A stretch of 64,000 nt of DNA, from contig CAZSKS010000001.1 of NCBI GenBank assembly GCA_964607465.1, positions 44,420-108,419 of the forward strand, in the 5' to 3' direction. Numbering within the stretch: position 1 is the stretch's first letter; every line of letters starts with the position of its first letter. The notes below the pieces were generated by a model. That model made no database searches. It was not told where the DNA came from and saw only the letters and a program-made list of their open reading frames with translations. This stretch comes from an uncultured Gemmatimonadota bacterium (lineage in GTDB: Bacteria > Gemmatimonadota > Gemmatimonadetes > Palauibacterales > Palauibacteraceae). The position numbers and the translations under genes were made by a program. Shown here one piece after another: positions 1 through 64,000 of the stretch.

Positions 1-250
1 GGGCCAGGCGGTGGAGGGCGTCCATGCGGAAGATCATCTGGTCCAGGGATCCCCGGGGGATGAGCCGCACCGCGACCGCGTCGAGCCGGTCCAGGTCCTC
101 CGAGCCGGCGGACAGGCCGGGGGCGTTTCCGACCCGGGCCACCAGCTCGTCCACGGGGACCCGGACGACCTCCGCGCCGCGCTCCTCCAGGGCGGCCCGC
201 AGGCGACGGACGTGCCAGCCCCCGGAGGCGGAGAGGATGCCGACCTTCAC
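1..250 (-). CDS. RimK-family ATP-grasp ligase, N-terminal fragment (gene runs off the left edge); candidate tetrahydromethanopterin:L-glutamate ligase (MptN-like)
   Basis: My own minus-strand translation from GTG 250-248 gives VKVGILSASGGWHVRRLRAALEERGAEVVRVPVDELVARVGN...RLIPRGSLDQMIFRMDALHRLA, a RimK-type N-terminus. It is absent from the ORF track because it is truncated. It lies 15 nt downstream of the PCD gene on the same strand. Confidence 0.5.
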   Translation of the reverse strand, partial: MKVGILSASGGWHVRRLRAALEERGAEVVRVPVDELVARVGNAPGLSAGSEDLDRLDAVAVRLIPRGSLDQMIFRMDALHRLA

Positions 251-265
251 GGACCGGCGGCCGGG

Positions 266-634
266 CTACTCGTTCGACGCGCCCTGGACGAAGTCGTTGG
301 GGGTGCCCTCCAGCGCTCCCCCCGCCGGCGGGCGCCACAGGGCGGTCGCCTCGATCCTCCGGGCCATCTCCAGGTCCTTGTCGGTGATCCCGTCGGCGTG
401 GTGGGTACGGAGCCGGACCCACACCTTGCCCCACGTGACCGTGAGATCCGGGTGGTGGTAGCCGGCCTCGGCCACGAAGCCGACGGCGTTGACCAGCATC
501 ATCGTCGTCTGCCAGCCGTCGGTCTCGTACTCCCGGCGGATCCAGCCGTCCTCGAAGTACCAGTCCGAGAGCTCGTCCACGAGCTCCGACTGGAGCTCGT
601 CCTCGCCGTATTCCTTCAGCTCGTCCGCAGCCAT
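266..634 (-). CDS. pterin-4a-carbinolamine dehydratase (PCD/DCoH family)
   Basis: 122-aa ORF with ...FVAEAGYHHPDLTVTWGKVWVRLRTHHADGITDKDLEMARRIE, the PCD core motif. This family is commonly found in methanopterin gene islands. Confidence 0.8.
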   Translation of the reverse strand: MAADELKEYGEDELQSELVDELSDWYFEDGWIRREYETDGWQTTMMLVNAVGFVAEAGYHHPDLTVTWGKVWVRLRTHHADGITDKDLEMARRIEATALWRPPAGGALEGTPNDFVQGASNE

Positions 635-735
635 CGGCGCCTCCCGTGCTGAGTGGTCGTCCCGCGACGCTCGCCCCCGCGGAGCGCGGGTCGGCTATCT
701 CGTGGCTCTCCTCTGTTCCGCCCGCGGCTCGCCCG

Positions 736-1035
736 TCATCCCCCGTAGCCCAGGTACGGCTCGGTCCGCAGGCGGAGGTCCAGCGGGCGAAAACGGAGGA
801 CGTGCACGACCTCGATCTCCGAGCCGGACGCCTCGATCCGCGACTCCACCAGCTCCCAGTCCTCCGAGTCGCCGAGCCCCAGCTCGTCGAGCCGGGCTGC
901 CTCCCGGCGGCACACCTCGCCGGGCGTCGGGGGGGAGGCCGGATAGGCGTCCTCGTGGTGATCCACGAGGCGCTGCCAGTGCTCGTCCCCGGCGCGCTTC
1001 ACCGAGTCGCGGACGTCCTCGCGGCTGAACGACAT
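736..1035 (-). CDS. small acidic hypothetical protein (99 aa)
   Basis: The ORF composition is unlike the Arg/Pro-rich shadow frames (many D/E/H). It is co-oriented between the FDH membrane subunit and the PCD gene. I recognise no family. Confidence 0.4.
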   Translation of the reverse strand: MSFSREDVRDSVKRAGDEHWQRLVDHHEDAYPASPPTPGEVCRREAARLDELGLGDSEDWELVESRIEASGSEIEVVHVLRFRPLDLRLRTEPYLGYGG

Positions 1036-1168
1036 GTGCGACCTGCCGGCTGGATGACCGTCTCTGCGAGATGCCGGGCGGGCGGGTCGGTCCCGCCCCG
1101 CGGGCTCGACACGCCCGACGAGGCCCCGGCCCGCCCGCCGGCGCGGATCCGCCGGACCCCTTCGGCGC

Positions 1169-2242
1169 CTACCCGGCGTCCGGGCCCTCGCCCCGCTGCG
1201 CCGCCAGGGTGGCTTCCGGATCGACGCCCGACGCGCGGCCCGCCTCCAGCCACCCGTAGCGGCTGACGAGCGACCCGGCCAGGAAGGCGACCGCCGCCCC
1301 CGGCACCCAGCCTAGGAGCCGCAATATCAGCGCCAGCGGACCGGCCAGCACGCCCGACGTCCGGAGCAGGAGCCCGGACCGTCCCTCCCGCAGCGCCCGG
1401 TCCGCCGCCCCGTGACGGACCACCTCGAAGATCACCCCCACGACCGTCTCCAGCCCCGCCGCCGCCAGGCCCAGCGCGTTCAGGCCAGGCAGGCGGAAGC
1501 CGATCAGCTCGAGGAAGGCCGCCGCCGAGCCCAGGCCCGCCACGCCGAAGTGTACGGGCAGGGCCCGGCGGTGGGTGAACCAGGCGGGGATGGCCGTGGA
1601 GCCGACGAGGACGCCGGTGTAGGTGGCCAGCACCGACCCCGCGGCCGCCGCGCCGCCGGCCGCCAGGAGGAGGACCGCGCCGGGCGGGCCCGCACTCGCG
1701 CCGGCTCGGACGCTCCACTCCGTCAGCAGGGCCGCCGCCGTCGCCAGCCCGCCGAAAAGGCTCAGCGTCCACGCGCCCACCGACATGGGGGAGCGCCACT
1801 TGAAGACGCGCAGCATGTTGAGGAAGCGGAGGGGTCGGCCCAGGTCCAGGATCAGGAGGAGCGTCGACACCAGGCTGCCGCCCACCGCCGTCCACAGCGC
1901 GGCGCGGGGGAGGGCCTCGCCGGTCCCGAAGAGGATGGCCCCCAGGGCGATGACCGCCGACATCCCGGCCAGCCCGCCCACGAAGAAGTAGGCGGGGACC
2001 TCCCACGTCCACACCGGCGGCTTGACGATGGGGAGGCCGTAGTAGCCCGCGGCCTCGCTGTCGGAGGGGGGACGGTACCCGTCCGGCGCCCCGGAGGGCA
2101 CCGGACCGCCCACGACGTCCACGCCGTCGTCCTCGACGACCCCTTCCCGACGGGCCTCTTCCCGGAGCTCCTCCAGGCGCTCCTCCGACGCCCGGTCGGG
2201 CTCGCGGGGCGAGGGCGAGCCATGGTCCTTCTCGGCCGACAT
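1169..2242 (-). CDS. NrfD/PsrC-type polytopic membrane subunit of formate dehydrogenase
   Basis: YYGLPIVKPPVWTWEVPAYFFVGGLAGMS motif followed by multiple hydrophobic helices. It sits directly downstream of the Fe-S subunit and has an acidic cytoplasmic N-terminal extension. Confidence 0.75.
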   Translation of the reverse strand: MSAEKDHGSPSPREPDRASEERLEELREEARREGVVEDDGVDVVGGPVPSGAPDGYRPPSDSEAAGYYGLPIVKPPVWTWEVPAYFFVGGLAGMSAVIALGAILFGTGEALPRAALWTAVGGSLVSTLLLILDLGRPLRFLNMLRVFKWRSPMSVGAWTLSLFGGLATAAALLTEWSVRAGASAGPPGAVLLLAAGGAAAAGSVLATYTGVLVGSTAIPAWFTHRRALPVHFGVAGLGSAAAFLELIGFRLPGLNALGLAAAGLETVVGVIFEVVRHGAADRALREGRSGLLLRTSGVLAGPLALILRLLGWVPGAAVAFLAGSLVSRYGWLEAGRASGVDPEATLAAQRGEGPDAG

Positions 2243-2272
2243 CGACCGGCGACTGGCCTCCCTGCGGCCGGA

Positions 2273-3211
2273 TCAGACGAGGGCGAAGGCCAGCAGGGCG
2301 GCGGCCGTCGCCCCGAAGCTGGTGAGCAGGGCGGAGGTCCACGCGGAGCGCAGGTACTTCGTCGGCGCCTCGGGCTCGGGCGGGAAGCCGTAATCCTCCG
2401 GTTCCCCCAGGATGAGGAAGAACGCGTGGATCCCCTCCACGGAGGTGTCCGTCGGATCGTAGATCCGGGCGTCCTCCCAGCCCCGGTCCTCGAGCTCCTC
2501 CACCCGTACGGCGGCCCGCTCCTTCAGCTCGTCCAGCGGCCCGAACTGGATGGACTCGGTGGGGCAGGCCTTGGCGCAGGCCGGGGTGTAGCCCGCCGCC
2601 TGCCGGTCGTAGCAGAAGGTGCACTTGAACGCCCCCCCGGACCCGGGCAGGGGCTCGGGCCGGCGGTCGATGACGCCGAAGGGGCACCCGGTGACGCAGT
2701 AGCCGCACCCGTTGCACACGTCGTCCTGCACAAAGACGGCGCCGTTTTCGCCGCGCACGATGGCCCCCGTGGGACAGGCCTCAAGACAGCCCGCGTTCTC
2801 GCAGTGCTTGCAGACGTCGGAGACGAAGAGCCAGCGGAAGGCCTGGCCGTCCTCCGGGTCGACGGTCACCAGCGCCTCGCCGGGGGAGGGCTGCGAGGCC
2901 GCCCCGGTGCGGTCGTCCACCCGCTCCCCCTCCACCTCCAGGCCCGCGTCGGCTCCCCCGCCCGGGCGGTCCTGCTCCACGAACTTGACGTGGCGCCAGC
3001 TGGAGGCGCCCAGGGCGCCGGTGTGGTCGTAGGAGGTGCCGGACCACCGGAAGCCGTCGTCCGGCACCTGGTTCCACTCCTTGCAGGCCACCTCGCAGGC
3101 CTTGCAGCCGATGCACACCGTGGGGTCGGTGAAGAAGCCGACCTCGCGCCCCTCCTGCACGTGCCGGTGGCGTGCCTGGTTGGGGCTGTCGACGCCCTCG
3201 CCGATGGCCAT
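2273..3211 (-). CDS. formate dehydrogenase iron-sulfur (beta, FdnH-like) subunit
   Basis: Four ferredoxin-type Cys clusters (CIGCKACEVACKEWN, CKHCENAGCLEACP, CNGCGYCVTGCP, CTFCYDR...CAKACP) and a C-terminal hydrophobic anchor WTSALLTSFGATAAALLAFALV. Confidence 0.9.
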   Translation of the reverse strand: MAIGEGVDSPNQARHRHVQEGREVGFFTDPTVCIGCKACEVACKEWNQVPDDGFRWSGTSYDHTGALGASSWRHVKFVEQDRPGGGADAGLEVEGERVDDRTGAASQPSPGEALVTVDPEDGQAFRWLFVSDVCKHCENAGCLEACPTGAIVRGENGAVFVQDDVCNGCGYCVTGCPFGVIDRRPEPLPGSGGAFKCTFCYDRQAAGYTPACAKACPTESIQFGPLDELKERAAVRVEELEDRGWEDARIYDPTDTSVEGIHAFFLILGEPEDYGFPPEPEAPTKYLRSAWTSALLTSFGATAAALLAFALV

Positions 3212-3261
3212 CGGTCAGCACCTCCCGACCGGCGCCGAGCCGCGTCGCCGCTTCTCCGCCC

Positions 3262-6200
3262 TCATCCGCCCGCGGCGCCGGCGAGCGTTCCGGCGAGGTC
3301 GGTGTCGTCGGGCAGGGGGCCCGGCAGCACGTCGCACTGGACCACCTTGCCCTCGTGGATGTGCACGTTGGGCTCCGAGGAGATGGGGATCAGGTCGTTG
3401 ACCACGTCCCCCGTGACCTGGCCCTTGCTCCCCCAGTGGAAGGGCATGGCCACCTGGTGCACCGTGCGGCCGTCGATCTCCAGCGGACGGATGCGGCGCG
3501 TGGGGAGCGCCCGGGCTTCTGCCTCCCCCCGCATGGTGACGACGGTGACCCTGTCGCCCTTCTCGATGTCCAGCTCCTCCGCGAGCTCCGGGGAGAGCTC
3601 CACGAAGAGCTCGGGCTGCAGCTCGTTGAGGTGCGAGAGGGTGCGGCTCATTCCGCCGCCGGTGTGGTGCTCGGTCAGGCGGTAGGTGGTGAGAACGTAC
3701 GGGAACCTATCGTCGTCCGGGTCGGTGTACCGGTTGTCGTCGCGGCGGTACCAGTCCACCGACGGGTTGGTCTGCTGCTCGTACAGTGGGTTGTCCACCG
3801 GCGACTCCAGGGGCTCGTAGTGGGCCGGCAGCGGCCCGTCCTCCAGCCCCTCGGGGACGAAGAGCCATCCCAGGCCGTCGTCGTGGAGCACGAAGGGGGC
3901 GTCGCCGGGATGGGCGTCGGTGCCGGTGGCGCCGGCGGACGGCTCGTAGTCGGGCGGCTTGTGGGCCGGAAAGTCCGGCTCGTCCAGGCCGGTCCACTCG
4001 CCGGCCTCCTCGTCCCACCAGACCAGCTTCTTCTCCTCGCTCCAGGGCCGGCCGTCCGGACGCGCGCTGGCCCGGTTGTAGAGGATCCGGCGGTCGCCGG
4101 GCCACACCCACCCCCAGCCGTGGCCGTAGGGGCCCTCGGGGTCCCGCTGCAGTGCCCGGTTCACGCCATCGGGACCGTACACCCCGGAGTAGATCCAGCA
4201 CCCGCAGGCGGTGCTACCGTCGTCGCGCAGCTCCGGGATCCCCTCGATCTGGGCCCCGTGGTGGGGCCGGCCCCTGGCGTCCCGGTGGTGGACGGCCCCC
4301 GGCGGCCCGGCGCCTCCCCGGGCCGCGTCCGGGTCCTCGCAGCTGGCCCCGGGATCCGTGCGCCAGCCGTTGATCTCGGCCAGCACCGCCTCCATCTCGG
4401 GCTCGCCGTCCGCGGTCTCCGGGTACCACCAGTCCAGGGCCCGCAACGGCTCGTCACGCGGATCGTCCGAGGCCTCGGCCTTCGCCTTCAGCCGCCGGGC
4501 CAGCTGGTGGATGAACCAGGCGTCGCTCCGGGCCTCCCCGGGGGGATTTACGGCCTTCTCCCGCCACTGGAGCATACGCTGGGTCTGGGTGAAGGCCCCC
4601 TCCTTCTCCACGTGTCCCGCCGCCGGGAAGAGGAAGACCTCGGTGTCGATCTCCTCGGTGACGAGCTCGCCCTCCTCCACCTCGGGCGAGTCCTTCCAGA
4701 AGCTGGCCGGCTCGATCTCCTGGAGGTCGCGCACGACCAGCCAGTCCAGCTCCGCCAGCGCCTTTCGATGGAGGCTGGCGTTCTGTCCCCCCACCGAGGG
4801 GTTCTGCCCGATGATGAAGCAGCCCTCCACGTCGCCGTCGGCCATGTCCGTCCAGAAGGCGAAGTGGGAGTGGTCACCCGTGATCTTCGGGAGCCAGCCG
4901 TAGCCCCAGTCGTTCTCCGGCGTGGAGCGTTCCCCGTAGTACGCCTTGAGGAGGCTGACCATGTAGGCCGGGGTCTCGGCCCACACCCCGCCCCGCTTCG
5001 TGTGGTTCTCCAGGTATCCCTGCAGGTCCTCCTCCCCCTCTCCGGCCGCCGGCATGTCCAGGTAGCCCGGGAGGATGTCGTACAGCGTGGGGATGTCGGT
5101 GGAGCCCTGGATGGAGGCGTGGCCGCGCAGGGCGAGGATGCCGCCTCCCGGCCGGCCGACGTTGCCCAGCAGGAGCTGCAGGATGGCGGCGGTGCGGATC
5201 ACCTGCACGCCCTTGGAGTGCTGGGTCCAGCCCACGGCGTAGCAGATGGCCGACGTCCGGTCCGGGCTGGAGTTCTCGGTGAGCTCCCGGGCAATCCGGT
5301 GGAAGGTCTCCTCGGGGATCCCGGCCACGCGCTCCACCATCTCCGGCGTGTAGCGGGAGAAGTGGCGCTTCAGCACCTGGAACACGCAGCGGGGGTGCTC
5401 CAGGCTCGGATCGCGGCGCGGACCGGCCAGGTCGTCCCCCTCGTACATCCAGCTCGCGGTGTCGTAGCCGTCCCCGTCCTCGATCCACCCGGAGAACAGG
5501 CCGTCCAGCTCCTCGGTGTCGCCGAACGCCTCCTTGAGGACGACCGGCGCGTTGGTGTAGTGCCGGACGTATTCCTCGAAGTACAGGTCGTTCTCCAGGA
5601 CGTGGCGGATCAGCCCGCCCAGGAGGGCGATGTCGCCGCCGGCCCGGATGGGGGCCCAGACGTCGGACATGGCGCTGGTCCGGGAATAGCGGGGATCCAC
5701 GTGGATGACCGTGGCCCCCTCCTCCCGGGCCTTCGTCACCCACCGGAAGCCCACGGGGTGGGCCTCGGCCATGGAGGACCCCTGGATGAGGATGCAGTCG
5801 GCGTTGGCCAGGTCCTGCTGCGCGGTGGTGGCACCGCCGCGACCGAAGGAAGTGCCCAGACCGGGCACCGTGCTGCTGTGTCATATGCGGGCCTGGTTGG
5901 AGACGGCCACCATGCCGAGGCCGGCGGTGAAGAGCTTCTTGATCAGGTAGTTCTCCTCGTTGTCGAGGGTGGCGCCCCCGAGATGGGTGATGCCGGTGGT
6001 ATGGCCGATCCGCTCGCCGTCCTCCGCCTCGACAAAGGTCCTCTTCCGGGACTCCCACACGCGGTCCGCCACCATGTCCATGGCCGTGTGGAGGTCGATC
6101 TCCTGCCACTCCGTCCCGTTGGGGGGGCGGTACCTGACCTTCTCGAGGCGGGAGGGGTTGGTCAGCAGCTGGTAGGAGGCCGATCCCTTGGGGCAGAGGG

Positions 6201-6447
6201 TCCCCTGGTTGACGGGGCTCTCCGGATCACCCTCGATCGCCAGGAGCTCGCCGTCTTCGTGATAGACGAGCTGACCGCAGCCGACGCCGCAGTACGGGCA
6301 GACCGACCGGGACACCTCGGCGTCGTCGTGTCGCGCCGAGAGCTGCCGGGTCCGGGGGGACATCGCCTCCGTGCCCGTGCCGTCCCCCCCCTCGCGAAGC
6401 TGGCGGAGGACCGGCCACTCCCGCATCCATTCGGGCAACAGGGACAA
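3262..6447 (-). CDS. formate dehydrogenase catalytic (alpha) subunit, molybdopterin oxidoreductase, selenocysteine-containing (TGA at 5883-5881 read as Sec)
   Basis: ORFs 5881-6447 and 3262-5868 share one frame and are separated only by one TGA. Read-through gives ...AVSNQARI-U-HSSTVPGLGTSFGRGGATT..., the FdnG/FdhF Sec active-site context. The N-terminus has a CPYCGVGCG 4Fe-4S motif. The start (TTG 6447 or ATG 6426) is uncertain. Confidence 0.9.
5852..5883 (-). promoter_or_regulatory. bacterial SECIS element (UGA plus downstream hairpin)
   Basis: The mRNA reads UGA CAC AGC AGC ACG GUG CCC GGU CUG GGC AC. A GUGCCC/GGGCAC stem (5868-5863 / 5857-5852) closes a GGUCU loop. Counting from the U of UGA, the loop G-G-U-C occupies nt 22-25 and a U sits at position 17, the same register I recall for the E. 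coli fdhF SECIS. Confidence 0.75.
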
Positions 6448-6678
6448 CCGTCGTCGTACCCCCGGGATATCGGGCGTTCGCGGCCGCGGAGCACACGGCG
6501 CCGCGGATTCGGTGCGGCGGGCTCGAAGCCGATCGTCGGTCGCGACGGGCTCGCGCCTCCGTCGATCGGGCCGTCGATTCGAGTATAACGGACGCTCGAA
6601 AGCACCCTAAAACATGACGTCCCGGGGGGGTAAGTCCTCCCGTCATCGTTCGCCCCGCGCCGCGGTCGGCGGGCAGGG

Positions 6679-6707
6679 TGGATTCCAGCCGGGACCTCAC
6701 GTACAAT
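6679..6707 (+). promoter_or_regulatory. candidate sigma70-type promoter for fae (TGGATT-17-TACAAT)
   Basis: TGGATT at 6679-6684, a 17-nt spacer, then TACAAT at 6702-6707. It lies about 90 nt upstream of the fae ATG, which has a strong SD (GAAGGAGG). Confidence 0.3.
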
Positions 6708-6798
6708 GTAGCGTGCAATCCGGCTCCCGCCTCCGCACCGGAGTGGGAGGCGTTTCCGACCATCCTGTTTCCATTCCATCGGCCGAAGGAGGCACCTG

Positions 6799-7314
6799 AT
6801 GAGCGACGTGATGAAGGTGGGCGAGGCCCTCGTGGGGGGCGACGACAACGAGGTCGCGCACATCGACCTGATCCTGGGCCCCAAGGACGGACCCGTCGGC
6901 GACGCCTTCGCCAACACGCTCTCCCGACAGACCGAGGGCCACAACGCGCTCCTCGCGGTGGTCGAGCCCAACCTGCCCGCGAAGCCCGACACGGTGATGT
7001 TCAACAAGGTCACCATCGAGGGCGGCAAGCAGGCCGTGCAGATGTTCGGTCCGGCCCAGGCCGCCGTCGCCCGGGCGGTGGTGGACTCGGTGGAGGACGG
7101 CACGATCCCCCGGAACCAGGTGGACGACCTGGCCGTCGTCGTCGGCGTCTTCATCCACTGGGAGGCCGAGGACGACCAGAAGATCTTCGACTACAACTAC
7201 GAGGCGACGAAGCTCTCGATCGAGCGCGCCATGGCCGAGGATCCGAAGGTCGGCGACGTGATCGCGGGCAAGGCGCAGGCCCGGCATCCCTTCGGCGGAG
7301 GCACCGAGGGCTGA
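6799..7314 (+). CDS. fae: formaldehyde-activating enzyme
   Basis: [28 protein letters not shown]...[23 protein letters not shown]...[14 protein letters not shown]...[30 protein letters not shown] matches Fae almost motif for motif. Confidence 0.95.
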
Positions 7315-7366
7315 GCCAGCCGGAAGCGCGGCGGATCATCCCACACAGCCGACAGGCGTGCTAACC

Positions 7367-7394
7367 GGGGGGCGGCGGCTTCCCGCCGCCCCCC
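7367..7394 (+). terminator. GC hairpin after fae (attenuator or partial terminator)
   Basis: GGGGGGCGGCGG (7367-7378), loop CTTC, then CCGCCGCCCCCC (7383-7394): a perfect 12-bp stem followed by pyrimidine-rich TCCTCCT. It lies between fae and mtdB. Confidence 0.55.
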
Positions 7395-7422
7395 TCCTCC
7401 TGATCGCCGGACACCGGAGAGC

Positions 7423-8280
7423 ATGGACAAGATCCTCCTGCAGCTGGACGTCGACGACGATCCCAGCAGCTTCGACCGCATCGTGGCGCACGACGCCGGG
7501 GCCGACCGGGTCCTCGCCTACGGGGGGATCGAGCCCTCGGACGTGGAATCCCTCGTCCACGGCGCCATCTTCACCCGGGGACCCGACCGACTCCACAACA
7601 CGGCGATCTTCGTGGGAGGATCCGACGTCCCCGCCGCGGAGGAGATCCTCGACCGGGTCCGTGAGACCTTCTTCGGCCCCTTCCGCGTGTCCGTCCTGCT
7701 GGACCCCAACGGGACCAACACCACCGCGGGGGCGGCGCTGGTGAAGGTCACCCGCACCCTGGGCGACCTCGAGGGCAAGAAGGCGGTGATCCTGGCCGGG
7801 ACCGGGGCGGTCGGCACCCGGGTGTGCGGCCTCCTGGCCGAAGCGGGGGCCGAGGTGATCCTCACGGGCCGGAACGAGTCCCGGGCGGAGGAGGAGGCCG
7901 AGACGGTCCGGGAGCGCTACGGGGGCTCCGTCCGGGGCGTGGCCGCGCCGGGGCCCGCCGACGTCGGCGAGCTGCTGGACGGCGTCCACATCCTGCTGGC
8001 CACCGGCCCGGAGGGGGTGGAGCTGGCGAAGGAGTCCGCCTGGTCCGACGCTCCCGACCTCGAGGTGGCGGGGGACGTGAACGCCGTCCCCCCCGTCGGG
8101 CTGGAGGGGATCGACCGCGAGGACGACGGCGAGGAGCGCCACGGGGTCGTCTGCTTCGGGGCCATCGGCATCGGCAACCTGAAGATGAAGCTCCACCACG
8201 CGGCGGTCGCCAGCCTCTTCGAGAGCAACGACGCCGTCCTGGACGCCGAGGCCGTGTACGAGCTGGCCGAGAGCCTGTAG
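7423..8280 (+). CDS. mtdB: NAD(P)-dependent methylene-tetrahydromethanopterin dehydrogenase (MtdA/MtdB family)
   Basis: LLQLDVDDDPSSFDRIVAHDAGADRVLAYGG...HNTAIFVGGSD...FFGPFRVSVLLDPNGTNTTAGAALV is the Mtd family signature. The A versus B assignment cannot be made by eye. Confidence 0.88.
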   Translation: MDKILLQLDVDDDPSSFDRIVAHDAGADRVLAYGGIEPSDVESLVHGAIFTRGPDRLHNTAIFVGGSDVPAAEEILDRVRETFFGPFRVSVLLDPNGTNTTAGAALVKVTRTLGDLEGKKAVILAGTGAVGTRVCGLLAEAGAEVILTGRNESRAEEEAETVRERYGGSVRGVAAPGPADVGELLDGVHILLATGPEGVELAKESAWSDAPDLEVAGDVNAVPPVGLEGIDREDDGEERHGVVCFGAIGIGNLKMKLHHAAVASLFESNDAVLDAEAVYELAESL

Positions 8281-8317
8281 TCAGCCGGCCGGAACGCCCC
8301 GAGTCGCTCCCGGCCGG

Positions 8318-9463
8318 ATGACGCGCGTCGCGGGCATCGACCCGGGAACGGTCAGCGTCGACATCTGCGGGCTGGAGGACGGATCCGTGGCTTTCACGGC
8401 GGAGATCCCCACCTCCGATCTGGCCGCCGACTCCGGTGGCCTGCGGGACGCCCTGGGGCGGTGGGCTCCCCTGGACGGCGCCGTGGCGCCCAGCGGCTAC
8501 GGGCTGCCCCTGGCCCGGCTCTCGGAGCTGGACGACCGGGCCCTCCGGCTGGCCTTTCTCAGCGTGCCCGGCGGAACCGGGGGGATCCCCGGCCTGGTGC
8601 GGGCCGTGGCCGCCCTGCGGGAGGCCGACGTACCTGTCTGGGTCCTCCCCGGCGTCGTCCACCTGCCGACCGTGCCCGAGCACCGGAAGGTGAACCGGAT
8701 CGACATGGGAACCGCCGACAAGCTCTGCTCGGTGGCCCTCGCCGTGGCCGATCAGGCCGGGCGCCTCGACCTGTCGCCCTCCGGGACCGACTTCCTGCTG
8801 CTGGAGCTGGGAGGTGCCTTCACCAGCGTCCTCTCCGTCCAGGACGGCGCCGTGGCGGACGGGATCGGTGGCTCGTCCGGCCCGCCGGGCGTGCGCGGGC
8901 CCGGATGCCTCGACGGCGAGGTGGCCGTGGTGCTGGGGGAGGTCCGCAAGCGCCACGTCTTCTCGGGGGGCGCCGGCGCCGTGGCGTCGGGACGTCCGGC
9001 CGTCGCGTCGGGGGTCGACGGGCCGTCGTCCGACGCCGCCGTACGGACGGACGACGACGGGCCGTCCCCGGATCCGGCGGCGTGGGCCGGCGCGGAGGGG
9101 CCGCCGGGCGTGGCCTGGCGTCACCTGATGGAGGGCGCCGAGAAGGCGTGCCGCTCGCTCCTGGCCGTCCACCCCCGTCCGCGGGAGATCCTGCTGTCGG
9201 GCCGTCACGGGTCGCACCCCGCCGTCCTGGAGCGGCTCGACGAGACGCTGGGAGACGTGGCGCCGGTCCGCCGCCTCGAGGGCTTCACCGGCGCGGTCAG
9301 CGCCGCCGCCCAGGGGGCCGCGCTCCTGGCCGACGGCCTGTGCGGCGGACGGCACGCTGCGCTGGTGGAGACCCTGGCGCTGCGCGAGGCCGACGGTACG
9401 GTCTTCGACCACCTCTACCTGGACGGCGTGGCCGAGGGCGCGGCCCGCTGGCTGGAAGCATGA
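8318..9463 (+). CDS. ASKHA-fold (sugar kinase/actin-like) protein, DUF1464-like, function unknown
   Basis: The N-terminal VAGIDPGTVSVDICGLEDG phosphate-1 type motif and ...NRIDMGTADKLCSVALAV resemble archaeal DUF1464-type proteins. It is embedded between mtdB and fhcB. Confidence 0.65.
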   Translation: MTRVAGIDPGTVSVDICGLEDGSVAFTAEIPTSDLAADSGGLRDALGRWAPLDGAVAPSGYGLPLARLSELDDRALRLAFLSVPGGTGGIPGLVRAVAALREADVPVWVLPGVVHLPTVPEHRKVNRIDMGTADKLCSVALAVADQAGRLDLSPSGTDFLLLELGGAFTSVLSVQDGAVADGIGGSSGPPGVRGPGCLDGEVAVVLGEVRKRHVFSGGAGAVASGRPAVASGVDGPSSDAAVRTDDDGPSPDPAAWAGAEGPPGVAWRHLMEGAEKACRSLLAVHPRPREILLSGRHGSHPAVLERLDETLGDVAPVRRLEGFTGAVSAAAQGAALLADGLCGGRHAALVETLALREADGTVFDHLYLDGVAEGAARWLEA

Positions 9464-9487
9464 GCGCGGGGCCGGAGGCGTGAGCCC

Positions 9488-10807
9488 GTGAGCGGAGCGG
9501 ACGCCGGGACGGGGCGCCGGGCCCTGTGCGCCGGCTGCGGCTGCCTGTGCGACGACCTCCGGCTGGAGGATCCCCCGTACCGGGCCGGGGAGGACCACGT
9601 GGACACCGACTGCGCCGTGGGCCGGGAGTGGTTCGCGACCCGGGTCTTCGCCCGCGCGCCCGATGCCGCGCCCCCGGAGGTGGGCGGCGAGGCCACCGAC
9701 CTGCCGGCGGCCGCGGCCCGGGCGGCGGAGATCCTGAGGGCGGCGCGCCACCCGCTGGTGACGGGCCTCGACCGGTTGTCGCTGGAGGGCCAGCGGGGGA
9801 TGGTGGAGGTGGCGGACCGGATCGGGGCGGACCTGGTCCCGTCGGCGGACGAGGGAGCGGGCACCCGGCTGGCGATCCACCGGGACGGCGGGCCCTTCCT
9901 CACCCTCGGCGAGATCCGCGAGCGCGTCGACTGCCTGGTGCTGTGGTTCGTGGAGCCCGGCCGCACCCATCCCCGTCTCCTGGAGCGGTTCTATCCGGAC
10001 GACCCCGCCGGGGGACGGGAGCGCACGCTGGTGGCCGTCGGCCCCGCGGCGGAGGAGACGGACGCGGACCTGGCCGTCCCGGTCGACCGGTCCGACGGCC
10101 TGCGTCTCCTGTGGATCCTCCGTCTGCTGGCCGCCGACCCTGGCGCCCCGGAGCGGCGGGACGACCCGCTCGGCTCCGCCGCCGTCGACCTGATGGAGCG
10201 CGTCCGCGACGCCAGCTCCGGAGCCTGGCTCTACGACGGCGAGGCGGGGGCGACCGCGGGGCCGGTGGAGGTGTCCGGCATCCTCCGGCTCCTGAACGCC
10301 CTGAACGAGGACGCCCCCTGGGGGGCGCGGCCGCTGCTGGGCGAGGGCAACCCCGCCGGGGCGGAGGCGGTCGCCACGTGGCAGACGGGCTATCCCGGGC
10401 CGCTCACCTTCCGCGGGGGACCTCCCCGGTACGAGGGCGGGACCTGGACGGGCGAGCGGGGCGGGTTCGACGCCGTGCTCCTGGCCGGCGGCCACCCCGG
10501 AGACCTCCCCTTTCCCGACCGGCCTCCGTGCGTCTGGCTCGACACCGGCCCGTCGGCGGACGGCGCCGTCGGGGACGGACAGGGCGCGGGCGGCCCGGAC
10601 GCGGGACGGGCCGAGGGGATCGTCCGGATCCCCGTCCTGCCCCCCGGGGCCGCCGAAGGGGACACCCTGATCCGGATGGACGGCGTCGGCGTCCGGTCCC
10701 CCGGCGTTCCCCGCGCCGGCGGCTGGCCGGGCGTCCACGCCGCGGAGGCGCTCCGGACCGTGCTGCGGGAGCTGGACGAGGCCGGGCGCCGGGAGGCCGC
10801 AACGTGA
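9488..10807 (+). CDS. fhcB: formyltransferase/hydrolase complex subunit B (FwdB-like)
   Basis: The GTG start gives ...RRALCAGCGCLCDDLRLED, with an FwdB/FhcB-like N-terminus and length. Its stop overlaps the fhcA start (GTGA at 10804-10807). Confidence 0.85.
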   Translation: MSGADAGTGRRALCAGCGCLCDDLRLEDPPYRAGEDHVDTDCAVGREWFATRVFARAPDAAPPEVGGEATDLPAAAARAAEILRAARHPLVTGLDRLSLEGQRGMVEVADRIGADLVPSADEGAGTRLAIHRDGGPFLTLGEIRERVDCLVLWFVEPGRTHPRLLERFYPDDPAGGRERTLVAVGPAAEETDADLAVPVDRSDGLRLLWILRLLAADPGAPERRDDPLGSAAVDLMERVRDASSGAWLYDGEAGATAGPVEVSGILRLLNALNEDAPWGARPLLGEGNPAGAEAVATWQTGYPGPLTFRGGPPRYEGGTWTGERGGFDAVLLAGGHPGDLPFPDRPPCVWLDTGPSADGAVGDGQGAGGPDAGRAEGIVRIPVLPPGAAEGDTLIRMDGVGVRSPGVPRAGGWPGVHAAEALRTVLRELDEAGRREAAT

Positions 10808-12483
10808 GCGACGCGCTCCGCATCGAGGGCGGCGTGGTGCACGACCCGGCCAACGGCGTCGACGGCGAGCGGCGCGACGTGTGCCTCCGGGACGGCCGCG
10901 TCGTGGAGGAGCTGCCGGACGACGCGCCGCGGCTGGACGTCCAGGGCGCCTACGTCCTCCCGGGCGGGGTGGACATCCACTGCCACATCGCGGGCCCGAA
11001 GGTGGGCCACGCCCGGAACCTCCACCCCGAGCGCGCCCGCGGCGAGGAGGTGCCGGCGCCCCGGTGGCCCGGCGGCGGGCGCGGCCGCTCGGGGACCGGC
11101 GGGACCGTCCCCTCGTCCTTCGTCACCGGCTACCGGTACGCGGGCCTCGGCTACACCACGGCCATGGAGGCGGCCCTGCCGCCCTCCGGCGCCCGGCGCA
11201 CCCACCTGGAGCTCCGGGACGTCCCCACCCTCGACCGGGGGCTGTACGTGCTGGCGGCCAACCACCGGTTCCTGCTGGAGGCGCTGGCGGACGGAGAGCA
11301 CGAGGTGGCCCGGGCCTTCCTCGGCTGGCTGGTCCGGCGCACCGGGGCGTTCACCCTGAAGGCGGTGAACCCGGGAGGGGTGGAGGCGTGGAAGGAGCGG
11401 CGCGGCAACCTGACGGACGTGAACGAGCCCCTGGACGGCCTGGACGTCACGCCGCTGGACATCGTGCGGGCCATGGCCGGGGCGGCCGACGAGCTGGGTC
11501 TCCCCCATCCGGTCCACGTCCACGCGAACAACCTGGGGGTCCCCGGCAACGTGGAGACCACCCTGGAGACGATGCGGGCCGTGGACGGCCGACGGGCCCA
11601 CTTCGCCCACGCCCAGTTCCACGCCTACGGCTCGGACGGGGACGGGCGCCCGCTGTCGGCGGCCCGGCGGCTCATGGACTACGTCAACGACCACCCGAAG
11701 GTGAGCCTGGACGTGGGCCAGGTGATGTTCGGTCAGGCCACGACGATGACGGCCGACGGGCCGGTCGGGCACCTCCTCCACCGGCTGTCGGGGAACCGGT
11801 GGTACAACCTCGACACCGAGCTCGAGACCGGCTGCGGCGTGGTCCCCTACGAGTACCGACCCGAGCGGTACGTCCACGCCCTGCAGTGGGCGGTGGGGCT
11901 GGAGATGTTCCTGCTGGCCGAGGACCCGTGGCGGGTCGTCCTCTCCACCGACCACCCCAATGGCGCCTCGTTCCTGAGCTACCCCCGCCTGGTCCGGCTG
12001 CTCATGGACGCCACCTACCGGAAGGAGCGCCTCCGGGAGGTCCACCCCGACGTGGTGGAGGGCTCGGCGCTGGCCGACGGCCTCGACCGGGAGTACACCC
12101 TGAACGAGATCGTCGTCATCACCCGGGCGGCCCCGGCCCGGCTGCTGGGGCTGGAGGACCGGAAGGGCCACCTGGGGCCGGGCGCCGACGCCGACCTCTC
12201 CATCTACGATCCCGGCGAGGACTGGGAGGCGACCTTCCGGTCGCCCCGCTACGTGTTCAAGGGAGGACGGCCGGTCCTGGAGGAGGGCGAGCCGGTGGGG
12301 GCGACGGCCGGACGGACGCTGACCGCCTCCCCCGCGTACGACCCCGGGGTCGAGGACCGCATCGGCGCCTTCCTGCGGGACCGGCTGTCCATCCGCCCCG
12401 ACAGCTGGGGGATCCTCGACGAGGAGCTGGCCCGGGCCGAGGACATCGTCGCGGTCGGTGAGGCCGGCGAGGGGGCGGCGTGA
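10804..12483 (+). CDS. fhcA: formyltransferase/hydrolase complex subunit A (FwdA-like amidohydrolase)
   Basis: VSDALRIEGGVVHDPANGVDGERRDVCLRDGRVV...AYVLPGGVDIHCHIAGPKV shows the amidohydrolase HxH motif. It is the C-terminal 559 codons of the long ORF 9526-12483. Confidence 0.9.
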   Translation: MSDALRIEGGVVHDPANGVDGERRDVCLRDGRVVEELPDDAPRLDVQGAYVLPGGVDIHCHIAGPKVGHARNLHPERARGEEVPAPRWPGGGRGRSGTGGTVPSSFVTGYRYAGLGYTTAMEAALPPSGARRTHLELRDVPTLDRGLYVLAANHRFLLEALADGEHEVARAFLGWLVRRTGAFTLKAVNPGGVEAWKERRGNLTDVNEPLDGLDVTPLDIVRAMAGAADELGLPHPVHVHANNLGVPGNVETTLETMRAVDGRRAHFAHAQFHAYGSDGDGRPLSAARRLMDYVNDHPKVSLDVGQVMFGQATTMTADGPVGHLLHRLSGNRWYNLDTELETGCGVVPYEYRPERYVHALQWAVGLEMFLLAEDPWRVVLSTDHPNGASFLSYPRLVRLLMDATYRKERLREVHPDVVEGSALADGLDREYTLNEIVVITRAAPARLLGLEDRKGHLGPGADADLSIYDPGEDWEATFRSPRYVFKGGRPVLEEGEPVGATAGRTLTASPAYDPGVEDRIGAFLRDRLSIRPDSWGILDEELARAEDIVAVGEAGEGAA

Positions 12484-12499
12484 GGATCGGGGAAGCGCG

Positions 12500-13390
12500 G
12501 TGAGGATCGGGGAGGTGGAGATCCGGGACACCTTCGCCGAGGCCTTCGACATGTGGGGAGCCCGGCTGGTCATCACCGGGCGGAACCGGCGGTGGGCGCG
12601 GGAGGGGGCCCGGAACGTCACGGGGTTCGCGACGTCGGTGATCGGGTGCAAGTGCGAGGCGGGCATCGAGCGGGAGCTGGCGGGGGAGGAGACGCCCGAC
12701 GGCCGACCGGGATTCGCGGTGCTCCTCTTCGCCTTCAGCGCCGACGACGTGGAGGAGCGGCTCGTGGAGCGGATCGGGCAGTCGATCCTGACCTGTCCGA
12801 CGACGGCGTGCTTCGACGGCCTCCCCGACGCCGAGCGACGGGTGGAGCCCGGCGGGCAGATCCGGTATTTCGGCGACCGCTACCAGATCAGCAAGCTCCT
12901 GGACGGACGGCGGCTCTGGCGGGTGCCCGTCATGGAGGGGGAGTTCGTCGTGGAGGAGGCGTTTGGCGTCCAGCCGGGGGTGGCCGGCGGCAACTTCCTC
13001 ATCCTCGCGCGCGACGGCGGGGCGGCCCTGGACGCCGCCGAGCGGGCGGTGGACGCCATGCGGCCCGTGCCCTCGACCATCCTGCCCTTCCCGGGCGGCG
13101 TGGTGCGGAGCGGCAGCAAGGTCGGCTCCCGGGCCTACGAGATGAACGCCACCACCAACGAGCGCTACTGCCCGACCCTCCGGGCCATGGCCGACACCGC
13201 CCTGCCCGAGGACGTGGGCTCGGTGCTCGAGATCGTCGTCAACGGCCTGGCGGAGGAGCCGGTGGCCGCCAGCCTGCGGGCGGGCGTTCGCGCCGCCTGC
13301 GGCCCCGGCGTCGTGGCCATCGACGCCGGCAACTATGGCGGTGACCTCGGGGACCATCACTTCCACCTCCACGAGATCCTGGACGGATGA
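12500..13390 (+). CDS. fhcD: formylmethanofuran:H4MPT formyltransferase (Ftr)
   Basis: VRIGEVEIRDTFAEAFDMWGARLVITG... aligns with the Ftr/FhcD N-terminus (INGVEIxDTFAEAF). I chose GTG 12500 over the upstream GTG 12458. Confidence 0.9.
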   Translation: MRIGEVEIRDTFAEAFDMWGARLVITGRNRRWAREGARNVTGFATSVIGCKCEAGIERELAGEETPDGRPGFAVLLFAFSADDVEERLVERIGQSILTCPTTACFDGLPDAERRVEPGGQIRYFGDRYQISKLLDGRRLWRVPVMEGEFVVEEAFGVQPGVAGGNFLILARDGGAALDAAERAVDAMRPVPSTILPFPGGVVRSGSKVGSRAYEMNATTNERYCPTLRAMADTALPEDVGSVLEIVVNGLAEEPVAASLRAGVRAACGPGVVAIDAGNYGGDLGDHHFHLHEILDG

Positions 13391-14217
13391 GCCGGGTCCG
13401 CCTGTCCCTCCGGACGCCGCTCGAGGCGCCGCTGGACGGATCGCCCCTCGCCCCCGGCCGGCTCTGTCCTCTGGGGGAGGGGGAGGTCTCCGGCCTGACG
13501 CTCCGATACGGCAACCGGGACGTCCAGGTCGGCGAGCTGTTCGAGGTCTCGGTGGAGGCGGGCTCCGGCGACGGGGCCGACCGCCTGGAGCTGGCCGGCG
13601 ACCTGGCCCGCGGCCACCGGCTGGGGCGGGCCATGGACGGCGGCGAGCTCGTGATCGACGGGGACGCGGGCGACCATCTCGGGGCGGGGATGTCCGGGGG
13701 CAGCGTCACGGTGCGCGGTTCGGCGGGCGGCTGGTGCGGCGCCGAGATGACCGGCGGCCGGATCCGGGTCGAGGGGGACGTGGGCCGGCGGGCCGGCGCC
13801 GCCTACCCGGGCAGCCGCCACGGGATGAACCGCGGCGTCATCCTGGTGGAGGGCGACGCGGGCCCCTACCTGGGCGAGACCATGCGTCGGGGGCTGATCG
13901 CCGTCCGGGGGCGGACGGGCCATCACGCCGGGGCCCACATGGTGGCCGGCAGCGTCTTCCTGCTGGGCGGCGGCCCGGGACCGGTGGGCGCCGCCATGCG
14001 GCGCGGGACGATCCTGGCGACGGGCGAGCCGGAGCTCCTCCCCGGGTTCCGCTACGCCTGCACCTACCGGCCGCCCTTCCTCCCCTTCTACTGGCGCCGG
14101 CTCCGGGAGCGGTACGACTTTCCGGTGGCGGCCCGGCTGGCGTCGGGTCCCTGGCGACGCTACAGCGGCGACTTCACCGAGCTCGGACGCGGCGAAGTGC
14201 TTCTGCTCGACGAGTGA
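13387..14217 (+). CDS. fhcC: formyltransferase/hydrolase complex subunit C (FwdC-like)
   Basis: Repeated GxxGxxxG beta-helix motifs (DGDAGDHLGAGMSGGSVTVRGSAGGWCGAEMTGGRIRVEGD). There is an ATGA overlap with fhcD. Confidence 0.9.
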   Translation: MSRVRLSLRTPLEAPLDGSPLAPGRLCPLGEGEVSGLTLRYGNRDVQVGELFEVSVEAGSGDGADRLELAGDLARGHRLGRAMDGGELVIDGDAGDHLGAGMSGGSVTVRGSAGGWCGAEMTGGRIRVEGDVGRRAGAAYPGSRHGMNRGVILVEGDAGPYLGETMRRGLIAVRGRTGHHAGAHMVAGSVFLLGGGPGPVGAAMRRGTILATGEPELLPGFRYACTYRPPFLPFYWRRLRERYDFPVAARLASGPWRRYSGDFTELGRGEVLLLDE

Positions 14218-14236
14218 TCCACCGGAAGGGACGCAG

Positions 14237-15220
14237 ATGACCCCGACGCGCGACACCGCGATCGACCTGGAGACGGGCCTGAACGAGCGCGCCTGGCGCC
14301 TCGTGGAAGATACGATCGGGCGGGCCGAGGAGCTCGGCGTCCGCGCCTCCGTCCTCGAGGGCGGGGCCCGGGTGGTGGACTTCGGGGTGGAGGCGCCGGG
14401 AGGCCTCGAGGCGGGCCGCCGGCTGGCCGAGATCTGCATGGGCGGACTGGGGGACGTCCGCCTCACCCACGTGGACCTGGACGGCTGGTGGATCCCCGCC
14501 GTGCAGGTCGCCACCGACCATCCGGCCCTCGCCTGCATGGCGGCCCAGTACGCCGGGTGGCAGGTCTCGGTCGAGGACTACTTCGCCATGGGCTCCGGAC
14601 CGGGCCGGGCGGCCATCCGGGCGGAGACGGAGCTGTACGACGCCCTCGACTACGGGGAGGATCCCGACCACGCGGTCCTCGTCCTGGAGGGGGCGGAGCT
14701 GCCGGGCCCCGAGGTGGCGGCCGCGGTGGCCGGGCGGGCCGGCGTCGACGTCGCCCGGCTGGCCCTGGTCGTCGCCCCGACGGCCAGCCTGGCGGCGGGG
14801 GTGCAGGTGTGCGCCCGCTCCGTGGAGACGGGCATGCACAAGATGGTGGAGGAGGGCTACGACGTCCGGCGGGTGGCCTCCGGCTTCGGGACCGCCCCCC
14901 TGGCTCCGGTGGCCGGCGACGACCTGGAGGCCATGGGACGGACGAACGACTGCGTCCTGTACGGCGGCCGGGTGCACTACACGGTGGACGACGGGGACGA
15001 CGCGCTGGAGGCGCTGGCCGCCACCCTCCCCTCCCGGAACTCGCCGGACCACGGGCGGCCCTTCGTCGAGATCTTCGAGAGCTACGACCGGGACTTCTAC
15101 GAAATCGACCCCGCCCTCTTCAGCCCGGCCGAGGTGTGGATCACCAGCGCCCGGAGCGGACGCACCTTCCACGCGGGCGGTCTCGAGGTGGAGGTCCTCC
15201 GGCGGTCCCTCCTGGGATGA
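14237..15220 (+). CDS. mch: methenyl-tetrahydromethanopterin cyclohydrolase
   Basis: LNERAWRLVE...GARVVDFGVEAPGGLEAGRRLAEICMGGLG...ACMAAQYAGWQV...YFAMGSGPGRA is the Mch family pattern. The SD is GGAAGGG. Confidence 0.92.
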   Translation: MTPTRDTAIDLETGLNERAWRLVEDTIGRAEELGVRASVLEGGARVVDFGVEAPGGLEAGRRLAEICMGGLGDVRLTHVDLDGWWIPAVQVATDHPALACMAAQYAGWQVSVEDYFAMGSGPGRAAIRAETELYDALDYGEDPDHAVLVLEGAELPGPEVAAAVAGRAGVDVARLALVVAPTASLAAGVQVCARSVETGMHKMVEEGYDVRRVASGFGTAPLAPVAGDDLEAMGRTNDCVLYGGRVHYTVDDGDDALEALAATLPSRNSPDHGRPFVEIFESYDRDFYEIDPALFSPAEVWITSARSGRTFHAGGLEVEVLRRSLLG

Positions 15221-15248
15221 CGACGCCCGGCCGGCCGCCGGGGGGCTG

Positions 15249-16304
15249 ATGCCCGGGGAGAGGGACGGGGAGGAGCGCGGGGAGAGGGACGCGGCCGTCC
15301 CCCCGGACCGCGGCCACCCCCCGGAGCTCGGGCGAGGCGCGACCATCGGGGTGCGCGCACAGATCGCCTGCCTGGCCGAGCTGGCCGCCCCCAACCCCGG
15401 CAACGTCCGGCCGGGCCACGACCTCCCCGGGCTCACCGCCGGGGAGATGACCCGGAGCGCCGCCGCCATCGGCCCCGCCATGTCCGGGGCGGGCGACGTG
15501 CCGCTGGGCCGGACGATCCTCCGGGCGATCCGGGCCACGCGCCGCTGGGTGGACAGCAACACGAACCTCGGCATCGTGCTCCTGCTGGCCCCCGTGGCCC
15601 GAGCGGCAGCGCTGGCGCTGGCGGACGGCGGCCAGCCCCGGGCCGCCGGCGATCCCGCCCCGTCGGCGGACGCTCCGCCCCCGTCGCCGGAGGCACGCGT
15701 CCCGAGGGGAGGCGCCGGCTCCCTGGACGAGACGGCGCTGTGGGAGCAACTGGAGCAGGTCCTCGAGGCCTCCTCCGTCGACGACGCCCGCCTGGCCTAC
15801 CGGGCCATCCGGCTGGCCGAGCCCGGCGGCCTGGGCCGCGTCGGCGACCAGGACGTCTCCGGCACCCCCACCGTCCCGCTCCGCGACGCCATGGCCCGCG
15901 CCGCCGACCGGGACGCGGTGGCGGAGCAGTACGCCACCGGCTACGAGCTGCTCCGCACCACGGGGCTGCCCGCCGTGCGGTCGGCCCGGGCGGAGAGCCT
16001 GACCTGGGAGGACGCCGCCCACCGCTGCTTCGTCCTGCTGCTGGCCGAGCGCCCCGACTCGCTCGTCGCCCGGAAGTTCGGTCGCGAGGCGGCCGAGGAG
16101 CTGCAGGAGGCGGCGGAGCGGCTCCTGGCCGTCGGGCCGCCGGAGGCGACGGACGCGGCGGAGGGGTGGTCGGAGCTGGACCGCAGGCTGCGCTCCAGCG
16201 ACCCGCCCCGGAATCCCGGCACGACGGCGGACCTCACGGCCGCCGCCCTGTTCCTGGCGCTCCTCCTGGACGTGGGCTGGAACTCGCCCGCGGATGGCCA
16301 GTAG
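15249..16304 (+). CDS. triphosphoribosyl-dephospho-CoA synthase (CitG/MdcB)-like protein of methanopterin islands, reaction unknown
   Basis: ACLAELAAPNPGNVRPGHD...WVDSNTNLGIVLLLAP are CitG-family motifs. The start is uncertain. Confidence 0.7.
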   Translation: MPGERDGEERGERDAAVPPDRGHPPELGRGATIGVRAQIACLAELAAPNPGNVRPGHDLPGLTAGEMTRSAAAIGPAMSGAGDVPLGRTILRAIRATRRWVDSNTNLGIVLLLAPVARAAALALADGGQPRAAGDPAPSADAPPPSPEARVPRGGAGSLDETALWEQLEQVLEASSVDDARLAYRAIRLAEPGGLGRVGDQDVSGTPTVPLRDAMARAADRDAVAEQYATGYELLRTTGLPAVRSARAESLTWEDAAHRCFVLLLAERPDSLVARKFGREAAEELQEAAERLLAVGPPEATDAAEGWSELDRRLRSSDPPRNPGTTADLTAAALFLALLLDVGWNSPADGQ

Positions 16305-16398
16305 TGTACCAGCACGTCGTCGCGCCCGCCGTCCGGGACCCTGACGGGGCGGCCGGCGGCCCTCACCCTTCCCCCTCCTGCCGGCAAGGAGGCACCGC

Positions 16399-16977
16399 AT
16401 GACCACCACCAGGGACGAACGAGAGGCGGCCCCCACGGCGTCCGCCAAGCCGCGATCGCCCGACCCGGCCGATCCCGACACGACGTACAGCGTCACGGTC
16501 ACCAAGGACTACCTCGTCTTCAGCTCGGGCCACTTCATCACCTACGACGCCGGCGGACAGTGCGAGGCCCTCCACGGTCACAACTACCGGGTCGGCGTCA
16601 CGCTGCACGGCGACGTCAACGAGGACGCCTACGTCTACGACTTCGTGGCGCTGAAGGACCGTATGCGCGAGCTGGTCGACGTCCTGGACCACCGGATGCT
16701 CCTTCCCAGGGACAATCCCGACCTGGAGCTGCGGAAGGAGGAGGGCGGGGTCTCCGTCGCCTACGGCGACCGCCGGTACGTCTTCCCGGAGCGCGACGTG
16801 GTGATCCTGCCGATCCCCAACACCACCGCCGAGATGCTGGCCGAGTACCTCCTGGACCGGCTGGCCGACGACCTGCGGGGCGAGGGGGGCAGCGGAGTCG
16901 TCGAGGCCGCGATCGAGGTGGAGGAGTCCTTCGGGCAGTCCGCCACGGCCCGGCGCTCGCTGCGGCTGGAGACGTAG
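16399..16977 (+). CDS. 6-pyruvoyl-tetrahydropterin synthase family protein (pterin branch of H4MPT synthesis)
   Basis: FSSGHFITYDAGGQCEALHGHNYRVGVTLHGDV...YVYDFVALKDRMRELVDVLDHRMLLP is the PTPS/QueD fold signature. Strong SD (AAGGAGG). Confidence 0.8.
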   Translation: MTTTRDEREAAPTASAKPRSPDPADPDTTYSVTVTKDYLVFSSGHFITYDAGGQCEALHGHNYRVGVTLHGDVNEDAYVYDFVALKDRMRELVDVLDHRMLLPRDNPDLELRKEEGGVSVAYGDRRYVFPERDVVILPIPNTTAEMLAEYLLDRLADDLRGEGGSGVVEAAIEVEESFGQSATARRSLRLET

Positions 16978-16983
16978 ACCTCC

Positions 16984-17751
16984 GTGGACGGGGACCTGCA
17001 GGGGCGGACCGCGGTGGTGACGGGGGCGAGCGGCGGCATCGGTCGGGCCGTGGCGCTGCGGCTGGGCCGGGCCGGGGCCCGGGTCGTCGTCCACTACCAC
17101 AGCTCCGAGTCCGCCGCCGACGACACCGTCAGCGCCATCCGGGAGGCCGGCGGGGAGGCGATGGCCGCCCGGGCCGACCTCTCCTCGCCCCGGGGCGCCG
17201 GCGAGCTGGTCGACGCCACCCTCGACGCTTTCGGCGCGCCCGACATCTGGGCCAACATCGCCGGCGCCGACATCCTCACCGGCGCCGGGGCCCGCATGGA
17301 CCCGGAGGCGAAGGCCGAGGCGGTGGTCTCGGTGGACCTGCTGGGCACGATCCACTGCTCCCGGCGGGCCGGTCGCCTCATGAAGGAGGCCGGCGGGGGC
17401 GTCATCGTCAACACGTCCTGGGACCAGGTGCACGGCGGCGCGAAGGAGCGCGGCACGGACGCGGAGCTCTACGCGGCGGCCAAGGGCGGCATCGCCTCCT
17501 TCAGCCGCCTGCTCTCCCTGAGCCTGGCCCCCGAGGTCCGGGTCAACGTGGTGGCCCCCGGCTGGATCGAGACGACCTACGCCCGGGAGGAGATGCCCGA
17601 GGACGTCCACCGCCGGGTCGTCGATCAGACGCCGCTGGCCCGCCTGGGCCGCCCGGAGGACGTGGCCGGGGCCGTCCACTACCTCGTCTCCGACGACGCG
17701 GCCTTCATCACCGGGCAGACGATCGTCGTCAACGGCGGATACGCCACGTGA
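16984..17751 (+). CDS. short-chain dehydrogenase/reductase (SDR)
   Basis: TAVVTGASGGIGRAVALRL Rossmann motif, with ...YAAAKGG catalytic YxxxK. Its stop overlaps the next gene (GTGA 17748-17751). Confidence 0.85.
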   Translation: MDGDLQGRTAVVTGASGGIGRAVALRLGRAGARVVVHYHSSESAADDTVSAIREAGGEAMAARADLSSPRGAGELVDATLDAFGAPDIWANIAGADILTGAGARMDPEAKAEAVVSVDLLGTIHCSRRAGRLMKEAGGGVIVNTSWDQVHGGAKERGTDAELYAAAKGGIASFSRLLSLSLAPEVRVNVVAPGWIETTYAREEMPEDVHRRVVDQTPLARLGRPEDVAGAVHYLVSDDAAFITGQTIVVNGGYAT

Positions 17752-19244
17752 CGACCGGGAAGGTCCTCTTCGTCACGGGCCGGTTCGCCGAGCCCGCCCT
17801 GCGGGAGACCGTGGCGGAGATGGAGGCCGGCTTCGAGTCGGAGGTGGCCGTCATGAAGATCACGGTGGCCGCCCTCATGACGCCGGACTGGATCGCCCGC
17901 TTCCTCGAGCCGCCGGAGGGCGTCGACCTTATCCTCCTCCCCGGCCTCTGTCGCGGCGACGTGGAGCCCCTGGAGGAGGCCACCGGGCTGCGGGTGGAGA
18001 AGGGACCCGACGACCTGCGCCGCATTCCCCAGTACTTCGGCCTGGCCGAGGCCCGGCGCGACTACGGGGACCACGACATCCAGATCCTGGCCGAGGTGAA
18101 CAACGCCGGGGAGCGTCCCCGCGACGAGGTGCTGGCGGAGGCGCGCCACTACCGGGACAGCGGCGCCGACGTCATCGACGTGGGCTGCACGCCCGGGCGG
18201 GCGTTCCCGGGGCTGGGCCAGCTGGTGGAGGAGCTGCGCGCCGGGGACATGCGGGTCAGCGTCGACAGCTTCGACGAGGGGGAGATCCGCACGGCGGTGG
18301 AACACGGCGCGGAGATGGTGCTGAGCGTCAACAGCGAGAACCTGGAGGTGGCCCGGGACCTGGAGGCGACCGTCGTGGCCATCCCGGACTTCGACGAGCC
18401 GCTGTCGTCCCTGGACCCCACGGTCGAGAAGCTGGAGGCGTGGGGCACCCCCTACGTCGTGGACGCCGTCATCGATCCCATCGGCTTCGGCTTCGCCGAG
18501 TCCCTGGGCCGCTTCGTCACCGCCCGGGAGCGCTATCCCGAGGCGGAGATGCTCATGGGCATCGGCAACCTGAGCGAGCTCACCGACGCCGACACCACGG
18601 GGGTCAACGCCCTGCTGGTGGGCTTCTGCCAGGAGCTCGGCATCCGGCACGTCCTCACCACCGAGGTGATCCCCTGGGCCCGGGGGGCGGTCCGGGAAGT
18701 GGACGTCGCCCGGCGGCTGATGCACTTCGCGGTGACCCGGGGGCGGCTGCCCAAGCACCTGGACGACCGGCTGCTGACGGTGAAGGACGCCGACCCGATC
18801 TGGAGGAACGAGGAGGAGCTGCGGAAGCTGCAGGAGGAGATCACCGACCCGAACTTCCGCATCTTCACCGACGACGAGAGGATCTACGTGTTCAACCGTG
18901 ACCTCTTCCTCGCCGGGCGGGACATCCAGGAGATCTTCGGGCGGCTGGGCGTGGAGGACCCGTCCCACGCCTTCTACCTCGGCAAGGAGCTGCAGAAGGC
19001 TCGCCACGCCGTCCACCTGGGCAAGACCTACCGGCAGGAGGGGGAGTTGGACTTCGGGTACCTGACCCTGCCCGAGGAGGCGACGGGGGAGGTGGAGCTG
19101 ACCTACTCGAGCCGTCAGTCCCGCCAGGCCGCCGACGGCGCGCCCCCGGAGAACGGAACCGACGGGGAGACCTCCCGCAGCGGCGACGCCGGGGCCCCCG
19201 GCAACGGCGCACCGGACCCGGGCGACGACAGGGAGGGCGGATGA
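17748..19244 (+). CDS. dihydropteroate synthase-like protein (MptH-type, H4MPT biosynthesis)
   Basis: GADVIDVGCTPG..., SVDSFDEGEI..., IDPIGFGFAESL..., MGIGNLSELTDADTTGVNALL form a pterin-binding barrel with N- and C-terminal extra domains, as in archaeal-type DHPS-like proteins. Confidence 0.82.
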   Translation: MTTGKVLFVTGRFAEPALRETVAEMEAGFESEVAVMKITVAALMTPDWIARFLEPPEGVDLILLPGLCRGDVEPLEEATGLRVEKGPDDLRRIPQYFGLAEARRDYGDHDIQILAEVNNAGERPRDEVLAEARHYRDSGADVIDVGCTPGRAFPGLGQLVEELRAGDMRVSVDSFDEGEIRTAVEHGAEMVLSVNSENLEVARDLEATVVAIPDFDEPLSSLDPTVEKLEAWGTPYVVDAVIDPIGFGFAESLGRFVTARERYPEAEMLMGIGNLSELTDADTTGVNALLVGFCQELGIRHVLTTEVIPWARGAVREVDVARRLMHFAVTRGRLPKHLDDRLLTVKDADPIWRNEEELRKLQEEITDPNFRIFTDDERIYVFNRDLFLAGRDIQEIFGRLGVEDPSHAFYLGKELQKARHAVHLGKTYRQEGELDFGYLTLPEEATGEVELTYSSRQSRQAADGAPPENGTDGETSRSGDAGAPGNGAPDPGDDREGG

Positions 19245-19804
19245 TCATCGAGAGCATCTTCACGACGCGCGACGCCGAGGGGAACCTGAACTTCTCGCCC
19301 ATGGGCGTCGTGTGGGGCGAGGAGGAGATCGTCGTGAAGCCCTACAAGGAGACCTCCACCTACCCCAACCTGGTGGAGACCGGCCAGGCCGTGGTCAACA
19401 TCACCGACGACGTCCGGCTGTTCGCCCGGGGAGCCATCGGGAAGCCGACGTTCCCGTGGTCCGAGGCCCGGGTCGTCGACGGTGCCGTCGTGGACGCCGC
19501 CTGCTCCTGGCGGGAGCTGGAGGTCGTGGAGGTGGACGACTCGGAGGAGCGGGCGCGGATCCGCACCCGCGTCGTCCACCGGGAGGTCCGCCGGGAGTTC
19601 GTGGGCTTCAACCGTGCGCGGGCCGCGGTGATCGAGGCCGCCATCCTGGCCACCCGGACCCGCTTCCTGCCCATGGAGGAAATCCTCGAAGACTTCGACC
19701 GTCTCCAGACCATCGTGGACAAGACCGGGAGTCCCGTGGAGCACGAGGCGTTCGACCACCTGGCGGGCTACGTGGAGGCCGAGGCCGCGACGTCCGGGGA
19801 ATGA
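19241..19804 (+). CDS. DUF447-like protein (putative flavin-binding split barrel) of methanopterin islands
   Basis: MIIESIFTTRDAEGNLNFSPMGV...NITDDVRLFARGA...FVGFNRARAAVIEAAILATR. ATGA overlap with the preceding gene. The family call is from memory. Confidence 0.7.
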   Translation: MIIESIFTTRDAEGNLNFSPMGVVWGEEEIVVKPYKETSTYPNLVETGQAVVNITDDVRLFARGAIGKPTFPWSEARVVDGAVVDAACSWRELEVVEVDDSEERARIRTRVVHREVRREFVGFNRARAAVIEAAILATRTRFLPMEEILEDFDRLQTIVDKTGSPVEHEAFDHLAGYVEAEAATSGE

Positions 19805-19917
19805 CGTTCCGGGAAGGACGGGCCGGACACGACCGGCGCGGGAGGACGGGCCCGGCGTCGGCCGCGCGCCGTCGCGGCGCCGTCTCCGCCGAACCGTCGG
19901 TCGGATCGCCGGCGGCT

Positions 19918-20667
19918 TCAGCGGCCGCCGGCCTCGAGCCGGCGCACCGTCGCCGGCGGCAGCCGTCCACCGTACAGGGCGGTGGCCACGAGACACTCGT
20001 CGCACCCCTCCGCGGCCAACGCCCGGACGTCGGCCGCCCCCCGGATCCCGCCGCCCACGGCGAGCTCGACGCCGGGCGCGGCCGAGCGGACCGCCCGGAG
20101 GCGCTCCAGCGCCGGACCCCGCTCCGAGCCCACCCGCTCCAGGTCCAGGAGCTGAACGGTGCCGGTCCCCCGGGCGGCCGCTTCCTCCGCGGCGGCCTCG
20201 GCGGTCGACGGGGGGTCGTCGGCGGGACGCCACGCCGGCGCGTGCGGTCCCGACGCATCCACGTCGAGGCTGAACACGGTGCGATCGCGCCCCGCCGCCT
20301 CCGCGACGCGCTCCAGGTCCTCCCAGCCCTCCAGGGTCTCCAGCCCCACCACCACCTGTCGGGCGCCGACCCGCAGGAGGGCACGGGCCCGGTCCGGCCG
20401 CCGGACGGCGGCGTCCACCCGCAGGCGGTGGCCGTCCCGGGCCAGCGACTCCACCAGCGCGAGGTCGGGGGGATCGCCGGCCAGCGCGTCCAGGTCGGCC
20501 ACGTAGAGCGGACGCTCTCCCCACCGCTCCCGCAGGCGTCCGGCCAGCTCCACGGGATCGTCCGGGAAGGGGAAGCGCCGTGAGAGGGCCGGATACCGCC
20601 GGCGGTCGCCGCCGGTGGCGTGCACCACGCGGCCCTGCCGCACGTCCAGCACGGGGAGGATGATCAT
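19918..20667 (-). CDS. HisA/HisF-family (beta/alpha)8 barrel protein of methanopterin islands
   Basis: MIILPVLDVRQGRVVHATGG... and C-terminal ...VGGGIRGAADVRAL..GCDECLVATALY are typical HisA/HisF ends. The start ATG 20667-20665 lies inside the longer shadow ORF 19918-21354. Confidence 0.8.
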   Translation of the reverse strand: MIILPVLDVRQGRVVHATGGDRRRYPALSRRFPFPDDPVELAGRLRERWGERPLYVADLDALAGDPPDLALVESLARDGHRLRVDAAVRRPDRARALLRVGARQVVVGLETLEGWEDLERVAEAAGRDRTVFSLDVDASGPHAPAWRPADDPPSTAEAAAEEAAARGTGTVQLLDLERVGSERGPALERLRAVRSAAPGVELAVGGGIRGAADVRALAAEGCDECLVATALYGGRLPPATVRRLEAGGR

Positions 20668-21838
20668 CGGGACCCGCAATGTGGCGCCCCGCCTGGTGGT
20701 GTGCGAGCACTTCTCCGCCGGGGGCGGCCTCGCCGGGACCGACGCCGCCTCCACCCGGCGGGAGGGCCGCGCCATGCTCCTGGCGCTGCTGGCCGACCTG
20801 CGGGAGCTGCGGGAGGTGGACGGGCTTCCGGGAGCGTGCTCCCTCGCCGCCGTCGTCCGGCCGGAGCTCGCCTCCGCGCTGCCGCCGGGCGTCGACGCCC
20901 TGCCCGGGGACGACGATCCGGCCGCGGCCCTGGCCGGTGCGCTGGCGGACGGCGGCGGACGGGCCTGGCCGGTGGCGCCGGAGACCCGCGGGACGCTGGC
21001 CCGGCTGGTCCGGGTCGCCGAGCGCACGGGCGAAGGGGTCGTGGGGACGACCTGCCGGGGGGTGCGGCGGGCCGCCCGGCGGTGGGCGCTCCTCCGGCGC
21101 CTGGAGCGGGCCGGCGTGCCCGTGCCGCGGACCCTGCCGGCTGCCGCCGACGGGGACGCCAGGCGCGCCCTCGAGGCGCTCGGCACCCCCGTGGTCGTCA
21201 AGCCGGGCAGCGGGGCCGGCGGAGCGGGCGTCCGACGGGTGGACGACGCCGACGACGTGGCCGACGCCCGCGCCGCCGCCGCCTCCGTCGAGCCCGGGCT
21301 GGCGCCGCTGGTCCAACGGTTCGAGCCCGGAACGCCGGCCAGCGTGACCCTCATCGTGGACGGAGGGAGGGTTCGTCCGCTGGCCCTGAACCGGCAGCTC
21401 GTCCGGTTCGGGCCCGAGGCCCGCTACGAGGGCGGGATCACGCCCCTCCACCATCCGGACGCCCCCATCGCCCGGCGGACCGCTGCCGACGCCGTGCGCG
21501 CCTGCGGCGGGCTCCGCGGGCTGGTGGGCGTGGATCTCGTCCTCGGGCCGGACGGCCCGGTGGTGCTGGAGGTGAACCCGCGCCTCACCACCTCCTACCT
21601 CGGCCTCCGGCACCACCTGGGTCCGGGGCCGGCCCGCGCGGCGCTCTGCGCCTCCGGGCTCCGTCCGGCCGGTGACTCCCCGGCGTTCGATACGCTCGAC
21701 CCGTCGGCGCCCCTGACCGGCGACCCCGTGCGCTTCGGCCCCGGGGGGCGCCCGCCGGACCGTTCCGCCGACGGAGCACCCCGGGCCGCCGCCTCCCGGG
21801 CTTCCCGGACCGGGGCTGCCCGCCCCGGGACCCCGTGA
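20660..21838 (+). CDS. ATP-grasp ligase, MfnD-like (tyramine:L-glutamate ligase) candidate
   Basis: RLVVCEHFSAGGGLAG..., VVVKPGSGAGGAGV..., LVQRFEPGTPASV..., VGVDLVLGPDGPVVLEVNPRLTTSY show the ATP-grasp core. The start is ATG 20660 or GTG 20681. Confidence 0.7.
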   Translation: MIIGTRNVAPRLVVCEHFSAGGGLAGTDAASTRREGRAMLLALLADLRELREVDGLPGACSLAAVVRPELASALPPGVDALPGDDDPAAALAGALADGGGRAWPVAPETRGTLARLVRVAERTGEGVVGTTCRGVRRAARRWALLRRLERAGVPVPRTLPAAADGDARRALEALGTPVVVKPGSGAGGAGVRRVDDADDVADARAAAASVEPGLAPLVQRFEPGTPASVTLIVDGGRVRPLALNRQLVRFGPEARYEGGITPLHHPDAPIARRTAADAVRACGGLRGLVGVDLVLGPDGPVVLEVNPRLTTSYLGLRHHLGPGPARAALCASGLRPAGDSPAFDTLDPSAPLTGDPVRFGPGGRPPDRSADGAPRAAASRASRTGAARPGTP

Positions 21839-22962
21839 GCTCCGGCGGCTGGCTGGGCCTGGACGTCGGGGGCGCCAACCTGAAATACGCCGTGGCCGAG
21901 GACGCCCGGTCGCCCCGCCTCGTCACCTCCGGGCTGCTCCCCTTCGAGCTGTGGCGCGACCCCGCGGTCCTCCCCGAAAGGCTCCGGGAGGTGGCACGGC
22001 GGGTCGGCGAGGCCCCGCGGCGGACGGGGAGCGCGGATGCCCGGGCGACCGGGCCGGGGGCTTCCGACGCGACAGGGACGGCGGCTACCGACCCCTCCCG
22101 GGTGGCCCTGACCCTGACCGCCGAGCTGGCGGACTGCTTCCCGAGCCGCGCCGCCGGCGTCCGCCGGATCGTGGACGCGGTGACGTCCACCTGGCCATCG
22201 GCCACCTGCCGGGTGTGGAGCTCCGACGGCGGCTGGCGGGATCCCGACCGGGCGCGGGCCGCTCCGGGGGAGGTCGCCGCCGCGAACTGGTTGGCGCCGG
22301 CCACGTGGCTGGCCCGCCGGGGCCGGAACGTGCTCCTCGGCGACCTGGGGAGCACGACCACGGACCTGGTCCCCGTGCGGTCCGGCCGCGCCGGCACCGA
22401 GGCCCGGACCGATCTGGAGCGCCTGCGGGCCGGCGAGCTCGTCTACACGGGCCTCCTCCGCACCCCGGTCTGCGCCCTGGTGGAGGAGGTGGAACTGCCG
22501 TCCGGCCCCGTGCCGGTGGCGGCGGAGCTGTTCGCCGTCTCGGCCGACGTCCACCTGTGGCTCGGCAGCCTGACCCCCGACGGGTACCGGTGCGAGCCGC
22601 CGGACGGAGGTGCCCGGACGCGGGAGGGGGCCGGCCGTCGGCTGGCCCGGATGCTGTGCTCGGACCCGGAGGAGCTGGGCGTGCCGGCGATCACGGCGCT
22701 GGCCGAGCGGGCGGCCGACGCCCAGGCGGCGCTGGTCCGCCGGGCGGTCCGCAGCCAGCGGGCGCGGCCGGGGAGCGACGTCCCGCGGACGGCCTGCTGC
22801 ACCGGGGCCGGCGCCGACCTCCTGGCGGCCTGGCTCCGGCGGGCCGGCCTGGAGGTAGTCCGGGATCCGCCCGCTCCCCTCGCCGGCCCGCACGCCGCGG
22901 CGTCCACCGCCTGCACCCTGGCCCTGCTGGCGCTGGAGGACCACGGGGACGACGGGTCGTGA
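21835..22962 (+). CDS. hydantoinase/oxoprolinase-fold 'H4MPT-linked C1 transfer pathway' protein, MfnF-like candidate
   Basis: GWLGLDVGGANLKYAV...LWRDP...LTLTAELADCF is the N-terminus of that family. GTGA overlaps on both sides. Confidence 0.72.
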   Translation: MSSGGWLGLDVGGANLKYAVAEDARSPRLVTSGLLPFELWRDPAVLPERLREVARRVGEAPRRTGSADARATGPGASDATGTAATDPSRVALTLTAELADCFPSRAAGVRRIVDAVTSTWPSATCRVWSSDGGWRDPDRARAAPGEVAAANWLAPATWLARRGRNVLLGDLGSTTTDLVPVRSGRAGTEARTDLERLRAGELVYTGLLRTPVCALVEEVELPSGPVPVAAELFAVSADVHLWLGSLTPDGYRCEPPDGGARTREGAGRRLARMLCSDPEELGVPAITALAERAADAQAALVRRAVRSQRARPGSDVPRTACCTGAGADLLAAWLRRAGLEVVRDPPAPLAGPHAAASTACTLALLALEDHGDDGS

Positions 22963-23669
22963 GTCCGCGCGAGCCGACGTCCACCTCCCCCACCGGGCCC
23001 CGGGTCGTCTGCAAGATCGGGGGCTCCCTGCTGGATGGAGGATGGGCCCCGGACCTCGTGGCGGCCCTCCGGCGCGCGGCGCCGGGCCTCGGGATCCTGG
23101 CGGTGCCCGGCGGCGGGAGGGCGGCCGACCGCATCCGCGCCCGCTACCTCCGGGGGAAGCTGGACCTGTCAGAGGCCCACTGGGCCGCCATACGGGCGCT
23201 GGACGCCAACGCCCTGCGTCTCGCCGGGGGCTGCGGGGCCGAGCTCCCGGTGGTCACGGGCCCCGAGGCGTGGGGCGCGGGCACCGGGCGGTACGCGGAC
23301 CGGGGCCCGGGCGCCGGCGGTCGGCTGGCCGTGCTGGCTCCCTTCCCCCTGCTCCGCGCGCAGGACCCCCTGCCCCACGGCTGGGAGGTGACCAGCGACA
23401 GCATCGCCGCCTGGGTCGCCGACCGGTGCGGCGCCTCCCGCCTGCTGCTGCTGAAGGCCCGCGGGGACCGCCGCCCCCCCGGCCCGGACGGCCGGGCGGC
23501 CCGGCTGTCGGCCCGCCGCGCCGGCGACCGGGGCCTCGTGGACCGCCACCTCTCCAGCCTGCTCCGGACGGCCGCCTTCCGGACCTGGATCGTGAACGGC
23601 CGTCACCCCGATCGGCTGCTGGCCTTCCTCACCGGCGACGGGACGGCCGCGACCCCTCTCCTGCCCTGA
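22959..23669 (+). CDS. amino-acid-kinase-fold protein, MfnE-like candidate
   Basis: VVCKIGGSLLDGG...LAVPGGGRAADRIR...VTSDSIAAWVA...LLLLKA are AAK-fold motifs. The GTG start overlaps the upstream stop. Confidence 0.7.
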   Translation: MSPREPTSTSPTGPRVVCKIGGSLLDGGWAPDLVAALRRAAPGLGILAVPGGGRAADRIRARYLRGKLDLSEAHWAAIRALDANALRLAGGCGAELPVVTGPEAWGAGTGRYADRGPGAGGRLAVLAPFPLLRAQDPLPHGWEVTSDSIAAWVADRCGASRLLLLKARGDRRPPGPDGRAARLSARRAGDRGLVDRHLSSLLRTAAFRTWIVNGRHPDRLLAFLTGDGTAATPLLP

Positions 23670-24160
23670 CCCCGCATCGCCGACGTCCCGGCGGAAGCGC
23701 ACCGGTCCAGGAGTGAGTCGGCCGCCGCCAGGATCCTGTCCGACGGATCCCGCTGCCGCCGGGTTCGGCCCCGCCGGTCGAAGAACTCGTGGAAGGTCCG
23801 GGCCTCGACGGCGAGGGCGGCCGCCCCCGGCTCGGCTTCGGCCCGCTCCACCGTGAGCTGGCCGACGGCGCGCTGGAAGCTGGGGCCCGACCGTCGCACC
23901 GAGCGATCCGTCCGCTCCAGCACCACCCGGTGGTCCGACCGGTCCACGGAGACGGCCTCGAAGCCCATCTCCTCGCCTTCTTCGAGCGAGCAGTCGATGG
24001 CCCCGGACAGCGAGCCGACCGGGGCGGAGCGCACGGCGGTCCGGCTCGCCCCGCACGCCGCGGCCAGCATCAGCACCAGCAGGACCATGGCCCCCGGCGT
24101 CAGCCATCCCGTGCCCCGAGGACGGGCGCCGGCATCACCTGGAGAAGAGACGTTGATCAT
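23603..24160 (-). CDS. hypothetical lipoprotein
   Basis: Signal peptide plus lipobox (MVLLVLMLAAAC-G). Its 3' end overlaps the convergent kinase-fold gene by 67 nt, so the C-terminus is doubtful. Confidence 0.4.
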   Translation of the reverse strand: MINVSSPGDAGARPRGTGWLTPGAMVLLVLMLAAACGASRTAVRSAPVGSLSGAIDCSLEEGEEMGFEAVSVDRSDHRVVLERTDRSVRRSGPSFQRAVGQLTVERAEAEPGAAALAVEARTFHEFFDRRGRTRRQRDPSDRILAAADSLLDRCASAGTSAMRGQGRRGVAAVPSPVRKASSRSG

Positions 24161-24204
24161 CGTGAAGTCACCGTTCGGTTCGGTTGCGGATCGTGGACCC
24201 CCAC

Positions 24205-24240
24205 GAAAAAAGCGGCCTCCGGGTGGGAGACCGCTTTTTC
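24205..24240 (-). terminator. rho-independent terminator after the porin gene
   Basis: The minus strand reads GCGGUCUCC-CACCC-GGAGGCCGC followed by UUUUUU. The plus strand also ends in a T-run, so it may act bidirectionally. Confidence 0.65.
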
Positions 24241-24274
24241 CGCAGCGGCTGTCTGCCGTTCGAACAGCGCCGGA

Positions 24275-25477
24275 TCAGAAGAAGAGCATCAGGCCGCCCG
24301 AGAGGACGATGGAGCTGTTCTTCTCGGTGGCGTCCACGTCGTCGTCGGACCACGTGTAGCTGCCTTCGCCGACCACCATCAGCGACTCGGTGGCCTGGGC
24401 GTAGATGCCGCCCGTGAGCGAGCTGTTCGAGGTCTCGAACTCGGGCTCGTCGTCGGCCGCCTCGATGATGCTCTCACCGTAGCTCAGCCCCAGCGTCACG
24501 TCGCTACCCTCGGGGGTCACCGTCGCCTGCCCGATGTACCCGTAGCTGGGACGCAGGTCGGTCGAGCCCGTGGCGCTCCGGGCGCCGGCGAACATCAGCG
24601 TGGTGCCGATGCCGGTGCCGTAGTAGCCCGAGCCCGTCAGCGAGAAGACCTCGCCGCCGTACTGCAGGCCGCCCGAGATGCCCGCCGACGTGGCCGACTC
24701 GTCGAGGTCGGTGTCCTTCTGGGTCTGCAGGAGCCCGCCGGCCCAGAACATCACGTCACCCGAGCTGTAGGTGAACTCGCTCTCCAGGCGCGGCAGCGTC
24801 GTCTCGTCGAAGCCGTTGTGCGTGTCAGGATCGAACAGCGCGACCGTGAACTGCGCCGGGTTCTCCGAGGGCGTGCTGTAGGCGATCTGGGCGTTGAAGT
24901 TCGGATACACGTAGCCGAACCCGATCCGGCCCAGCGTGGTGCCGCCCGGATCGGCGAAGTTGCCGCCCGTGGCGCCGACCCCGGTGAGGGTCATGTCGGT
25001 GAGGATGTTCTGCCGCTGGAACACGCCGATGGCGCGGCCGGCCAGGATCTGGCCGAAGTCCCCGCCCACGGTCATGTAGACCTCGCGCATGTCGATCTGC
25101 GCGCCGGCCTGGGTGCCGTTGCCGAAGTTGTCGTGCCCGCCGGGCGTCTGGATCTGCGGCGCGAAGCCGAAGTGGACCCCGAGATCGAGCCCGCCCTCCT
25201 GGCCGTTGGCCTCGAAGGTGGCGAAGGTGGGCAGGAGACCCGTCCGCACCGTGCTGCCCTGGGCGTCCGTCCCCACCAGGGCGAACGGGCTCCCGATCTC
25301 GCCGTCCTCCGACGCCGACTCGAAGACCCAGAACGCGTTCACGTTGCCCGTGAACGTGAACGACCATCCGTCGTCCGCCGTCACGGTCACCTGGGCGTCG
25401 GCCGGCTGCGTTCCCAGCAGCAGGAACATGAAGCAGGCCGCGACGATCGCCAGCAAGCTCTTGTTACGCAATGACAT
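24275..25477 (-). CDS. outer-membrane beta-barrel porin
   Basis: Signal peptide MSLRNKSLLAIVAACFMFLLLGTQPADAQ, alternating beta-strand pattern, and a C-terminal ...GGLMLFF aromatic terminus. SD is AAGGAGG. Confidence 0.75.
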   Translation of the reverse strand: MSLRNKSLLAIVAACFMFLLLGTQPADAQVTVTADDGWSFTFTGNVNAFWVFESASEDGEIGSPFALVGTDAQGSTVRTGLLPTFATFEANGQEGGLDLGVHFGFAPQIQTPGGHDNFGNGTQAGAQIDMREVYMTVGGDFGQILAGRAIGVFQRQNILTDMTLTGVGATGGNFADPGGTTLGRIGFGYVYPNFNAQIAYSTPSENPAQFTVALFDPDTHNGFDETTLPRLESEFTYSSGDVMFWAGGLLQTQKDTDLDESATSAGISGGLQYGGEVFSLTGSGYYGTGIGTTLMFAGARSATGSTDLRPSYGYIGQATVTPEGSDVTLGLSYGESIIEAADDEPEFETSNSSLTGGIYAQATESLMVVGEGSYTWSDDDVDATEKNSSIVLSGGLMLFF

Positions 25478-25669
25478 GGTCCACCCCTCCTTTGGCGTGA
25501 AGAGCCCCCCGGCGACGGACGCAGAGCGTCCCGTCCGCCGGCAGACATCACTAGCTTCAGCCTCAATCCACCCCAAGGTAATGGTTCGCCGGCCAAAGGT
25601 GAAGACGTGTCTACTATGTCGATAGTAATACGCGAGCCCCCCCGGGGAGGGCCGGCGGACGGTCTCGCC

Positions 25670-27847
25670 TCATCCGCCGAAGCCGCGCCGGACCACGATC
25701 CGGAACGACCGCGGGGTCACCGGGGTCATGAAACGGTCCAGCTCTTCGGTGAGGCCGTTCTCGTTGAAGGTGCCGAAAGTGGCCGCGTCCGAGTCGAACA
25801 CGTTGCTGACGATCCCCTGGACGGTCCAGTCGCCGAAATCGTAGGCCAGCCGGGCGTCGGACAGGAAGTAGGAGTCCAGCGGGTCGGTCTCGTTCGCCTC
25901 GTCCCCCCGCATCCACTGCTCGCCGAAGAACCGGGCGTCGACGCCCGCCGTGAACCCGTCGAGGAAGTGGAGCCTGCCGCCCGCCTTGAGCTGATGGGAG
26001 GGGACCAGCGGGAGCTCGTCCCCCGCCTGGACGTCGTTGGGACCGGCCAGGGGATGGCCGTCGAACTCCTCGTCGGCCCGGATGCTGAACAGCTCGGGGG
26101 CATCCGACTGGAAGGTGGCGTGCGTGTAGGCGTAGTTGAGGTACATGCTGCCGCGGTCGCCGACGAGGGTCTGCATCGACAGCTCGACCCCCTCCCTCCG
26201 GGTGTCCTCCAGGTTGGCGAAGAAGCCCTCCACCAGGCTCTCCTCCGACGCGATGAAGAAGATCTCGTTCTCCACGTCCGTGGTGTAGAGGGAGGCGGTG
26301 AGGACCGCCGGACCCGCGGCCCACTGTCCCCCGACCTCGTAGGTGGTGGCCTTCACGGGATCCAGGGGCGGATCGTCCCCCAGCGCGAAGGGAAGCGGGC
26401 AGGCGTCCTCGGGATCGGCGCACGCCAGCTCGAGGATCGCCGGGGCCCGGAAGCTGGTGCCCACCGACGCGTAGGCCGACGCGCCGCGTCCGAGATCGAC
26501 GCTGATCCCGCCCCTGGGGCTCAGCTCCCGGAAGGTGCTGGTCGTGTCGGCCGTCGGATCCAGCCGGTTCTCGAAGGGGACGCGGACGTGGTCGTACCGC
26601 GCGCCGCCCGACAGGATGACGCGTCCCAGCTCGACGTCGACCAGGCCGTAAGCGGCCAGGTCCAGGCTGGGGCTCCCCACGTCCGTCGTGAGGTTCGACT
26701 CGTCCGTGCCCCGCGGCTCCTCGAAGATCCGGATGTCCGACCAGCTGGCCGTGCCGTCCACGCCGAACCGGACCCTGAGCGGGAGCTCCCCGATCCGCGC
26801 CGGATGACGGAGGTCCGCCGTGCCCCCGACCGAGTGGTTCGTGGTGAGCTGGCGGACGTCCGCCTCGGGGGGCTGGTTGACGTTGAAGCGCTCGGCCTCG
26901 GATCGCCGGTAGTAGAGCGTGCCCGAGCCGCGGCCCTCGCCGACGGGCACGTACCCGGTGCCGGAGAGCTGCTGGAGGTTCAGGTCCTCGAAGTCACCGG
27001 CCGTGAAGTTCACCTCCGGATCCATCCGGAAGATGCTCAGCGGCAGGGACCCGGCGGTCTCGGCCCGGGACGTCGAGGCCAGGCCCTGGAACGCGATGCC
27101 CCGCTCCGGACCCCGGTGGTCGACGTTGACGAACCCGTTGTAGCCCTCGGCGGAGGTGGCCTCGCGCCAGCCGTCCATCCGCTCGTATCCGCCGGCCGCG
27201 TAGTAAGACCAGCCGTCCACGGCGCCGCTGATCGCCCCCTCCGCGGACGCTGTGCCGTGGGAGCCCCCCGTCACCTCGAGCTCCCCCTCCGTGGCCCGAT
27301 CGCCCCGCTCGGTGATGAGGTTGATGGCGCCCCCGAGGGAGTTGGGCCCCAGCAGGGATGCCGTCCCCCTCAGCACCTCCACCCGCTCCACGTGCTCCAG
27401 GGGGAGGAGGTCGAAGTTCACCTCCTGGGCGTCGGGCTCGTTCTGCCGGATGCCGTCCAGGAACACCGTGATCCCCGGTGGGAGCCCCACCGTCGGTCCC
27501 ACGTTGAAGCCCCTGGCGCTCACGTTGATCTTGAAGGGGGAACCGAGGTCGTCATAGGAGGAGATCCCCGGCTCCCGGACGAGGGCGTCCGAGAGGAGCG
27601 CGGGCTCCCACGCCTCGATCTCCTCCCCCTCGATGGTCGTCACGCGGGCGGGGACGCCCGAGCGGACGTCCGGCCGGGCGGTGGGGACCACGGAGGTGAC
27701 CACCTCCAGCGGTTCGATCTCCACCACCGTGGTGTCCGACGGCACGGTGTCGGCCTGCTGCGCCGCCGCCCCGGCGGGCAGCGCCCCGGCCAGCAGGCAG
27801 CACGCGACGAGCGCGAGCGAGCAGCGGATCGTATACGACGTCGACAT
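25670..27847 (-). CDS. TonB-dependent receptor (TBDR-1)
   Basis: Signal peptide, then a plug region (ARVTTIEGEEIEAWEP...LVREPGISSYD..., VFLDGIRQNEPDAQEVNFDLLPLEHVERVEVLRGTASLLGPNSLGGAINLIT) and a long barrel. No N-terminal signalling extension is seen. SD is GGAAGGAG. Confidence 0.9.
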   Translation of the reverse strand: MSTSYTIRCSLALVACCLLAGALPAGAAAQQADTVPSDTTVVEIEPLEVVTSVVPTARPDVRSGVPARVTTIEGEEIEAWEPALLSDALVREPGISSYDDLGSPFKINVSARGFNVGPTVGLPPGITVFLDGIRQNEPDAQEVNFDLLPLEHVERVEVLRGTASLLGPNSLGGAINLITERGDRATEGELEVTGGSHGTASAEGAISGAVDGWSYYAAGGYERMDGWREATSAEGYNGFVNVDHRGPERGIAFQGLASTSRAETAGSLPLSIFRMDPEVNFTAGDFEDLNLQQLSGTGYVPVGEGRGSGTLYYRRSEAERFNVNQPPEADVRQLTTNHSVGGTADLRHPARIGELPLRVRFGVDGTASWSDIRIFEEPRGTDESNLTTDVGSPSLDLAAYGLVDVELGRVILSGGARYDHVRVPFENRLDPTADTTSTFRELSPRGGISVDLGRGASAYASVGTSFRAPAILELACADPEDACPLPFALGDDPPLDPVKATTYEVGGQWAAGPAVLTASLYTTDVENEIFFIASEESLVEGFFANLEDTRREGVELSMQTLVGDRGSMYLNYAYTHATFQSDAPELFSIRADEEFDGHPLAGPNDVQAGDELPLVPSHQLKAGGRLHFLDGFTAGVDARFFGEQWMRGDEANETDPLDSYFLSDARLAYDFGDWTVQGIVSNVFDSDAATFGTFNENGLTEELDRFMTPVTPRSFRIVVRRGFGG

Positions 27848-27882
27848 CCCGGGCTCCTTCCTGGTTCGTTGGCATCGTCTCG

Positions 27883-28857
27883 TCATCGGTTCGCCCCGTC
27901 CTCCCGGTCCTCCTCCAGGGGGGTGGTGCGGATGGCCCGCAGCCGGTCGCCGGGACTCAGCCGACCGTCCCCCGTCTCGTCCTCGTAGAGCACCGCCAGG
28001 GCCACGCGCTCCCCGTCGCCCGCCAGCACGAAGATCCCGTCGTCGGCGCGGGGACCGCCGTCCAGGTCGGCGCAGCAGCGATCCAGCTGGCGGACGCCGT
28101 GCGACGACCCGTTCGGAGCCCGCGGCGCGGGCTCGCCGTCCACGACCGTCCGGAGCAGATCGCCCTCGGAGAAGCTCCCCGTCCCGTCCCGGTCCTCGTA
28201 GATCCAGAAGCTGACGACGGCCTCGCCCTGCCCCGCCACGACGCGCACGCCGTCGTCGGCGGGCCCCCCGCCGTCGTAGTCCAGGCAGCAGAAGTCCCGG
28301 AGCACCGCCGGTCCCCGCGCCGAGGCGAAGCGGGCCGCCCCCGGGACGGGGCTCCGGCAGGCGAGCCGATCTCCCTCTCGGCCGCAGCGCAGCCCGCGAC
28401 CCTCCGTCTCCCCGAGCCCCGACACGCCGGTTCCCAGCGCCAGCACCCGTGCGTCCGGCCCCCACCGGAGGGCGAACCGCTGCTCCGTCTCCGCCTGCGG
28501 CCCCGCTTCCGGCGCCGCCGTCCGGGCGGGCGCCGCCCCGTCGCCCCCACCCCCGGGGCCGGCCCGCGCCAGGAGCCCGACGGCCGCGATCAGGACGAGC
28601 ACGGCGGCGGCGCGGACGGCGTCCCGCGGGGCCGCCCGACGGCGGAACCACGAGCGCCGATCCCCGGCCCGGGTTCCGGCCTCCCGGTCCTCTCGGGGCA
28701 GGGCCTCCAGCACCTCGGCCTCGAGCCCCGACCGGGGGGGATCGAAGCGGGCTCGACGGAGCCGCTCATCGATTTCGCGCAGCTCCGGAGGGAGCCCACC
28801 CTCGGGCCCCTCCGACGTCCCGTCGCCGCCGTCTCCCGGCCGTCCGTCCTCGGTCAT
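27883..28857 (-). CDS. membrane-anchored anti-sigma factor candidate with duplicated periplasmic CC/EF-hand-like module
   Basis: It lies downstream of the ECF sigma gene on the same strand. It has an acidic cytoplasmic N-terminus, one TM helix (AVRAAAVLVLIAAVGLLA) and a periplasmic region containing two copies of a roughly 57-aa module. The start is ATG 28857 (SD GAGG) or GTG 28902. Confidence 0.6.
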   Translation of the reverse strand: MTEDGRPGDGGDGTSEGPEGGLPPELREIDERLRRARFDPPRSGLEAEVLEALPREDREAGTRAGDRRSWFRRRAAPRDAVRAAAVLVLIAAVGLLARAGPGGGGDGAAPARTAAPEAGPQAETEQRFALRWGPDARVLALGTGVSGLGETEGRGLRCGREGDRLACRSPVPGAARFASARGPAVLRDFCCLDYDGGGPADDGVRVVAGQGEAVVSFWIYEDRDGTGSFSEGDLLRTVVDGEPAPRAPNGSSHGVRQLDRCCADLDGGPRADDGIFVLAGDGERVALAVLYEDETGDGRLSPGDRLRAIRTTPLEEDREDGANR

Positions 28858-29000
28858 GGATGCCTCGTCGCGGGCATGAGCCTCTACCGGCGTGTCCCTC
28901 ACCTTCTCACCCCGACATTCGCCCGCGGCGAGGGGATCGTTACACGGACGTGGAAAACCGTCGGGAGAGGGGAGGATCCGGCGAGGGGGGAGATCCCGCG

Positions 29001-29056
29001 GGAAGAGGAAGGTGTGAAAGGGGGAGAGGGAGGAAGGGGAAGGGAGTGGAACAGGG
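29001..29056. repeat. homopurine/homopyrimidine tract between the sigma and anti-sigma genes
   Basis: The plus strand GGAAGAGGAAGGTGTGAAAGGGGGAGAGGGAGGAAGGGGAAGGGAGTGGAACAGGG has 4 pyrimidines in 56 nt by my count. The flanking 28963-29000 is also purine-biased. The transcript strand is therefore CU-rich with repeated CCUCC/CUCCC. Confidence 0.85.
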
Positions 29057-29078
29057 CCGCGAAAAGCGGTCCCGGGCC

Positions 29079-29699
29079 CTAGCTGCCCTCCAGCTCCTCC
29101 CGCAGGGCCCGCAGGACGCGGTGGAGGCGCGTCCGCACGGCAGCCGGCGAGGTCTCCAGGAGGCGGGCGATCCTCCGGCTGGACAGCCCGGCCCCGTAGG
29201 CCAGGGCCACCAGGTCGCGGTCGGCCCGGGGGAGCTCCCAGACGGCCTCCAGGAGCCGTCGGCGCCGCTCCTCCCGGAGGGCCTCGTCCTCCGGGCTCGG
29301 TCCGGGCGCCGCCAGACCCTCCAGGTCCGTCGGGTCCAGGGCCTCCGGGTCCCGTGCCCTCCTCCGACGCTCGCGGCGCAGCACGTTCCGCGCGATGCCG
29401 AGCAGCCACGACTCCACGCTCCCCCGCTCCGGATCATAGTCGTCGCTGGAGCGCCACGCCTCGAGGAACACGTCCGACACCACGGCTTCGGCGGACGCCC
29501 GGTCGCCCGACCGCCACCGCGCGTAGCGGTACACCCGATCCGCGTGGCGACGATACCAGAAGCGGATCGTCTCGACGGAAGGATCCCCCCCGGGGTGCGA
29601 CCCGCCCGGATCCGCCCGGGAGGGGGACGACGCGGAACCCTCGCCGCGTCCCGGAGCGGGCTCCGGGCCCTGGCCGGGCCGGCGGCCGGAGTGGTTCAC
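29079..29699 (-). CDS. ECF (sigma-70 family group IV) sigma factor
   Basis: Region 2 (RFWYRRHADRVYRYARWRSGDRASAEAVVSDVFLEAW...ESWLLGIARNV) and region 4 (LPRADRDLVALAYGAGLSSRRIARLLETSPAAVRTRLHRV). No start codon is available between V23 (GTG 29699) and region 2, so the N-terminus carries a low-complexity extension. Confidence 0.85.
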   Translation of the reverse strand: MNHSGRRPGQGPEPAPGRGEGSASSPSRADPGGSHPGGDPSVETIRFWYRRHADRVYRYARWRSGDRASAEAVVSDVFLEAWRSSDDYDPERGSVESWLLGIARNVLRRERRRRARDPEALDPTDLEGLAAPGPSPEDEALREERRRRLLEAVWELPRADRDLVALAYGAGLSSRRIARLLETSPAAVRTRLHRVLRALREELEGS

Positions 29700-29721
29700 G
29701 CGGCGCGCGGGACCGGGGCCC

Positions 29722-30300
29722 TCATCCCGTGGGCAGGAGCCAGCGATGCAGCGCGGCGACCGCACGGGGGAGGATGACGTCGCGCTGGCCCTTCAGCTCG
29801 ATGGCCTCCTGGCCCACGACCTTCCCCGAGGCCACGTCCTCGTGCTCCACCACGAGGTACCAGATCAGGTTGCTCACCTTGATGACTCGACCCCTGAAGA
29901 CGTGCTCCACGCCGGCGGAGCGCGCGGCCTCCCGGGCGCAGGCTCCGCTGTCGCAGCCGGTGCTTCCGGACCGGACCCGGGACCGGGCTTCTTCGAACTG
30001 CTCCATCGTCACCAGCGTGAACCGCCCGTCGTCCTGAAGGCGCTCCCGGAGCATGCGGGCCGCGTCGATGGCCACCCGGGTGATCTCCTCCCCCTCCTCG
30101 TCCGGGTTGACGCTCTTGTCCAGGGTCTGGAAGTCCAGCACCAGCACCTTCTGTCGATCGGCCGGATCGGGGGACCCGTCCGTCGATGCCGGAGCCTGCT
30201 GACCCGTGGCCGGGACCGGCACGGACGCCAGGGTCAGGAGGATGCCTACGGAGAAGACGGCCTGGGGGATCGAACGCACGGCGAACCGGGAGAGCTTCAT
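29722..30300 (-). CDS. secreted protein of unknown function (DUF3280/DUF2380-like by memory)
   Basis: Signal peptide MKLSRFAVRSIPQAVFSVGILLTLASVPVPATGQQ, then VLVLDFQTLDKS..., GCDSGACAREAARSAGVEHVFRGRVIKVSNLIWYLVVEHEDVASGKVV. It is the first gene of the sigma/anti-sigma/TBDR-1 string. Confidence 0.6.
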   Translation of the reverse strand: MKLSRFAVRSIPQAVFSVGILLTLASVPVPATGQQAPASTDGSPDPADRQKVLVLDFQTLDKSVNPDEEGEEITRVAIDAARMLRERLQDDGRFTLVTMEQFEEARSRVRSGSTGCDSGACAREAARSAGVEHVFRGRVIKVSNLIWYLVVEHEDVASGKVVGQEAIELKGQRDVILPRAVAALHRWLLPTG

Positions 30301-30369
30301 CTCGATGACCTCCTGTGAGCCACGTCCTCCGTCGGTGACGGCGCTTCGTTCGCGACCGGGACGTGGCGC

Positions 30370-30398
30370 TTGGCTTTTAGCTACGGGTATTATAAAAT
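30370..30398 (+). promoter_or_regulatory. candidate promoter for TBDR-2 inside an AT-rich patch (TTGGCT-17-TAAAAT); a TATAAT on the opposite strand overlaps it
   Basis: TTGGCT at 30370-30375, a 17-nt spacer, then TAAAAT at 30393-30398. The minus strand reads TATAAT at 30394-30389, facing the secreted-protein/sigma operon. Confidence 0.35.
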
Positions 30399-30494
30399 TC
30401 GTTGGTGGGGGACGGCCAGCCGTCCTCCGCGCGGCGGAGTCGCCCTGTGTCGCACAGCCAGCTTTCGAACACGACGAGAGCAGGAGAACGGAAA

Positions 30495-32669
30495 GTGCTT
30501 CGACCCCACCGAGCCTTCCATCGTCGACAGGTATCTACCCTTCCCGACCGCGATGGGTTCGGGAGCCCGGTCCGCACCGTTGCCACGGCCCTGGTGGCGG
30601 TGGTGACGGCGGCGCTCGCCGGGGCCTGGGTCGCCCCCCTGGAGGCCCAGCAGGAGGACCTCCCGGCGGCCGACACCGTCACGCTGGAGGAGCTGACGGT
30701 GACGGTGACCCGGGTCGAGACGGAGATCCAGCGGGCCCCGGAGACGGTCTCGGTGCTGGGCGCGGAGACCGTGACGCAGGGGGAGCGGGGGGTCTCCCTG
30801 GAGGAGGCGCTCCGCCACGTGCCGGGCGTCTACGTCCAGAACCGGAGGAACTTCTCCCTCGGCGACCGGGTGACCGTGCGGGGCGTGGGAGCCAGGGCCC
30901 AGTTCGGCGTCCGCGGGGTCCAGATCCTCATGGACGGGATCCCGCTCACCATGCCCGACGGCCAGGCCGTCGTCGATCCCGTGGACCTGAACGCGGTGGG
31001 ACGCGTGGAGATCATCCGGGGTCCGGCCTCCACCCTGTACGGCAACGCGGCCGGGGGGGTCATCAGCTATCAGACCCGGGATCCGTGGCGCGGATCGTTC
31101 CGGACCGAGCCCGACGTGAGCTTCGGGAGCCATGGCTACCAGAAGTCCGTGATCGGAGCCTCGGGCACCTCGGGCGATCTCGGATGGCGGCTCTCGGCCC
31201 AGCGTATGGAGACCGACGGCTTCCGGCGGAACGCCGGAGCGGAGGTCTATCACGGCAACCTGGTCACCGACGTCGGGCTCTCCGAGGACACCCGGCTGAC
31301 CGGCATCGTGAACGTCTTCCACACCCCCTTCGCGGAGAATCCGAGCGGGCTTACGCGCAATGACGCCATCGAGAATCCCACGATGGCCCGTGACCTCATC
31401 GTTCAGATGGGGGCCGGCCAGGAGACCACCCACGGACAGGGGGGGCTCGCCCTGGACCACCGCTTCAGCGAGGACCACCGGATGAAGCTCGCCGGCTGGA
31501 TGACGCTGCGGGACATCCGAAACCCCATCCCCTTCCGCATCATCGACCTGGACAGGACCGCGGGCGGCGTCCGCTCCCAGTACGAGGGAAGCACCCGCAT
31601 GGGCGACGTTCCGGTCCGGTGGGCGACGGGCGTGGACGTCGGAATCCAGAGCGACGACCGAAGGGAGTTCGTGAACGAGCAGATCGGGTCGGGCGACCGG
31701 GCCCGGGCCGGTGACCTGCTGCTGGACCAGCGGGAGCGGGTGACGAGCTTCGGCCCCTTCGCGCGGATCGACCTGGATCTCCTGCCACGATGGCGTCTCA
31801 CGCTGGGGGGACGCTACGATCGCTTCGAGTTCGACATCGAGGACCGCTTTCTCGAGGACGGGGACGACTCCGGCGACCGCACGCTGGAGGAGTTCAGCCC
31901 CATGGTCGGGCTGACCTATTCCCCCCATTCGGCCCTGAGCATCTACGGCAACTACGCGACCTCCTTCGAGACCCCCACCGCCAGCGAGTTCTCCAACCGG
32001 CCGGACGGCAGCGGCGGGCTCAACCCCGAGCTCGGCGCCGCGGACACCGACAGCTACGAGCTCGGCGTGAAGGGGTGGTCCGAAGAGGCGGGCATCCAGT
32101 ACGGGCTCGCCGTCTACACGGCCGACGTGAGCGGCGCCCTGGTCCCCTTCTCCGATCCCACGGAGCAGATCTTCTTCCGCAACGCCGGCGAGATCTCCCG
32201 TACGGGCGTCGAGACCAGCCTGGCTTGGAGGCCGACGTCCTCCCTCCAGTGGCGGCTCTCCCATACGTACCAGGACTCCGAGTTCGAGGAGTTCACGCCG
32301 GAGGGCGAGGACTTCAGCGGGAACCGCGAGCCCGGCGTGCCCGAGCATCAGCTCACCGCGGGGGTCAGCTACACGGCGCCCTTCGGGCTCACCTCGGAGG
32401 CGGACGTCCGTTGGGTGGACGCCTATCCCGTGAACGACGCCAACACCGCCTCCAACTGGGCCCACAGGATCGTGGACTTCCGCTTCTCCATGGACCGGCC
32501 GATCGACCTGGGGAGGACCGGCCTGCACCCCTTCCTGGGGATCGACAACGTCTTCGACGAGCGCTACAACGCCGGGGTGACCCCCAACGCGTTCGGGGGT
32601 CGGTTCTACGAGCCCGCTCCCGGCACCACGGTGTACGGCGGCCTGTCGGTCTCCCTCTCCTACCGCTGA
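30495..32669 (+). CDS. TonB-dependent receptor (TBDR-2)
   Basis: Signal peptide (...VATALVAVVTAALAGAWVAPLEAQQ) and plug (VTVTRVETEIQRAPETVSVL..., QILMDGIPLTMPDGQAVVDPVDLNAVGRVEIIRGPASTLYGNAAGGVISYQT). GTG 30495 with an upstream GGAGAA was chosen; the ORF opens at 30402. Confidence 0.88.
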   Translation: MLRPHRAFHRRQVSTLPDRDGFGSPVRTVATALVAVVTAALAGAWVAPLEAQQEDLPAADTVTLEELTVTVTRVETEIQRAPETVSVLGAETVTQGERGVSLEEALRHVPGVYVQNRRNFSLGDRVTVRGVGARAQFGVRGVQILMDGIPLTMPDGQAVVDPVDLNAVGRVEIIRGPASTLYGNAAGGVISYQTRDPWRGSFRTEPDVSFGSHGYQKSVIGASGTSGDLGWRLSAQRMETDGFRRNAGAEVYHGNLVTDVGLSEDTRLTGIVNVFHTPFAENPSGLTRNDAIENPTMARDLIVQMGAGQETTHGQGGLALDHRFSEDHRMKLAGWMTLRDIRNPIPFRIIDLDRTAGGVRSQYEGSTRMGDVPVRWATGVDVGIQSDDRREFVNEQIGSGDRARAGDLLLDQRERVTSFGPFARIDLDLLPRWRLTLGGRYDRFEFDIEDRFLEDGDDSGDRTLEEFSPMVGLTYSPHSALSIYGNYATSFETPTASEFSNRPDGSGGLNPELGAADTDSYELGVKGWSEEAGIQYGLAVYTADVSGALVPFSDPTEQIFFRNAGEISRTGVETSLAWRPTSSLQWRLSHTYQDSEFEEFTPEGEDFSGNREPGVPEHQLTAGVSYTAPFGLTSEADVRWVDAYPVNDANTASNWAHRIVDFRFSMDRPIDLGRTGLHPFLGIDNVFDERYNAGVTPNAFGGRFYEPAPGTTVYGGLSVSLSYR

Positions 32670-32902
32670 CGCGGAGGCTACGAGACGACGGACGTCGAAG
32701 ACTGTCCTGCGTCCCTCCTGGGTTCCGGCCTCCGGCATGCACGGTTGGTCGTGGCGGCCCACCCCGTCCCGGCCCCGGGCCCAGGGGGGACCATCTTTCG
32801 CCGGCCCGACGCCGCATCCATCTTAGGGGGCGGCGTTCGGCGTCGGTCGCATGGTTCGCCTCCGGTCGGGGGCGGACCCCGATGGGAAGCCGCGGATCCA
32901 TA

Positions 32903-32930
32903 GCCTGAACTGGGATCGCCTGAACTGGGG
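32903..32930 (+). repeat. tandem direct repeat GCCTGAACTGGG x2 (15-nt period) just upstream of doxX
   Basis: Identical 12-mers at 32903-32914 and 32918-32929. The second copy abuts the putative SD (GGGGAGA) of the ATG at 32940. Confidence 0.6.
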
Positions 32931-32939
32931 AGACGGTCG

Positions 32940-33482
32940 ATGGCTTCTGGCCAGGCAGGTACATCAGGAATGCGTCACCCGGAGCGGTGGCTGGCCGCGC
33001 TGCGGATCGGCGTCGGCCTGTGGTTCCTGAAGGGGATCCTCACCAAGGTCAGCTTCACCCTGGCGGGCGGCTTCGTACCGTTCCTGGAGGCGAACGTCCG
33101 GTGGACCCGGGTGATGCCCATCATCGTGAACAACTTCGCCTCCGAGCACCCGGTGGAGTGGTACGGCGCCTTCCTGGTGGACACGGTCGTCGCCAACCCG
33201 GAGCTCTTCGCCAATCTGACGGCGCTGGGGGAGACCGCGGTGGGCGTGGGGCTGTTGCTGGGGATCGCTACGCGGCCGGTGGCCCTCCTCGGGCTCTTCA
33301 TCATGGCCAACTACGGCCTGGCCAACTACTGGACCGGCTTCTCCCAGCAGGGATTCCACGCCCTGCTGGTCCTCAGCATGCTGGCCTTCGCCGTGGCCGG
33401 CGCCGGCCGCGTCTGGGGCGTGGACGGCTGGCTGCGGGACCGTTATCCGGACAGCTGGTTCAGCCGCAGCTTCCTGGGCTGA
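32940..33482 (+). CDS. DoxX-family membrane protein
   Basis: WLAALRIGVGLWFLKGILTK..., ALGETAVGVGLLLGIATRPVALLGLFIMANY show the DoxX/DoxD pattern. An alternative start is M11 (32970). Confidence 0.78.
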   Translation: MASGQAGTSGMRHPERWLAALRIGVGLWFLKGILTKVSFTLAGGFVPFLEANVRWTRVMPIIVNNFASEHPVEWYGAFLVDTVVANPELFANLTALGETAVGVGLLLGIATRPVALLGLFIMANYGLANYWTGFSQQGFHALLVLSMLAFAVAGAGRVWGVDGWLRDRYPDSWFSRSFLG

Positions 33483-33488
33483 CGCTTC

Positions 33489-34499
33489 CTACGGGCCGCC
33501 CGCTTCGGTCCCAACGGCGGGCCCCGGCGTGATGGCCACCCCCCAGGGGAGCTCGCCCACCGGGATCCTGGCGACCTCCTCCAGCGACTCCGTGTCGATC
33601 ACCGACACGTCGCCGCTCTGCCCGTTGGCGGAGTAGAGCCGGCTGCCGTCGGGCGTCAGGTCGATGCCCCAGGGACGCTGGCCCACCGCCACCTCGGCCA
33701 CCGTCTCCAGCGACTCGGTGTCGAAGACGACGACCCGGTCCGCCTCCCCGTCGGCCACGTACACGCGGGCTCCGTCCGGCGAGACGACGACCCCCACCGG
33801 CTTCGCGGACTGCCCCCCCTCGCCCACCAGCAGGGTCTCGACGACCTCGTGGCTCTCCACGTCCACCACCGACAGGTCGCCGCCGACCTCGCCGGACACG
33901 TAGGCGCGGGAGCCGTCCGGGGAGAAGGCCACCCCGCGCGGCCGGTTGCCCACCCGGAAGCTGCCGGCCGTCTCCCGGTTCTCGGTGTCGATGACGGTGA
34001 TGGTGTGGCTGCTCTCCGAGGTGACGTAGACCCACCGGCCGTCCGGGCTCACGCCCACCCCCTCGGGCTCGATGCCCACCTCGTAGGTCTCCGTCACCTC
34101 GCCGCTGGCGATGTCGATGGACGAGGCGGTGCCCACGTCCTCGTTGGAGACGTAGATCGTGCTGCCGTCGGGGCTCACCGCGAACTGCTCGGGGTCCGAG
34201 CCGGCGTCGATCTTCTTGAGCACCTCGTTGGTGGCCACGTCGATGACGGCGATGGCGTCCTCGTTGCTGACCGCCACGTAGATGCGGTCTCCGTCGGGGC
34301 CGGCCTGGATGCCCCGCGGCCGGTCACCCGCCGGGACCGTGGCCACCACCTCCTCGGTCACCGTGGAGATCACGCTCACGTCGTCGCCCGCCTCGTTGCT
34401 GACGTAGGCCAGCGGACCCTCGGGAATCGACTCCCCGCAGCCGAGGAGGAACAGCGATCCGAGCAGCAGCGGGGCGGTCAGCCATCTTCGGAGAGACAT
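33489..34499 (-). CDS. YVTN-repeat beta-propeller lipoprotein (PQQ-dehydrogenase-associated type)
   Basis: Lipobox LFLLGC-G. Six or seven repeats of the P.G...SPDG...YV.N.....V.VID type, and the C-terminal PWGVAI typical of the propeller genes found next to quinoprotein dehydrogenases. SD GAGGTGA precedes ATG 34499. Confidence 0.85.
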   Translation of the reverse strand: MSLRRWLTAPLLLGSLFLLGCGESIPEGPLAYVSNEAGDDVSVISTVTEEVVATVPAGDRPRGIQAGPDGDRIYVAVSNEDAIAVIDVATNEVLKKIDAGSDPEQFAVSPDGSTIYVSNEDVGTASSIDIASGEVTETYEVGIEPEGVGVSPDGRWVYVTSESSHTITVIDTENRETAGSFRVGNRPRGVAFSPDGSRAYVSGEVGGDLSVVDVESHEVVETLLVGEGGQSAKPVGVVVSPDGARVYVADGEADRVVVFDTESLETVAEVAVGQRPWGIDLTPDGSRLYSANGQSGDVSVIDTESLEEVARIPVGELPWGVAITPGPAVGTEAGGP

Positions 34500-34607
34500 C
34501 GTCGTCACCTCGTCGTCGAAGGTTCGATCTGCGTCATGGACCTCGTGTCCCGAGTTCCGGGAGACCGCACGGATCCGCTCCCGTGAGCGGGAACGGCCGG
34601 GCCCGCG

Positions 34608-35975
34608 TCAGGCGGTCGCCTCTCCCGCGCTACCGAGGCGGCAGCCCGCCTCGTCGCGGGTGCGTCCGAGCATCCCGAGGCGGTCGACCAGCTCCTGGGA
34701 GACGAACTGGTCGTCCGCGGTCACGGGCCGACCGATCACCTGGTAGGGGTCCGCCACCGAGTCGCCCACCGACGGGTGGAGCACGTACATGCCCTGGCCC
34801 ATCTGGTGGTTCCAGGGGCGGAAGGAGAGGGGGGGACCCTTGTAGCCGTCGAAGGCCACCTCCTGCTCCAGGCGCTCCACCAGGCCCCGGCCCTCCTCCC
34901 GGGGCGGCGACACCAGGAGGTCGCCCAGAAGCTTGACCGCCGTCCAGTTGGCCCAGCCCTGCGGTCCCATGGGCCGGTCGAAGGCCTCCCGGTAGCGGTT
35001 GTTCAGCTCGCGGGCCCCGAACCGGAACAGGCCGGAGTGCCACAGGCTGGGCCAGAACGCCGCCGGGGACGCTTCGTCCCCGTACCGCAGGGCGTCGGCG
35101 AAGGGGAGCGCCAGGTCTGCGCCGGAACCCTCCTCGCGATGGACCTCCAGGAGTCGGACGAGCCGCTCCCCCTTCACGATGCCCAGCACGGCCCACGGAT
35201 CGCCGGCGAGCGCCTCCCGGAGCGCCCCGGCCGGGTCCCCCTGCTCCGGATCGATCTCCGTGCTGCCCAGCAGCTCGCCACCGGCCCGCTCCAGCGTAGC
35301 CCGGGCACGGTCGTGCAGCCGGCGTCCCTGGGACGTGCCCTCGTACAGGACGTGCCAGCGCCACAGCTCCTGCCGCTGACCGATGAAGTTCACCAGCCCC
35401 TGCCTCGCCCGCCGCACGAGCCAGTGGACCGTGGCGTCCACGTACATGGTCTCGCTGGCCTGGACGTGGAACGTGGAGGGGGAGCACGCCTCCCCCCGGA
35501 AGCGGTCGGCGTCGGAGCCGACGTTCAGGAAGGGCACGCCCAGACGATCGGCCGCCTCCATGAGGACCGCGCACGCCTCGTCCCCGATCCCGCCGACGAC
35601 GGCGGAGGCCCCGCGGTCCACCAGGCGCTCGGCGCCCCGCACGGCCTCGTCCGGCGTGTCGGCGGTCTCCTCCAGGAGCTCGAAGGATCGATCCAGCAGC
35701 CGGGCTGCCCGTCCGGCGTCCTGCGCGCCCAGCCGGGCGCCCCGCAGCGCCGCGCGGCCCATGCCCCCCATCGGTCCGTCGCTCGGCGCCACGTGGCCGA
35801 CACGGATGGGGGCCTCCTGGGTCCCCGCGTCGATGCCCGCGAGGAGCTCCCGCGCGGTTCCCTCCCGGCCGACCAGGGCGCGGGCTCCCGGCAGGAAGAA
35901 GAGGGCGGACGTCGCCCCGGCCGCCGCCAGGAAGCGGCGACGGCTGAGGAGCGAGCCGGGCCTATCCTCCCTCAT
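34608..35975 (-). CDS. LivK-like periplasmic substrate-binding protein with Tat signal (PQQ-dehydrogenase-associated type)
   Basis: Tat-type signal SRRRFLAAAGATSALFFLPGARA, then IRVGHV.P..G..G......GA.LG... and a type-I periplasmic binding-protein pattern. No permease or ATPase genes are adjacent. Confidence 0.8.
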   Translation of the reverse strand: MREDRPGSLLSRRRFLAAAGATSALFFLPGARALVGREGTARELLAGIDAGTQEAPIRVGHVAPSDGPMGGMGRAALRGARLGAQDAGRAARLLDRSFELLEETADTPDEAVRGAERLVDRGASAVVGGIGDEACAVLMEAADRLGVPFLNVGSDADRFRGEACSPSTFHVQASETMYVDATVHWLVRRARQGLVNFIGQRQELWRWHVLYEGTSQGRRLHDRARATLERAGGELLGSTEIDPEQGDPAGALREALAGDPWAVLGIVKGERLVRLLEVHREEGSGADLALPFADALRYGDEASPAAFWPSLWHSGLFRFGARELNNRYREAFDRPMGPQGWANWTAVKLLGDLLVSPPREEGRGLVERLEQEVAFDGYKGPPLSFRPWNHQMGQGMYVLHPSVGDSVADPYQVIGRPVTADDQFVSQELVDRLGMLGRTRDEAGCRLGSAGEATA

Positions 35976-36810
35976 CGTCGTCCCACCGCGCCCGGTCCAC
36001 GTTCTCCGCCTCTTCCAGGCCACGGATCTCCTCCCGCCCCTTGATCGAGCGCAGGTCCGCTCCCGCCAGGTCCGCCCCCTCGAGGCGGACGCCGGAGAGG
36101 TCGGCCATCCACAGGTCCGCTCCCGAGAGGTCCGCACCCCGGAGGTCGCCCCGGACGAGGATCGCCTTCCGGAGGTTGGCGTCCGTCAGCCTCACGTTCC
36201 GGAGGTCGGCCCCGGTGAAGTTGGTGTTCATCAGGCCCATGGGCTGGTTCCCGGGATCGGCCCCGAGGTTCGCGCCGGAGAGATCCGCCCCCGTCAGCGT
36301 CGAGCCCTCGCCCGCGACGATGAGGCGCGCACCCGACAGGTTCGCCTCCGTCAGGTCGGCCTTGCGGAGGATCACCGCGTACAGGCTGGCGCCCGACAGG
36401 TCCGCCCCTCGCAGCACGACCTCGCTCAGGTTGGCCTTGTCGAGGTTGGCGTCGGAGAGGCCGGCGCCCGTGAGGTCGGCTCCGGTGAGATCCGCCCCGA
36501 ACAGGCGGGCCTCCGTCAGGTCCGCCTCCCGGAGGCGGGCGCCGGAGAGGTCGGCATGGGTGAAGTCGAGCCCCGACAGGTCGAGGCCGGAGAGGTCGAG
36601 CCCCGACAGGTCGGCGGCCTCGTTCCCGGCCGTCGCCGCGAGCCGCTCCCGGACCTCCGAGGCCGACATGTCCTGGCCGGCCAGGGCGCCCGGCCCGCCG
36701 ACGGCCGTGAGGAGCCCGGCGAGCAGCGCCCCTGCGACCGCGCCTCCACCCGCCCCCCGGCGGCGGGACCGCCGGGAGGCGACCTCGACCGGCCCGGGGC
36801 CCTGGTTCAC
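35962..36810 (-). CDS. pentapeptide-repeat protein with N-terminal export-like signal
   Basis: More than 30 consecutive A(D/N)LxG-type pentapeptides (ADLSGLDLSGLDLSGLDFTHADLSGARLREADLTEARLFGADLTGADLTGAGLSDANL...). The N-terminus is VNQGPGPVEVASRRSRRRGAGGGAVAGALLAGLLTAVGGPGALAGQD. GTG 36810 is 1 nt after the upstream stop, and the 3' end overlaps the next gene by 14 nt. Confidence 0.8.
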   Translation of the reverse strand: MNQGPGPVEVASRRSRRRGAGGGAVAGALLAGLLTAVGGPGALAGQDMSASEVRERLAATAGNEAADLSGLDLSGLDLSGLDFTHADLSGARLREADLTEARLFGADLTGADLTGAGLSDANLDKANLSEVVLRGADLSGASLYAVILRKADLTEANLSGARLIVAGEGSTLTGADLSGANLGADPGNQPMGLMNTNFTGADLRNVRLTDANLRKAILVRGDLRGADLSGADLWMADLSGVRLEGADLAGADLRSIKGREEIRGLEEAENVDRARWDDDEGG

Positions 36811-36811
36811 G

Positions 36812-38422
36812 CTACCCGTCCCGGCAGTGCGTGGCGCTGTCGACGACCGCCGCTTCGGCCCGATCGGCCCCGGGGTCCGTCGGCTCCGTGGCGGGCTCGT
36901 CGCGCTCCGACGGGGCCTCGTCACCCTCCTGCGCGGTCCGGTCCTCCTCCTGGCCCTCGTCTCCCTCGGCACCGTTCCCGTCCTCCTCGGACGGGGCCTC
37001 GTCGGCCGGCGGCGCCTCGGGTCGGCCGGCGGGCAGGCCCTCCGTCCGGGCCGCGATGTACTCGTAGATGGCGTTGGCCTTCTCGTCGTCGAGCAGCGCG
37101 TTCCAGGCCGGCATCCCCTTGTCGGGCCGCCCCTGCATGACCGTGATCGTGAAGCTGTCCTGCGTGAACCCCTCCCGGTTCACGGCCTGCAGCAGGCCCG
37201 GGGCGATGGTCGACCCCGTGCCCGCCTCGCCGTGGCAGCGGACGCAGTGGACCATGAACTGACGCCAGCCCGTGTAGACCGTCTCGCTCACCGGCGTGTC
37301 CTGCGCCGTCGCGGGCGGGGCGTGGACGAGATCGGCCGGGGAGACCGCCGCCAGCGCGCCGCCGGCGGACGGTGCCGGAGAGCCGCCCCGGGACGCCACC
37401 TCCGCCCGCGGACCGCCTCCCGCGCCGTAGGGGCTGCCGAGAGAGGCGGCGGGACCGGTGCTCCCCCGGGTGCTCTCCCGGCGCCCGTCGTCCCCGCCGG
37501 AGGCGTCCTGTCCTCCGCGCTCGATGGGCAGGAGGGGGACGTGGAATTCCTCCTCCAGGATGCGGTAGATCTCCTCCTGGTTCTCCTCGATGACCCTCTC
37601 GAGCCGGGCCTGCCACTCCCCCTCACCGCGGCGGACCCCCAGGGACATGTTGTAGGCCAGGGGGAAGCCCGTGCTGTCGTCCACCGCCGGCAGGGCCTTC
37701 ATCTCGAGTGCGACGTCCTGGCGCTGGCTCCAGTAGCCGGCCACCGGCCCCCACACGATGGCCAGCTCCACGTCACCGTTGGCCACCGCGTACACGATCT
37801 CCTTCGGCGGGCTGTCCTCGTCGTAGTCGCCGTAGACCGTGAAGCCCTTGACGTTGCTCACGATCCCCCGGGCTCCCAGCGCGTGGGCCGGCGGGGGGTT
37901 CATGTAGTCGTCCCCGATCAGGTTCACGCCGATCTGCAGGTCCCGCAGGACGGGATCGTCGAGGGAGCTCACCTCGAAATCGGCGTCGGCCCGGTAGAGG
38001 AAGACGTAGGGCGAGCGGTAGAACGGCGCGGTGGACTGGAGGATGTCGTAGCCCTCGGGCACGCCGAAGATGACGTCGCACTTGTTCTCCTTCAGCGTGT
38101 TGCGGACGAAGCCGCGGTGCTGCCGCCACCAGGTGTAGCTGACGGAGGAGAGCCCCATCTCCTCGGCGAACAACTCGGCCAGCCGGTTGTGGAATCCTTC
38201 CTCCGCCCGGTTGGAGAACGGCAGGTTGTTCGGGTCGGCGCAGACCCGCAGCTCGTCCGCCTCCTGGAGCGCCGTCGCGTTCGCGTCCGGCGTCGTCTCG
38301 GCCGCCTCGGCTGGCAGGTGCGCTCCCTGCTCCGGCATCTGTGCCACGCCCAGCCCGGAGACGATCCCCAGGACGAGGACGGCGACTCCGGCGTACAGCT
38401 TATCTCCCATGGTCGTCACCAT
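36812..38422 (-). CDS. XoxJ/MxaJ-like periplasmic binding protein fused to a C-terminal monohaem c-type cytochrome and an acidic tail
   Basis: The N-terminal domain (LRVCADPNNLPFSNRAEEGFHNRLAELFAEEMG...YTWWRQHRGFVRNTLKENKCDVIFGVPEGYD...APFYRSPYVFLY) is MoxJ-like. A roughly 75-aa Gly/Ser/Ala linker follows, then CVRCH (Cys codon 37246-37244) and KGMPAW (Met ligand), then a roughly 65-aa D/E-rich tail. It is one uninterrupted frame. The start is ATG 38422 or 38410. Confidence 0.8.
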   Translation of the reverse strand: MVTTMGDKLYAGVAVLVLGIVSGLGVAQMPEQGAHLPAEAAETTPDANATALQEADELRVCADPNNLPFSNRAEEGFHNRLAELFAEEMGLSSVSYTWWRQHRGFVRNTLKENKCDVIFGVPEGYDILQSTAPFYRSPYVFLYRADADFEVSSLDDPVLRDLQIGVNLIGDDYMNPPPAHALGARGIVSNVKGFTVYGDYDEDSPPKEIVYAVANGDVELAIVWGPVAGYWSQRQDVALEMKALPAVDDSTGFPLAYNMSLGVRRGEGEWQARLERVIEENQEEIYRILEEEFHVPLLPIERGGQDASGGDDGRRESTRGSTGPAASLGSPYGAGGGPRAEVASRGGSPAPSAGGALAAVSPADLVHAPPATAQDTPVSETVYTGWRQFMVHCVRCHGEAGTGSTIAPGLLQAVNREGFTQDSFTITVMQGRPDKGMPAWNALLDDEKANAIYEYIAARTEGLPAGRPEAPPADEAPSEEDGNGAEGDEGQEEDRTAQEGDEAPSERDEPATEPTDPGADRAEAAVVDSATHCRDG

Positions 38423-38585
38423 CTGCCTCTCGCTCTGCCTGTCGTGGAGTGATCGTGTCGTCATGAAGGTACCCGCTGCGGGCGGGTTTGCTCCGGGATG
38501 TGCCCTCCGCCCGCGGAGGCCGGTCGACCGGCCCCGGCCTTCCTCGCAATAAAGTAGTAGCTGGATGGCGGGCGTGCACACGAAA

Positions 38586-38622
38586 GCCCCCCTCGCCCAC
38601 GTTCGAGTGGCGCGAGAGGGGC
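38586..38622 (-). terminator. hairpin downstream of xoxF (partial terminator candidate)
   Basis: The minus strand has GCCCCUCUCGC, a 15-nt loop, GCGAGGGGGGC, then CUUUCG: an 11-bp stem with one G-U pair. It lies about 70 nt after the xoxF stop. Confidence 0.45.
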
Positions 38623-38694
38623 TCCGTGTGAGCCCTGCCGCCGGTCAGGAGCCGCTGATGGGCCTGCCCTGCCGGCTCAGATGCTCAGCCGCCC

Positions 38695-40557
38695 TCAGCT
38701 GCCGGGCAGCGCGAAGTCCAGCAGGATCCCGGCCTGGTTCACGTGCCGCGCCAGGTCGCCGAACGCGCCCAGCGCACCCAGTCCGGCCGTGGGATCTTCG
38801 GGCCCGATGCCCGCGGCCACGCCGATGCCGGCCCAGCCGCCGATGCCCGAGAGGATCGCCACGTGCTGCTTGCCGTCAGGCCCGATGTACGTCATCGGGT
38901 TCCCGATGAAGCCGGACGGCGCCTTGAACCGCCAGAGCGTCGTGCCGTTCTTGGCGTCCACGGCCTTGAACCAGCCGTCGAGCGTCCCGTAGAAGACCAG
39001 GCCGCCGGCGGTGGCCAGCGTGCCGCCGTAGGTGCCGACCGGCTCCTGGATCTCCCACTTGATGGTGCCGGTGGTGGCGTCCCAGGCGATGAGCCGCCCG
39101 CGGAAGCCGCCCTTGCCCGGATACATCCGGACGATGGCGCCCACGTACGGCTGACCGGCCGCGTACTGCACCTCCACACCCTCGTAGTCCATGCAGATGT
39201 TGTTGGCGGGGATGTAGAAGAGCTTGGTCTGATGCGAGTACGAGATCGGCTGCTGGTCCTTGTAGCCGATCGCGGCCGGGCAGATGCCCTCGGTGTTCTG
39301 GCCGGCGCTCGTGCCGTACTGCGGGTTCTTCATCGGCCGGCCGGACTCCATGTCGACACCGTCCGCCCAGTTGATGGGACCGTAGGGCTCGGCCACCAGC
39401 AGCTCGCCGGTCGTCCGGTCCATCGTGTAGGCGATGCCGTTCCGGTCCATGTGGACCAGCGTCTGCCGCATCTGGCCGTTGATCTCCTGGTCCACCAGCA
39501 CGGCCTCGTTGACCCCGTCGTAGTCCCACTCGTCGTGGGGCGTCTTCTGGTAGGCCCAGTGCGCGCACCCGGTGTCCGGATCGCGCGCGAACAGGGTCAT
39601 CGACCAGAGGTTGTCGCCGGGGCGCTGGTCCGGGTTCCAGGTGCCCGGGTTCCCGGTGCCGTAGTAGAAGAGGTCCAGCTCCGGGTCGTAGCTGTACCAG
39701 CCCCAGGTCGTGCCGCCGCCGCGCTGCCACTCGTCGGACGCCGGCTCCCTCCAGGTCGTCACGCCGAGGTCCTCGCCCCGCATCCAGTCGTAGGGGGCCT
39801 CGAACGTGTCGTCGCAGAGGAGCACGTCCTCGTCGGGACCGGTGCTGTAGGCGCGCCAGACCCGCTCGCCGCTCTCGACGTTGTAGGCGGTGACGTGGCC
39901 GCGGACGCCGAACTCACCGCCCGAGATGCCGGCGATGACCTTGTCCTTCACCACCAGCGGGGCGTTGGTCATCGTCTCGCCCTCGGTGTAGTCACCGTTC
40001 TGGACCTTCCAGAGGCGCTCGCCCGTCTCGGCGTCCAGCGCCAGCAGGTGACCGTCGAGGAGCTGGATGAAGAGCTTGCCGCTCGGATGCCAGGCAAGTC
40101 CCCGGTTCACCACGTCGCAGCAGGCGACCGGGATGACCTCCTCGGGCTGATCCGGTACGTAGGACCAGATGATCGGGTTCCCCGCCTGCGACAGGTCCAG
40201 CGCGTAGACCTTGTTGGGGAACGGCGTGTGGACGTACATGACGTCGTCGATCACCAGCGGCTCGCCCTCGTGCCCCCGCAGCTCTCCGGTGGAGAACGTC
40301 CAGCTGACCTGGAGCTTCTCCACGTTGTCGCGGTTGATCCGAGACAGCGGGCTCCACCGCTGCAGATCGTAGGTCCGCCCCGTGTGCACCCACTGCCCGG
40401 GGTTGTCGAACCTCATCTCGAAGGCCGCGGTCGGGTCCTGCTCGACCTGGGCCGCCGCGCTGTCTGGGGTTCCGATCGCTAGGAGAGCTAAGAAGAGGAA
40501 GGAAAGGAAGGCGGGTCCGGAGCAACGTCGACACCAGCGTGGCCATCGGCTACTCAT
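38695..40557 (-). CDS. xoxF: PQQ-dependent methanol dehydrogenase, XoxF (lanthanide) type
   Basis: Eight-bladed PQQ propeller motifs, a vicinal disulfide (PVACCDVVNRG) and PHDEWDYDGVNE, where the D-Y-D (39525-39517) carries the extra Asp that distinguishes XoxF from MxaF. Signal peptide ...FLALLAIGTPDSAAAQ. SD GGAGG lies 6 nt before ATG 40557. Confidence 0.95.
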   Translation of the reverse strand: MSSRWPRWCRRCSGPAFLSFLFLALLAIGTPDSAAAQVEQDPTAAFEMRFDNPGQWVHTGRTYDLQRWSPLSRINRDNVEKLQVSWTFSTGELRGHEGEPLVIDDVMYVHTPFPNKVYALDLSQAGNPIIWSYVPDQPEEVIPVACCDVVNRGLAWHPSGKLFIQLLDGHLLALDAETGERLWKVQNGDYTEGETMTNAPLVVKDKVIAGISGGEFGVRGHVTAYNVESGERVWRAYSTGPDEDVLLCDDTFEAPYDWMRGEDLGVTTWREPASDEWQRGGGTTWGWYSYDPELDLFYYGTGNPGTWNPDQRPGDNLWSMTLFARDPDTGCAHWAYQKTPHDEWDYDGVNEAVLVDQEINGQMRQTLVHMDRNGIAYTMDRTTGELLVAEPYGPINWADGVDMESGRPMKNPQYGTSAGQNTEGICPAAIGYKDQQPISYSHQTKLFYIPANNICMDYEGVEVQYAAGQPYVGAIVRMYPGKGGFRGRLIAWDATTGTIKWEIQEPVGTYGGTLATAGGLVFYGTLDGWFKAVDAKNGTTLWRFKAPSGFIGNPMTYIGPDGKQHVAILSGIGGWAGIGVAAGIGPEDPTAGLGALGAFGDLARHVNQAGILLDFALPGS

Positions 40558-40845
40558 GAGGGTCCTCCGGCAAAAGTTCGAGGATCGTGAGACCAGGAGA
40601 GCCCACCCCTCCCGTCCGTCTCCGACCGGCATGTGTCAAACATACCGTACGATCGTGCGGCTGACGAGCCGTCCCGACGCACCGCCCGAGTCGCCGTACG
40701 GAACCGCGGATCGGTCCGCCGCCGCTTTCACCAGCCGAGGACCGGCTGGCTTCAATCTGATCGAAAGCGTAATGATGGGGTCGAGAGATGTCAACGGCGC
40801 AGCGTTCCGCCGGACGGCCGGCCACGGAAAGGTCGACGAGATACG

Positions 40846-42393
40846 ATGACCCGCGTTCCCCTGGTGCGGGATCTGGAACCGCGGCTGGAGCCCCCGGTCG
40901 CGGCACGCCGGGCCGCGTCCCTGCCCTACACGCTCTGGCTCGACAGCGCCCTCCGGCATGGGGAGATCGGACGGTACACTTTCCTGGCCGTGGACCCCTT
41001 CCTGGTGCTCCGCTCCCGCCGGGGCCGGGCGGAGATCCTCGGGCCGGGAGGCTGGCGGACGGGCGAGGTCCCGCCGCTGGCGGAGCTGGAGCGGCTGCTG
41101 GCCGACTTTCGGCTCCCCGGGACGTCGGCCGACGTCCCCTTCCAGGGGGGTGCCGCGGGATACTTCGGGTACGAGCTGGGACGCCAGCTCGAGACGCTGC
41201 CGCGGACGCGGTGGCGGGAGCCGGAGCTCCCCGAGATGGAGATCGCCTTCTACGACGTGGTGCTCGGGTGGGACCACCTCGAGGGGCGGAGCTGGCTGGT
41301 GTCCACCGGCCGTCCGGACGCCGGAGCGGCGGCGCGGCGTCGCGCCAGGGAGCGGGCGCGCACGGTCGAGGCCTGGCTGGCGGGCGGCGACCGACCCCGG
41401 CTGCAGCTCCCCCATGACGACGCGCCGACCCGACCGACACGTTCCGGCGTGCCGGACGACCCCGGACCGAACGGGGCGTCCGGGCGCGGGCCGGAGTCCG
41501 GGCCGCCCTCCTTCCCCGTGCCGTGCCGGCCCGACCTCCGCTCCACCTTCAGCCCCGGAGGCTACGAGGAGGCGGTCGAGCGGGCCGTGGAGTACATCCT
41601 GGCCGGCGACGTCTTCCAGGTGAACCTGTCGCAACGCTTCCGCGCACCGCGGGAGGAGCCGGGCTTCGAGCTGTACCGACGCCTCCGGCGGCGCAACGCC
41701 GCCCCCTTCGCCGCCTTCATGACCACGGCCTCCTGCAGCCTGGCCAGCGCGTCGCCCGAGCGGTTCCTGAAGGTGACCCCGGAGGGCGTCGTGGAGACCC
41801 GCCCCATCAAGGGCACGCGGCCGCGCTCCCGACATCCGGCCCATGACATGTACCTGGAGCGGGAGCTGGAGGAGAGCGGGAAGGACCGGGCCGAGAACCT
41901 GATGATCGTCGACCTCCTCCGGAACGACCTCTCCCGGGTGTGTCGTCCGGAGAGCGTCAGCGTCCCGCGCCTCTTCAAGAAGGAGAGCTACGCCACGGTC
42001 CACCACCTGGTCTCTATCGTCACCGGACGGCTCGAGGCGGATCGGGGGCGGGTCGATCTCCTACGGGCGGCCTTCCCCGGCGGGTCGGTGACGGGCGCAC
42101 CCAAGATCCGGGCGATGGAGATCATCGCCGAGCTGGAGCCCGTGCCCCGGGGGCCCTACTGCGGCGCCGTCGGCTACCTCGGCTTCGACGGATCCATGGA
42201 CACCAGCATCACGATCCGGACGCTGGTCGGCGCCGGGGGCGACCTCTTCTTCCACGCCGGAGGGGCCGTGGTGGCCGACTCCGATCCCCGGCGCGAATAC
42301 CTCGAGACCCTGGACAAGGCCGAGGGGATGATCCGGGCCCTGCCGGGGGACGACGGGGACGCCCGTCAGCCGCGCTCCGTCCTCACGAGGTAG
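40846..42393 (+). CDS. pabB: aminodeoxychorismate synthase component I (PabB; TrpE/PabB family)
   Basis: GDVFQVNLSQRF..., SASPERFLKV...VETRPIKGTRPR, ENLMIVDLLRNDLSRVC, FPGGSVTGAPKIRAMEII..LE...RGPYCGAVGYLG are the chorismate-binding family core. PabB is preferred over TrpE because of context (pABA is an H4MPT precursor). Confidence 0.8.
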   Translation: MTRVPLVRDLEPRLEPPVAARRAASLPYTLWLDSALRHGEIGRYTFLAVDPFLVLRSRRGRAEILGPGGWRTGEVPPLAELERLLADFRLPGTSADVPFQGGAAGYFGYELGRQLETLPRTRWREPELPEMEIAFYDVVLGWDHLEGRSWLVSTGRPDAGAAARRRARERARTVEAWLAGGDRPRLQLPHDDAPTRPTRSGVPDDPGPNGASGRGPESGPPSFPVPCRPDLRSTFSPGGYEEAVERAVEYILAGDVFQVNLSQRFRAPREEPGFELYRRLRRRNAAPFAAFMTTASCSLASASPERFLKVTPEGVVETRPIKGTRPRSRHPAHDMYLERELEESGKDRAENLMIVDLLRNDLSRVCRPESVSVPRLFKKESYATVHHLVSIVTGRLEADRGRVDLLRAAFPGGSVTGAPKIRAMEIIAELEPVPRGPYCGAVGYLGFDGSMDTSITIRTLVGAGGDLFFHAGGAVVADSDPRREYLETLDKAEGMIRALPGDDGDARQPRSVLTR

Positions 42394-43787
42394 GCGCCCC
42401 GCCGGGCGTCCGGGCCGAACCGGTCGACGGCCTGCTCGGAGGGGAGGATCCTGATGCTCGAGACCGAGGTCGAGCCGAGCTCCCGGAGGACCGAGGGATG
42501 CGCACGCTCGCCGTCCACGACGACGAAGCAACCCGAGCGGGACCCGTCGCCCCGGGTCGGCTCGCCGCGACGGCCGGCGCCGGCGTCCGCCGTCCCGTTG
42601 AGGTAGGGCGTGCAGGCGTAGCTCAGCTGCCTCGCCATGCGGACGGCTTCCATGTCCAGCCCCGATCCCTCGCCCTTCCGGCCGTCGGCCTCGCCCGTCC
42701 CCGGCCGCTCCGCCGTCCGGTACAGGCGGAGGTCGAGCTGCATCACTGCGGGGGCGGGAGGGGCGACCCGGGCCGCGCGATGCGACCGCGCCTCCGCGCC
42801 GTCCTCCGACAGGGCCGCGGTCCGGGTCTCGGCGACGTCGACGGGGCCGTCCGGCGCCGGCAGCCAGCCGCCGGCCCCGCCCAGCACCAGGGCCGCGCCC
42901 ACGGCCGCCGCCGCCTTGCCGAGCCGGGCCCTGGGGCTCCGCGCGGCGAGCCTGCGGATCCGTCGCTCCAGGAAGGACGACGCGTCGGCGAAGGCCGCCG
43001 GCGACAGCGGCGGGCCGCTGGCGCGCTCGCCCACCTGGACCAGGAGCTCTCCGTAGGCCGCCCGGCTGACCCCCTCCCCCAGGACCCGCCGGTCACAGTC
43101 GATCTCCATGGCCTGGCGGAGCCGCGCCAGGCTCCACCACAGCACCGGGTTCCAGGGGAAGAGGGTGACGGCCACGAGCCCCCCCAGGAGGACTCGGTGA
43201 TCGCCGACGGCCAGGTGCTCCCTCTCGTGCCGGAGCACCAGCGGCCGCAGGTCCCGGTCCAGCTCGTCGAACCAGGACGGCAGCAGGATCATCCCCTGCA
43301 GGAAGCCGGTGATGGCGGGCCCCTCGTCGGGGGAGATGAGGACCTCGACGCCGTCGATCTCCGCCTCGGTCCACTCCCGACGCCGCACGCGGAGCCGGGC
43401 CCATCCGGCCAGGAGCCACCCGGCGGTGGCGACCGACGCCAGGGCCCAGCCGCCGAGCAGCCACGGATCCAGGAAGCGCAGGCGCTCGGCCAGGCCGGAA
43501 CCCGCCCCGCCGACGACCTCGGCCGCCAGCGAAACGGCGAGGGCGCCGCCGGCCTCGGCCCCGGCCCCGACCGACGCGGGTCCGGTGGCCATCCCCGACC
43601 CGGCAGCGACCGGGCCGCCGACGGCGAGCGCGTAGGCGACGACCGGGCCGACCACGGCGCCGGCCATGGCCGCGATCCAGACCCATCGGAGCGGGCACTC
43701 GTACAGCTCGAGCCCTTCCTCTCCGACCCGGGCGGCCGCCGCCAGGAGCAGGGAGAGGAGGAGGGCGTAGGCCATCCAGAGGGCCAT
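42366..43787 (-). CDS. BlaR1/MecR1-type M56 peptidase-domain signal transducer with non-PBP C-terminal domain
   Basis: N-terminal TM helices and an HExxH motif (LRHEREHLAVGDH). The C-terminus ...CFVVVDGERAHPSVLRELGSTSVSSIRILPSEQAVDRFGPDARRGAYLVRTERG resembles a TonB-receptor plug-like motif rather than a penicillin-binding domain. The ATG overlaps the BlaI stop (TGATG). Confidence 0.75.
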   Translation of the reverse strand: MALWMAYALLLSLLLAAAARVGEEGLELYECPLRWVWIAAMAGAVVGPVVAYALAVGGPVAAGSGMATGPASVGAGAEAGGALAVSLAAEVVGGAGSGLAERLRFLDPWLLGGWALASVATAGWLLAGWARLRVRRREWTEAEIDGVEVLISPDEGPAITGFLQGMILLPSWFDELDRDLRPLVLRHEREHLAVGDHRVLLGGLVAVTLFPWNPVLWWSLARLRQAMEIDCDRRVLGEGVSRAAYGELLVQVGERASGPPLSPAAFADASSFLERRIRRLAARSPRARLGKAAAAVGAALVLGGAGGWLPAPDGPVDVAETRTAALSEDGAEARSHRAARVAPPAPAVMQLDLRLYRTAERPGTGEADGRKGEGSGLDMEAVRMARQLSYACTPYLNGTADAGAGRRGEPTRGDGSRSGCFVVVDGERAHPSVLRELGSTSVSSIRILPSEQAVDRFGPDARRGAYLVRTERG

Positions 43788-44179
43788 CAATGCTCGGCCC
43801 TCCCCCGGGTGCCTTCCTCCTCCAGCTCCTCCGAAATGAGCCGGCGGAACCGCTGCAGCTCCTCCTCGGAGAAGTCGTTTCGGGACACCAGGTGGGTGAG
43901 CAGGAGCTCCGTCGAGCCGCCGAAGACCTTTCGCACCAGCCGCGACACGGCACTCTTACCGGCCTCCTCGCGCGGGATGCGGGGATGGTACCGGTAGGCC
44001 CTGCCCTCCTCGGTGTGGAACACGTAGTCCTTCGCCTCCATGTTGCGGAGGGTGGTGAGGACCGTGGTGTACGCCAGGTCGTCCTCCAGCCGCTCCTTTA
44101 CGTCGGACACCGTGGCGGAGCCCTCCTCCCACAGGATGGCCATGAGGTCGAGCTCGCGATCCGTGAATGAGATGTCCAT
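43787..44179 (-). CDS. BlaI/MecI/CopY-family winged-helix repressor
   Basis: MDISFTDRELDLMAILWEEGSATVSDVKERLEDDLAYTTVLTTLRNMEAKDYV....GRAYRY.P is the family signature. SD GGGGAG lies 6 nt before ATG 44179. Confidence 0.85.
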   Translation of the reverse strand: MDISFTDRELDLMAILWEEGSATVSDVKERLEDDLAYTTVLTTLRNMEAKDYVFHTEEGRAYRYHPRIPREEAGKSAVSRLVRKVFGGSTELLLTHLVSRNDFSEEELQRFRRLISEELEEEGTRGRAEH

Positions 44180-44207
44180 GGCATGCTCCCCGTCCCGAGT
44201 GGCGGCC

Positions 44208-44225
44208 ATTATATCTTTAGTATCT
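44208..44225 (-). promoter_or_regulatory. AT-rich patch upstream of the BlaI-like gene: TATAAT plus AGATA-N4-AGATA direct repeat
   Basis: The minus strand reads GAGATACTAAAGATATAATGG (TATAAT = 44213-44208). It is the only AT-rich stretch in this intergenic region. No good -35 element sits at 17 nt. Confidence 0.3.
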
Positions 44226-44366
44226 CGCCCTCCGGATGCAAAGGATGCGGCCTGTCCGACACCGGGGCGCGGCGGACGGCCGTTGCGCTCGGACGGGGCC
44301 TCGGCTACCGATAGTGGCTCCGGCGTCTCCTCCATCCTCCTGCCCGCAGCGGTGACCTGATTGGCG

Positions 44367-45314
44367 ATGCCCGCCCTGCTGGTCCGAGCCGAAGCGGTCT
44401 TCGACGCCCTCCACGCACGGTGGGAGGACGTCGCGGCCCGGCGGACCCTGGGCACCGGGCTGGTCCTGGCGTTCGTCGGCGCCCTGGTCGTCATCGAGCT
44501 CAACCGCCAGGGCTGGGTGCCGGGCCCGATGGCGCCGATTCTACCGACGAACCATTTCGCCGCCGTCGGCCTGGCCTTCACCCTCCTGCTGATCATCGAG
44601 GTCCTCGGCCTGGTTTGGACGCTGGCCGAGTCGGTGGCCAATTCCGTGGGGAAGCAGTTCGAGCTCCTCTCCCTGATCCTCCTGCGGAAGGCGTTCCTCG
44701 AGTTCGGCAACTTCGGCGAGCCCATCGTGTGGGCCGAGGTCTCGGACTCCCTCCTGCACCTGCTGGCCGACGCCGCCGGGGCGCTCCTCATCTTCGTCAT
44801 CGTCGGCTTCTACTACCGCGTGCAGCGCCACCGCCAGATCACCCGGGGGGGACGGGAGGAGAACAGCTTCGTAGCGGCCAAGAAGGTGGTGGGGCTCCTC
44901 CTGCTGGCCACCTTCCTGGCGCTCGGAGTCGACTACATCTGGAAGGACCTTCGGGGGCTGGAGGCCTATCCGTTCTTCGAGGCCTTCTACCTGATCCTGA
45001 TCTTCGCGGACATCCTGATCGTCCTCATCTCCCTCCGGTACAGCTACAGCTTCCGGGTGGTGTTCCGGAACTCCGGCTTCGCCATCGCGACGGTGATGAT
45101 CCGGCTGGCCCTGACGGCGCCCCCCTACGTGAACGCCCTGCTCGGGGTGGGAGCGGCGCTGTTCGCCCTGGGGATCTCGCTGGCCTACAACGCCTTCGCC
45201 CCTCTCATGTCGGAGCGGGAGGAGGCGCGCGGCGGCCCGTCCGACGGGGTCGGTGCCCGGCCGGTCCCGGGGCCCGCGGAGCCCGGGGGCGCCGCCGACG
45301 GGGAGGGGGGCTGA
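44367..45314 (+). CDS. polytopic membrane protein, unknown family
   Basis: Seven or eight hydrophobic helices (e.g. FAAVGLAFTLLLIIEVLGLVW, FFEAFYLILIFADILIVLISL). Normal, non-shadow composition. The start is ATG 44367 or TTG 44361. Confidence 0.6.
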   Translation: MPALLVRAEAVFDALHARWEDVAARRTLGTGLVLAFVGALVVIELNRQGWVPGPMAPILPTNHFAAVGLAFTLLLIIEVLGLVWTLAESVANSVGKQFELLSLILLRKAFLEFGNFGEPIVWAEVSDSLLHLLADAAGALLIFVIVGFYYRVQRHRQITRGGREENSFVAAKKVVGLLLLATFLALGVDYIWKDLRGLEAYPFFEAFYLILIFADILIVLISLRYSYSFRVVFRNSGFAIATVMIRLALTAPPYVNALLGVGAALFALGISLAYNAFAPLMSEREEARGGPSDGVGARPVPGPAEPGGAADGEGG

Positions 45315-45329
45315 CGCCGCGGCCGACCG

Positions 45330-46097
45330 TCAGCCGGGGGCCGGGCGGGGCGTCGACGCCCCATCCACGGCGTGGCGGACGGCCCGGCTGCGGCGGGCTT
45401 CCAGCCGTCCCTGCCGGCCGCCGGCGCAGGCGCCGCCGCGCACGCCCACCACGTCGAGACCCATGCCCGCGAGCCGCGGGATCGAGGTCGCGTCCAGGCC
45501 GCCGGCGACGGCGGTCTCGAGACCCAGGCTCCGGGCCGACGCGGCCCATCGCTCCAGGCGGCGGGCGCCCAGGATCTCCGGCGTGGAGGGACCGTCCTTG
45601 GAGAGGGTGTCCAGCATGACCGCGTCGGCCCCGTGTCGCCGGGCCAGCGGCACGAGCTTCTCCGGCGAGGGGGCGCGGCCGGGCGGGGCGTCGGCGAAGG
45701 TCACGGCGACGAGGCGGGCGCCCGATCCGGCGGCGCCGATCGTCCGGGCCAGGGCCTCGAGGCTCCGGCGGTTCCCGTCGCGCTCGCGGGCCACGGACGC
45801 CGGGTCCCCGGCGGCGGTATCCGGTCCGGCGGCCAGGCCGAGCTTGAGGTAGGCCGGACCGTGGACGAGGGCGGCGCGGGCCACCGGAACCACCTCCTCC
45901 GGCCGGTGCGGACCGTCGCCCAGGGGCAGGCTCACCGGACATCGCCCGGTGCACCGCCGGGCCACCTCCGCCAGGAGCCCGGGGGACGGAGGGCCGAGGG
46001 AGCCCCGCGCCGGGTCCTTCACGTCCACCAGGTCGGCTCCGGCCGCGAGGGCGGTGTCGACCTCCGATCGGCGGACCACGGTGAGGAGCAGCTTCAT
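45330..46097 (-). CDS. mfnB: (5-formylfuran-3-yl)methyl phosphate synthase (methanofuran biosynthesis, DUF556 family)
   Basis: MKLLLTVVRRSEVDTALAAGADLVDVKDPARGSLGP... and the C-terminal ...GLDVVGVRGGAC match the MfnB pattern. SD GAGGGA. The ORF track start (46280) is rejected. Confidence 0.8.
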   Translation of the reverse strand: MKLLLTVVRRSEVDTALAAGADLVDVKDPARGSLGPPSPGLLAEVARRCTGRCPVSLPLGDGPHRPEEVVPVARAALVHGPAYLKLGLAAGPDTAAGDPASVARERDGNRRSLEALARTIGAAGSGARLVAVTFADAPPGRAPSPEKLVPLARRHGADAVMLDTLSKDGPSTPEILGARRLERWAASARSLGLETAVAGGLDATSIPRLAGMGLDVVGVRGGACAGGRQGRLEARRSRAVRHAVDGASTPRPAPG

Positions 46098-46246
46098 CGT
46101 TCCCTCGGCGGGCTCGGACGGGATCGCCGGGCGGGTCCGGCTCGTCCGGCAAGCGTACGGCCCGATCCGGGCGCGGGCCAGCCGTCGTCGCGGGTGGCCG
46201 ACCCGAGCATCGCCGTCCGAGACGGTCGGAAGGACCGGGAGCGAGG

Positions 46247-47608
46247 ATGAGCTCCGAGCGATCCGCCGGCCGCCGGGCACGATCGCCGTCCGACGCCGGC
46301 GACGGGCCCGCGCGTCTCGACGTCCGGACGCTGCTCACGGGCGTCGCCGTCCGCCCGCTGGCTCAGTCGGCGCGCCGGGCGGGGATCGACGCCGCCAGCG
46401 TGGACCTGTTCGGCGACCGGGACCACCGCCGGGCGCTGCCGGTCCTCTTCCTCGGGCGCGCCGGGGCCGACGGCTACGCGGCCGCGGACCTGGTTCGCCT
46501 CTCCCGCCGGGTGACGGCGGACGAGGTCGCCTACGGCGCCGACCTGGAGAACCATCCCCGGCTGGTGGCCGAGCTGTCCGAGGGTCGCCGGCTCCTGGGC
46601 AACCCGCCCCGGGTGCTCCGGAGGGTCCGCGATCCCTCCCGGCTGGAGGCCAGCCTCCGCGAGGGCGGGCTGCCCGCGCCGGAGGTCCGCCGCCACGGCG
46701 ATCCCCTCCCGTCCGGCGGGGAGGACGCCGGATGGCTGAGGAAGCCCCTGCACGGGGGCGGTGGCCGGGGGGTGCGGCCCTGGCGACCCGGCGAGGCGGT
46801 GGACGAGGCGGACTACCTCCAGCGGCGTGTCCGGGGGGCGCCCGTCAGCCTGGCGTTCCTCGCCGACGGACGCTCCGGCCGCCTCCTGGCCGTCACCGAG
46901 ATGCTCGTCGGACGCCCCGCCTTCGGGGCGGAGGGATTCACCTACTGTGGAAGCCTCCTCGGCGTCGGCGGGGGAGACCGCCCCGCCCCGCCACCGGGTC
47001 CCGCCGGCGAGGTCCCGTGGGCGACGGCCCGGCGGGTCGTCCAGCGCCTGAGCGCCGCCTTCGAGCTCCGGGGCCTGAACGGTCTCGACGCCGTATTCGA
47101 CGGGAAGACGCTCTGGCCCGTGGAGGTGAACCCGCGCTGGACCGCCTCGATGGAGCTCCTGGAGCCGGGGCCCTGGGACGGCGACCCCGCCGGACCGACC
47201 CTCTTCGAGCTGCACCGCCGGGCCTGCGGCGGCGACCTGCCGGCGGAGACCGAGCTGCGGGAGATCCGGATCGCCCGCCGGTGGTCCTCGCTGGCGGCCA
47301 CGGGAGCCGCGGGGCCGGGCGCAGGAGCCGGGGAGCCTGGCGGTGACGGGAAGCGGCGGGGTCGGGCGGACGGGGCGAGGGTGGTGGGAAAGGCCATCCT
47401 CCGGGCGCCGACCGCCGTCCGGACGCCGGACCTGGGGACGCTGGACGGCATCGTCGTGGTGGACGTGCCGGACACCGGCGAGGAGGTGCCGGCCGGCGCC
47501 CCGGTGTGCACGATCCTGGCCGCGGGCCGGGACCGGGCGGCCTGCCTCGACCGCCTGGCGGCCTCCGCGACCAGGATCCGAAGCGTCCTCGAGCCGCGGG
47601 AAGGGTGA
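46247..47608 (+). CDS. ATP-grasp superfamily enzyme (predicted carboligase type), methanofuran/H4MPT-island associated
   Basis: WLRKPLHGGGGRGV..., YLQRRVRGAPVSLAFLADG..., RGLNGLDAVFDGKTLWPVEVNPRWTASMEL show the ATP-grasp core. It is divergent from mfnB. Confidence 0.7.
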   Translation: MSSERSAGRRARSPSDAGDGPARLDVRTLLTGVAVRPLAQSARRAGIDAASVDLFGDRDHRRALPVLFLGRAGADGYAAADLVRLSRRVTADEVAYGADLENHPRLVAELSEGRRLLGNPPRVLRRVRDPSRLEASLREGGLPAPEVRRHGDPLPSGGEDAGWLRKPLHGGGGRGVRPWRPGEAVDEADYLQRRVRGAPVSLAFLADGRSGRLLAVTEMLVGRPAFGAEGFTYCGSLLGVGGGDRPAPPPGPAGEVPWATARRVVQRLSAAFELRGLNGLDAVFDGKTLWPVEVNPRWTASMELLEPGPWDGDPAGPTLFELHRRACGGDLPAETELREIRIARRWSSLAATGAAGPGAGAGEPGGDGKRRGRADGARVVGKAILRAPTAVRTPDLGTLDGIVVVDVPDTGEEVPAGAPVCTILAAGRDRAACLDRLAASATRIRSVLEPREG

Positions 47609-47641
47609 CGGCCGTGCCCCGGGCCCGCCGGGGCACGGCCG
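47609..47641 (+). terminator. 14-bp GC hairpin immediately after the ATP-grasp stop codon
   Basis: CGGCCGTGCCCCGG (47609-47622), loop GCCCG, then CCGGGGCACGGCCG (47628-47641). No U-tract follows, so function as an intrinsic terminator is uncertain. Confidence 0.45.
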
Positions 47642-47817
47642 GGCACCGGCACCGCCGCCGGACGGCCGGCCCCGGGTGTCGCGCTCCGCGGGGACGCCTA
47701 CATTGTCCCGTCCGTCGCAGCGACGCGCGCCGTCGCCCGACCGGGAGGCGCCCGGCGACGGGCGCCGTCGTACGAACGAGCATCGCACGCGCGAGCGGGC
47801 ACCGACCGGGAGTCCCC

Positions 47818-48078
47818 ATGTCGACCGAAGAGCGCATCGGCACCGTCACCCATTACTTCGACGAGCCCCAGGTGGGGGCCATCGACCTGCAGGAGGTCGT
47901 CGAGCTGGGCGACGAGCTCCACTTCACCGGCCACACGACCGACTTCCGGCAGACGATCACGTCCATGGAGGTGGACCACCAGGCGGTGGAGGTGGCCGGC
48001 CCCGGCGACGAGGTCGCGGTGAAGGTGGAACAGCGCGTCCGGGAGGGGGACGAGGTCTACCGCGTCTCCTCCGGCTGA
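47818..48078 (+). CDS. small beta-barrel protein resembling EF-Tu domain II ('translation elongation factor-like')
   Basis: MSTEERIGTVTHYFDEPQVGAIDLQEVVELGDELHFTGHTTDFRQTITSMEVDHQAVEVAGPGDEVAVKVEQRVREGDEVYRV. SD GGGAG. It is the 3' part of ORF 47506-48078. Confidence 0.6.
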   Translation: MSTEERIGTVTHYFDEPQVGAIDLQEVVELGDELHFTGHTTDFRQTITSMEVDHQAVEVAGPGDEVAVKVEQRVREGDEVYRVSSG

Positions 48079-48110
48079 GGGAGCGGCGGGGTCGCCCCGA
48101 AGGTCCACCC

Positions 48111-48599
48111 ATGAGCTACCGCGTCTTCACGGTCGAGGAGGCCAACCGGCTGGTGCCGGTGCTGGAGGACGCCTTCCGTCGGATCGAGACGGCCCGGGAG
48201 GACGCCCGGCGGCATCACGAGAAGCTCCAGGTGCTGGACGCGCTGTGGGGCGACGCCGTGAAGGAGCCCGACAACCCGGACCACGACGAGTACCGCTCGC
48301 ACCGGGACGGTCTCTCCGAGGCCGGCGAGACCGTGGAGGAGACGGTGAAGGAGGAGATCCTGGAGCGGGGGCTTCGATTCCCCTCGGGCGGCCTGCAGCA
48401 CGGTCTGGTGGACTTCCCCACCGGCTTCGAGGGGCGCTGGGTCTACCTGTGCTGGGAGCGGGGCGAGCCGGAGCTCCGGTTCTGGCACGAGGTGGACGGC
48501 GGCTACCGCGGACGCCGCCCCATCACCCCCGAGCAGGCCGAGGTGATGGGACGGGACGTCGACCGCGACGCCCTGGACGACGCCCGGCTGGACTTCTGA
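48111..48599 (+). CDS. DUF2203-like protein
   Basis: MSYRVFTVEEANRLVPVLEDAF...GLVDFPTGFEGRWVYLCWERGEPELRFWHEVDGGYRGRRPI is the pattern I associate with DUF2203. Confidence 0.65.
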   Translation: MSYRVFTVEEANRLVPVLEDAFRRIETAREDARRHHEKLQVLDALWGDAVKEPDNPDHDEYRSHRDGLSEAGETVEETVKEEILERGLRFPSGGLQHGLVDFPTGFEGRWVYLCWERGEPELRFWHEVDGGYRGRRPITPEQAEVMGRDVDRDALDDARLDF

Positions 48600-48634
48600 C
48601 GCGGCGGTCGGACCACGTCCGCTGCGCGACCCCC

Positions 48635-48662
48635 TTGCCAACCGGCGCAGAAGGGGTATTCT
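48635..48662 (+). promoter_or_regulatory. candidate promoter for the TPR gene (TTGCCA-16-TATTCT)
   Basis: TTGCCA at 48635-48640 and TATTCT at 48657-48662, about 58 nt upstream of ATG 48720. Confidence 0.3.
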
Positions 48663-48719
48663 CCTTCACCCTGCCGAACGATGTCGACAGGGCGCTCCTA
48701 CCCCTTCCAGGAGAAGCCC

Positions 48720-50201
48720 ATGTTCCGCCGCTCATTCCGCCGCTTCGCGATCCCGTGCGCGGGAGTCCTGATCGTCCCCGTGGCCGTGGCCGCCCAGTCG
48801 TCGGGCGAGATCCCGGTCACCACCTCCTCGGACGCGGCCCGTGAGGCCTTCCGTCAGGGGGAGGCCTATCTCGACGTCGGCAGGAACGACCAGGCCCGGG
48901 AAGCCTTCCGGAAGGCCGTCGAGCTGGACCCCCGGTTCACCTACGCGTGGCTGAACCTGGCCGTCGCCGCCCCTTCCCCCGGCGAGTTCCGGGAAGCGAC
49001 GCGGAAAGCCACCGAGACGGCCGACGACAAGAGCCGGGGGGAGAAGCTCCTGTCAGCCGTCAGCGAGACGTACCTCAGCGCGGACGCCGACCGGCGCCTG
49101 GAGCTGGCGGAGGAGCTCGTGGCGGCCTACCCGCGCAGCCCCCGGGCCCGGCTCGCCCACGGCTTCGCCCTTCAGAGCCTGGACCGTCACGACGGGGCCC
49201 GCGCCGCGTTCTCGGCGGCCGTGAAGCTCGAGCCGGACCTGTACGCGGCACACGCGGCCCTGGGTTTCTCCTATCTCTTCAATGAGCCGCGCGACCCCGC
49301 CACGGCCGTCGCCCACATGGAGCACGGGCTGGAGCTCTCCCCGCGGGAGGCGAAGGCCCACGAGGCGGCGGGCGACGGCTACCGGGCCCTGGGCGACCTG
49401 CCCGGGGCGCGCACGGCCTACTCCCGGGCCCTGGAGCTGGATCCCGAGCTCAGCGTGGCGAGCCTGAAGAAGGGGCACGTGAACTCCTTCCTGGCCCACT
49501 TCGACGAGGCCCGCCGGGATTACGAGGCCGGCGTGCGCGGGGCTGTCGGCGCGAACCGCGTCACCTTCGCCAACTACCGCGCCTTCGTCCACCTCCACGC
49601 GGGGCGTCCCGACGACGCGATCCGCGAGCTCCGGGGCCTCGCCCGCGAGGCGGCCGGGACGGACCTGCCGGCGGACGACAGGTTCGGCGCCCGGGTGTTC
49701 ACCCTGACCAACGCGGCCGCCATCGCCCTCCATCACGGCAGGACGGACCAGGCGCGGTCCATCCTGGAGGAGCGAGCCAGAGCGGTGAGGTCGGAGGCCG
49801 AGCGCCTGGGCGACACGGACTTCATGCGGCGACAGGAGGCCGACATCCGGCTGTGGAACGCCCGTCTGGCTCTCAGCCTGGGCGATTTCGGCGGGGCCGA
49901 CCGGGAGCTCGAGCAGCACCGGGAGCTCCTGGCCTCCGATCGGGACCCGACGCGCCTCCAGGGCTATCACCTGGTGAAGGGGCTGATCGCCCTGGGCGAG
50001 GGCCGATCCCATCGGGCCGTCCGCGAGCTCCGACAGGCGGACCCCGAGGACCAGTATGCCAAGTTCCACCTCGCGTTGGCGCTGGAGGGTGCGGGCCGTC
50101 GGGCCGAATCGAGTCGTCTCTTCCGGGAGGTGGCGGACTTCAACTTCAACTCGGTGGACTACGCCCTCGTTCGCGGCGAGGCGCTGAAGAGGAAGGGCTG
50201 A
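48720..50201 (+). CDS. secreted tetratricopeptide (TPR) repeat protein
   Basis: Signal peptide MFRRSFRRFAIPCAGVLIVPVAVAAQ, with repeated A..AF.KA.ELDP....A...LG TPR motifs. SD GGAGAA. Confidence 0.75.
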   Translation: MFRRSFRRFAIPCAGVLIVPVAVAAQSSGEIPVTTSSDAAREAFRQGEAYLDVGRNDQAREAFRKAVELDPRFTYAWLNLAVAAPSPGEFREATRKATETADDKSRGEKLLSAVSETYLSADADRRLELAEELVAAYPRSPRARLAHGFALQSLDRHDGARAAFSAAVKLEPDLYAAHAALGFSYLFNEPRDPATAVAHMEHGLELSPREAKAHEAAGDGYRALGDLPGARTAYSRALELDPELSVASLKKGHVNSFLAHFDEARRDYEAGVRGAVGANRVTFANYRAFVHLHAGRPDDAIRELRGLAREAAGTDLPADDRFGARVFTLTNAAAIALHHGRTDQARSILEERARAVRSEAERLGDTDFMRRQEADIRLWNARLALSLGDFGGADRELEQHRELLASDRDPTRLQGYHLVKGLIALGEGRSHRAVRELRQADPEDQYAKFHLALALEGAGRRAESSRLFREVADFNFNSVDYALVRGEALKRKG

Positions 50202-50422
50202 GCCCCCGGCCCGATGTCCCGTTCACCGGTTCGGGAAGCGTCAGGCGCTCGGCCAGCGGCGACGTGGACCTGCGGGAGCGGGCCGAGGAGGAGGCTGCGA
50301 CAGCCGGGTCCCGACCGGGACGAGGGGGGATGACGTCGCCGTGAGATCTCAGGTCCCCGTTGCCTCACCCGGTGCGAGCGGTCACGTTGGACGCCACTCG
50401 ACCCTCCGAACAGGAAAGGCCC

Positions 50423-51298
50423 ATGGGACCCCTTCTCCGCGGAACCGCCGCGATCACCCTCGCCGCCGCCGTGTCGCTCGCCGCGTGCGGCGAGTCGACC
50501 TCGCCCCGGGAGCGCCTGGCGGCGGCCTCCGAGGCGACCTTCGCCGAGGGAACCTCCAACGTCTCGATGGAGATGGACATGGAGATGGGGGCGGAGGGCT
50601 CCGGCATGTCCTTCACGATGTCCGGGGACGGGGCCCTCGACCTGGGCGCCGGGACGGGGCGGATGGAGATGACGGTGCCGGGCGCCGGGAGCGGGATGGC
50701 CATGGTGTTCGCCGGCGACGTCGTCTACCTGCGCCTGCCCTTCGAGCTGGAGGGGGAGCGTCCCTGGATCCGCCAGGAGGCAGGGGAGGCCCCGGGCATG
50801 AGGCCCGGCCGCACCATGGGCTCCCAGCCCGACGCCTGGCTCGAAGCCCTGGGCACGGTGGAGGGGCGGATCACCTCCCTGGGCGCGGACACCGTGCGCG
50901 GAACCGACGTCGAGGGCTACGAGTTCACCCTCCGGGGAGCGGAGCTCTGGGGGCGGAGCGACAGCGTGCCGCCCGCCCTACGGGACCTCGAGGTGCCGAC
51001 CCGGGCCTGGCTGGACGGCGGTGACCGGGTGCGTCGGATGACCATGGAGATCGACATGGGTCGGCTGATGGAGGCGGCCCGCCAGCAGATGGAGGCGGGC
51101 GACCTCGAGGCCGGAGAGGAGGAGCTGGGGGCCGGGATGGCCTCGATGGAGGGGACGGCCACCATGACCATCGACTTCTTCGACTTCGGCGCCGACGTCC
51201 AGGTGCAGGTCCCCGACTCCACCGAGGTGATGACCCTCGAGGAGCTGCAGGAGCGAGCCCGGAGCGCCGGGGGAGACACCGCGTCCGGGGGCGACTGA
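50423..51298 (+). CDS. Met-rich lipoprotein (LolA/LprG-like fold suspected)
   Basis: Lipobox AVSLAAC-G. Met-rich segments SMEMDMEMGAEGSGMSFTMSG...GRMEMTVPGAGSGMAMVF and RRMTMEIDMGRLMEAARQQMEAG...GAGMASMEGTATMTIDFF. SD GGAAAGG. Confidence 0.65.
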   Translation: MGPLLRGTAAITLAAAVSLAACGESTSPRERLAAASEATFAEGTSNVSMEMDMEMGAEGSGMSFTMSGDGALDLGAGTGRMEMTVPGAGSGMAMVFAGDVVYLRLPFELEGERPWIRQEAGEAPGMRPGRTMGSQPDAWLEALGTVEGRITSLGADTVRGTDVEGYEFTLRGAELWGRSDSVPPALRDLEVPTRAWLDGGDRVRRMTMEIDMGRLMEAARQQMEAGDLEAGEEELGAGMASMEGTATMTIDFFDFGADVQVQVPDSTEVMTLEELQERARSAGGDTASGGD

Positions 51299-51380
51299 CG
51301 GGGGGCGCCGGCGACGGCGCCGGACGATCTCGCACCCGACGGGGCGGCCGGGCCCCGGCGCCGCGGAGGCCGGCTCCCCT

Positions 51381-52751
51381 CTATCCCTCCTCCGCCACCG
51401 GGAGCGGGAAGCAGGTCGCCTCGCCGTAGGGCTGTCCCGTGGGATCCAGGCCCGAGAGGAACGGGATCCCGTGGCGGAGCATGTCGTTCAGCCGGTGCCC
51501 GCCCTCCTGGAACAGGGCCCGGCTCCGCTCCTGGAGGACGTGGTTCAGGACCTCGTCGTCCGTCGGGCCGGGCGTCGTGTCCTCCGCCGGGTCGTAGTCC
51601 GGCAGCCCCGCCCGGGCGTGCAGGTCGTCGATGATCGCCTCCGCCCGCCCCGGGTCGCCGAGCCGGACCGAGGCCTCGGCGATGATGAGCTGCGCCTCCT
51701 CCCAGGTGGCCAGCGGGATGTCGCTCGACCGCGCCGGGTACTTCGTGGTGATCCACAGCGGCGTCACGCCGTCGAAGCCGAACTGGCCGGCGTCCTCCAC
51801 CGGCACCCGGGGGTCCTCCACGCCCTCCCACTCCAGGCCCCGGAACTCGGGGGCCACGCTGTGGTGCCCGATGTTGATGAAGAACTCGAAGCCCTTGTTC
51901 CACCGCCGGTCCAGGGACGGTGAGGGTCCGTCCCGCAGGGCCAGCTTCTCGAAGCCCTCGGGCACGAGCTCGGCGGTGTCGATGGCAGCCTGGAGGTTCT
52001 GGTCGCCGCCCAGGTCGAGCAGCGTCCGGGCGAGCCCGACCCGCGCCATGCCGAGCACTTCGTCGTCACCCGCCTGCTGGGCCAGCCCGATGGCCCGGCC
52101 GAACCGGTCCCTGGCCAGCTCCAGGGACTCGACGGGCTCGAGGACGGGCCCGCCGTCGAACCGCACCTGGCAGAAGCCCTCGCCGAAGAGGGTGTAGGCG
52201 TAGCCGCCGTAAGCCGACACGGTGGCCATCTTGCCGGTGCGGTCGGCGACCTCCTCGTCGCTGAACCCCTCGAGGCGATCGAACACGTCGTCGGCCTGGA
52301 ACCGGGCCGTCTGCAGCGTCGTCCACAGGCCGAAGCCGTTCCCCTCGCAGGTGCCGTTCACGTAGTTGTCGAAGCTGGCGGTGATCCTGCGGCTGCTCCA
52401 GTTGCGCTGCACGAGGTTCCCGGAGGAGGGGATGAACTCGTCGGAATGGGCCGCCGCGCCGAAGGTGTAGTTGTTGTAGGCGCACTCGAAGTCGGCGACG
52501 ACGCCGCTCACCATGGCGTCCGCCAGCTCGGGGTCCTCCAGCGACTCCTCGGGCACCTGCCCCGGCAGCTCCACGTCCAGGAGGGAGTCGCAGCCCGCCA
52601 GGAAGGCCACCCCCAGCGCCAGCAGGCCCACCGAGAGAAGGGGCCTCGTTCCCCGTCGTCGAGCTCCGGTACCACGATCCTCGGTCCTCCTCACGTCCGC
52701 CTCCTCGGTCCCTTTCGGCGCGTCGCGCGTCCCGCTCGCAGGTCGTCGCAT
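51381..52751 (-). CDS. SusD/RagB-family outer-membrane lipoprotein (pair 1)
   Basis: Lipobox LALGVAFLAGC-D. It starts 17 nt after the SusC-like stop with SD GGTGGAGGGA. SusD-like length and helical, TPR-like composition. Confidence 0.78.
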   Translation of the reverse strand: MRRPASGTRDAPKGTEEADVRRTEDRGTGARRRGTRPLLSVGLLALGVAFLAGCDSLLDVELPGQVPEESLEDPELADAMVSGVVADFECAYNNYTFGAAAHSDEFIPSSGNLVQRNWSSRRITASFDNYVNGTCEGNGFGLWTTLQTARFQADDVFDRLEGFSDEEVADRTGKMATVSAYGGYAYTLFGEGFCQVRFDGGPVLEPVESLELARDRFGRAIGLAQQAGDDEVLGMARVGLARTLLDLGGDQNLQAAIDTAELVPEGFEKLALRDGPSPSLDRRWNKGFEFFINIGHHSVAPEFRGLEWEGVEDPRVPVEDAGQFGFDGVTPLWITTKYPARSSDIPLATWEEAQLIIAEASVRLGDPGRAEAIIDDLHARAGLPDYDPAEDTTPGPTDDEVLNHVLQERSRALFQEGGHRLNDMLRHGIPFLSGLDPTGQPYGEATCFPLPVAEEG

Positions 52752-52768
52752 CGGATGTCCCTCCACCG

Positions 52769-55700
52769 TCAGAAGCTGAGCCGGAGGACGGCTTCCACCG
52801 AGGTCAGGTGGGGCCAGCTCTCCTGGATGAAGGCGTTCAGCGGCTGCGCCTCCGACGTCTCGGGATCCGGGAGCCGGTGGCCGAACTTCTCCTCCTGGGC
52901 GACCCACAGCGTCGCCACGTTCCGTCCGGCCACGGTCACCGACGCCCGGTTCGCCCCGATCCGCCGGGCGATCGAGGCCGGGAACCGGTAGGTGGCCGAC
53001 ACCGTCCTGAGCTTGGCCCATCCCGCGTCCATTATCCCGGCCAGGCCGAACGACCCCCCCTGGGCGATGAGCTGCTCGGCCGCCGCGAGGAAGGGATCAC
53101 ATCGCGTGTGGATGCACCGCGAGTTGCGGAAGAACACGTGGGAGGCCGCCACGTCACCGCTGATCCGCGTGTGGCCCGACTCCCAGTCGGCCAGGGCGTA
53201 GAGCTCCAGGTTGTCGAAGAGGCGCACCGTGGCCGCGAAGCTGCCGACCCACACCGGGGTCGGCTGGCCGACGTAGGCGCTGCCCGCCTCGTCGCAGGGG
53301 ACCGGCTCTCCTCCGCCGGTCAGCGGGTCCCCGCCCTCGCAGAGGACGTTCTGCAGGTTGCCGTCGTCGTCGAACTCCGCGTTGACGATGTTCGGCAGGA
53401 AGATCGCGCCGAGCGGAAAGCCCTCGACGTGCCGCTGCCCCATGGTGGGCTCGTGGATGATGGAGCCGATGCCGCCCAGGTCCTCGACCTCGTTGGTGTT
53501 CCGGGACAGCGTGAGGTTCAGGTCCAGGCCCACGTCGTCGCCCCGGAGGACCTCACCGCCCGCGGCGACCTCGACGCCCGTGTTCCCGACCTGTCCGATG
53601 TTCACGAACTGCTCGCCCGGAAAGCCCCTCGAGGGGAGGGCCGGGACCTGCACGATGGCGTTCTTCGTGTTCTGGTCGTAGAAGTTGAACTCCAGGGAGA
53701 AGCGCTCGTCGAACAGCCCGGCGTCGAAGCCCACCTCCAGCTCCTCGCCGACTTCGGGCTCCAGCTCCGGGTTGCCCACGTTCTCCGGCGTGAGGCCGGG
53801 AGCACCGCCCGGGCCCGAGATCGGCGCGTAGGTGCGGATGGCCGCGAAGGCGTCGGGCTGCTGCCCGGCCTGCCCCCACGCGGCCCGCAGCCGCAGGGTG
53901 CTCAGGAAGCTCTCGCCGAAGAACGGCTCCTCGCTCACCACCCAGCTCCCGCTGACCTTGGGATAGGTGACGAAGTCGAACTCCTGGCCGAAGGCGCTGT
54001 TGTCGTCGCCGCGCAGCGCCCCGGTCAGGAAGACCCGGTCCTTCCACACCAGCTGCTCCTGCACGTACAGGCCCAGGGTGCGGTTCTCGAGGAAGCTCTC
54101 CTCCGCCGATCGCTGGTCGCCGGCCGTCGAGGAGATCGTCTCCAGCTGCTCCAGGGCCAGCCCCTCCCCCTCCAGGTTGTCGCTCTCGGTCATCTCCCGG
54201 TGGTACTGGGTGCCGACGGAGGTGTTGGCCGAGAGGTCCGGCGTCAGCTCCAGGCTGGCCGTCGCGCCGTAGTCGAACGAGAGGAACTCCACGCGCTCCC
54301 GGTCCACCTCTCGCGACCCCACGACGTTGAAGCAGGGGTTGCCGTTGGTCATGTCCCGGCGGCACAGCAGCGACGAGCGGACGTTGGAGAGGTCCGTCCC
54401 CACCGTCAGGTGATGGCGGAGCCAGTCCGAGGGCCGGTGCTCCAGGTTCAGGCTCACCGTCGTCCGGTCGACGTCCTCGAGCCCCTCCACCTCCTCCTCG
54501 AACTCCTCCGGCGTGCTGGCCAGGTAGCCCCGGGTCGGCGTCTCCTCCAGGAGCGGGGTCCCCCAGATGATGTGGGTGGTGATGGGCTGGGCCGCCGAGG
54601 CCGACTCCACCGTGCTGGTGTGGTAGCCGATGTTGAGGTTCGCCGAGATCTCGGGTGTCGGCTCGAGGCTGAAGTTGGTCCGGGCGTTGAGCTGGTTCTG
54701 CCAGTTGTAGGGGACGATCCCCTCGTTGCGGTCAAAGCTGCCCGAGACGTAGTAGTCGATGGCCTCGGCCGCCCCGGCGACGCTGGCCGAGTACTGCTGG
54801 TTGTGTCCCGTGCCGAAGGGAGAGCCGAAGCCCTCGTCGATGTCGTTCTGGATGATGTTGAGGCCGATGAGCTCCCCGGATCCGTCCCGGGCCCACACCG
54901 TGGGGAAGACCTCCGTGGCGTTCGGCAGGAAGCTCGCCCCCTGCCCGACCTGGAGGCGCACGTCCGGCCGTCCCGACCGGCCCGACTTGGTGATGATCTG
55001 GATGACCCCGTTGGAGGCCTCGGTCCCGTACAGGGTGGCCGCCGCCGGGCCCTTGATGATCTCGATGGACTCGATGTCCTCCGGGTTCAGCTGGTTGATG
55101 CGGGAGGGACCGGAGTCGCCGAACGCCCCGGAGAAGGCCGCGCCGGTTCCCGTCGCCTCGTTGTTGATCCGCACCCCGTCCACGTAGATGAGGGGCTCGG
55201 TGGACAGGCTCAGGCTTCCCACGCCCCGGATCACGGTGCTGCCGCCGGTCCCCACCTCCCCGGTGGCGTCGCGGATGCGGACGCCGGACACCCGGGATCC
55301 GATCAGGCCCTGGACGTTCTCCGGCCGGGCCACCTCGTTCACCTCCTCGGCGCTGACGCGCCCCACGGTGTTGCCGATGGCCCGGGAGCGCTGCTCCCCG
55401 GCGGTCCCGGTCACGACGATCTCGTCCAGCGAGATGGCCTCGACGCTGAGCTGGATCGACACGTCGGTGGTCCCCACGGCCACCGTCCGCGTGATCGGTC
55501 GATAGCCCAGGTACCGGACCCGGAGGGTGACCTCCTGGCCGGAGAGCCCCGTCAGCTCGAAACGGCCCGCCTCGTCGGTCAGGGCCCCGATCCTGGTGCC
55601 CTCGACGGTCACCTGGGCGCCGGAGATCGGCTCCAGGGAGCTGGCGTCGAGCACCTCGCCGGCCACGCGGTCCTGGGCCGAGAGCGGGGCCGTCGCCGCC

Positions 55701-55816
55701 AGCGAGAGGAGGACGGGGAGCGCGACGAGGGCGGCGAGCCGGGCCAGGGAGCGCCGGGCTTTCGCCGGCCCGCCGCGCGTCGTCTGCCGGGGACACGTCG
55801 GGCGGAAGAGATTCAC
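52769..55816 (-). CDS. SusC/RagA-type TonB-linked outer-membrane transporter (pair 1)
   Basis: Signal peptide, a CarboxypepD_reg-like domain (VAGEVLDASSLEPISGAQVTVEGTRIGALTDEAGRFELTGL...), a TonB box/plug (ISLDEIVVTGTAGEQRSRAIGNTVGRVSAEEV..., IYVDGVRINNEA) and a C-terminal ...VLRLSF. Confidence 0.9.
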   Translation of the reverse strand: MNLFRPTCPRQTTRGGPAKARRSLARLAALVALPVLLSLAATAPLSAQDRVAGEVLDASSLEPISGAQVTVEGTRIGALTDEAGRFELTGLSGQEVTLRVRYLGYRPITRTVAVGTTDVSIQLSVEAISLDEIVVTGTAGEQRSRAIGNTVGRVSAEEVNEVARPENVQGLIGSRVSGVRIRDATGEVGTGGSTVIRGVGSLSLSTEPLIYVDGVRINNEATGTGAAFSGAFGDSGPSRINQLNPEDIESIEIIKGPAAATLYGTEASNGVIQIITKSGRSGRPDVRLQVGQGASFLPNATEVFPTVWARDGSGELIGLNIIQNDIDEGFGSPFGTGHNQQYSASVAGAAEAIDYYVSGSFDRNEGIVPYNWQNQLNARTNFSLEPTPEISANLNIGYHTSTVESASAAQPITTHIIWGTPLLEETPTRGYLASTPEEFEEEVEGLEDVDRTTVSLNLEHRPSDWLRHHLTVGTDLSNVRSSLLCRRDMTNGNPCFNVVGSREVDRERVEFLSFDYGATASLELTPDLSANTSVGTQYHREMTESDNLEGEGLALEQLETISSTAGDQRSAEESFLENRTLGLYVQEQLVWKDRVFLTGALRGDDNSAFGQEFDFVTYPKVSGSWVVSEEPFFGESFLSTLRLRAAWGQAGQQPDAFAAIRTYAPISGPGGAPGLTPENVGNPELEPEVGEELEVGFDAGLFDERFSLEFNFYDQNTKNAIVQVPALPSRGFPGEQFVNIGQVGNTGVEVAAGGEVLRGDDVGLDLNLTLSRNTNEVEDLGGIGSIIHEPTMGQRHVEGFPLGAIFLPNIVNAEFDDDGNLQNVLCEGGDPLTGGGEPVPCDEAGSAYVGQPTPVWVGSFAATVRLFDNLELYALADWESGHTRISGDVAASHVFFRNSRCIHTRCDPFLAAAEQLIAQGGSFGLAGIMDAGWAKLRTVSATYRFPASIARRIGANRASVTVAGRNVATLWVAQEEKFGHRLPDPETSEAQPLNAFIQESWPHLTSVEAVLRLSF

Positions 55817-55882
55817 GGTCTCACCTCGCAGGTCGGGAGCTGAGGGAACCAGGGTCGAGCTCTGGGCGTGCCGGCCGCGGGG

Positions 55883-55911
55883 ACTATAAATGTGCACGGG
55901 TTTGTATACAA
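55883..55911 (-). promoter_or_regulatory. candidate sigma70-type promoter for susC-like gene 1 (TTGTAT-17-TATAGT)
   Basis: The minus strand has TTGTAT (55911-55906), a 17-nt spacer and TATAGT (55888-55883). The -35 lies inside a 10-bp palindrome TTGTATACAA (55902-55911), in the only AT-rich patch of this intergenic region. Confidence 0.45.
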
Positions 55912-56058
55912 GTTTCGCGCAGACTTGTGTGCAGACGGGGGTCCCGTGGGGGACGTGCCACCGCACGGAGCGCGCTCGGAGAGGGTGGAGGACGCGCAGG
56001 TACCGGGGATCGACAGCCCGGATCGAGAGTCGAGCGCGCGGCGGACGCCCGCGCCGCC

Positions 56059-57543
56059 TCAGGATCCCCCGGCCGTCTCCTCCGGGAGGATGGGCGCCTG
56101 GCCCGGCGGCAGGGGCGAGTCGTAGGGCTCCCCGCCGGTCCCCTCCCGGAAGGCCCGCTTCGCCCGCTCCAGGAGCCCGGCGTCGGTGAGCAGGTCGGTG
56201 CCCGTGAGGGCGATCACCCGCGCGGCGACGTCCGCCGCCAGCACCGACTCCTCCCGACCGTGGGAGGCCGTGGCGGCCCAGCTGTGCCAGGGGATGCCGA
56301 CCGGGGCCGACGTGACGGTGAACTCCACGGTGGGCGCGATCCAGCTCACCTCGGCGACGTCCGTGGAACCACCCGAGGCCGGCTCGGCCCCCTCGGCCAG
56401 GGGCTTCACCTCGGTGTCCAGCCCTTCCCGGTCGATCTCCAGTGAGCCCTGCAGCTCGGTGGCGAACCGCCGGAACGAGTCGGGGAAGTCGGGAGCCCCC
56501 ACCGTCTCCAGGTTCGCCTGGACGGCCTCCTGGAGCGGACGGTTGAGCAGCATCTCGTGGACGCCGGTGATCAGCGTCACCTCGTGCTCGGTGCCGGTGG
56601 CCAGGGCTGACCCCTCGGCGATGTCCTGCATCCAGTCGTAGTACTCCTCCACCCGCGTCCGCATCGTGTCACGGGCGTAGTACCAGACGGTGGCCCGATC
56701 GGGCACCACGTTGGGGGCCCCGCCGCCGTCGGGGATCACGTAGTGGATCCGGGCGCTGGGACGGACGTGCTCCCGCATCAGGTTGACTCCGTGGTTCATC
56801 AGCTCGACGGCGTCCAGGGCGCTGCGGCCGTTCCACGGGTCCGCCGCCCCGTGTGCGGACTGGCCGTGGAAGGTGACCTCGAAGTTGTTGAGGGCCCGGC
56901 CGGCGTTGTTGTCCACCTCGGTGTCCAGGCTGGGATGCCACGCGATGGCCGCGTCCAGGTCGTCGAACAGCCCGTCACGGGCCATGTACACCTTGCCGAC
57001 CACGGTCTCCTCGGCCGGCGTGCCGTAGACGCGGATCGTCCCCGACAGCCCCCGCTCCTCCATGGTGCGCTTGATGGCGATGCCCCCGCCCACCGAGCCG
57101 GCCCCGAAGAGGTTGTGGCCGCAGCCGTGGCCCGTGGTCCCGCCGTCCTCCCGCGGGGCCTGCCGGGGCACCGGCGCGTTGCCGACGCCGGGCAGGGCGT
57201 CGAACTCGGCCAGGACGCCGATCACCGGCGAGCCCTCGCCCCACGTGGCCACGAAGGCGGTGGGCATACCCGCCACGCCCCGCTCCACCGTGAAGCCCTC
57301 CTCCTCCAGCAGGTCGGCCAGGAACGCCGCGGAGCGCTCCTCCCTGAGCGCCGTCTCGGCGAAGTCCCACAGCTGCATGGACATGGTGTGGATCTCGGTG
57401 TCCAGGGCCTGGACGTGGCCGAGGGCCGCCTGCTTCGACTCGGACAGCCCCTGCTGCGCCTCGGCCGTGGCCGGCCCGGCCGGGCCGGGGAGGGCGATCG
57501 AGAGGAGGACGAGCAGCGCCGGGAGGGATCGGCGAGGGATCAT
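56059..57543 (-). CDS. secreted M20-family amidohydrolase (AbgB/aminobenzoyl-glutamate-hydrolase-like subgroup)
   Basis: Signal peptide MIPRRSLPALLVLLSIALPGPAGPATAEAQ, then ...GVLAEFDALPGVG..., GHGCGHNLFGAGS, GTPAEE, TFHGQSAHGAA.PW.GRSALDA. SD GGAGG. Confidence 0.82.
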   Translation of the reverse strand: MIPRRSLPALLVLLSIALPGPAGPATAEAQQGLSESKQAALGHVQALDTEIHTMSMQLWDFAETALREERSAAFLADLLEEEGFTVERGVAGMPTAFVATWGEGSPVIGVLAEFDALPGVGNAPVPRQAPREDGGTTGHGCGHNLFGAGSVGGGIAIKRTMEERGLSGTIRVYGTPAEETVVGKVYMARDGLFDDLDAAIAWHPSLDTEVDNNAGRALNNFEVTFHGQSAHGAADPWNGRSALDAVELMNHGVNLMREHVRPSARIHYVIPDGGGAPNVVPDRATVWYYARDTMRTRVEEYYDWMQDIAEGSALATGTEHEVTLITGVHEMLLNRPLQEAVQANLETVGAPDFPDSFRRFATELQGSLEIDREGLDTEVKPLAEGAEPASGGSTDVAEVSWIAPTVEFTVTSAPVGIPWHSWAATASHGREESVLAADVAARVIALTGTDLLTDAGLLERAKRAFREGTGGEPYDSPLPPGQAPILPEETAGGS

Positions 57544-57579
57544 CGGGACCTCCGGGGCACGAGGGTGGCGTCTACGCGG

Positions 57580-58905
57580 CTAGCAGCCCTCGGGAGCGTT
57601 CGGGTTGTTGAGGCACTCCTGCTCGGGCGTGGGGAGGAAGTCGATGGTGGGCTCGACGGTGATGTCCGCCCCCAGCCTCCGGGTGTCCTCCCAGCGGAGC
57701 CCCTGGTTGTAGAGCTCGTACTTGCGCTCGTAGGCGATCTGCTCGAGCAGCTCGGCCTCGGTGTCCAGCTCCTCGTCGGGAATCGACGGAAGGTCGGCCA
57801 CCGGCTCGTCAACCGGCGAGCTGGACTGGGTCCGGACGGCGTCGATCTCCTGGCGGGCCAGGTCGAACTGGTCCGTCATCGTGTAGGCCTCCGCCCGGAT
57901 CAGTCGCATCTCGTCCGGCAGGTAGACCGGGAAGGAGGCGGTGGGGGTGGCGAACCGCTCCAGCGGGATGAGCAGGGAGTCCGGGTTCCCGACCACCGGG
58001 TCGGCGTCCGCGTCGGCCCAGTAGTCCACCCGGCCGTCCCCCTCCTCGGCGGATTCGGCCCAGCTGTTCAGCACGCTGACGTAACGAAGCTGGAAGGCCA
58101 GGTTCTCCACCGGGTTCTGGGTGGAGGAGGTGTAGCTGAACACCGACAGGACCGACGGGTCGACCCGGTCGGCCGCCGTGATGGCGGCCTCGTGGTTGCC
58201 GGCGAAGAGGTGATAGCGGGCCAGCATGGCGTCGACGGTGTTCGGCAGGTCGAAGCCCGACCCCAGCACCCGCTGCTCGGTGAGACCCACGTCGGCGTCC
58301 TCCAGGTCCGTCCGGGCCGCCTCCAGCAGGTCCAGGACCGTGGAGAACACCTGCTGCCGATCCACGAACGGCGGCTCATTGCTCGAGACGTCCACCGGCA
58401 TCTGTTCGAACTGCTGCGCGATCGTACCGAGCGCCATGGCCTTGAACAGGCGGGCGGTGGCCAGGATGCCCGACTGCAGGCCCGCCGGCAGCTCGGTGTC
58501 GGGCACGGTGGCGACGAGATCGTCCGCCGAGCGGACCACCTGGTAGGCGGCCGCCCACGGCTCCTCCACACGCGCCGAGGCACGTGAGAGCTCGAACTCC
58601 TGTCCGGTGAGGAAGAGGTCCCGGTAGGACGACAGGGAGAGGGTGGTGGTCCCCCACTCGTCGGTGACCAGCGCCGGGGCCTGGATGAACTCGTCCACCT
58701 GCCCGGCGTACTGGCCCTGCATGCCCACGGCCAGCGAGACGACCCCCTCGTCGTCGCCCAGCGACTCCTCCCGGGTGGGGGAGTTCGGGTTCTCGACGCT
58801 CAGGTCGCAGGCGGACAGTCCCACGAAGAGGCCGGCGAGGAGGAGTCCCCGCCATGCCCCGCGCGCGAGCACCGGGATACGGTCGGTCCTACGAATCAAC
58901 TGCAT
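57580..58905 (-). CDS. SusD/RagB-family outer-membrane lipoprotein (pair 2)
   Basis: Lipobox LFVGLSAC-D. It starts 12 nt after the SusC-like stop with SD GAGGAGGAG. The C-terminal ...YELYNQGLRWEDTRR is a typical SusD-like motif. Confidence 0.8.
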   Translation of the reverse strand: MQLIRRTDRIPVLARGAWRGLLLAGLFVGLSACDLSVENPNSPTREESLGDDEGVVSLAVGMQGQYAGQVDEFIQAPALVTDEWGTTTLSLSSYRDLFLTGQEFELSRASARVEEPWAAAYQVVRSADDLVATVPDTELPAGLQSGILATARLFKAMALGTIAQQFEQMPVDVSSNEPPFVDRQQVFSTVLDLLEAARTDLEDADVGLTEQRVLGSGFDLPNTVDAMLARYHLFAGNHEAAITAADRVDPSVLSVFSYTSSTQNPVENLAFQLRYVSVLNSWAESAEEGDGRVDYWADADADPVVGNPDSLLIPLERFATPTASFPVYLPDEMRLIRAEAYTMTDQFDLARQEIDAVRTQSSSPVDEPVADLPSIPDEELDTEAELLEQIAYERKYELYNQGLRWEDTRRLGADITVEPTIDFLPTPEQECLNNPNAPEGC

Positions 58906-58917
58906 GGCTCTCCTCCT

Positions 58918-61900
58918 CTAGAAGCGGACGTCGAAACCGAGGACGTAGCTTCGCGGGATCGGGGTGTTGGCGAAGTCCAGCCCCCGCGACACCGTGCTGG
59001 CGCCGAAGGTGCTCACCTCCGGGTCGAGGCCGGAGTAGTCGGTCAGCGTGAACAGGTTGCGGGCCGCGAGCCGGACCGACGCCGACCGGGCCCCGAGGGT
59101 GCGCGCCACGGCGCTTCCCAGGTCATAGCGCACCGACAGCTCCCGGAGCTTCACGAAGGTGCCGTCCTCGATGTAGCGGCCGAAGTTCCCGATCAGCTCC
59201 CCGTTCAGGGAGTACTGGATCGGCTGCAGGCTCGGATCGTCCTTCATGGCGATGGCCCGCTCGATCTCCTCCTCCACGACCTCGGCGGTGCCGAAGAACT
59301 CCTGGATCCTCCGGGTCAGGTTGGCCACGTCGTTGCCGAACCGTCCGTCCAGGAGGAAGCTCACGTCGAGCCGGTTGTCCACCCGGAGCGTGCTCTGCAG
59401 CGACGCCGTGAAGTCCGGCTCCGGGTCGCCCAGGATCATGTTCTGGAGGGTGCCCGTCTCGTCCCGGGCCCGCACCGGGAGGCCCGTCGACTCGTCGATG
59501 ACGGGGTTCCCGTCCTCGTCGGTGGCGGTGAAGTTGCCGTAGAAGGCCCCGACGGGGTGGCCCTCCACCACGGCGTTGGAGAAGCTCCCGCCGAAGCCGA
59601 AGGTCAGCGTGTCCCCCGGGGTCCTCAGCGTCTGGACCTCGTTCTGGTTCCGGGCCAGCTGCAGGCGGGTGGTCCAGCGCAGGTCCTGCCGGTCGACGTT
59701 CACCGTCTCCAGCGTCATCTCGAAGCCCCGGTCCTTCAGCTCCCCGACGTTCTGGAACTGGCTCTGGAAGCCGGTGCTGGGGGGCAGGGGGACCGAGAGC
59801 ACGAGGTCGTCGGTGGTCCGGTCGTACCAGGTGAACTCCAGGCTGGCCCGGTCACCGAACAGCCCGGCCTCGAAGCCGGCCTCGATCTCCTTCTGCCGCT
59901 CCGGGCCGAGCTCCGGATTGCCCGCCAGGCTGCTGCCGACGAGACCCGGGCGGCCGGAGAAGGGGTTCGCGACGAAGTTGTTGAACTGGGCGAAGGGGCT
60001 GACGCCCCGGCCGCCGGCCTCGCCGTAGGCGGCCCGGAGCCGGAGCTGGCTCAGGAACCCGACGTCCCAGAAGGGCTCGTCGCTCACCACCCAGGAGATG
60101 CCGCCGCCGGGATAGACCGTCCACCGCTCGTCCTCACCGAAGGAGGAGTTCCCCTCGATGTTGGCCCGGGCGTTGACGTAGAGCCGATCGTTGAAGTTCA
60201 GCCTCTCCTGGAGCCAGAACTCCAGGGTGCGGACCTCGGTCCGGGACTGCGCGGCGATGGGCGTCGCCCCACCCACCAGCTCCTGGTCCGGCGGCAGGTC
60301 CTCGGCGGCCGCCACCGTGAGGTCCACCTCCTCGATCGTCCCCCTGAACCCGGCGTTGCTCTGGAGGGTCAGGGCGTCGGTCAGCGGCTGATCATAGGTG
60401 AGCGTGAGGTCGTTGTTGACCTGCTGCGAGGACCGGACGGAGTGCTCCACGAGACCCGTGAACGACGGGGCGAAGGAGCCCGGCGGCTGGAAGCCCCGCA
60501 CGGACTGCCGGCCGTCGTCGATCCCGACCACGTAGCGGAGGCTCAGACGGTCGAGGGGGCTCCAGGCCGCCTGGAGGCTCCCCAGGAAGCGCCGGCTCTC
60601 CTCGTTGGCGTCGAACTCACGGATGACCTGAAGCGGGTTCGGCCCCAGCACCGGGCTGAAGGGATAGCGGCCCAGCTCCTCGTCGAAGCGGAAGTCGTTG
60701 GAGGTGGGGTTGAAGATGATGTTGGTGAGGGCGCCGTCCACCTGCTCGCCCTCCTTGAGGAACTCGTTGTCCGCCTGCACGTAGCGGACGCTGCCCGTGA
60801 GACGGAGGTCGGTGCCGATGTCCCGGGAGAGGTTGAGCGAGCCGTTCTTCACCTGGCTCAAGTTCGACTCCACGATGCCGGGCTCGTGCCGGAAGCTGCC
60901 CGACAGGTGGAAGGCCGTCCCCTCCGCGTCGCCCCCCGACACGCTGAGCTGGGTGTTGCTGGCCATCGGCGACCGGAAGATCTCGTCCTGGAAGTCGAAG
61001 CGCTCCACGGGCTGGCCGATGCTGTCCGCCGGGCCGAAGATCACGTCGGCGAAGCCCGCGCGGGGCAGGTCCACCAGGTCGTAGCGGTCCGGCGTCTCGG
61101 AGACCGAGAACTGCTGGTTGACCCGGACGTCCAGACCCTGGCCGCCCTCCTTGGTGAAGATCTGGATCACGCCGCTGGCGGCCCGCGAGCCGTACAGGGC
61201 GGCGGCCGCGGCCCCCTTGAGCACCTCGATCCGCTCGATCTCGCCGGGCACGATGTCCGAGATCCGGGTGTTGACGTTGGCACCCTGCCGACCCTCGTTG
61301 CCGCTGACGCTCACCAGGGCGTCGGAGCTGTTGTCGACGATGACGCCGTCGATCACGTACAGGGGCTCGGCGTTGCCGAGGATCGTGCTGGTGCCCCGGA
61401 GGCGCACGGTCGTGCCGCTGCCGGCCTGACCGGTGATGGAGTTGATGACGGCCCCCGCCACCTTGCCCTGGAGCGCCACGTCCACCGACCGGGCGCCCAC
61501 CGACTCGTTGATCTCCTCCCCGCTGATCGTCTCGATGGTGTTGCCCACGGACCGCCGGGTCGTGGGGGCGCCGGTCCCGGTGACGACCAGCTCGTCCAGC
61601 GTCACGGCCGTCGCCTCCATCGGGACCTGGCCGAGGTCCACGGAGGTGCGGGTGCCCAGCTCCAGCTCACGTACCACGTCGCGTCGTCCGATGACGCGGA
61701 ACCGCAGCTCGTAGCTCCCCGGCGTGAGGTCGACGGACATCGTGAACTGGCCCGACTCGTCGGTCAGGACCCCCCGCTCCGTGCCGAGGAGGCTGACCGC
61801 CACCCCCGCCAGCGGCTGGAGGCTCTGGGCGTCCACGACCGTGCCCGTGATCTGGTAGGAGCGGGCCTCCTGGGCCTCGGCGGCCTGGGGCGAGGCGAGC

Positions 61901-61962
61901 CCCCCGAGCGCGAGGAGGAGAGCCAGGATCGCCGGGAGCGGGTGCAGTAGCCTTTGGCGCAT
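58918..61962 (-). CDS. SusC/RagA-type TonB-linked outer-membrane transporter (pair 2)
   Basis: Signal peptide, a CarboxypepD_reg-like domain (ITGTVVDAQSLQPLAGVAVSLLGTERGVLTDESGQFTM), a plug (VTLDELVVTGTGAPTTRRSVGNTIETISGEEI..., LYVIDGVIVDNS) and a C-terminal ...VLGFDVRF. Confidence 0.9.
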   Translation of the reverse strand: MRQRLLHPLPAILALLLALGGLASPQAAEAQEARSYQITGTVVDAQSLQPLAGVAVSLLGTERGVLTDESGQFTMSVDLTPGSYELRFRVIGRRDVVRELELGTRTSVDLGQVPMEATAVTLDELVVTGTGAPTTRRSVGNTIETISGEEINESVGARSVDVALQGKVAGAVINSITGQAGSGTTVRLRGTSTILGNAEPLYVIDGVIVDNSSDALVSVSGNEGRQGANVNTRISDIVPGEIERIEVLKGAAAAALYGSRAASGVIQIFTKEGGQGLDVRVNQQFSVSETPDRYDLVDLPRAGFADVIFGPADSIGQPVERFDFQDEIFRSPMASNTQLSVSGGDAEGTAFHLSGSFRHEPGIVESNLSQVKNGSLNLSRDIGTDLRLTGSVRYVQADNEFLKEGEQVDGALTNIIFNPTSNDFRFDEELGRYPFSPVLGPNPLQVIREFDANEESRRFLGSLQAAWSPLDRLSLRYVVGIDDGRQSVRGFQPPGSFAPSFTGLVEHSVRSSQQVNNDLTLTYDQPLTDALTLQSNAGFRGTIEEVDLTVAAAEDLPPDQELVGGATPIAAQSRTEVRTLEFWLQERLNFNDRLYVNARANIEGNSSFGEDERWTVYPGGGISWVVSDEPFWDVGFLSQLRLRAAYGEAGGRGVSPFAQFNNFVANPFSGRPGLVGSSLAGNPELGPERQKEIEAGFEAGLFGDRASLEFTWYDRTTDDLVLSVPLPPSTGFQSQFQNVGELKDRGFEMTLETVNVDRQDLRWTTRLQLARNQNEVQTLRTPGDTLTFGFGGSFSNAVVEGHPVGAFYGNFTATDEDGNPVIDESTGLPVRARDETGTLQNMILGDPEPDFTASLQSTLRVDNRLDVSFLLDGRFGNDVANLTRRIQEFFGTAEVVEEEIERAIAMKDDPSLQPIQYSLNGELIGNFGRYIEDGTFVKLRELSVRYDLGSAVARTLGARSASVRLAARNLFTLTDYSGLDPEVSTFGASTVSRGLDFANTPIPRSYVLGFDVRF

Positions 61963-62058
61963 GGAGTCGACTCCGTCCACAGTGAGAAGACCGGGAGGGG
62001 ATGCATCGCCTGCCGTCGCGAGCTCCACGCACGGCAGGTCACGTGGCGAACTTCCGAT

Positions 62059-62087
62059 AGCCTACCCGCGGCCCACCGACGTGTCAA
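62059..62087 (-). promoter_or_regulatory. candidate sigma70-type promoter for susC-like gene 2 (TTGACA-17-TAGGCT)
   Basis: The minus strand has TTGACA (62087-62082), a 17-nt spacer and TAGGCT (62064-62059). An 8-bp inverted repeat CCTGCCGT/ACGGCAGG (62009-62038) lies in the predicted leader. Confidence 0.5.
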
Positions 62088-62183
62088 CAAAATAGCACGG
62101 GCCCGGCGCTCCGGAAGGAGGCCCGCCGTGGGCCGGCTTCCGGGTCGGCGCAGGCCGAAACGTGCTACGACGTAATGGATCTC

Positions 62184-62207
62184 CGCCCCCCGTCGCACCG
62201 GGGGGCG
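62184..62207 (-). terminator. 9-bp GC hairpin after the BadF-type kinase gene
   Basis: CGCCCCCCG (62184-62192), a 6-nt loop, then CGGGGGGCG (62199-62207), about 40 nt after the stop. There is no U-tract. Confidence 0.4.
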
Positions 62208-62243
62208 CATCCGCGCCCGGGAGACGCTCGCCGCGTCCCCTCG

Positions 62244-63167
62244 TCATCCGGCGGCGGCCGCCTCGAGGGCCAGGCGCGCGGCCCCCCGGACGGGGTCGAC
62301 GGCCTCCTCCTCCACCCGTACGTCCAGCCGCCCCGCCGCCCGCGTGACCCGCGGCCGGAGGGGGCCGTCCGGATCAAGCAGGCCGCCGGTCAGGGCCAGC
62401 GGGGGCGGATCGTCCCACGGCTCCAGACTGCCGAGGACCGCCTCCACGGCCGCCACCAGCTCCTCCACGGCGTCGTCCACGATCTCGCGGGCCGGGCGGA
62501 CCCCGGCGCCGGCCAGCTCCACCACCGCGGGGGCCAGCGCCGCCACCTCCGCCCGGGACGCCTCCGCCACCCAGCCCACGAGGTCCTCCGCGCCGTCCAG
62601 GCCCAGCCGGCCCAGGAGCCGGGGCCCGAGCTCGCTGGCCGCTTCCCGACCGTCGGCCGCCCGGGTCACCCGCCGGAGCGCCGCCCGGGCCACGGCGTGG
62701 CCGCTCCCCTCGTCCCCCAGCAGCGGGCCCCATCCTCCCGCCCGGGCCACCCGGCCCCGAGCGTTCCGTCCCCAGGCCACCGACCCGGTGCCCGAGACCA
62801 GCAGCAGGCCCGGGCCGTCGCCGTGGGCGTCCGCCAGGGCCACCTCGCCGTCGGTGAGCACCCGCACGCGCCCGGCGAGGCCCGAGGCCGTGAGCTCCGC
62901 CTCCAGCCGCTCCCGCACCTCCGCCCGGCCCGCCCCGGCCACGCCGGCGCACAGGGCCTCCACCGGGAGCGCGATCGCCCCCTCCGCCTCCCCGCGGCGG
63001 AGGAGCTCCTCGAGCACCCGGACCGTCGCCTCCGGGTCGCGCGGGTCCACGGCGGCCGGCGGCCCGGACCACCGGGCCCCTTCCCTGCCCTCCCGGTCCA
63101 GCGCCAGGACCCGGGTCCGCGATCCCCCGGCGTCGACGCCCACGGCCGCGGCGGCCGGCCCGGTCAC
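62244..63167 (-). CDS. BadF/BadG/BcrA/BcrD-type ATPase (N-acetylglucosamine-kinase-like)
   Basis: AVGVDAGGSRTRVLALD..., LLLVSGTGSVAWGR..., AGGWGPLLGDEGSGHAVARAAL are family motifs. GTG 63167 overlaps the symporter stop (GTGA). Confidence 0.8.
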   Translation of the reverse strand: MTGPAAAAVGVDAGGSRTRVLALDREGREGARWSGPPAAVDPRDPEATVRVLEELLRRGEAEGAIALPVEALCAGVAGAGRAEVRERLEAELTASGLAGRVRVLTDGEVALADAHGDGPGLLLVSGTGSVAWGRNARGRVARAGGWGPLLGDEGSGHAVARAALRRVTRAADGREAASELGPRLLGRLGLDGAEDLVGWVAEASRAEVAALAPAVVELAGAGVRPAREIVDDAVEELVAAVEAVLGSLEPWDDPPPLALTGGLLDPDGPLRPRVTRAAGRLDVRVEEEAVDPVRGAARLALEAAAAG

Positions 63168-64000
63168 CGGGCGCCGTCCCGCCGTCCGCCCCTCTCCGCC
63201 CCGTCGGCGTCGGCGCCGCCCCTGCCGTGGTCCGCGGCGGCGTCCCCCACGTCGGCCGCGGCGCCCGCACCGGGTCCCGCCGCGTCCCCCGGGGCGAGGA
63301 GCACGAGGCCCACGGCCACCGTCACCGCCGTGCCGATCACGACGAACCAGGGCCAGGCCACGGCCGAGCGCGCCCACAGCCACAGCGCCGCGACGACGCC
63401 GATGCCGGCCGCCATGGCCGCCACGGCCCGACCCGGGCTCCCGCGGCGGTTCCAGACCGCCAGGGCGAAGGCGCCGAGCAGCCCCCCGTAGACCAGCGAC
63501 GACACGCCCAGGGCCACCTCCACCGCCGCCGAGTCCCGGCTGAACGGGATGAAGGCGACGGCGCCCCCCACGAGCGCCGCGCTCCACACGACGGTGGCCA
63601 TCCGCCCGAGGCGGAAGGTGCGGGGGTCCTCGTCGTCCATCCGCGCGGCGGGGACGAGGAAGTCGTAGACGGCCGCCGACGAGAGGGAATTGATGGAGGA
63701 GGAGAGGCTGGACATGGCGGCGGCGAAGACGCCGGCGATGAGCAGCCCGGCCAGGCCGGCCGGGATCTCCTCCACGATGAAGCGGGCGAACACCTCGTCC
63801 GGACGCGGGAAGGGCTGCCCCTCGTAGAACACCCAGAGGGCGGCGCCCAGGAGGAGGAACAGGAGGAACTGCGCCGCCACCGCCACCCCGCTCCCCACCA
63901 GCGCCTTGCGGGAGTCCGACAGGTCCCGGCAGGCCAGCAGCCGCTGCACGATGAGCTGGTCGGTGCCGTGGGAGGCCATGGAGAGGAAGCCGCCTCCCAC
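63164..64000 (-). CDS. sodium:solute symporter family transporter, C-terminal part (5' end beyond right edge)
   Basis: ...GGGFLSMASHGTDQLIVQRLLACRDLSDSRKAL... and several TM helices, as in the SSF family. The ORF is open at the window edge. Confidence 0.85.
   Translation of the reverse strand: MGGGFLSMASHGTDQLIVQRLLACRDLSDSRKALVGSGVAVAAQFLLFLLLGAALWVFYEGQPFPRPDEVFARFIVEEIPAGLAGLLIAGVFAAAMSSLSSSINSLSSAAVYDFLVPAARMDDEDPRTFRLGRMATVVWSAALVGGAVAFIPFSRDSAAVEVALGVSSLVYGGLLGAFALAVWNRRGSPGRAVAAMAAGIGVVAALWLWARSAVAWPWFVVIGTAVTVAVGLVLLAPGDAAGPGAGAAADVGDAAADHGRGGADADGAERGGRRDGAR

Follow-up and report, generated by a model that had tools for sequence, protein, structure and literature searches.

What is a sigma/anti-sigma pair with two TonB-dependent receptors (TBDRs) doing beside xoxF, and do these genes together make a lanthanide locus? 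For the window considered here (the whole 64,000-nucleotide stretch of Gemmatimonadota DNA that was analysed), the initial annotation proposed a single five-gene locus at 25670-32669. We find that its lanthanide interpretation is only partly right, because the supposed five-gene locus is two units: Unit A contains TBDR-2, which is by homology of the PqqU type and has its own sigma70-like promoter, and Unit B contains an ECF sigma factor, a putative anti-sigma factor and TBDR-1. The explanation that we favour, and to which we give an even chance, is that these are side-by-side acquisition units for the XoxF holoenzyme, with PqqU-type PQQ import next to sigma-controlled, LutH-like lanthanide uptake. 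A sigma/anti-sigma pair beside xoxF and a PQQ importer is of a kind that has not been described; our literature searches, like the annotation, found no lanthanide sensor of this sort, and their one related case is the putative FecIR-type mluARI.

Results

Each of the five genes lies where it had been placed, in the minus-strand order claimed and with TBDR-2 divergent (Table 1). The proposed extent holds for these five but not for the minus-strand end, where the unit runs on through a porin-like gene and a gene for a small exported protein. An H4MPT island (fae, mtdB, ftr, mch and others) occupies 6.8-22.9 kb of the window, and the XoxF cluster comprises xoxF, a MoxJ-like and cytochrome c fusion, a pentapeptide protein, a PedA1-like binding protein and a PedA2-like beta-propeller. 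That XoxF is of the lanthanide type, as had been said, is borne out by its best PDB matches (6dam, 4mae and 6oc5, all XoxF) and by a DEWDYDG motif.

Table 1. Features of the two units and the adjoining XoxF cluster, in window coordinates
Feature	Position	Strand	Basis
Small exported protein, 185 aa	23603-24160	minus	High GC3 ORF; last gene of the TBDR-1 unit
Porin-like outer-membrane beta-barrel, ~400 aa	24275-25477	minus	Signal peptide; C-terminal ...LMLFF
TBDR-1, 725-aa TonB-dependent receptor	25670-27847	minus	Plug and barrel
Putative anti-sigma, 324 aa	27883-28857	minus	Single-pass membrane protein
ECF-type promoter candidate, GTAACG-N16-CGAAT	28917..28943	minus	~60 nt upstream of anti-sigma ATG
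ECF sigma	29079 to about 29699	minus	Sigma70_r2, E 9e-17; r4_2, E 2e-10; TIGR02937
DUF3280 protein, exported	29722-30300	minus	PF11684, E 1.2e-19, 71 bits (cut-off 30)
Divergent control region	30301..30494		TATAAT/TAAAAT patch at 30370-30398; TBDR-2 leader with hairpin GACGGCTGGCCGTC
TBDR-2, predicted PqqU-type TonB-dependent PQQ importer	30495-32669	+	Full-length homology and signature
DoxX-family membrane protein	32940..33482	+	PF07681, PF04173; downstream of TBDR-2
XoxF cluster, lanthanide-type	33489..40632	minus	TIGR03075, TIGR03871, TIGR03863, TIGR03866
xoxF	38695-40632	minus	XoxF PDB matches; DYD motif

TBDR-2 had been counted as a metal receptor of the locus but is, as judged from its sequence, a PqqU-type PQQ importer and not a metal receptor. 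It matches the PqqU profile NF041535 over its full length, at 348 bits, far under the NCBI equivalog cut-off of 1200, and aligns end to end with the structures of E. coli PqqU (YncD; PDB 6v81 and 9c4o; E 2.4e-78). The signature of the family, an aromatic residue at Y99 together with R304 and R365 (PMC12124388), is kept as F, R370 and R420, respectively, whereas K274 and R536 of the E. coli protein are replaced by Q/E and Q. Like PqqU systems, TBDR-2 adjoins a PQQ enzyme cluster, and PqqU has been reported to be widespread in this phylum (PMC12124388). Unlike E. coli PqqU it is paired with DoxX, which holds the same position in the related contig L001, and a conserved control region separates it from the divergent DUF3280 gene. 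That region has a mean column identity of 78% among the window, L001 and L003 and has no match in Rfam, and a similar TATAAT patch is found in L102. The AT-rich promoter patch that had been noted between the divergent genes contains TTGGCT-17-TAAAAT on the plus strand, the single sigma70-like match in 23.3-33.6 kb (0.2 expected by chance), and the GTG start codon of TBDR-2 is preceded by the ribosome-binding site GGAGAA. We propose that TBDR-2 and DoxX would scavenge the cofactor PQQ, transcribed from this promoter of their own.

On the minus strand the DUF3280 protein has a signal-like segment at its N-terminus and weak similarity to LpoB; its gene, similarly placed in L001, L003, L011 and L102, is probably co-transcribed with the sigma gene. 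The sigma factor consists of regions 2 and 4 only, behind an N-terminal extension of low complexity. Its start is uncertain (GTG at 29699, with 29765 and 29576 as alternatives), and homologues in L003, L101 and L102 are called at 205-260 aa. The promoter candidate upstream of the anti-sigma gene is preceded by TCCAC, and the whole motif, TCCAC-N5-GTAACG-N16-CGAA(T/C), is kept in eight loci (the window, L001, L002, L003, L011, L100, L101 and L102), in which the promoter candidate is the sole conserved stretch of an otherwise divergent intergenic region. GTAACG-N16-CGAAT has one exact match in the window and three more with 2 mismatches, which are no more than chance would give (4 in all, shuffle mean 4.4); the window scan found no such promoter at xoxF, TBDR-2 or DUF3280. 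It resembles a family-wide motif, GTGAC-N16-CGTA, which in 67 of 70 loci precedes sigma by about 100 nt and has an invariant spacer; of its 77 occurrences in 1.23 Mb, 70 are upstream of module genes.

TBDR-1 was also considered as a PqqU and rejected: about 60 of its 63 orthologues have V for Y99 and I/V for R365, so that the signature is lost. Against the proteobacterial TBDRs associated with PQQ-ADH (PQQ alcohol dehydrogenase) or lanmodulin it reaches a mean summed bit score of 226, about three times the roughly 80 against the PqqU group, and the plug motif (S/G)PxxGxP is common to TBDR-1 and the former. By similarity TBDR-1 goes with the receptors of PQQ-ADH, pqq or lanmodulin loci of Proteobacteria, a group that has been equated with lanthanide receptors in a 2026 preprint (10.64898/2026.07.10.737718). 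Lanthanide TonB-dependent transporters (Ln-TBDTs) are described there as PqqU-like, without the PQQ-binding residues of PqqU, and as present in Gemmatimonadetes; TBDR-1 likewise has a PqqU-like plug in which these residues are missing. The LutH-like assignment uses a lanmodulin-adjacent receptor and PQQ-ADH-adjacent receptors as proxies for validated Ln-TBDTs, and identity to these relatives is only 26-32%. A neighbour-joining tree, with saturated distances and bootstrap values below 40%, did not recover a grouping of TBDR-1 with LutH-like receptors. Matches to TBDR-1 at E 1e-10 occur in only 39 of 72,556 plasmids. Downstream, the porin-like protein, with no match in Pfam, recurs in L001, L002, L009 and L100, and the small exported protein, also with no match in Pfam, has a hydrophobic N-terminal segment ending in AAAC; L001, L002 and L009 carry a homologue of 46-81% identity at the corresponding place.

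Lanthanide uptake by TBDR-1 is plausible. A rather unlikely alternative sees in Unit B a general uptake system of Gemmatimonadales for metals or siderophores (iron, copper, nickel or calcium), without a role for lanthanides, which in this lineage came to lie beside xoxF by an accident of genome rearrangement. The surroundings of the module speak for this, most copies being far from any xoxF. The sigma, anti-sigma and TBDR-1 module is specific to Gemmatimonadota and present in at least 125 species, its synteny is kept in almost all of 80 genome loci, and about 75 other Gemmatimonadales core loci are without xoxF within 10 kb; these orthologous modules sit among housekeeping genes, typically (in most of the 80) acyl-CoA dehydrogenase, ETF and isocitrate dehydrogenase, and lack a PQQ enzyme over the same 10 kb. 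The automatic names, 'iron complex outer membrane receptor', and the relative in Ideonella, which adjoins a nickel transporter and MbnP in a nickel/copper-type context, point the same way, and invariant Cys-Cys pairs in the 324-aa protein would suit soft metals. Against it, 8 of 11 inspected contexts of the nearest relatives outside the phylum have PQQ-ADH, pqqBCDE or lanmodulin within 8 kb, a very strong association, and in L079, a second and distant lineage, the module again adjoins a PqqU-like gene and H4MPT-biosynthesis genes. The porin-like protein shares 32% identity (E 1e-38) with the 'porin' of ped-type clusters in Sphingobium pSRL2 and Novosphingobium ES2-1, which there adjoins a TBDR-1-related TBDR, and TBDR-1 has low similarity to all receptors of known structure, the best being the PqqU plug at 73 bits.

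The 324-aa protein belongs to a family confined to Gemmatimonadota and has no match in Pfam, NCBIfam or the PDB. About 45 conserved cytoplasmic residues at the N-terminus are followed by a single transmembrane helix, an insert specific to the clade and a periplasmic domain (residues ~180-324) of two repeats, CCxDxDGGGxxDDG ... YEDxDGxGxxSxGD. The EF-hand-like acidic loops are, like the Cys-Cys pairs, invariant in the family. An AF2 model of moderate confidence (pLDDT 74, pTM 0.62) has two four-strand repeats with no match in Foldseek, and the domain is, as modelled, a novel beta fold. It is possible to read this protein as a membrane-anchored periplasmic metal chaperone, which would receive the cation from TBDR-1 and hand it on, with sigma regulated otherwise, and to liken it to the small periplasmic proteins that have been predicted as neighbours of Ln-TBDTs, among which Asp-rich partners have been described (10.64898/2026.07.10.737718). 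We consider this distinctly improbable, even though the protein has no recognisable anti-sigma domain, its gene in the window's clade is 170-400 nt from sigma and only 35 nt from TBDR-1, and in three loci the gene accompanies TBDR-1 without an upstream sigma. The sigma stop codon and the start of this gene overlap by 4 nt in 65 homologous loci, as is usual for sigma/anti-sigma gene pairs, and the cytoplasmic segment LxxLDxxLRxVRFxPRxSLxxE, for which a chaperone acting only in the periplasm would have no use, is among the best-conserved stretches of the protein.

Discussion

We propose that in Unit B the ECF-type promoter just upstream of the anti-sigma gene would drive this gene and TBDR-1, and probably also the porin and the small exported protein, while the short conserved cytoplasmic N-terminus of the 324-aa protein would hold the sigma factor. 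Each periplasmic beta repeat would offer a vicinal Cys-Cys pair, a DxDGGGxxDDG loop and a 12-residue EF-hand-like loop, with which the domain may bind a hard cation that has arrived in the periplasm, most likely a lanthanide; its occupancy would set the amount of free sigma and so the level of TBDR-1, most likely a LutH-like lanthanide importer. We infer lanthanide sensing by the anti-sigma factor in this way, and note that the acidic loops would fit Ca2+ equally well and that the invariant cysteines could report a redox or soft-metal signal. Unit B of this genome is a testable candidate for lanthanide sensing by Gemmatimonadota.

Control is probably by metal repression, as reported for lutH of Methylorubrum extorquens, where La lowers the activity of the lutH promoter fourfold (PMC7391723). 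For the comparison with LutH we drew on PMC7391723, PMC6850437 and 10.64898/2026.07.10.737718. TBDR-1 resembles lanthanide transporters in that its most similar receptors are encoded near lanmodulin, PQQ-ADH or pqq genes and in that a lanthanide-type xoxF lies 11 kb away; lutH is known to be metal-regulated. It differs in that no lut-type ABC transporter or lanmodulin adjoins it and in that an ECF pair goes with it across the whole order, whereas lutH is not flanked by sigma or anti-sigma genes (Ochsner 2019).

As in FecI-FecR-FecA and in mluARI, a FecIR-type trio proposed for lanthanophore (methylolanthanin) uptake (PMC11317620), one locus combines an ECF sigma, a single-pass partner and a TonB-dependent receptor, the gene for which would be under the sigma factor's promoter. 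Classical cell-surface signalling of this kind, with the loaded receptor passing a signal to the anti-sigma factor, is nevertheless most improbable: the locus is of a non-FecIR type, as had been proposed, neither receptor having an STN domain or other signalling extension and the partner having no FecR domain (domain searches, limit E 0.01) and no zinc anti-sigma motif, with only about 30 residues between signal peptide and plug. Sensing would therefore be independent of the receptor N-terminus, and thus periplasmic and direct, not receptor-relayed.

The logic that we propose for Unit B, from periplasmic metal sensing to ECF sigma release, would be that of CnrH-CnrY-CnrX of Cupriavidus metallidurans, with no sequence similarity found between the two. 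Cnr is a periplasmic Ni/Co-sensing ECF system in which the membrane anti-sigma CnrY, with a very short cytoplasmic sigma-binding segment, releases the ECF sigma factor. Sensor (CnrX) and anti-sigma (CnrY) are separate proteins there and the output is an efflux pump, whereas in Unit B the two functions would reside in one chain and the output would be an importer.

Gene content of the locus

The locus is made up of a PQQ importer of a known kind together with an undescribed ECF module. Its gene order and content are those first proposed, with the domain content supported by Pfam and NCBIfam and the gene order by the layout of the open reading frames, which is given in the table below. The window has a G+C content of 73%, and genuine genes were recognised by a third-position G+C above 0.85. 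All the genes named in the initial annotation are present, but the minus-strand unit runs about 2 kb farther than had been stated. The nearest public sequences are metagenome-assembled genomes of Gemmatimonadota. The DUF3280 protein passes the Pfam gathering threshold of PF11684 (71.4 bits against 30.1), and searches of the PDB, the literature and plasmids returned nothing informative about it. The nearby xoxF is of the lanthanide type, as had been claimed; it carries the motif DEWDYDG and its top PDB matches are XoxF structures. The H4MPT genes of the window lie at 6.8-22.9 kb, and an Rfam scan of 22.5-41.5 kb gave nothing but one sub-threshold sRNA match.

Features of the locus, in window positions
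Feature	Position	Strand	Remark
Small exported protein	23603-24160	-	
Porin-like barrel	24275-25477	-	
TBDR-1	25670-27847	-	TonB-dependent receptor
Partner	27883-28857	-	324-aa single-pass membrane protein
Gap between partner gene and sigma gene			221 nt
GTAACG-N16-CGAAT	28917-28943		
ECF sigma factor	29079 to about 29699	-	
DUF3280 protein	29722-30300	-	
TTGGCT-17-TAAAAT	30370-30398	+	Faces TBDR-2
TBDR-2 leader	30400-30494		
TBDR-2	30495-32669	+	DoxX gene next downstream
xoxF	38695-40632		

A phylum-specific ECF module and its promoter

The sigma factor, its putative anti-sigma partner and TBDR-1 constitute a phylum-specific system. The sigma factor has regions 2 and 4 only (PF04542, E 9e-17; PF08281, E 2e-10) and scores 95 bits against TIGR02937, for which the cut-off is 43, while none of the sigma subfamily models reached its own cut-off. 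As in ECF group IV, the adjacent gene encodes a membrane partner, and the module has a promoter with -35 and -10 elements of the ECF type. Clustered at 90%, the relatives of the partner number 589, and a search of 1.84 billion proteins gave 161 representatives at 50% clustering; in both searches the named relatives are all Gemmatimonadota and none carries a Pfam domain, and a scan of one genome per species returned 125 relatives, every one from this phylum. Throughout almost all of 80 fetched loci the three genes are neighbours of each other, and in 65 loci the start codon of the partner gene overlaps the stop codon of the sigma gene by 4 nt.

Outside the window's clade (the loci that share a long-form partner and a variant promoter) and L079, a locus from a distant lineage, there is no xoxF, TBDR-2, DUF3280, porin or PedA-like gene within 10 kb of the module in these loci. 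The neighbours found elsewhere include genes for acyl-CoA dehydrogenase, electron-transfer flavoprotein (ETF), isocitrate dehydrogenase and an aminotransferase, and similar genes; we rejected the conserved neighbours in other Gemmatimonadales as parts of the system because they reflect housekeeping synteny. L079 (9118-14761), whose receptor shows 33% identity, provides a second instance of the wider arrangement, with the sigma, partner and TBDR-1-like genes followed by a seemingly frameshifted PqqU-like receptor gene. Its module adjoins an SDR gene, a DUF6513/pterin-binding gene and a chorismate-binding gene, and the families of these neighbours recur in or beside the H4MPT island and the xoxF cluster of the window.

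Support is good for both the module and its promoter. The sequence GTGAC-N16-CGTA, with an invariant spacer, stands about 90-105 nt upstream of the sigma gene in 67 of 70 loci, and a dyad search never found it on the opposite strand. In its strict form it occurs 77 times in 1.23 Mb of loci, where about 6-7 occurrences would be expected by chance from the base composition, and 70 of the 77 are upstream of module genes. When this motif was sought with a position weight matrix and with up to two mismatches, neither the window nor its close relatives had an intergenic site, except for L003, one of these relatives, which has a site with one mismatch. The window's clade has a partner of about 320 aa and a gap of 170-400 nt behind the sigma gene; when this sigma|anti-sigma gap is aligned across the eight loci, its sole conserved block is TCCAC-N5-GTAACG-N16-CGAA(T/C). 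In the window GTAACG-N16-CGAAT has a single exact match in 64 kb, with two-mismatch matches at chance frequency, so that the recognisable target of the sigma factor within the window is the partner/TBDR-1 unit alone.

We note several variations on this arrangement. In L042 (9724), L046 (9736) and L056 (1771), GTGAC-N16-CGTA immediately precedes the partner gene, and on its upstream side no sigma gene was detected; this placement resembles the rewired arrangement of the window's clade. Some Gemmatimonadales loci carry tandem sigma/partner duplicates or a second TBDR-1 paralogue (L062 1722-4089; L070 6135-8359; L048 13282-15474; L080 10421-12562), and in L048 a 220-aa gene and the second TBDR-1 paralogue are preceded by an additional copy of GTGAC-N16-CGTA (12321). 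Relatives of the window carry, on the opposite strand just upstream of the sigma gene, an SRPBCC/Polyketide_cyc2 gene (L002 87-515; L003 2285-2713; L101 3-218), whose fold family includes MxaD, a protein of methanol oxidation; the window lacks this gene.

The membrane partner of the sigma factor

The membrane partner of the module has a new periplasmic domain with acidic loops. Neither Pfam nor NCBIfam gave a match of any kind for the 324-aa protein, and searching the PDB with a profile returned nothing up to E 10. That the protein is not FecR-like, as originally proposed, is borne out by this lack of a Pfam or NCBIfam match, that to a FecR (PF04773) periplasmic domain included. The zinc motif of class I anti-sigma domains (HxxxCxxC) is likewise absent: residues 1-85 contain neither Cys nor His, and there is no zf-HC2 match. 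The cytoplasmic segment has the consensus LxxLDxxLRxVRFxPRxSLxxE, followed by an Arg-rich stretch and a single transmembrane helix, which places the C-terminus in the periplasm.

The periplasmic domain comprises two repeats, each starting with D-x-C-C-x-D-x-D-G-G-G-x-x-D-D-G; the motif Y-E-D-x-D-G-x-G-x-x-S-x-x-D closes one repeat, and closes both in the long form. The loop in this second motif has 12 residues, which is EF-hand spacing, and all of 123 sequences keep D1, D3 and D12. Two segments of the window's protein, DRDGTGSFSEGD and DETGDGRLSPGD, fit the EF-hand loop pattern (12 residues, acidic or polar at positions 1, 3, 5, 9 and 12, Gly at 6 and hydrophobic at 8). A true EF-hand (helix-loop-helix) was rejected because the structural model sets the loops between beta strands, so that they are DxDxDG-type loops in a beta scaffold. 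Loops of this type bind Ca2+ or Ln3+. AF2 predicts two four-stranded beta repeats (pLDDT 74, pTM 0.62), and when two AF2 models of the domain were compared with PDB structures by Foldseek, the lowest E was 0.1-0.25 and no TM score exceeded 0.34; on these models the fold looks new. The candidate sensor domain is about 145 residues long, with invariant ligand-like residues.

The two receptors

TBDR-2 is a predicted PQQ importer of the known PqqU kind. It matches the NCBIfam PqqU model NF041535 over its full length with 348 bits, which falls short of the equivalog cut-off of 1200 bits; this cut-off is set for close orthologues, and the shortfall is therefore no argument against membership of the wider PqqU family. 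Residues 103-751 align to residues 35-696 of E. coli PqqU/YncD (E 2.4e-78). The PqqU family, which is reported to be widespread in Gemmatimonadetes and for which the complex with PQQ has been solved, is defined by Y99 (or F/W), R304 and R365 (PMC12124388). TBDR-2 has F at Y99 and R420 at R365, the same in both alignments, and R370 at R304, although R304 pairs with R360 in one larger MAFFT run. PqqU residues K274 and R536, which are less conserved (PMC12124388), are both replaced. Just one match to a sigma70-like promoter occurs in 10 kb (0.2 expected), TTGGCT-17-TAAAAT, and it faces TBDR-2; the divergent region upstream of this gene is 78% conserved in three lineages. We also note that the 5' leader of TBDR-2 is strongly conserved in two close relatives, L001 and L003, and holds a hairpin, GACGGCTGGCCGTC; it has no Rfam family match and may act as an operator or as an RNA element of the leader.

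TBDR-1 is not a PqqU, since V stands at Y99 in 57 of 63 orthologues, and 61 of the 63 have I or V in place of R365. Its best match among solved structures is nevertheless PqqU, over the plug only (73 bits, E 1e-19). According to a July 2026 preprint, validated lanthanide receptors resemble PqqU without its PQQ residues and occur in Gemmatimonadetes, near pqq genes (10.64898/2026.07.10.737718); TBDR-1 has this same combination of an overall PqqU likeness without the PQQ-binding residues. In the lutH system, lutH adjoins lanmodulin and is repressed by La (PMC7391723), and sigma/anti-sigma genes are absent near lutH (Ochsner et al.).

At E 1e-10, TBDR-1 matches 39 records among 72,556 plasmids and chromids, and PQQ-linked genes lie within 8 kb of the TBDR-1 relative in 8 of 11 inspected contexts. 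In Methylobacterium nodulans a lanmodulin with four EF-hands, DPDxDGT(L/V)D, is encoded two genes downstream of the receptor; pqqBCDE and H4MPT genes are nearby in Paraburkholderia, a PQQ-ADH and pqq genes in B. multivorans and B. cenocepacia, and PQQ-ADH clusters in Ralstonia, Variovorax, Sphingobium and Novosphingobium. The remaining three contexts, from Ideonella, Caballeronia and Methylocalor, have no PQQ-linked genes within this distance. The receptor-adjacent porin of two sphingomonad clusters shares 32% identity (E 1e-38) with the porin of the window. Next to the receptors of Burkholderia and Caballeronia are small hypothetical genes, but these lack acidic motifs and do not resemble the anti-sigma domain.

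With the lanmodulin-adjacent M. nodulans receptor and the PQQ-linked/lanmodulin group as proxies for validated lanthanide transporters, TBDR-1 scores 244 bits against the former, and the mean summed bit score of its family against the latter is 226; the mean to the PqqU group is about 80 from the TBDR-1 family and the PQQ-linked group alike. The plug motif (S/G)PxxGxP is common to these two groups. A neighbour-joining tree did not separate the three receptor groups, its distances being saturated and its bootstrap support below 40%, and we do not rely on it. Bit scores favour the LutH-like proxies over PqqU for TBDR-1, and TBDR-2 is of the PqqU type. Together these similarities make TBDR-1 a probable member of the LutH/LanA-type lanthanide TonB-dependent transporters, with the chances about even that it transports lanthanides.

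A possible role in lanthanide sensing

Signalling of the FecIR/FecA type is contradicted by the domain content. Neither receptor has an STN domain (PF07660) match at E 0.01, as expected from the initial proposal that both lack a FecA-type signalling extension, and the partner has no FecR match; the plug begins about 30 residues past the signal peptide. The output of the module is probably a lanthanide-type receptor, and the partner may reasonably be inferred to sense a lanthanide. We tentatively suggest, as a possibility that we consider rather less than likely, that with the 324-aa protein we have a first example of an anti-sigma factor that senses lanthanides, in which the two-repeat beta domain would bind Ln3+ through its EF-hand-like and DxDGGGxxDDG loops and so gate the ECF sigma factor that sets the expression of a LutH-like importer.

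Known lanthanide sensors are two-component systems of a few Proteobacteria. Whereas these "lanthanide switch" sensors are two-component, the circuit proposed here for Gemmatimonadales, if true, would be an ECF-based circuit of lanthanide homeostasis conserved across the order. To our knowledge, little is established about lanthanide sensing in bacteria or about how uptake is kept in check, and we know of no regulator identified for the metal repression of lutH-type receptors. Even with a ligand other than a lanthanide, the module would represent an undescribed ECF/anti-sigma family. In the literature we found no lanthanide-linked sigma/anti-sigma pair of this kind, the nearest being the putative FecIR-type mluARI (PMC11317620), and no paper joining ECF, Gemmatimonadetes and TonB.

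The module offers four handles: a candidate sensor domain, a sigma factor, a sharp promoter (GTGAC-N16-CGTA, or GTAACG-N16-CGAAT in the window's clade) and an output gene. At least 125 species of this major soil phylum share all four, and the idea is therefore directly testable by binding and reporter assays. We also note that, in this XoxF-using lineage of Gemmatimonadota, the enzyme has beside it both a receptor for scavenging PQQ and a second receptor that is probably for a metal.

Other observations in the window

Between the receptors and xoxF, the minus strand encodes a PedA2-like beta-propeller (TIGR03866) and a PedA1-like binding protein (partial TIGR03863) at 33489-36137, with no ABC permease or ATPase adjoining them. 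At 36812-38581 (-), a MoxJ/XoxJ-like periplasmic binding protein (TIGR03871) and a c-type cytochrome domain that matches methanol-related cytochrome models share a single open reading frame, which appears to be a XoxJ-XoxG fusion. No PQQ biosynthesis genes were found among the tested open reading frames of the window.

At 3262-6447 (-), a Molybdop_Fe4S4 open reading frame and a large molybdopterin oxidoreductase open reading frame share a frame and are separated by a single TGA (5881-5883); the surrounding sequence reads ...QARI-TGA-HSSTVPGLGTSFGRGGATT. The product looks like an alpha subunit of the formate dehydrogenase type that contains selenocysteine, and genes for 4Fe-4S and NrfD-like partners follow downstream. 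Lastly, two SusC/SusD-like pairs, whose presence in a genome of 73% G+C agrees with an origin in Gemmatimonadota and each of which is a TonB-dependent receptor with a CarboxypepD_reg domain plus a SusD-family protein, are encoded at 51381-62028 (-).

Follow-up and report, generated by a model that had tools for sequence, protein, structure and literature searches.

A candidate anti-sigma factor with tandem CC modules in its ectodomain, encoded in a conserved receptor cassette of Gemmatimonadota

The sigma factor/receptor cassette and its setting

The window analyzed here, the whole 64,000-nucleotide stretch of DNA, contains a cassette on the minus strand in which an ECF sigma factor gene is followed by the gene for a 324-residue membrane protein, a TonB-dependent receptor gene and a gene encoding a porin-like protein:

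29079–29765, minus strand: ECF sigma factor ORF (Sigma70_r2, E 9e-17; Sigma70_r4_2, E 2e-10; TIGR02937, E 1e-26)
28917–28943, minus strand: ECF-type promoter-like motif GTAACG-N16-CGAAT, within the 221-nt gap before the next ORF, whose ATG lies 60 nt downstream
27883–28857, minus strand: whole ORF of 324 aa, long form of the family: candidate anti-sigma factor, membrane-anchored, whose ectodomain holds the CC modules in tandem (from translation, homologues and alignment)
25670–27847, minus strand: TonB-dependent receptor TBDR1, 725 aa, with Plug and barrel domains, starting 35 nt after the stop of the 27883–28857 ORF
24275–25576, minus strand: porin-like outer-membrane protein with a signal peptide and a C-terminal ...LMLFF, without a Pfam family

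Translation of the 27883–28857 frame gives the 324-residue protein quoted in the original prediction, and its N-terminal MT[DE]D is common to all close homologues (11 of 11), which share the same start. The true start of the sigma factor ORF is probably internal, near position 29576. Sigma and anti-sigma genes usually overlap, with a 4-bp overlap typical of such pairs. This is the arrangement in loci L002 to L005; in the window, the 221-nt gap separates the sigma factor gene from that of the 324-residue protein.

Proteins of this family form at least 589 clusters at 90% identity, with 161 representatives at 50% identity, and occur in 125 species genomes, all of which, among the genomes searched so far, belong to Gemmatimonadota. 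They include long forms, such as the protein in the window, and short forms, which differ by a beta segment described below. An alignment of 123 family members and the gene neighborhoods of 80 Gemmatimonadota species genomes were used for comparison. The order of sigma factor, family protein and TBDR1 orthologue is kept in nearly all of the 80 genomes, and an ECF sigma factor is found upstream in almost all loci that extend far enough. Sigma factor orthologues upstream of a family member are 70–95% identical in long-form loci and 33–48% identical in almost all short-form loci. TBDR1 orthologues are 45–66% identical, above the values for the sigma or anti-sigma factor (the receptor in the distant locus L002 is 53% identical to TBDR1), and they keep a CADxxxxCPLP motif. 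TBDR1 itself has a signal peptide of ~29 residues and a Plug domain from residue 65, and it lacks an N-terminal signaling domain, so that classical cell-surface signaling is unlikely. A porin-like gene also follows the receptor in loci L001, L008 and L088, and a terminator-like hairpin is present at 24284–24301 in the window; this gene is probably the last of the operon in the long-form clade.

The promoter-like motif has one match in the 64-kb window, against 0.48 expected by chance. It is kept in the same gap in L001, L010, L088 and L089, where the flanks diverge, and each of the five long-form loci (5/5) has a variant between its sigma and anti-sigma genes. In 48 short-form loci, a related motif, TGTGAC-N16-CGTA, is located upstream of the sigma factor gene, once per locus, at a fixed spacing and on the plus strand only.

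The cassette lies inside a methylotrophy island. XoxF, encoded at 38695–40635, matches lanthanide-dependent XoxF structures (E 1e-214) and contains the DEWDYDG motif. Also present in the island are a MoxJ-like/cytochrome c fusion, a TIGR03866 beta-propeller, fae, fhcBCD, mch, a TIGR03123 protein and pabB, and the window thus carries methanopterin-pathway genes. A second receptor neighbors the cassette at 30402–32669. The signature residues of PqqU are Y/F/W99, R304 and R365 (PMC12124388), and this neighboring receptor has the corresponding F/R/R set in F168, R370 and R420. TBDR1, mapped via its PqqU-like neighbor, does not have the signature, showing V120, a 10-residue deletion and I372; this result is of moderate confidence, since the two receptors align at ~26% identity.

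The tandem module and its acidic loops

The 324-residue protein consists of a short cytoplasmic part, one membrane helix and an ectodomain that carries a tandem repeat:

28693–28794, minus strand: conserved cytoplasmic segment, aa 22–55, LPPELRxhDxxLRxxRFxPRxxLxxEV, the presumed sigma-binding part
28564–28629, minus strand: transmembrane helix, aa 77–98, a helix in the AF2 model, preceded by the Arg-rich RRSWFRRR
28309–28494, minus strand: extra beta segment of the long form only, aa 122–183 (alignment and AF2 strands)
28138–28308, minus strand: module A, aa 184–240, four predicted beta strands
28285–28290, minus strand: CC pair of module A, C190/C191, invariant in 123/123
28249–28281, minus strand: acidic turn of module A, DYDGGGPADDG, aa 193–203, between strands 1 and 2
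28159–28194, minus strand: loop A, DRDGTGSFSEGD, aa 222–233, directly after the invariant Y220-E221 and linking strands 3 and 4
27928–28098, minus strand: module B, aa 254–310, second module copy
28072–28077, minus strand: CC pair of module B, C261/C262, invariant in 123/123
28036–28068, minus strand: acidic turn of module B, DLDGGPRADDG, aa 264–274 (alignment of 123)
27946–27981, minus strand: loop B, DETGDGRLSPGD, aa 293–304, conserved in 11 long-form relatives

Two AlphaFold2 (AF2) models of moderate quality were obtained (mean pLDDT 71 and 74, pTM 0.57 and 0.70). A single membrane helix had been predicted at residues 81–98, and the model likewise gives one long helix, slightly extended to residues 77–98. 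The RRSWFRRR stretch before it places the N-terminus in the cytoplasm and the C-terminus outside, if the positive-inside rule applies. Between the helix and the modules, the long form has its extra segment, with AF2 strands at 128–132, 137–142, 154–161 and 164–168. W132, D135–V138, C158 and C167 are invariant in the long-form alignment, and C158 and C167 probably form a hairpin disulfide. By alignment, the segment is missing from short forms. The original prediction mentions neither these two cysteines nor the ~60-residue segment. The idea that residues 122–183 represent a third, degenerate module, with a disulfide hairpin in place of the loop, is unsupported (hhalign probability 1%).

The internal duplication proposed earlier is clear: a BLASTP comparison of the two halves aligns residues 188–238 with 259–309 at 27 identities in 51 positions (53%, E 1e-15). 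In each copy of ~55 residues, as had been described, a CC pair is followed by a DxDGGxxADDG turn and an acidic loop of 12 residues, and the nucleotide positions given for loop A (28159–28194), loop B (27946–27981) and both modules (27928–28308) are right. Over the 123 aligned proteins, 20 positions are invariant, including both CC pairs, both turns, Y220-E221, D222, D224 and D233. In the turn of module A, D195, G196, G197, D201, D202 and G203 are found in 123/123 and D193 in 122/123; in that of module B, D266, D272 and D273 are invariant and D264, G267 and G268 nearly so. The CC pair is kept in every module of every subfamily. Ectodomains almost always contain an even number of cysteines (2, 4 or 6), in keeping with disulfides formed in the periplasm. 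The net charge is -8 for module A and -4 for module B.

The original prediction regarded the loops as resembling EF-hands, and this resemblance holds at the level of residue pattern. Loop A reads D-R-D-G-T-G-S-F-S-E-G-D and loop B reads D-E-T-G-D-G-R-L-S-P-G-D; in both, position 8 is hydrophobic, and positions 1, 3, 5, 9 and 12 have side chains that carry oxygen. Each has three carboxylates, plus an invariant Glu directly before the loop. A relaxed EF-loop pattern has two matches in the ~16,400 residues of likely coding sequence in the window, both in the 324-residue protein, so the loops are more than a chance occurrence. The resemblance extends to the loops of calmodulin, dockerin and integrin FG-GAP blades (EF-hand or Dx[DN]xDG types), which likewise span 12 residues and have Asp at position 1, Asp/Thr at position 3, Thr/Asp/Ser at position 5, a hydrophobic side chain at position 8, Ser/Thr at position 9 and an acidic side chain at position 12. 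When the module profile was compared with PDB sequences, calmodulin EF loops were the sole match, a weak one (E 0.0038) restricted to the loop region.

The loops do not, however, appear to belong to true EF-hands. Whereas an EF-hand is a helix-loop-helix unit, both AF2 models place each loop between beta strands (strand 214–221, loop, and strand 234 onward in module A; strand 285–292, loop, and strand 305–311 in module B), and no helix of four or more residues is present in the ectodomain of either model. Position 12 is Asp, rather than the Glu of EF-hands, and the Gly at position 6 is kept in 44% of relatives. The PROSITE EF-hand pattern is not matched, given Phe at position 8 of loop A and Thr at 3 and Arg at 13 of loop B; a pattern of this type matches 40 of 264 relatives. 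There is no Pfam EF-hand match for the 324-residue protein, and among relatives there are only weak ones (EF-hand_6 in 2/123, EF-hand_5 in 1/123). The strict Dx[DN]xDG motif is not found in either loop (DRDGTG, with Thr at 5, in loop A; DETGDG, with Thr at 3, in loop B); the family consensus for the start of the first loop, D-x-D-G-S-[GR], comes near to it. The likeness to EF-hands is thus one of sequence, and as modeled the unit is a strand-loop-strand element, not a true EF-hand.

Conservation of the acidic positions, on which the earlier proposal depended, differs between the two loops. In the first loop it stands, with positions 1, 3 and 12 nearly invariant. In the alignment of 123, these positions are all Asp, with S/T/N/D at position 5, hydrophobic residues at 8 and T/S at 9, and the family statistics are 100% D1, 93% D3, 98% S/T/D/N at 5, 95% T/S at 9 and 97% D12; a wider set of loops from 214 relatives agrees with this alignment. 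The second loop is missing from most homologues, being mostly replaced or deleted in short forms: Arg takes the place of D293 in 88/123, and 17/123 retain D304. Of 174 proteins with two CC motifs, only 23 have both loops.

The module does not correspond to a described family, as the first reading of the sequence had suspected. Across the family representatives no Pfam domain was found in the ectodomain, and a Pfam search with the 324-residue protein and all 123 aligned members at E values up to 10 returned nothing consistent. No NCBIfam family scores above its cutoff; the sole hit is NF052375, “anti-sigma factor”, at 13–18 bits against a cutoff of 100. The alignments to NF052375 are weak and involve the cytoplasmic segment (model positions ~49–119), and may be taken as a hint only. 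In Foldseek searches of the PDB, no match has an E value below 0.1. The best values are 0.4 for the full-length model and 0.57 for a two-module model, with TM-scores of at most 0.27, and the top matches are antibody Fabs, propeller blades and OspA sheets, too weak for a fold to be assigned. Among the papers searched, none joins ECF sigma, Gemmatimonadetes, anti-sigma and TonB-dependent, and the main text of the ECF reclassification paper makes no mention of Gemmatimonadetes.

The candidate anti-sigma function and comparable systems

To judge from its sequence and its neighbors, the 324-residue protein very probably acts as anti-sigma factor to the ECF sigma factor encoded upstream. The candidacy put forward in the original prediction is supported by the single-pass topology, the position downstream of an ECF sigma factor gene, the conserved three-gene order and the existence of relatives fused to zf-HC2 domains. 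At least 34 relatives among the sequences fetched have an HxxxCxxC N-terminus followed by the same module (zf-HC2 scores are 28.5 bits for P0157 and 25.2 bits for P0200, with a cutoff of 22.2), and every one of these ZAS-type relatives that was looked up is encoded directly after an ECF sigma factor gene. The module is attached to two unrelated cytoplasmic anti-sigma segments, one of a short helical type and one of the ZAS type. As noted before, the protein in the window has no ZAS motif: residues 1–76 lack Cys and His, and there is no zf-HC2 match. Its cytoplasmic segment has two to three short helices in the AF2 model (24–35, 45–52 and 55–62), and L33, F38, P40/41 and R42 are invariant or nearly so in the family alignment. 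The possibility that the RFxPRASL stretch is a degenerate ZAS domain was discarded, with an hhalign probability of 0.2% against the ZAS relatives and no match among PDB sequences.

It might be argued that the protein is not an anti-sigma factor, and instead serves TBDR1 in the periplasm as a membrane-tethered accessory or cargo protein, which might take over the imported substrate and would merely be co-transcribed with the sigma factor. Small periplasmic lanthanide-binding proteins are predicted to dock on TonB receptors (bioRxiv 10.64898/2026.07.10.737718), and the cytoplasmic segment is short and lacks detectable anti-sigma homology. However, the motif in that segment is itself conserved, the short-form genes have the 4-bp overlap with the sigma factor gene that is typical of sigma/anti-sigma pairs, and the same ectodomain occurs in the zf-HC2 fusions behind ECF sigma factors, which makes the accessory role highly improbable.

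Control of TonB-dependent receptors by ECF sigma/anti-sigma pairs is well documented, and the periplasmic sensor domains in such pairs are few and mostly FecR-like. Here, a sensor domain without a Pfam or NCBIfam family or a PDB counterpart is nearly always accompanied by one orthologous receptor. In the CnrYXH system of Cupriavidus metallidurans, a periplasmic metal site controls an ECF sigma factor via an anti-sigma segment in the cytoplasm that is very short. The sensor is one protein (CnrX) and the anti-sigma factor another (CnrY); CnrX is helical and binds Ni or Co via His and Met. The likeness to Cnr is one of concept alone, as sensor and anti-sigma factor would be a single chain with oxygen ligands in the present case. 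Class I (ZAS/zf-HC2) factors of the RsrA, ChrR and RslA type also have a gene that follows the ECF sigma factor gene, a cytoplasmic N-terminus, one transmembrane helix and an extracytoplasmic sensor, but the protein in the window lacks cytoplasmic Cys and His and has a conserved cytoplasmic part of only ~35–40 residues. FecI-FecR-FecA systems, including mluARI of Methylorubrum extorquens (PMC11317620), resemble the cassette in uniting an ECF sigma factor, a membrane anti-sigma factor and a TonB-dependent receptor, the last presumably a target of the sigma factor. They differ in that the present anti-sigma factor has no FecR/DUF4974 domain, the receptor has no STN domain and the tandem beta module is unrelated.

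On balance, the reading that we favor is of an ECF anti-sigma factor whose periplasmic acidic-loop sensor binds a hard cation and controls the receptor cassette. In such a system, the cytoplasmic helical segment (residues ~22–62) would hold the sigma factor, followed by one transmembrane helix. The periplasmic sensor would consist of two four-stranded beta modules of ~55 residues, preceded in the long-form clade by the disulfide-stapled beta segment, and its acidic loops, with oxygen ligands at positions 1, 3, 5, 9 and 12, would bind a hard cation, most likely Ca2+. Occupancy by the cation, or another periplasmic cue, may set the stability or conformation of the ectodomain, and once inhibition is lost the sigma factor would be released. 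From the GT(G/A)AC-N16/17-CG(T/A)AT promoter, the freed sigma factor could then transcribe the anti-sigma gene, TBDR1 and, in this clade, the porin-like gene.

Candidate ligands and signals

Given the invariant acidic loops, a cation is the obvious candidate ligand, and the sequence suggests that the module probably binds a metal ion such as calcium. What such binding would be for is less certain. With Gly at position 6 in under half of relatives and a second loop that is dispensable in most of them, metal binding may be purely structural. The loops might hold only structural Ca2+, as is the case for many proteins outside the cytoplasm, with the real signal being receptor occupancy or a TonB-coupled event, envelope or nutrient stress acting via regulated proteolysis, or a small organic ligand between the modules. 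This reading is possible, if unlikely. There is precedent in Dx[DN]xDG-type loops, which are described as structural in at least twelve unrelated folds (PMC3123361), and it would sit well with the receptor as the most tightly conserved partner. However, a TBDR1 without a signaling domain weakens the case for signaling from the receptor, and the invariance across subfamilies of the first loop and of both DxDGGGxADDG turns is what a ligand site would show as well. Should the metal prove to be only structural, the cassette would still yield a new family of domains, together with a promoter motif and a regulon, in a soil phylum that has been little studied.

A more specific form of the cation-sensing reading would have the ectodomain sense the lanthanide cofactor of PQQ enzymes (Ln3+, or Ln3+ versus Ca2+) and switch TBDR1, as an importer of lanthanides or lanthanophores for XoxF. 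Loops of the EF type generally have a higher affinity for Ln3+ than for Ca2+. Lanthanides are taken up by TonB receptors, and in mluARI a receptor is combined with an anti-sigma and a sigma factor to serve a lanthanophore (PMC11317620). Candidate receptors for lanthanides are similar to PqqU but lack its PQQ-binding residues (bioRxiv 10.64898/2026.07.10.737718). The location of the cassette in an island with a lanthanide-type XoxF is in keeping with such a role, and as the PqqU-like neighbor already covers PQQ import, lanthanide import would be the missing function. Further, a beta-RFAP synthase gene, which belongs to the methanopterin pathway, directly precedes three independent ZAS-type relatives (L006, L078 and L090), two of the three with a PqqU-like receptor nearby, and a further relative lies ahead of genes for a GSDH-type putative PQQ enzyme and a cytochrome c. 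The genomic context therefore lends some indirect support to a link with lanthanides and PQQ enzymes, and the occurrence of the cassette among XoxF, PqqU and methanopterin genes in several lineages makes its sensor domain a concrete candidate for the missing lanthanide- or calcium-sensing step in non-proteobacterial methylotrophs. However, when 16 methylotrophy markers were searched by tblastn against 89 loci, they were found only in the lineage of the window and L001 and in the ZAS-type loci L006 and L078; L090, a locus examined separately, is a third of this kind. None of the 16 occurs within 10 kb in ~75 short-form loci, and for the short-form majority the cassette is not generally linked to xoxF or methylotrophy genes, at least over that distance. 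In the window, neither xoxF nor the PqqU-like gene has the promoter motif upstream, and TBDR1 is only distantly similar to the PqqU-like receptor (~26% identity). No demonstration of free lanthanide in the periplasm is known (PMC11317620).

The loops themselves also argue against lanthanide specificity. Like the present protein, lanmodulin has periplasmic acidic 12-residue loops, and a lanthanide-type XoxF forms part of the genomic context here. Lanmodulin has “lanthanide-specific proline residues” (PMC10875860), whereas Pro at position 2 is found in 7 of 214 relatives and not in the window, where the residue is Arg or Glu; the hallmarks at positions 9 and 12 are likewise missing, with Ser/Thr and Asp, respectively. 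There are fewer carboxylates (Ser at 9 in both loops, Thr at 5 in A and at 3 in B), and lanmodulin has four EF-hands, compared to two loops and a predicted beta fold. A lanmodulin-like lanthanide site is thus not indicated by the loop sequences. Lanthanide sensing that switches TBDR1 appears doubtful, as does the related proposal that the conserved sigma/anti-sigma/receptor cassette is a lanthanide-acquisition regulon of Gemmatimonadota, with an Ln3+ sensor built into the anti-sigma factor. If true, lanthanides would be sensed by a mechanism, and bound by a fold, with no relation to lanmodulin, lanpepsy or the known two-component “lanthanide switch” regulators.

Finally, the module could be a thiol/redox or soft-metal sensor in which the CC pairs sense periplasmic redox state or bind Cu or Zn, the acidic loops being secondary. 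We regard this as very unlikely. Conserved His or Met partners are absent, the even cysteine counts of nearly all ectodomains fit plain structural disulfides, and the AF2 models put each CC pair at the end of a beta strand, such that the side chains would face opposite sides. Such a role would nonetheless account for the CC pairs being invariant in all modules and subfamilies, and the cysteine motif of the TBDR1 orthologues is similarly kept. Moreover, 24 single-module proteins, some of which may be truncated, have the CC pair as the only ectodomain cysteines, and a conventional intramolecular disulfide with another cysteine is not possible in these; full-length examples include P0183 and P0200.

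The repeated ectodomain and its relatives

The reading frame at 27883-28857 (-) translates into the 324-aa candidate anti-sigma factor originally quoted. Long spurious reading frames overlap the region because the G+C content of the window is ~72%; the gene is nonetheless fixed by the same MT(D/E)D start in 11 of 11 close homologues. The proposed internal duplication is confirmed by BLASTP of the two C-terminal halves, in which aa 188-238 and aa 259-309 share 27 of 51 residues (E 1e-15). Three elements recur in each copy, here called a CC module (module A, aa 184-240; module B, aa 254-310): a Cys-Cys pair (C190/191; C261/262), then the turn D-x-D-G-G-x-x-A-D-D-G, then an acidic loop of 12 residues (loop A, aa 222-233; loop B, aa 293-304), the loops lying exactly where the original prediction placed them. 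Over the ~16,400 aa that the window is likely to encode, a relaxed EF-loop pattern matches twice, both times in this protein. Two more invariant cysteines, C158 and C167, had been overlooked; both belong to an additional beta segment (aa 122-183) on the membrane side of module A.

A single-sequence search finds 17 relatives, comprising 11 long forms (~315 aa), which have this segment, and six short forms (~190-210 aa), which lack the equivalent of aa ~100-183. A profile search extends the family to 589 clusters at 90% identity, nearly all short forms. All source names given are 'hypothetical protein', and such sources as are named are Gemmatimonadota MAGs; no precomputed Pfam domain is listed for any of the 589 clusters. 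Scanned exhaustively with HMMER, 1.84 billion representatives yield 161 at E <= 1e-3, and among GTDB species, each represented by a single genome, 125 genomes have a relative. Of the 80 loci returned, 79 are labelled Gemmatimonadota, chiefly Gemmatimonadales; the exception, L078, is titled just 'uncultured bacterium'.

Twenty positions are invariant among 123 aligned proteins:

Before and in the Cys-Cys pair of module A: D188, C190/C191
Turn of module A: D195, G196, G197, D201, D202, G203
Around loop A: Y220, E221, D222, D224, D233
Module B: C261/C262, D266, D272, D273, R307

The acidic residues of the first-module loop are thus fully retained (D1, D3 and D12, each 100% of 123 proteins), with S/T/N/D at position 5, F/L/Y/W at 8 and T/S at 9; Gly at position 6 is kept in just 42-44% of relatives. 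The second loop, well formed in the window protein, does not share this conservation: most of the family has another sequence or a deletion in its place (Arg for D293 in 88 of 123), and both loops occur together in 23 of 174 proteins having two CC motifs. A third subfamily (P0178, P0181, P0196 and P0251) combines an N-terminus bearing an RFxPR motif (RF-type), the long-form insert and a single module. That module keeps the Cys-Cys pair and EF-like loop and has lost the DxDGGG..ADDG turn (e.g. CCDRREFTGPREG), so the two acidic elements can be lost independently.

AlphaFold2 models built with the 123-sequence alignment cover the whole protein (mean pLDDT 71, pTM 0.57) and aa 181-316 (mean pLDDT 74, pTM 0.70). 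Short cytoplasmic helices (aa 24-35, 45-52 and 55-62), a transmembrane helix (aa 77-98) and a disordered linker (aa 101-121) are predicted. Both models give each module four beta strands: strand 1 ends in the Cys-Cys pair and leads through the DxDGGG..ADDG turn into strand 2, and strands 3 and 4 are joined by the 12-residue loop. Because they are placed between strands, the loops are not helix-loop-helix EF-hands, and the earlier EF-hand assignment does not hold structurally. With either model, Foldseek finds no PDB match better than E 0.4 (TM <= 0.27). A profile of 50 diverse modules searched against all PDB sequences matches only calmodulin EF loops (E 0.0038, 20 bits); Pfam EF-hand models match weakly in 2-3 of 123 members and not in the window protein. 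By a PROSITE-type EF-hand pattern, loop A fails on Phe at position 8, and loop B on Thr at 3 and Arg at 13. Given the predicted structure, each is best called an acidic loop of EF-hand-like or DxDxDG-like kind, set between beta strands; such loops are described from at least a dozen unrelated folds (PMC3123361).

The number of cysteines per ectodomain is almost always even across the family (2, 4 or 6), which fits disulfides. In 24 single-module proteins the Cys-Cys pair accounts for every ectodomain cysteine, so that any disulfide there would be either vicinal or intermolecular. Within the literature and databases searched, the ectodomain is an undescribed domain family, and the short cytoplasmic motif and promoter motif described below are likewise undescribed.

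Cassette, cytoplasmic segment and promoter-like motifs

The window protein is flanked by the following features:

29079-29765 (-): ECF sigma gene, upstream; Sigma70_r2 and r4_2 domains, TIGR02937 E 1e-26
28917-28943 (-): promoter-like GTAACG-N16-CGAAT, 60 nt 5' of the ATG of the window protein gene
25670-27847 (-): TonB-dependent receptor TBDR1, starting 35 nt past the stop codon of that gene; plug and barrel
24275-25576 (-): porin-like gene; 433-aa outer-membrane beta-barrel-like protein with signal peptide and C-terminal Phe

A domain search finds no N-terminal signalling domain in TBDR1. By tblastn over 80 genome loci, the order and orientation of the cassette (sigma gene, family member and orthologous receptor) are kept in essentially all sufficiently long loci; of the three proteins, conservation is highest in the receptor (45-66% identity). 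Between L002 and the window, for example, the receptors are 53% and the sigma factors 40% identical. The sigma gene overlaps the family-member gene by 4 bp in L002-L005, which are short-form loci.

Judged from sequence, the strongest argument for the putative anti-sigma role is domain shuffling. In 34 of the relatives retrieved, one or two CC modules follow a canonical HxxxCxxC (ZAS) anti-sigma N-terminus and a transmembrane helix; P0157, P0200 and P0195 reach or exceed the zf-HC2 gathering threshold, and these ZAS-type relatives directly follow an ECF sigma gene in every locus looked up. The window protein has no ZAS motif, as first reported, since aa 1-76 are free of Cys and His. Its cytoplasmic segment has a different short motif, LPPELRxLDxxLRxVRFxPRxxLxxEV, and shows no similarity to PDB sequences and no profile similarity to the relatives' ZAS domains (hhalign 0.2%). 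The sole other signal is weak matches to NF052375 'anti-sigma factor', which align past that model's zinc finger. It is for these reasons from context that we infer sigma binding.

The sigma-controlled receptors (TBDR1 aa ~474-500; L078 10209-12458) share the motif ELACADxxDxCPLP(F/Y)xLGxDPPLDP, kept between ~33%-identical RF-type and ZAS-type cassette receptors. Its two conserved cysteines may mark a loop disulfide or ligand site.

K-mer enrichment upstream of sigma genes identified TGTGAC-N16-CGTA(T), which has a single occurrence in each of 48 short-form loci (among L002-L087), always on the coding strand. It lies upstream of the sigma gene, ~100 nt ahead of the start of the sigma match, is otherwise essentially missing from those 20-kb loci, and looks like an autoregulated ECF promoter of a three-gene operon. 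The related GTAACG-N16-CGAAT lies in the sigma/anti-sigma gap in 5 of 5 long-form loci (the window, L001, L010, L088 and L089), a conserved island in diverged surroundings, and accounts for that unusual gap, 221 nt long in the window; its one match in the 64 kb compares with a chance expectation of 0.48. This suggests that the anti-sigma, receptor and porin-like genes of the long-form clade are driven by the sigma factor; given the shifted motif, the sigma gene itself may no longer be autoregulated. The porin-like gene ends at a terminator-like hairpin, its product has no Pfam or NCBIfam family, and its place directly 3' of the receptor is kept in the long-form clade only (L001, L008 and L088). 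A DUF3280 (PF11684) protein with a signal peptide is encoded between the PqqU-like receptor and the sigma gene (29722-30300, (-)), a position conserved in L001, L010 and L089.

Methylotrophy genes and the candidate signal

As a whole, the window forms a methylotrophy island within a Gemmatimonadota genome. Tetrahydromethanopterin-linked C1 pathway genes occupy 6712-15220, 20615-22962 and 40591-42393, all (+):

6712-7314 (+): fae
9464-14217 (+): fhcB, fhcD, fhcC
13898-15220 (+): mch
20615-22962 (+): ATP-grasp ligase and TIGR03123 'H4MPT-linked C1 transfer' protein
40591-42393 (+): pabB

Other genes of the island are:

30402-32669 (+): PqqU-like TonB-dependent receptor; full-length alignment to E. 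coli PqqU (6V81, E 2e-78)
33489-34607 (-): segment recorded together with the XoxJ-XoxG-like fusion
36812-38644 (-): MoxJ-like/cytochrome c fusion, 610 aa; TIGR03871 above cutoff, C-terminal c-type cytochrome domain
38695-40635 (-): XoxF-type PQQ methanol dehydrogenase; lanthanide-dependent XoxF 6DAM, 4MAE and 6OC5 at E ~1e-214

The 610-aa protein, with its MoxJ/XoxJ-like substrate-binding part and cytochrome, looks like a XoxJ-XoxG fusion. XoxF has the motif DEWDYDG, with the Asp-Tyr-Asp lanthanide signature. The extra Asp in such a motif is a mark of lanthanide enzymes. The receptor at 30402-32669, which adjoins the cassette also in L001 and L089, is a likely PQQ importer, since it has the published PQQ-binding signature (F168 for Y99, R370 for R304 and R420 for R365); the signature was not found in TBDR1. 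With a PQQ importer supplied by the island, the function most obviously lacking is lanthanide import.

The scheme that we lean towards, taken whole, is that the window protein would be a single-pass anti-sigma factor whose periplasmic tandem modules use their invariant acidic turns and the first-module loop to bind a hard cation (most likely Ca2+), with the second loop also contributing in the long-form clade. The sigma factor would be sequestered while the ectodomain is folded, metal-loaded and disulfide-bonded; altered cation occupancy, or a related periplasmic cue, would release it to induce the receptor operon from the conserved promoter. The unit resembles FecIRA and mluARI in that an ECF sigma factor, anti-sigma factor and TonB receptor would work alike, and, in concept, the periplasmic metal sensing of CnrYXH. 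The window protein falls outside the ZAS anti-sigma factors, its system outside the FecR-type regulators, and its loops outside true EF-hands, strict Dx[DN]xDG loops and lanmodulin.

That the metal is purely structural and the signal something else is unlikely. Sensing by the ectodomain of a lanthanide, as originally suggested, or of a cofactor metal is decidedly unlikely, and the loops offer the lanthanide idea no basis: there is no Pro at position 2, with Ser at 9, Asp at 12 and Thr at 5 (loop A) or 3 (loop B), whereas lanmodulin has 'lanthanide-specific proline residues' (cited in PMC10875860). What favours it is the setting, in the window and in three ZAS-type loci on independent contigs, where a beta-ribofuranosylaminobenzene 5'-phosphate (beta-RFAP) synthase gene, of methanopterin biosynthesis (TIGR00144 above cutoff), is followed by sigma, ZAS-CC anti-sigma and receptor genes. 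The synthase gene lies directly upstream of the sigma gene:

L006: 3-980
L078: 8067-9092; pabB, a TIGR03123 homologue and a PqqU-like receptor also present
L090: 7-930; a PqqU-like receptor also present

In L092, of another subfamily, the sigma and ZAS-CC anti-sigma genes precede a GSDH-type putative PQQ dehydrogenase, a cytochrome c and a receptor. Lanthanides are imported by TonB receptors, and methylolanthanin uptake has a receptor/anti-sigma/sigma set, mluARI (PMC11317620); candidate lanthanide receptors are PqqU-like and lack PQQ-binding residues (bioRxiv 10.64898/2026.07.10.737718), and Gemmatimonadetes commonly have PqqU and XoxF3 (PMC12124388; PMC10875860). However, tblastn with 16 methylotrophy markers finds none within 10 kb of the cassette in ~75 short-form loci, and free periplasmic lanthanide has not been demonstrated (PMC11317620). 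Thiol or soft-metal sensing through the Cys-Cys pairs is very improbable, and a receptor accessory protein in place of an anti-sigma factor extremely so.

The CC-module domain is spread across one phylum, unannotated and experimentally tractable, and its position in several lineages is just the one expected of a sensor of lanthanide or calcium serving PQQ-enzyme metabolism. In the single-module ZAS subfamily of P0240, the gene after the anti-sigma gene encodes a GSDH-type (PF07995) putative PQQ dehydrogenase, then a cytochrome c, and not a TonB receptor (L092 6014-7931). A PepSY-domain gene is close to the loci of the single-module ZAS relatives P0200 (L007) and P0240 (L091 10678-11847).

Follow-up and report, generated by a model that had tools for sequence, protein, structure and literature searches.

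A XoxJ-cytochrome c fusion encoded directly downstream of xoxF in a Gemmatimonadota methylotrophy island

Directly downstream of the methanol dehydrogenase gene xoxF, the 64-kb stretch of DNA analysed here (referred to as the window) encodes a single protein in which a XoxJ domain, a flexible linker and a monohaem cytochrome c follow one another. This fusion is a genuine single gene, kept across many independent assemblies and phyla, and both of its domains are under purifying selection. It is a variant of the already known XoxG-XoxJ fusion type and resembles the cGJ protein of Methylacidiphilum. On balance, we lean towards a reading in which the cytochrome of this xox-operon fusion stands in for XoxG and is probably kept near XoxF by its tether to XoxJ.

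All coordinates given below are positions in the window, and all features described lie on the minus strand. The complete coding sequence (36812..38422) comprises 536 codons and a TAG stop at 36812-36814. At its longest, the open reading frame spans 36812..38581, and an ATG at 38464 is an alternative start; the 536-aa version from the ATG at 38422 is the form found in public protein sets (P0001, 100% identity). From N- to C-terminus, the product comprises a signal peptide, the complete XoxJ/MoxJ_2 domain, the disordered linker, the monohaem class-I cytochrome c and an acidic disordered tail. Its AF2 model shows two confident domains connected by low-confidence segments. The N-terminal signal peptide or signal anchor (residues 1-28, MVTTMGDKLYAGVAVLVLGIVSGLGVAQ, 38339..38422) is the strongest hydrophobic segment of the protein and its sole export signal, and is presumably cleaved. 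A preliminary description of this DNA had proposed a single 536-aa frame with XoxJ-like and cytochrome c parts, and this was confirmed by the open reading frame, the profile matches and the conservation in public assemblies.

The XoxJ/MoxJ_2 periplasmic-binding-protein domain (residues 55-302, 37517..38260) matches TIGR03871 (ABC_peri_MoxJ_2) with 270.7 bits at a cutoff of 212.15, covering the profile from position 1 to 232 of 232. An assignment to MoxJ proper was rejected, as the score against the TIGR03870 equivalog (130.6 bits) is under the cutoff of 258.1. Among solved structures, XoxJ 6onp is the closest in sequence (E=4e-43), and the top three Foldseek hits are MxaJ 5sv6, XoxJ 6onp (TMt 0.91, rmsd 2.3) and MxaJ 9ism_B. 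The AF2 model reaches a pLDDT >90 in this domain, and dN/dS relative to the syntenic locus L081 (91% identity) is 0.08. What XoxJ and MxaJ do has long been disputed, with a chaperone, a regulator and a modulator of the dehydrogenase-cytochrome contact all under discussion (PMC12997753). Binding to the apo-dehydrogenase and promotion of PQQ insertion have been shown for MxaJ only; MxaJ binds to the PQQ-pocket roof of MxaF, keeps the pocket open and dissociates on maturation, after PQQ loading (PMC12276312). Given its homology to MxaJ, a role in PQQ insertion as a chaperone is currently the best interpretation of XoxJ as well (PMC12276312).

The class-I cytochrome c domain, subsequently referred to as type A, occupies residues 373-470 (37013..37306). 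This region (~373-470) matches PF13442 (Cytochrome_CBB3) at 4e-10, has a pLDDT of 85-97 in the AF2 model and shows a dN/dS of 0.23 in the comparison with L081. The CVRCH haem-attachment motif (C393, C396 and H397, 37232..37246) lies exactly at the position reported in the preliminary description, and the KGMPAW motif named there includes Met437 (37112..37114), the presumed distal haem ligand by analogy with class-I cytochrome c chemistry. All four residues are invariant in the alignment (22 of 22 aligned fusions of 40–92% identity, alignment A1), and a single CXXCH together with a distal Met is what characterizes a monohaem class-I cytochrome.

The closest solved relatives of this domain are CcoP, cytochrome c6 and XoxG, all of them weak matches; CcoP (44 bits) ranks ahead of XoxG 6onq (28 bits). 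Membership in XoxG/cL was rejected on the basis of TIGR03874 (33-37 bits, 36.6 for the window's domain, at a cutoff of 161.75), cytochrome_MoxG (TIGR03872) gave no match at E<=1e-3, and the score for PedF was below the cutoff. By its profile scores, the cytochrome is outside the XoxG/cL family, so that the earlier portrayal of the domain as the counterpart of xoxG does not hold at the level of protein family. Homologous type-A domains of ~45–50% identity are also present in the lipoprotein forms P0148, P0150, P0162 and P0192. A second CXXCH is absent from every open frame of at least 50 aa in all six frames of the whole 64 kb. The window therefore contains no separate xoxG, in line with what had been stated for the operon in the preliminary description.

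The two domains are connected by a disordered Gly/Ala/Ser/Pro linker of ~70 aa (residues 303-372, 37307..37516) that is of low complexity and contains one in-frame GTG. Its pLDDT is <50, its dN/dS of 0.92 (with an in-frame indel relative to L081) points to near-neutral evolution, and homologues have linkers of anywhere between about 10 and 110 aa. The best 11-residue hydrophobicity in the linker is 1.6, compared with 2.9 in the N-terminal signal peptide, so that an internal signal peptide is lacking, as had been noted before. We also rejected an internal start at the GTG, because P0002 has Met and P0121 has Ile at this position and there is no hydrophobic signal segment behind it; lacking an export signal, the shorter product would be unable to receive periplasmic haem. 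A conserved (A/R)(Q/R)D(T/S) at the start of the cytochrome domain aligns with the region where signal peptidase would act on stand-alone homologues (AQE in L048, ALAQD in L067). This is no more than suggestive of a fossil signal peptide in the linker, as it is only this short motif at the N-terminus of the cytochrome that aligns with the stand-alone cleavage region. The GC-rich linker is open in all three frames; for this reason, the lack of a stop codon is by itself weak evidence, and the reality of the fusion rests on the comparative data presented below.

The acidic disordered tail comprises residues 471-536 (36815..37012). The preliminary description had put its D/E content at about half; we measured 34% over residues 467-536 and 40% over the stretch quoted there, with a net charge of -19 over residues 467-536. 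The tail is predicted to be disordered (pLDDT), its dN/dS of 0.54 indicates relaxed constraint, and in its long acidic form it is confined to the nearest relatives, while P0006-P0011 have shorter G/D/E tails. Moreover, the proteome of the whole window is acidic (14.0% D+E vs 9.3% K+R). The suggested role in docking or cation binding is therefore unsupported, and inspection by eye revealed no EF-hand or lanmodulin-like metal site in the tail. Most likely it is a disordered appendage specific to this lineage, with no role that depends on its sequence. As a separate observation, the extreme C-terminus (AAVVDSATHCRDG, 36815..36853), which carries a lone Cys and a His, is retained in P0002 and P0121 while the preceding acidic stretch diverges.

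The upstream xoxF (38695..40557, likely start ATG 40557) encodes a lanthanide-type PQQ methanol dehydrogenase. It scores 698.5 bits against TIGR03075 (cutoff 480) and 705–718 bits against the solved XoxF structures 6dam, 4mae and 6oc5, compared with about 350 bits against ethanol dehydrogenases. Its WDYDG aligns with 6dam and displays the DYD motif, with the extra Asp two residues past the catalytic Asp. The best XoxF match is found in L001 (70%), and the open reading frame contains PQQ-family domains only and no CXXCH. The fusion gene follows directly (xoxF ends at 38695, the fusion starts at 38422), with a GC-rich hairpin between the two (38579..38624; z = -3.35 for the intergenic region). 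A scan for promoter and terminator consensus sequences gave nothing useful near the fusion gene.

On the other side, the GTG start of a gene for a PedD-like pentapeptide-repeat protein with its own signal peptide (35962..36810) is located 1 nt past the fusion stop, an arrangement with synteny in L001, L003 and L081. Domain and profile matches further identified a PedA1-like periplasmic binding protein with a Tat-type signal (34608..35975; Peripla_BP_6, TIGR03863-like) and an open reading frame matching TIGR03866 (33489..34508; 305 bits at a cutoff of 287). Both xoxF and the fusion gene are part of an H4MPT methylotrophy island, with Fae, Mch, FhcBCD and formate dehydrogenase encoded in the window. 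A second XoxJ-like open reading frame was not found within the 64 kb.

Of the 120 best protein clusters, 57 share this architecture, and so do 11 of the 80 genome loci compared at species level, one of them from the isolate Limnochorda pilosa (WP_082725894.1); a CXXCH follows the XoxJ domain in 74 of 137 retrieved homologues. The database search that the preliminary description had proposed thus returned many matches from several phyla. The rarity implied there has to be given up: the architecture is widespread, and a characterised fusion is known from Methylacidiphilum (PMC6688271, PMC8498564). The single fusion ORF could be observed in independent NCBI, JGI, ENA and Logan assemblies as well as in the isolate genome. 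Compared with L081, which is syntenic and 91% identical, there are in-frame indels only, and the window also shares synteny with L001 and L003.

In nearly all of the 80 loci, xoxF is located directly upstream of xoxJ, and most lineages keep xoxJ and the cytochrome gene separate. Most unfused loci have a separate cytochrome gene (135–230 aa) right after xoxJ, sometimes overlapping the xoxJ stop; the fused cytochrome therefore takes the XoxG position. In L048, L067 and L068, the gene after xoxJ encodes a stand-alone type-A cytochrome that has a signal peptide of its own. Within about 8 kb of the 11 fused loci, we found no other CXXCH-containing open reading frames.

The fused cytochromes fall into two types. 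Type-A domains lean to TIGR03874 and occur in Gemmatimonadota-like lineages, while the cL-like type-B domains lean to TIGR03872 and occur in Binatia and Limnochorda. BLAST comparisons across the types yield at most 37 bits, whereas the window's domain scores at least 84 bits against other type-A domains. In a neighbour-joining tree, which is indicative only, the XoxJ domains of the two fused types are found in different clades. That two unrelated cytochrome types have been fused in different lineages implies at least two independent fusion events.

A fusion of XoxG and XoxJ has been termed exceptional (PMC8170126). In Methylacidiphilum, such a protein, cGJ, is the physiological electron acceptor of XoxF (PMC8498564; bioRxiv 10.1101/2023.10.26.563981). 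We compared the window's fusion with cGJ by the published descriptions, and the domain order of cGJ is given in the wording of those papers. Like the protein described here, cGJ of M. fumariolicum SolV and M. kamchatkense Kam1 is a single chain made up of a c-type cytochrome and a XoxJ-type binding protein, and its gene belongs to a xoxF operon (PMC8498564, PMC6688271). However, this gene is written xoxG:J and encodes only a truncated XoxJ part, with full-length XoxJ encoded by a gene of its own in the same operon, xoxFJG:J (PMC6688271), whereas in the window XoxJ is N-terminal and full length and has no second xoxJ beside it. The cytochrome of cGJ is described as cL/XoxG-like (PMC8498564), while the window's domain misses the cL model and is only distant to TIGR03874. 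The long linker and the acidic tail are undescribed for cGJ.

Other known systems share single features with the fusion. In Methylorubrum extorquens AM1, XoxJ (6onp) and XoxG (6onq) provide the same two functions beside xoxF, but as two genes in the order xoxF-G-J instead of one gene in the order F-J-c; XoxG 6onq is likewise monohaem with His/Met ligation, at a weak sequence match (28 bits). MxaJ (9ism/9iso, 5sv6) has the same fold as the J domain (Foldseek E about 1e-20 to 1e-22), is also encoded next to a dehydrogenase and is the best current mechanistic model for this domain (PMC12276312). It differs in that it has no haem domain, and XoxF has no MxaI subunit that could displace J. A class-I cytochrome c tethered by a linker in a PQQ-dependent alcohol-oxidising system is also found in the type II quinohaemoprotein alcohol dehydrogenases (1kv9, 1yiq), although there it is attached to the PQQ enzyme itself and not to an accessory protein. 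Finally, P0148, P0150, P0162 and P0192 carry their type-A cytochrome on a disordered A/S/T/P linker of about 150 aa, with a predicted lipid-modified Cys or signal anchor in the place that XoxJ has in the window.

In the reading that we favour, the single N-terminal signal peptide would export the full-length XoxJ, the ~70-aa flexible linker and the monohaem class-I cytochrome c together. By homology, XoxJ would be a periplasmic chaperone that acts on the methanol dehydrogenase at the lid above the PQQ pocket. The cytochrome domain would replace XoxG, taking electrons singly from the reduced PQQ in XoxF and handing them to the respiratory chain. The gene would have originated by the joining of xoxJ and the adjacent downstream cytochrome gene. 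The tether would ensure a 1:1 co-export of XoxJ and cytochrome and would probably also hold the acceptor near XoxF. We infer that the domain is loaded with haem and accepts electrons from XoxF, and that the tether may bring a kinetic benefit.

Tethering of the acceptor to XoxJ, as put forward in the preliminary description, is a reasonable assumption because there is a single conserved gene, the cytochrome takes the XoxG position and the window encodes no other c-type cytochrome. Permanent docking is more difficult to reconcile with the chaperone role. Given that MxaJ opens the PQQ pocket and leaves on maturation (PMC12276312), a J domain that stays bound to XoxF may block catalysis, which weakens the case for a permanent tether. 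In addition, the cytochrome type does not reach the curated cutoff of either methanol-related cytochrome family, and with 64 kb in view a separate xoxG could be located elsewhere in the genome. A near-neutral linker with a roughly tenfold length range would fit a passive connection equally well as a tuned tether, and the two genes are separate in most lineages.

Several of these points would also be expected if a stop codon had simply been lost between co-expressed neighbours, leaving two domains that work independently like beads on a string, XoxJ as a transient chaperone for PQQ insertion and the cytochrome as the acceptor of XoxF, with no kinetic or docking gain from the tether. We regard such a neutral fusion as possible, though less probable than a functional tether. 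The linker, with its dN/dS of 0.92, its low complexity and its length of about 10 to 110 aa, is in line with it, as are the unfused state of most lineages and the departure of MxaJ after PQQ loading (PMC12276312). As the unfused cytochrome genes abut or overlap the xoxJ stop, only a small mutation is required for a fusion. However, there were at least two origins of the fusion, each with another cytochrome type, a third case in the opposite orientation is reported from Methylacidiphilum (PMC6688271), and the fusion has been retained over deep divergence, with fused proteins that are only 40–60% identical. This repeated origin and deep retention suggests some benefit, or at least no cost.

It is improbable that, after export of the whole chain, cleavage within the disordered, unconstrained linker of ~70 aa releases free XoxJ and free cytochrome c. 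The (A/R)(Q/R)D(T/S) match to the signal-peptidase region of the stand-alone homologues would agree with such a polyprotein, but the linker offers signal peptidase no hydrophobic core (1.6 vs 2.9), some homologues have linkers of only about 10–20 aa, and the characterised cGJ of Methylacidiphilum is a fusion protein both in its description and as purified (PMC8498564; 10.1101/2023.10.26.563981). Even less probable is a haem domain that serves the job of XoxJ, for example in the redox chemistry of PQQ or of an active-site disulfide at insertion, with the true acceptor elsewhere. A cytochrome outside the XoxG/cL families, the action of XoxJ at the PQQ pocket (PMC12276312) and the 64 kb of genome in view would allow for it; however, the unfused homologues are ordinary secreted or lipid-anchored monohaem cytochromes in the XoxG position, and no second cytochrome is encoded within about 8 kb of the fused loci. 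An assembly or sequencing artefact, in which a collapsed stop or a frameshift joined two genes, is effectively refuted by the comparative evidence: a frame error in the GC-rich linker would indeed show no stop, but the same ORF recurs in the independent assemblies and the isolate genome, the indels relative to L081 are multiples of three, and both flanking domains share one frame.

If the preferred reading of a tethered acceptor is extended, XoxJ could be more than a transient chaperone and form a lasting part of the electron-transfer complex, in which it would present the cytochrome as an adaptor on the PQQ-pocket face of XoxF. We offer this as a rather doubtful speculation, prompted by the argument that J was welded to an acceptor at least three times (type A, type B and the reverse-order cGJ). 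In a salt-adapted host with an acidic proteome, such as the present one, the tether, and perhaps the acidic tail, could take the place of the electrostatic, salt-sensitive docking on which other systems rely. The repeated XoxJ-cytochrome fusions are a "Rosetta stone" signal that both partners act on the same face of XoxF, and they are natural single-chain constructs for probing the involvement of XoxJ in electron transfer. Public annotations call such proteins no more than "putative ABC transporter substrate-binding protein", so that methylotrophy surveys based on a separate xoxG would miss the acceptor in Gemmatimonadota, Binatia and others. Far from being exceptional (PMC8170126), fusions of J and cytochrome are common in public genomes.

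The 536-aa frame on the minus strand (36812-38422, start ATG at 38422) is contained in a larger ORF (36812..38581), and an identical protein of 536 aa is present in NCBI-derived data (P0001; P-numbers denote homologues from the protein-cluster searches). Its preliminary description as a XoxJ domain joined to a cytochrome c was borne out by profile matches. Residues 55–302 cover the whole TIGR03871 profile (MoxJ_2, quinoprotein dehydrogenase-associated binding protein) with 270.7 bits vs. a cutoff of 212, and residues ~373–470 match PF13442 (4e-10). The CVRCH motif lies exactly where it had been placed (37232-37246, minus strand), and the KGMPAW motif of the cytochrome domain contains Met437. 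Among solved structures, the XoxJ domain is closest to XoxJ (6onp, 4e-43), followed by MxaJ. An AlphaFold2 model with 66 homologues as input contained two confident domains, with pLDDT >90 for XoxJ and 85–97 for the cytochrome; segments 304–372 and 484–536 remained below 50. Foldseek matched the XoxJ domain to MxaJ 5sv6, XoxJ 6onp (TMt 0.91) and MxaJ 9ism_B.

A database search for the same architecture, proposed earlier as a check, detected a CXXCH after the XoxJ domain in 57 of the 120 best protein clusters, including the cultured Limnochorda pilosa (WP_082725894.1), and in 74 of 137 when extra retrieved cluster members were counted too. The fused homologues (377–537 aa) come from NCBI, JGI, ENA and Logan. 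Across 22 aligned fusions with identities of 40–92%, C393, C396, H397 and M437 do not vary. Compared with the syntenic JGI contig L081, whose protein is 91% identical, all indels are in-frame. The XoxJ and cytochrome domains have dN/dS values of 0.08 and 0.23, whereas the linker reaches 0.92 and the tail 0.54. These sequence comparisons show that the fusion is real, and the dN/dS values together with the in-frame indels show purifying selection on both globular domains in this frame. The linker is kept open and is otherwise unconstrained. It does lack a stop codon, as had been pointed out, but on its own this counts for little, since none of the three frames contains a stop in that region. An internal, separately exported cytochrome product is unlikely, since we found no hydrophobic core in the linker, in agreement with the absence of a signal peptide claimed before, and the aligned fusions do not retain its GTG as a start codon.

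The C-terminal tail had been described as about half D/E; the actual content is 34–40%. Only P0001, P0002 and P0121 have a long acidic tail; P0006–P0011 carry shorter G/D/E tails and the other homologues none. The 34 predicted window proteins are markedly acidic overall (D+E 14.0% vs. K+R 9.3%; typical pI ~4.6, most 4.1–5.0) and poor in lysine (~1–2%), at a GC content of ~70%, a signature like that of halophiles. Among such acidic proteins the tail does not stand out as exceptional. Its last 13 residues, AAVVDSATHCRDG (AVVDSxTHCRDG; 36815-36853, minus strand), contain a lone Cys and His and are kept in the three closest relatives (P0001, P0002, P0121) despite the divergent acidic stretch before them. 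They directly precede the GTG start of a pentapeptide-repeat gene.

This gene is PedD-like and is followed by PedA1-like binding-protein and PedA2-like beta-propeller genes (names according to PMC12997753), beyond which DoxX and a TonB receptor are encoded on the opposite strand. Upstream of the fusion lies xoxF (38695-40557, minus strand; TIGR03075, 698 bits), whose product has a WDYDG motif and scores 705–718 bits against solved XoxF structures vs. ~350 bits against ethanol dehydrogenases. xoxF and the fusion gene are 270 nt apart, and this intergenic region (folding z = -3.35) harbors a strong GC-rich hairpin (38579-38624, minus strand; GAGCCCCUCUCGCGCCAC-UCGAAC-GUGGGCGAGGGGGGC, then UUUCGUG). 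It may act as an attenuator or an mRNA-stabilising stem that allows more XoxF than accessory protein to be produced. The cluster was said to lack a separate xoxG-like gene, and indeed the CXXCH of the fusion is the only one in all frames of at least 50 aa across the 64 kb.

Two TonB-dependent receptors around a DUF3280 protein are found beside the xox cluster (25670-28651, minus; 29722-30300, minus; 30402-32669, plus). A TonB receptor adjoining xoxF/xoxJ recurs in L081 and many related loci and is a candidate lanthanide-uptake receptor. Outside the xox cluster, the window is a methylotrophy island. It encodes a complete-looking H4MPT/methanofuran formaldehyde-oxidation gene set (6799-19804, plus; 40633-42393, plus; 45330-46280, minus) with Fae, MtdB-like, DUF1464, FhcB, FhcD, FhcC, Mch, DUF447, PabB-like aminodeoxychorismate synthase and MfnB (4-HFC-P synthase) genes. 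Formate dehydrogenase is encoded within this methylotrophy island as well. Its alpha subunit (3262-6447, minus strand) has an in-frame TGA at 5881-5883 (...VSNQARI-TGA-HSSTVPGLGT...) in a motif similar to the selenocysteine site found in enzymes of the FdnG/FdhA type. The two ORFs listed for this subunit (Fe4S4 domain, 5881-6447; molybdopterin domains, 3262-5868) probably form a single selenoprotein gene. A 4Fe-4S subunit (2273-3211) and an NrfD-like membrane subunit (1169-2242) follow.

Scanning species-representative genomes yielded 80 loci, in nearly all of which xoxF directly precedes xoxJ. The closest XoxF proteins are those of the Gemmatimonadota MAGs L001 (70%) and L003 (68%), where the gene order is as in the window (xoxF, xoxJ::cyt, pentapeptide, beta-propeller, DoxX). 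By this XoxF match and the common synteny, the source organism probably belongs to Gemmatimonadota. The fusion is present in 11 loci: L001–L003, the Binatia-labelled MAGs L026, L029, L036, L038, L044, L074 and L075, and L033 (record labelled Enterobacteriaceae). All 11 lack a second CXXCH ORF within ~8 kb. In most loci without a fusion, a separate cytochrome gene of 135–230 aa starts at or a few bases from the xoxJ stop, which makes the fused domain the positional equivalent of XoxG. L011, L015, L016, L024, L025 and other Acidobacteriota-type loci, all unfused, carry a second CXXCH ORF of ~350 aa after this cytochrome gene (at ~9–10.5 kb), with the motif near the C-terminus (residues ~265–290). 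These ORFs fit the cytochrome-oxidase genes reported beside xoxF3 (PMC10875860); the window has no such genes.

All-against-all BLAST divided the cytochromes at xoxJ loci into three types. Type A is fused in the window, L001 and L003 and stands alone with its own signal peptide in L048, L067 and L068. Type B belongs to Binatia-labelled loci (fused in L026 and L033, separate in L008, L010 and L072) and type C to Methylocystis and Acidobacteria. With 27–65 bits, types B and C incline towards the cL model TIGR03872, and type A, with 27–56 bits, towards TIGR03874, a 'methanol metabolism-related' cytochrome; no member of any type reaches the curated cutoffs. Against solved sequences, the window domain scores 44 bits with CcoP, 32 with cytochrome c6 and 28 with XoxG 6onq. 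A rough neighbour-joining tree separates the XoxJ domains of type-A fusions from those of type-B fusions into different clades. XoxJ was therefore joined to an adjacent cytochrome at least twice, each time a different one.

Across the whole library, type-A domains occur alone, in predicted lipoproteins, with extra C-terminal domains and fused to XoxJ. Among these variants (P0148, P0150, P0162, P0192; P0157, P0161, P0214; L048:8771-9826), some are predicted lipoproteins with A/S/T/P-rich linkers of ~150 aa; in others, a second haem domain or a C-terminal extension of ~190 aa is present. Long flexible tethers thus seem to be a recurring theme of this cytochrome. The stand-alone P0140 (168 aa, 57% identity to the window domain) has an N-terminal signal peptide like the start of P0006-type fusions and an AAQDTPVV junction like the end of their linker, and could be derived from a fusion by loss of the XoxJ domain.

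The chaperone MxaJ takes hold of the loop that forms the 'roof' of the MxaF PQQ pocket, opens the pocket for PQQ entry and is displaced by MxaI, and a conserved mechanism has been suggested for XoxJ (PMC12276312). In Methylacidiphilum, the XoxG:XoxJ fusion cGJ is the physiological XoxF acceptor and docks electrostatically in a salt-sensitive manner (PMC8498564; 10.1101/2023.10.26.563981). From this literature and the genomic context, we propose that the window protein is XoxJ with a stand-in for XoxG on a flexible tether. Both parts would be exported by a single signal peptide, with haem attachment in the periplasm and oxidation of XoxF by the cytochrome domain. The near-neutral evolution of the linker and the release of the chaperone on maturation argue for a tether that is merely tolerated; the independent repetition of the fusion argues for a useful one that improves electron transfer.

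A cytochrome–XoxJ fusion as such is known and has been characterised; the literature treats it as an exception restricted to Methylacidiphilum, where the J part of cGJ is truncated and a free xoxJ is present in addition (PMC6688271, PMC8170126). The papers searched on xox genes of Gemmatimonadetes, Acidobacteria and Binatota (PMC10875860, PMC8262859) give XoxG and XoxJ separately and do not mention a fusion. With its J-first order, non-cL cytochrome, long linker and acidic tail, the protein described here is thus a variant of the known fusion; what is new is this form, which unlike cGJ begins with a full-length J. Fusions of this kind are abundant in databases, yet are labelled there merely as binding proteins.
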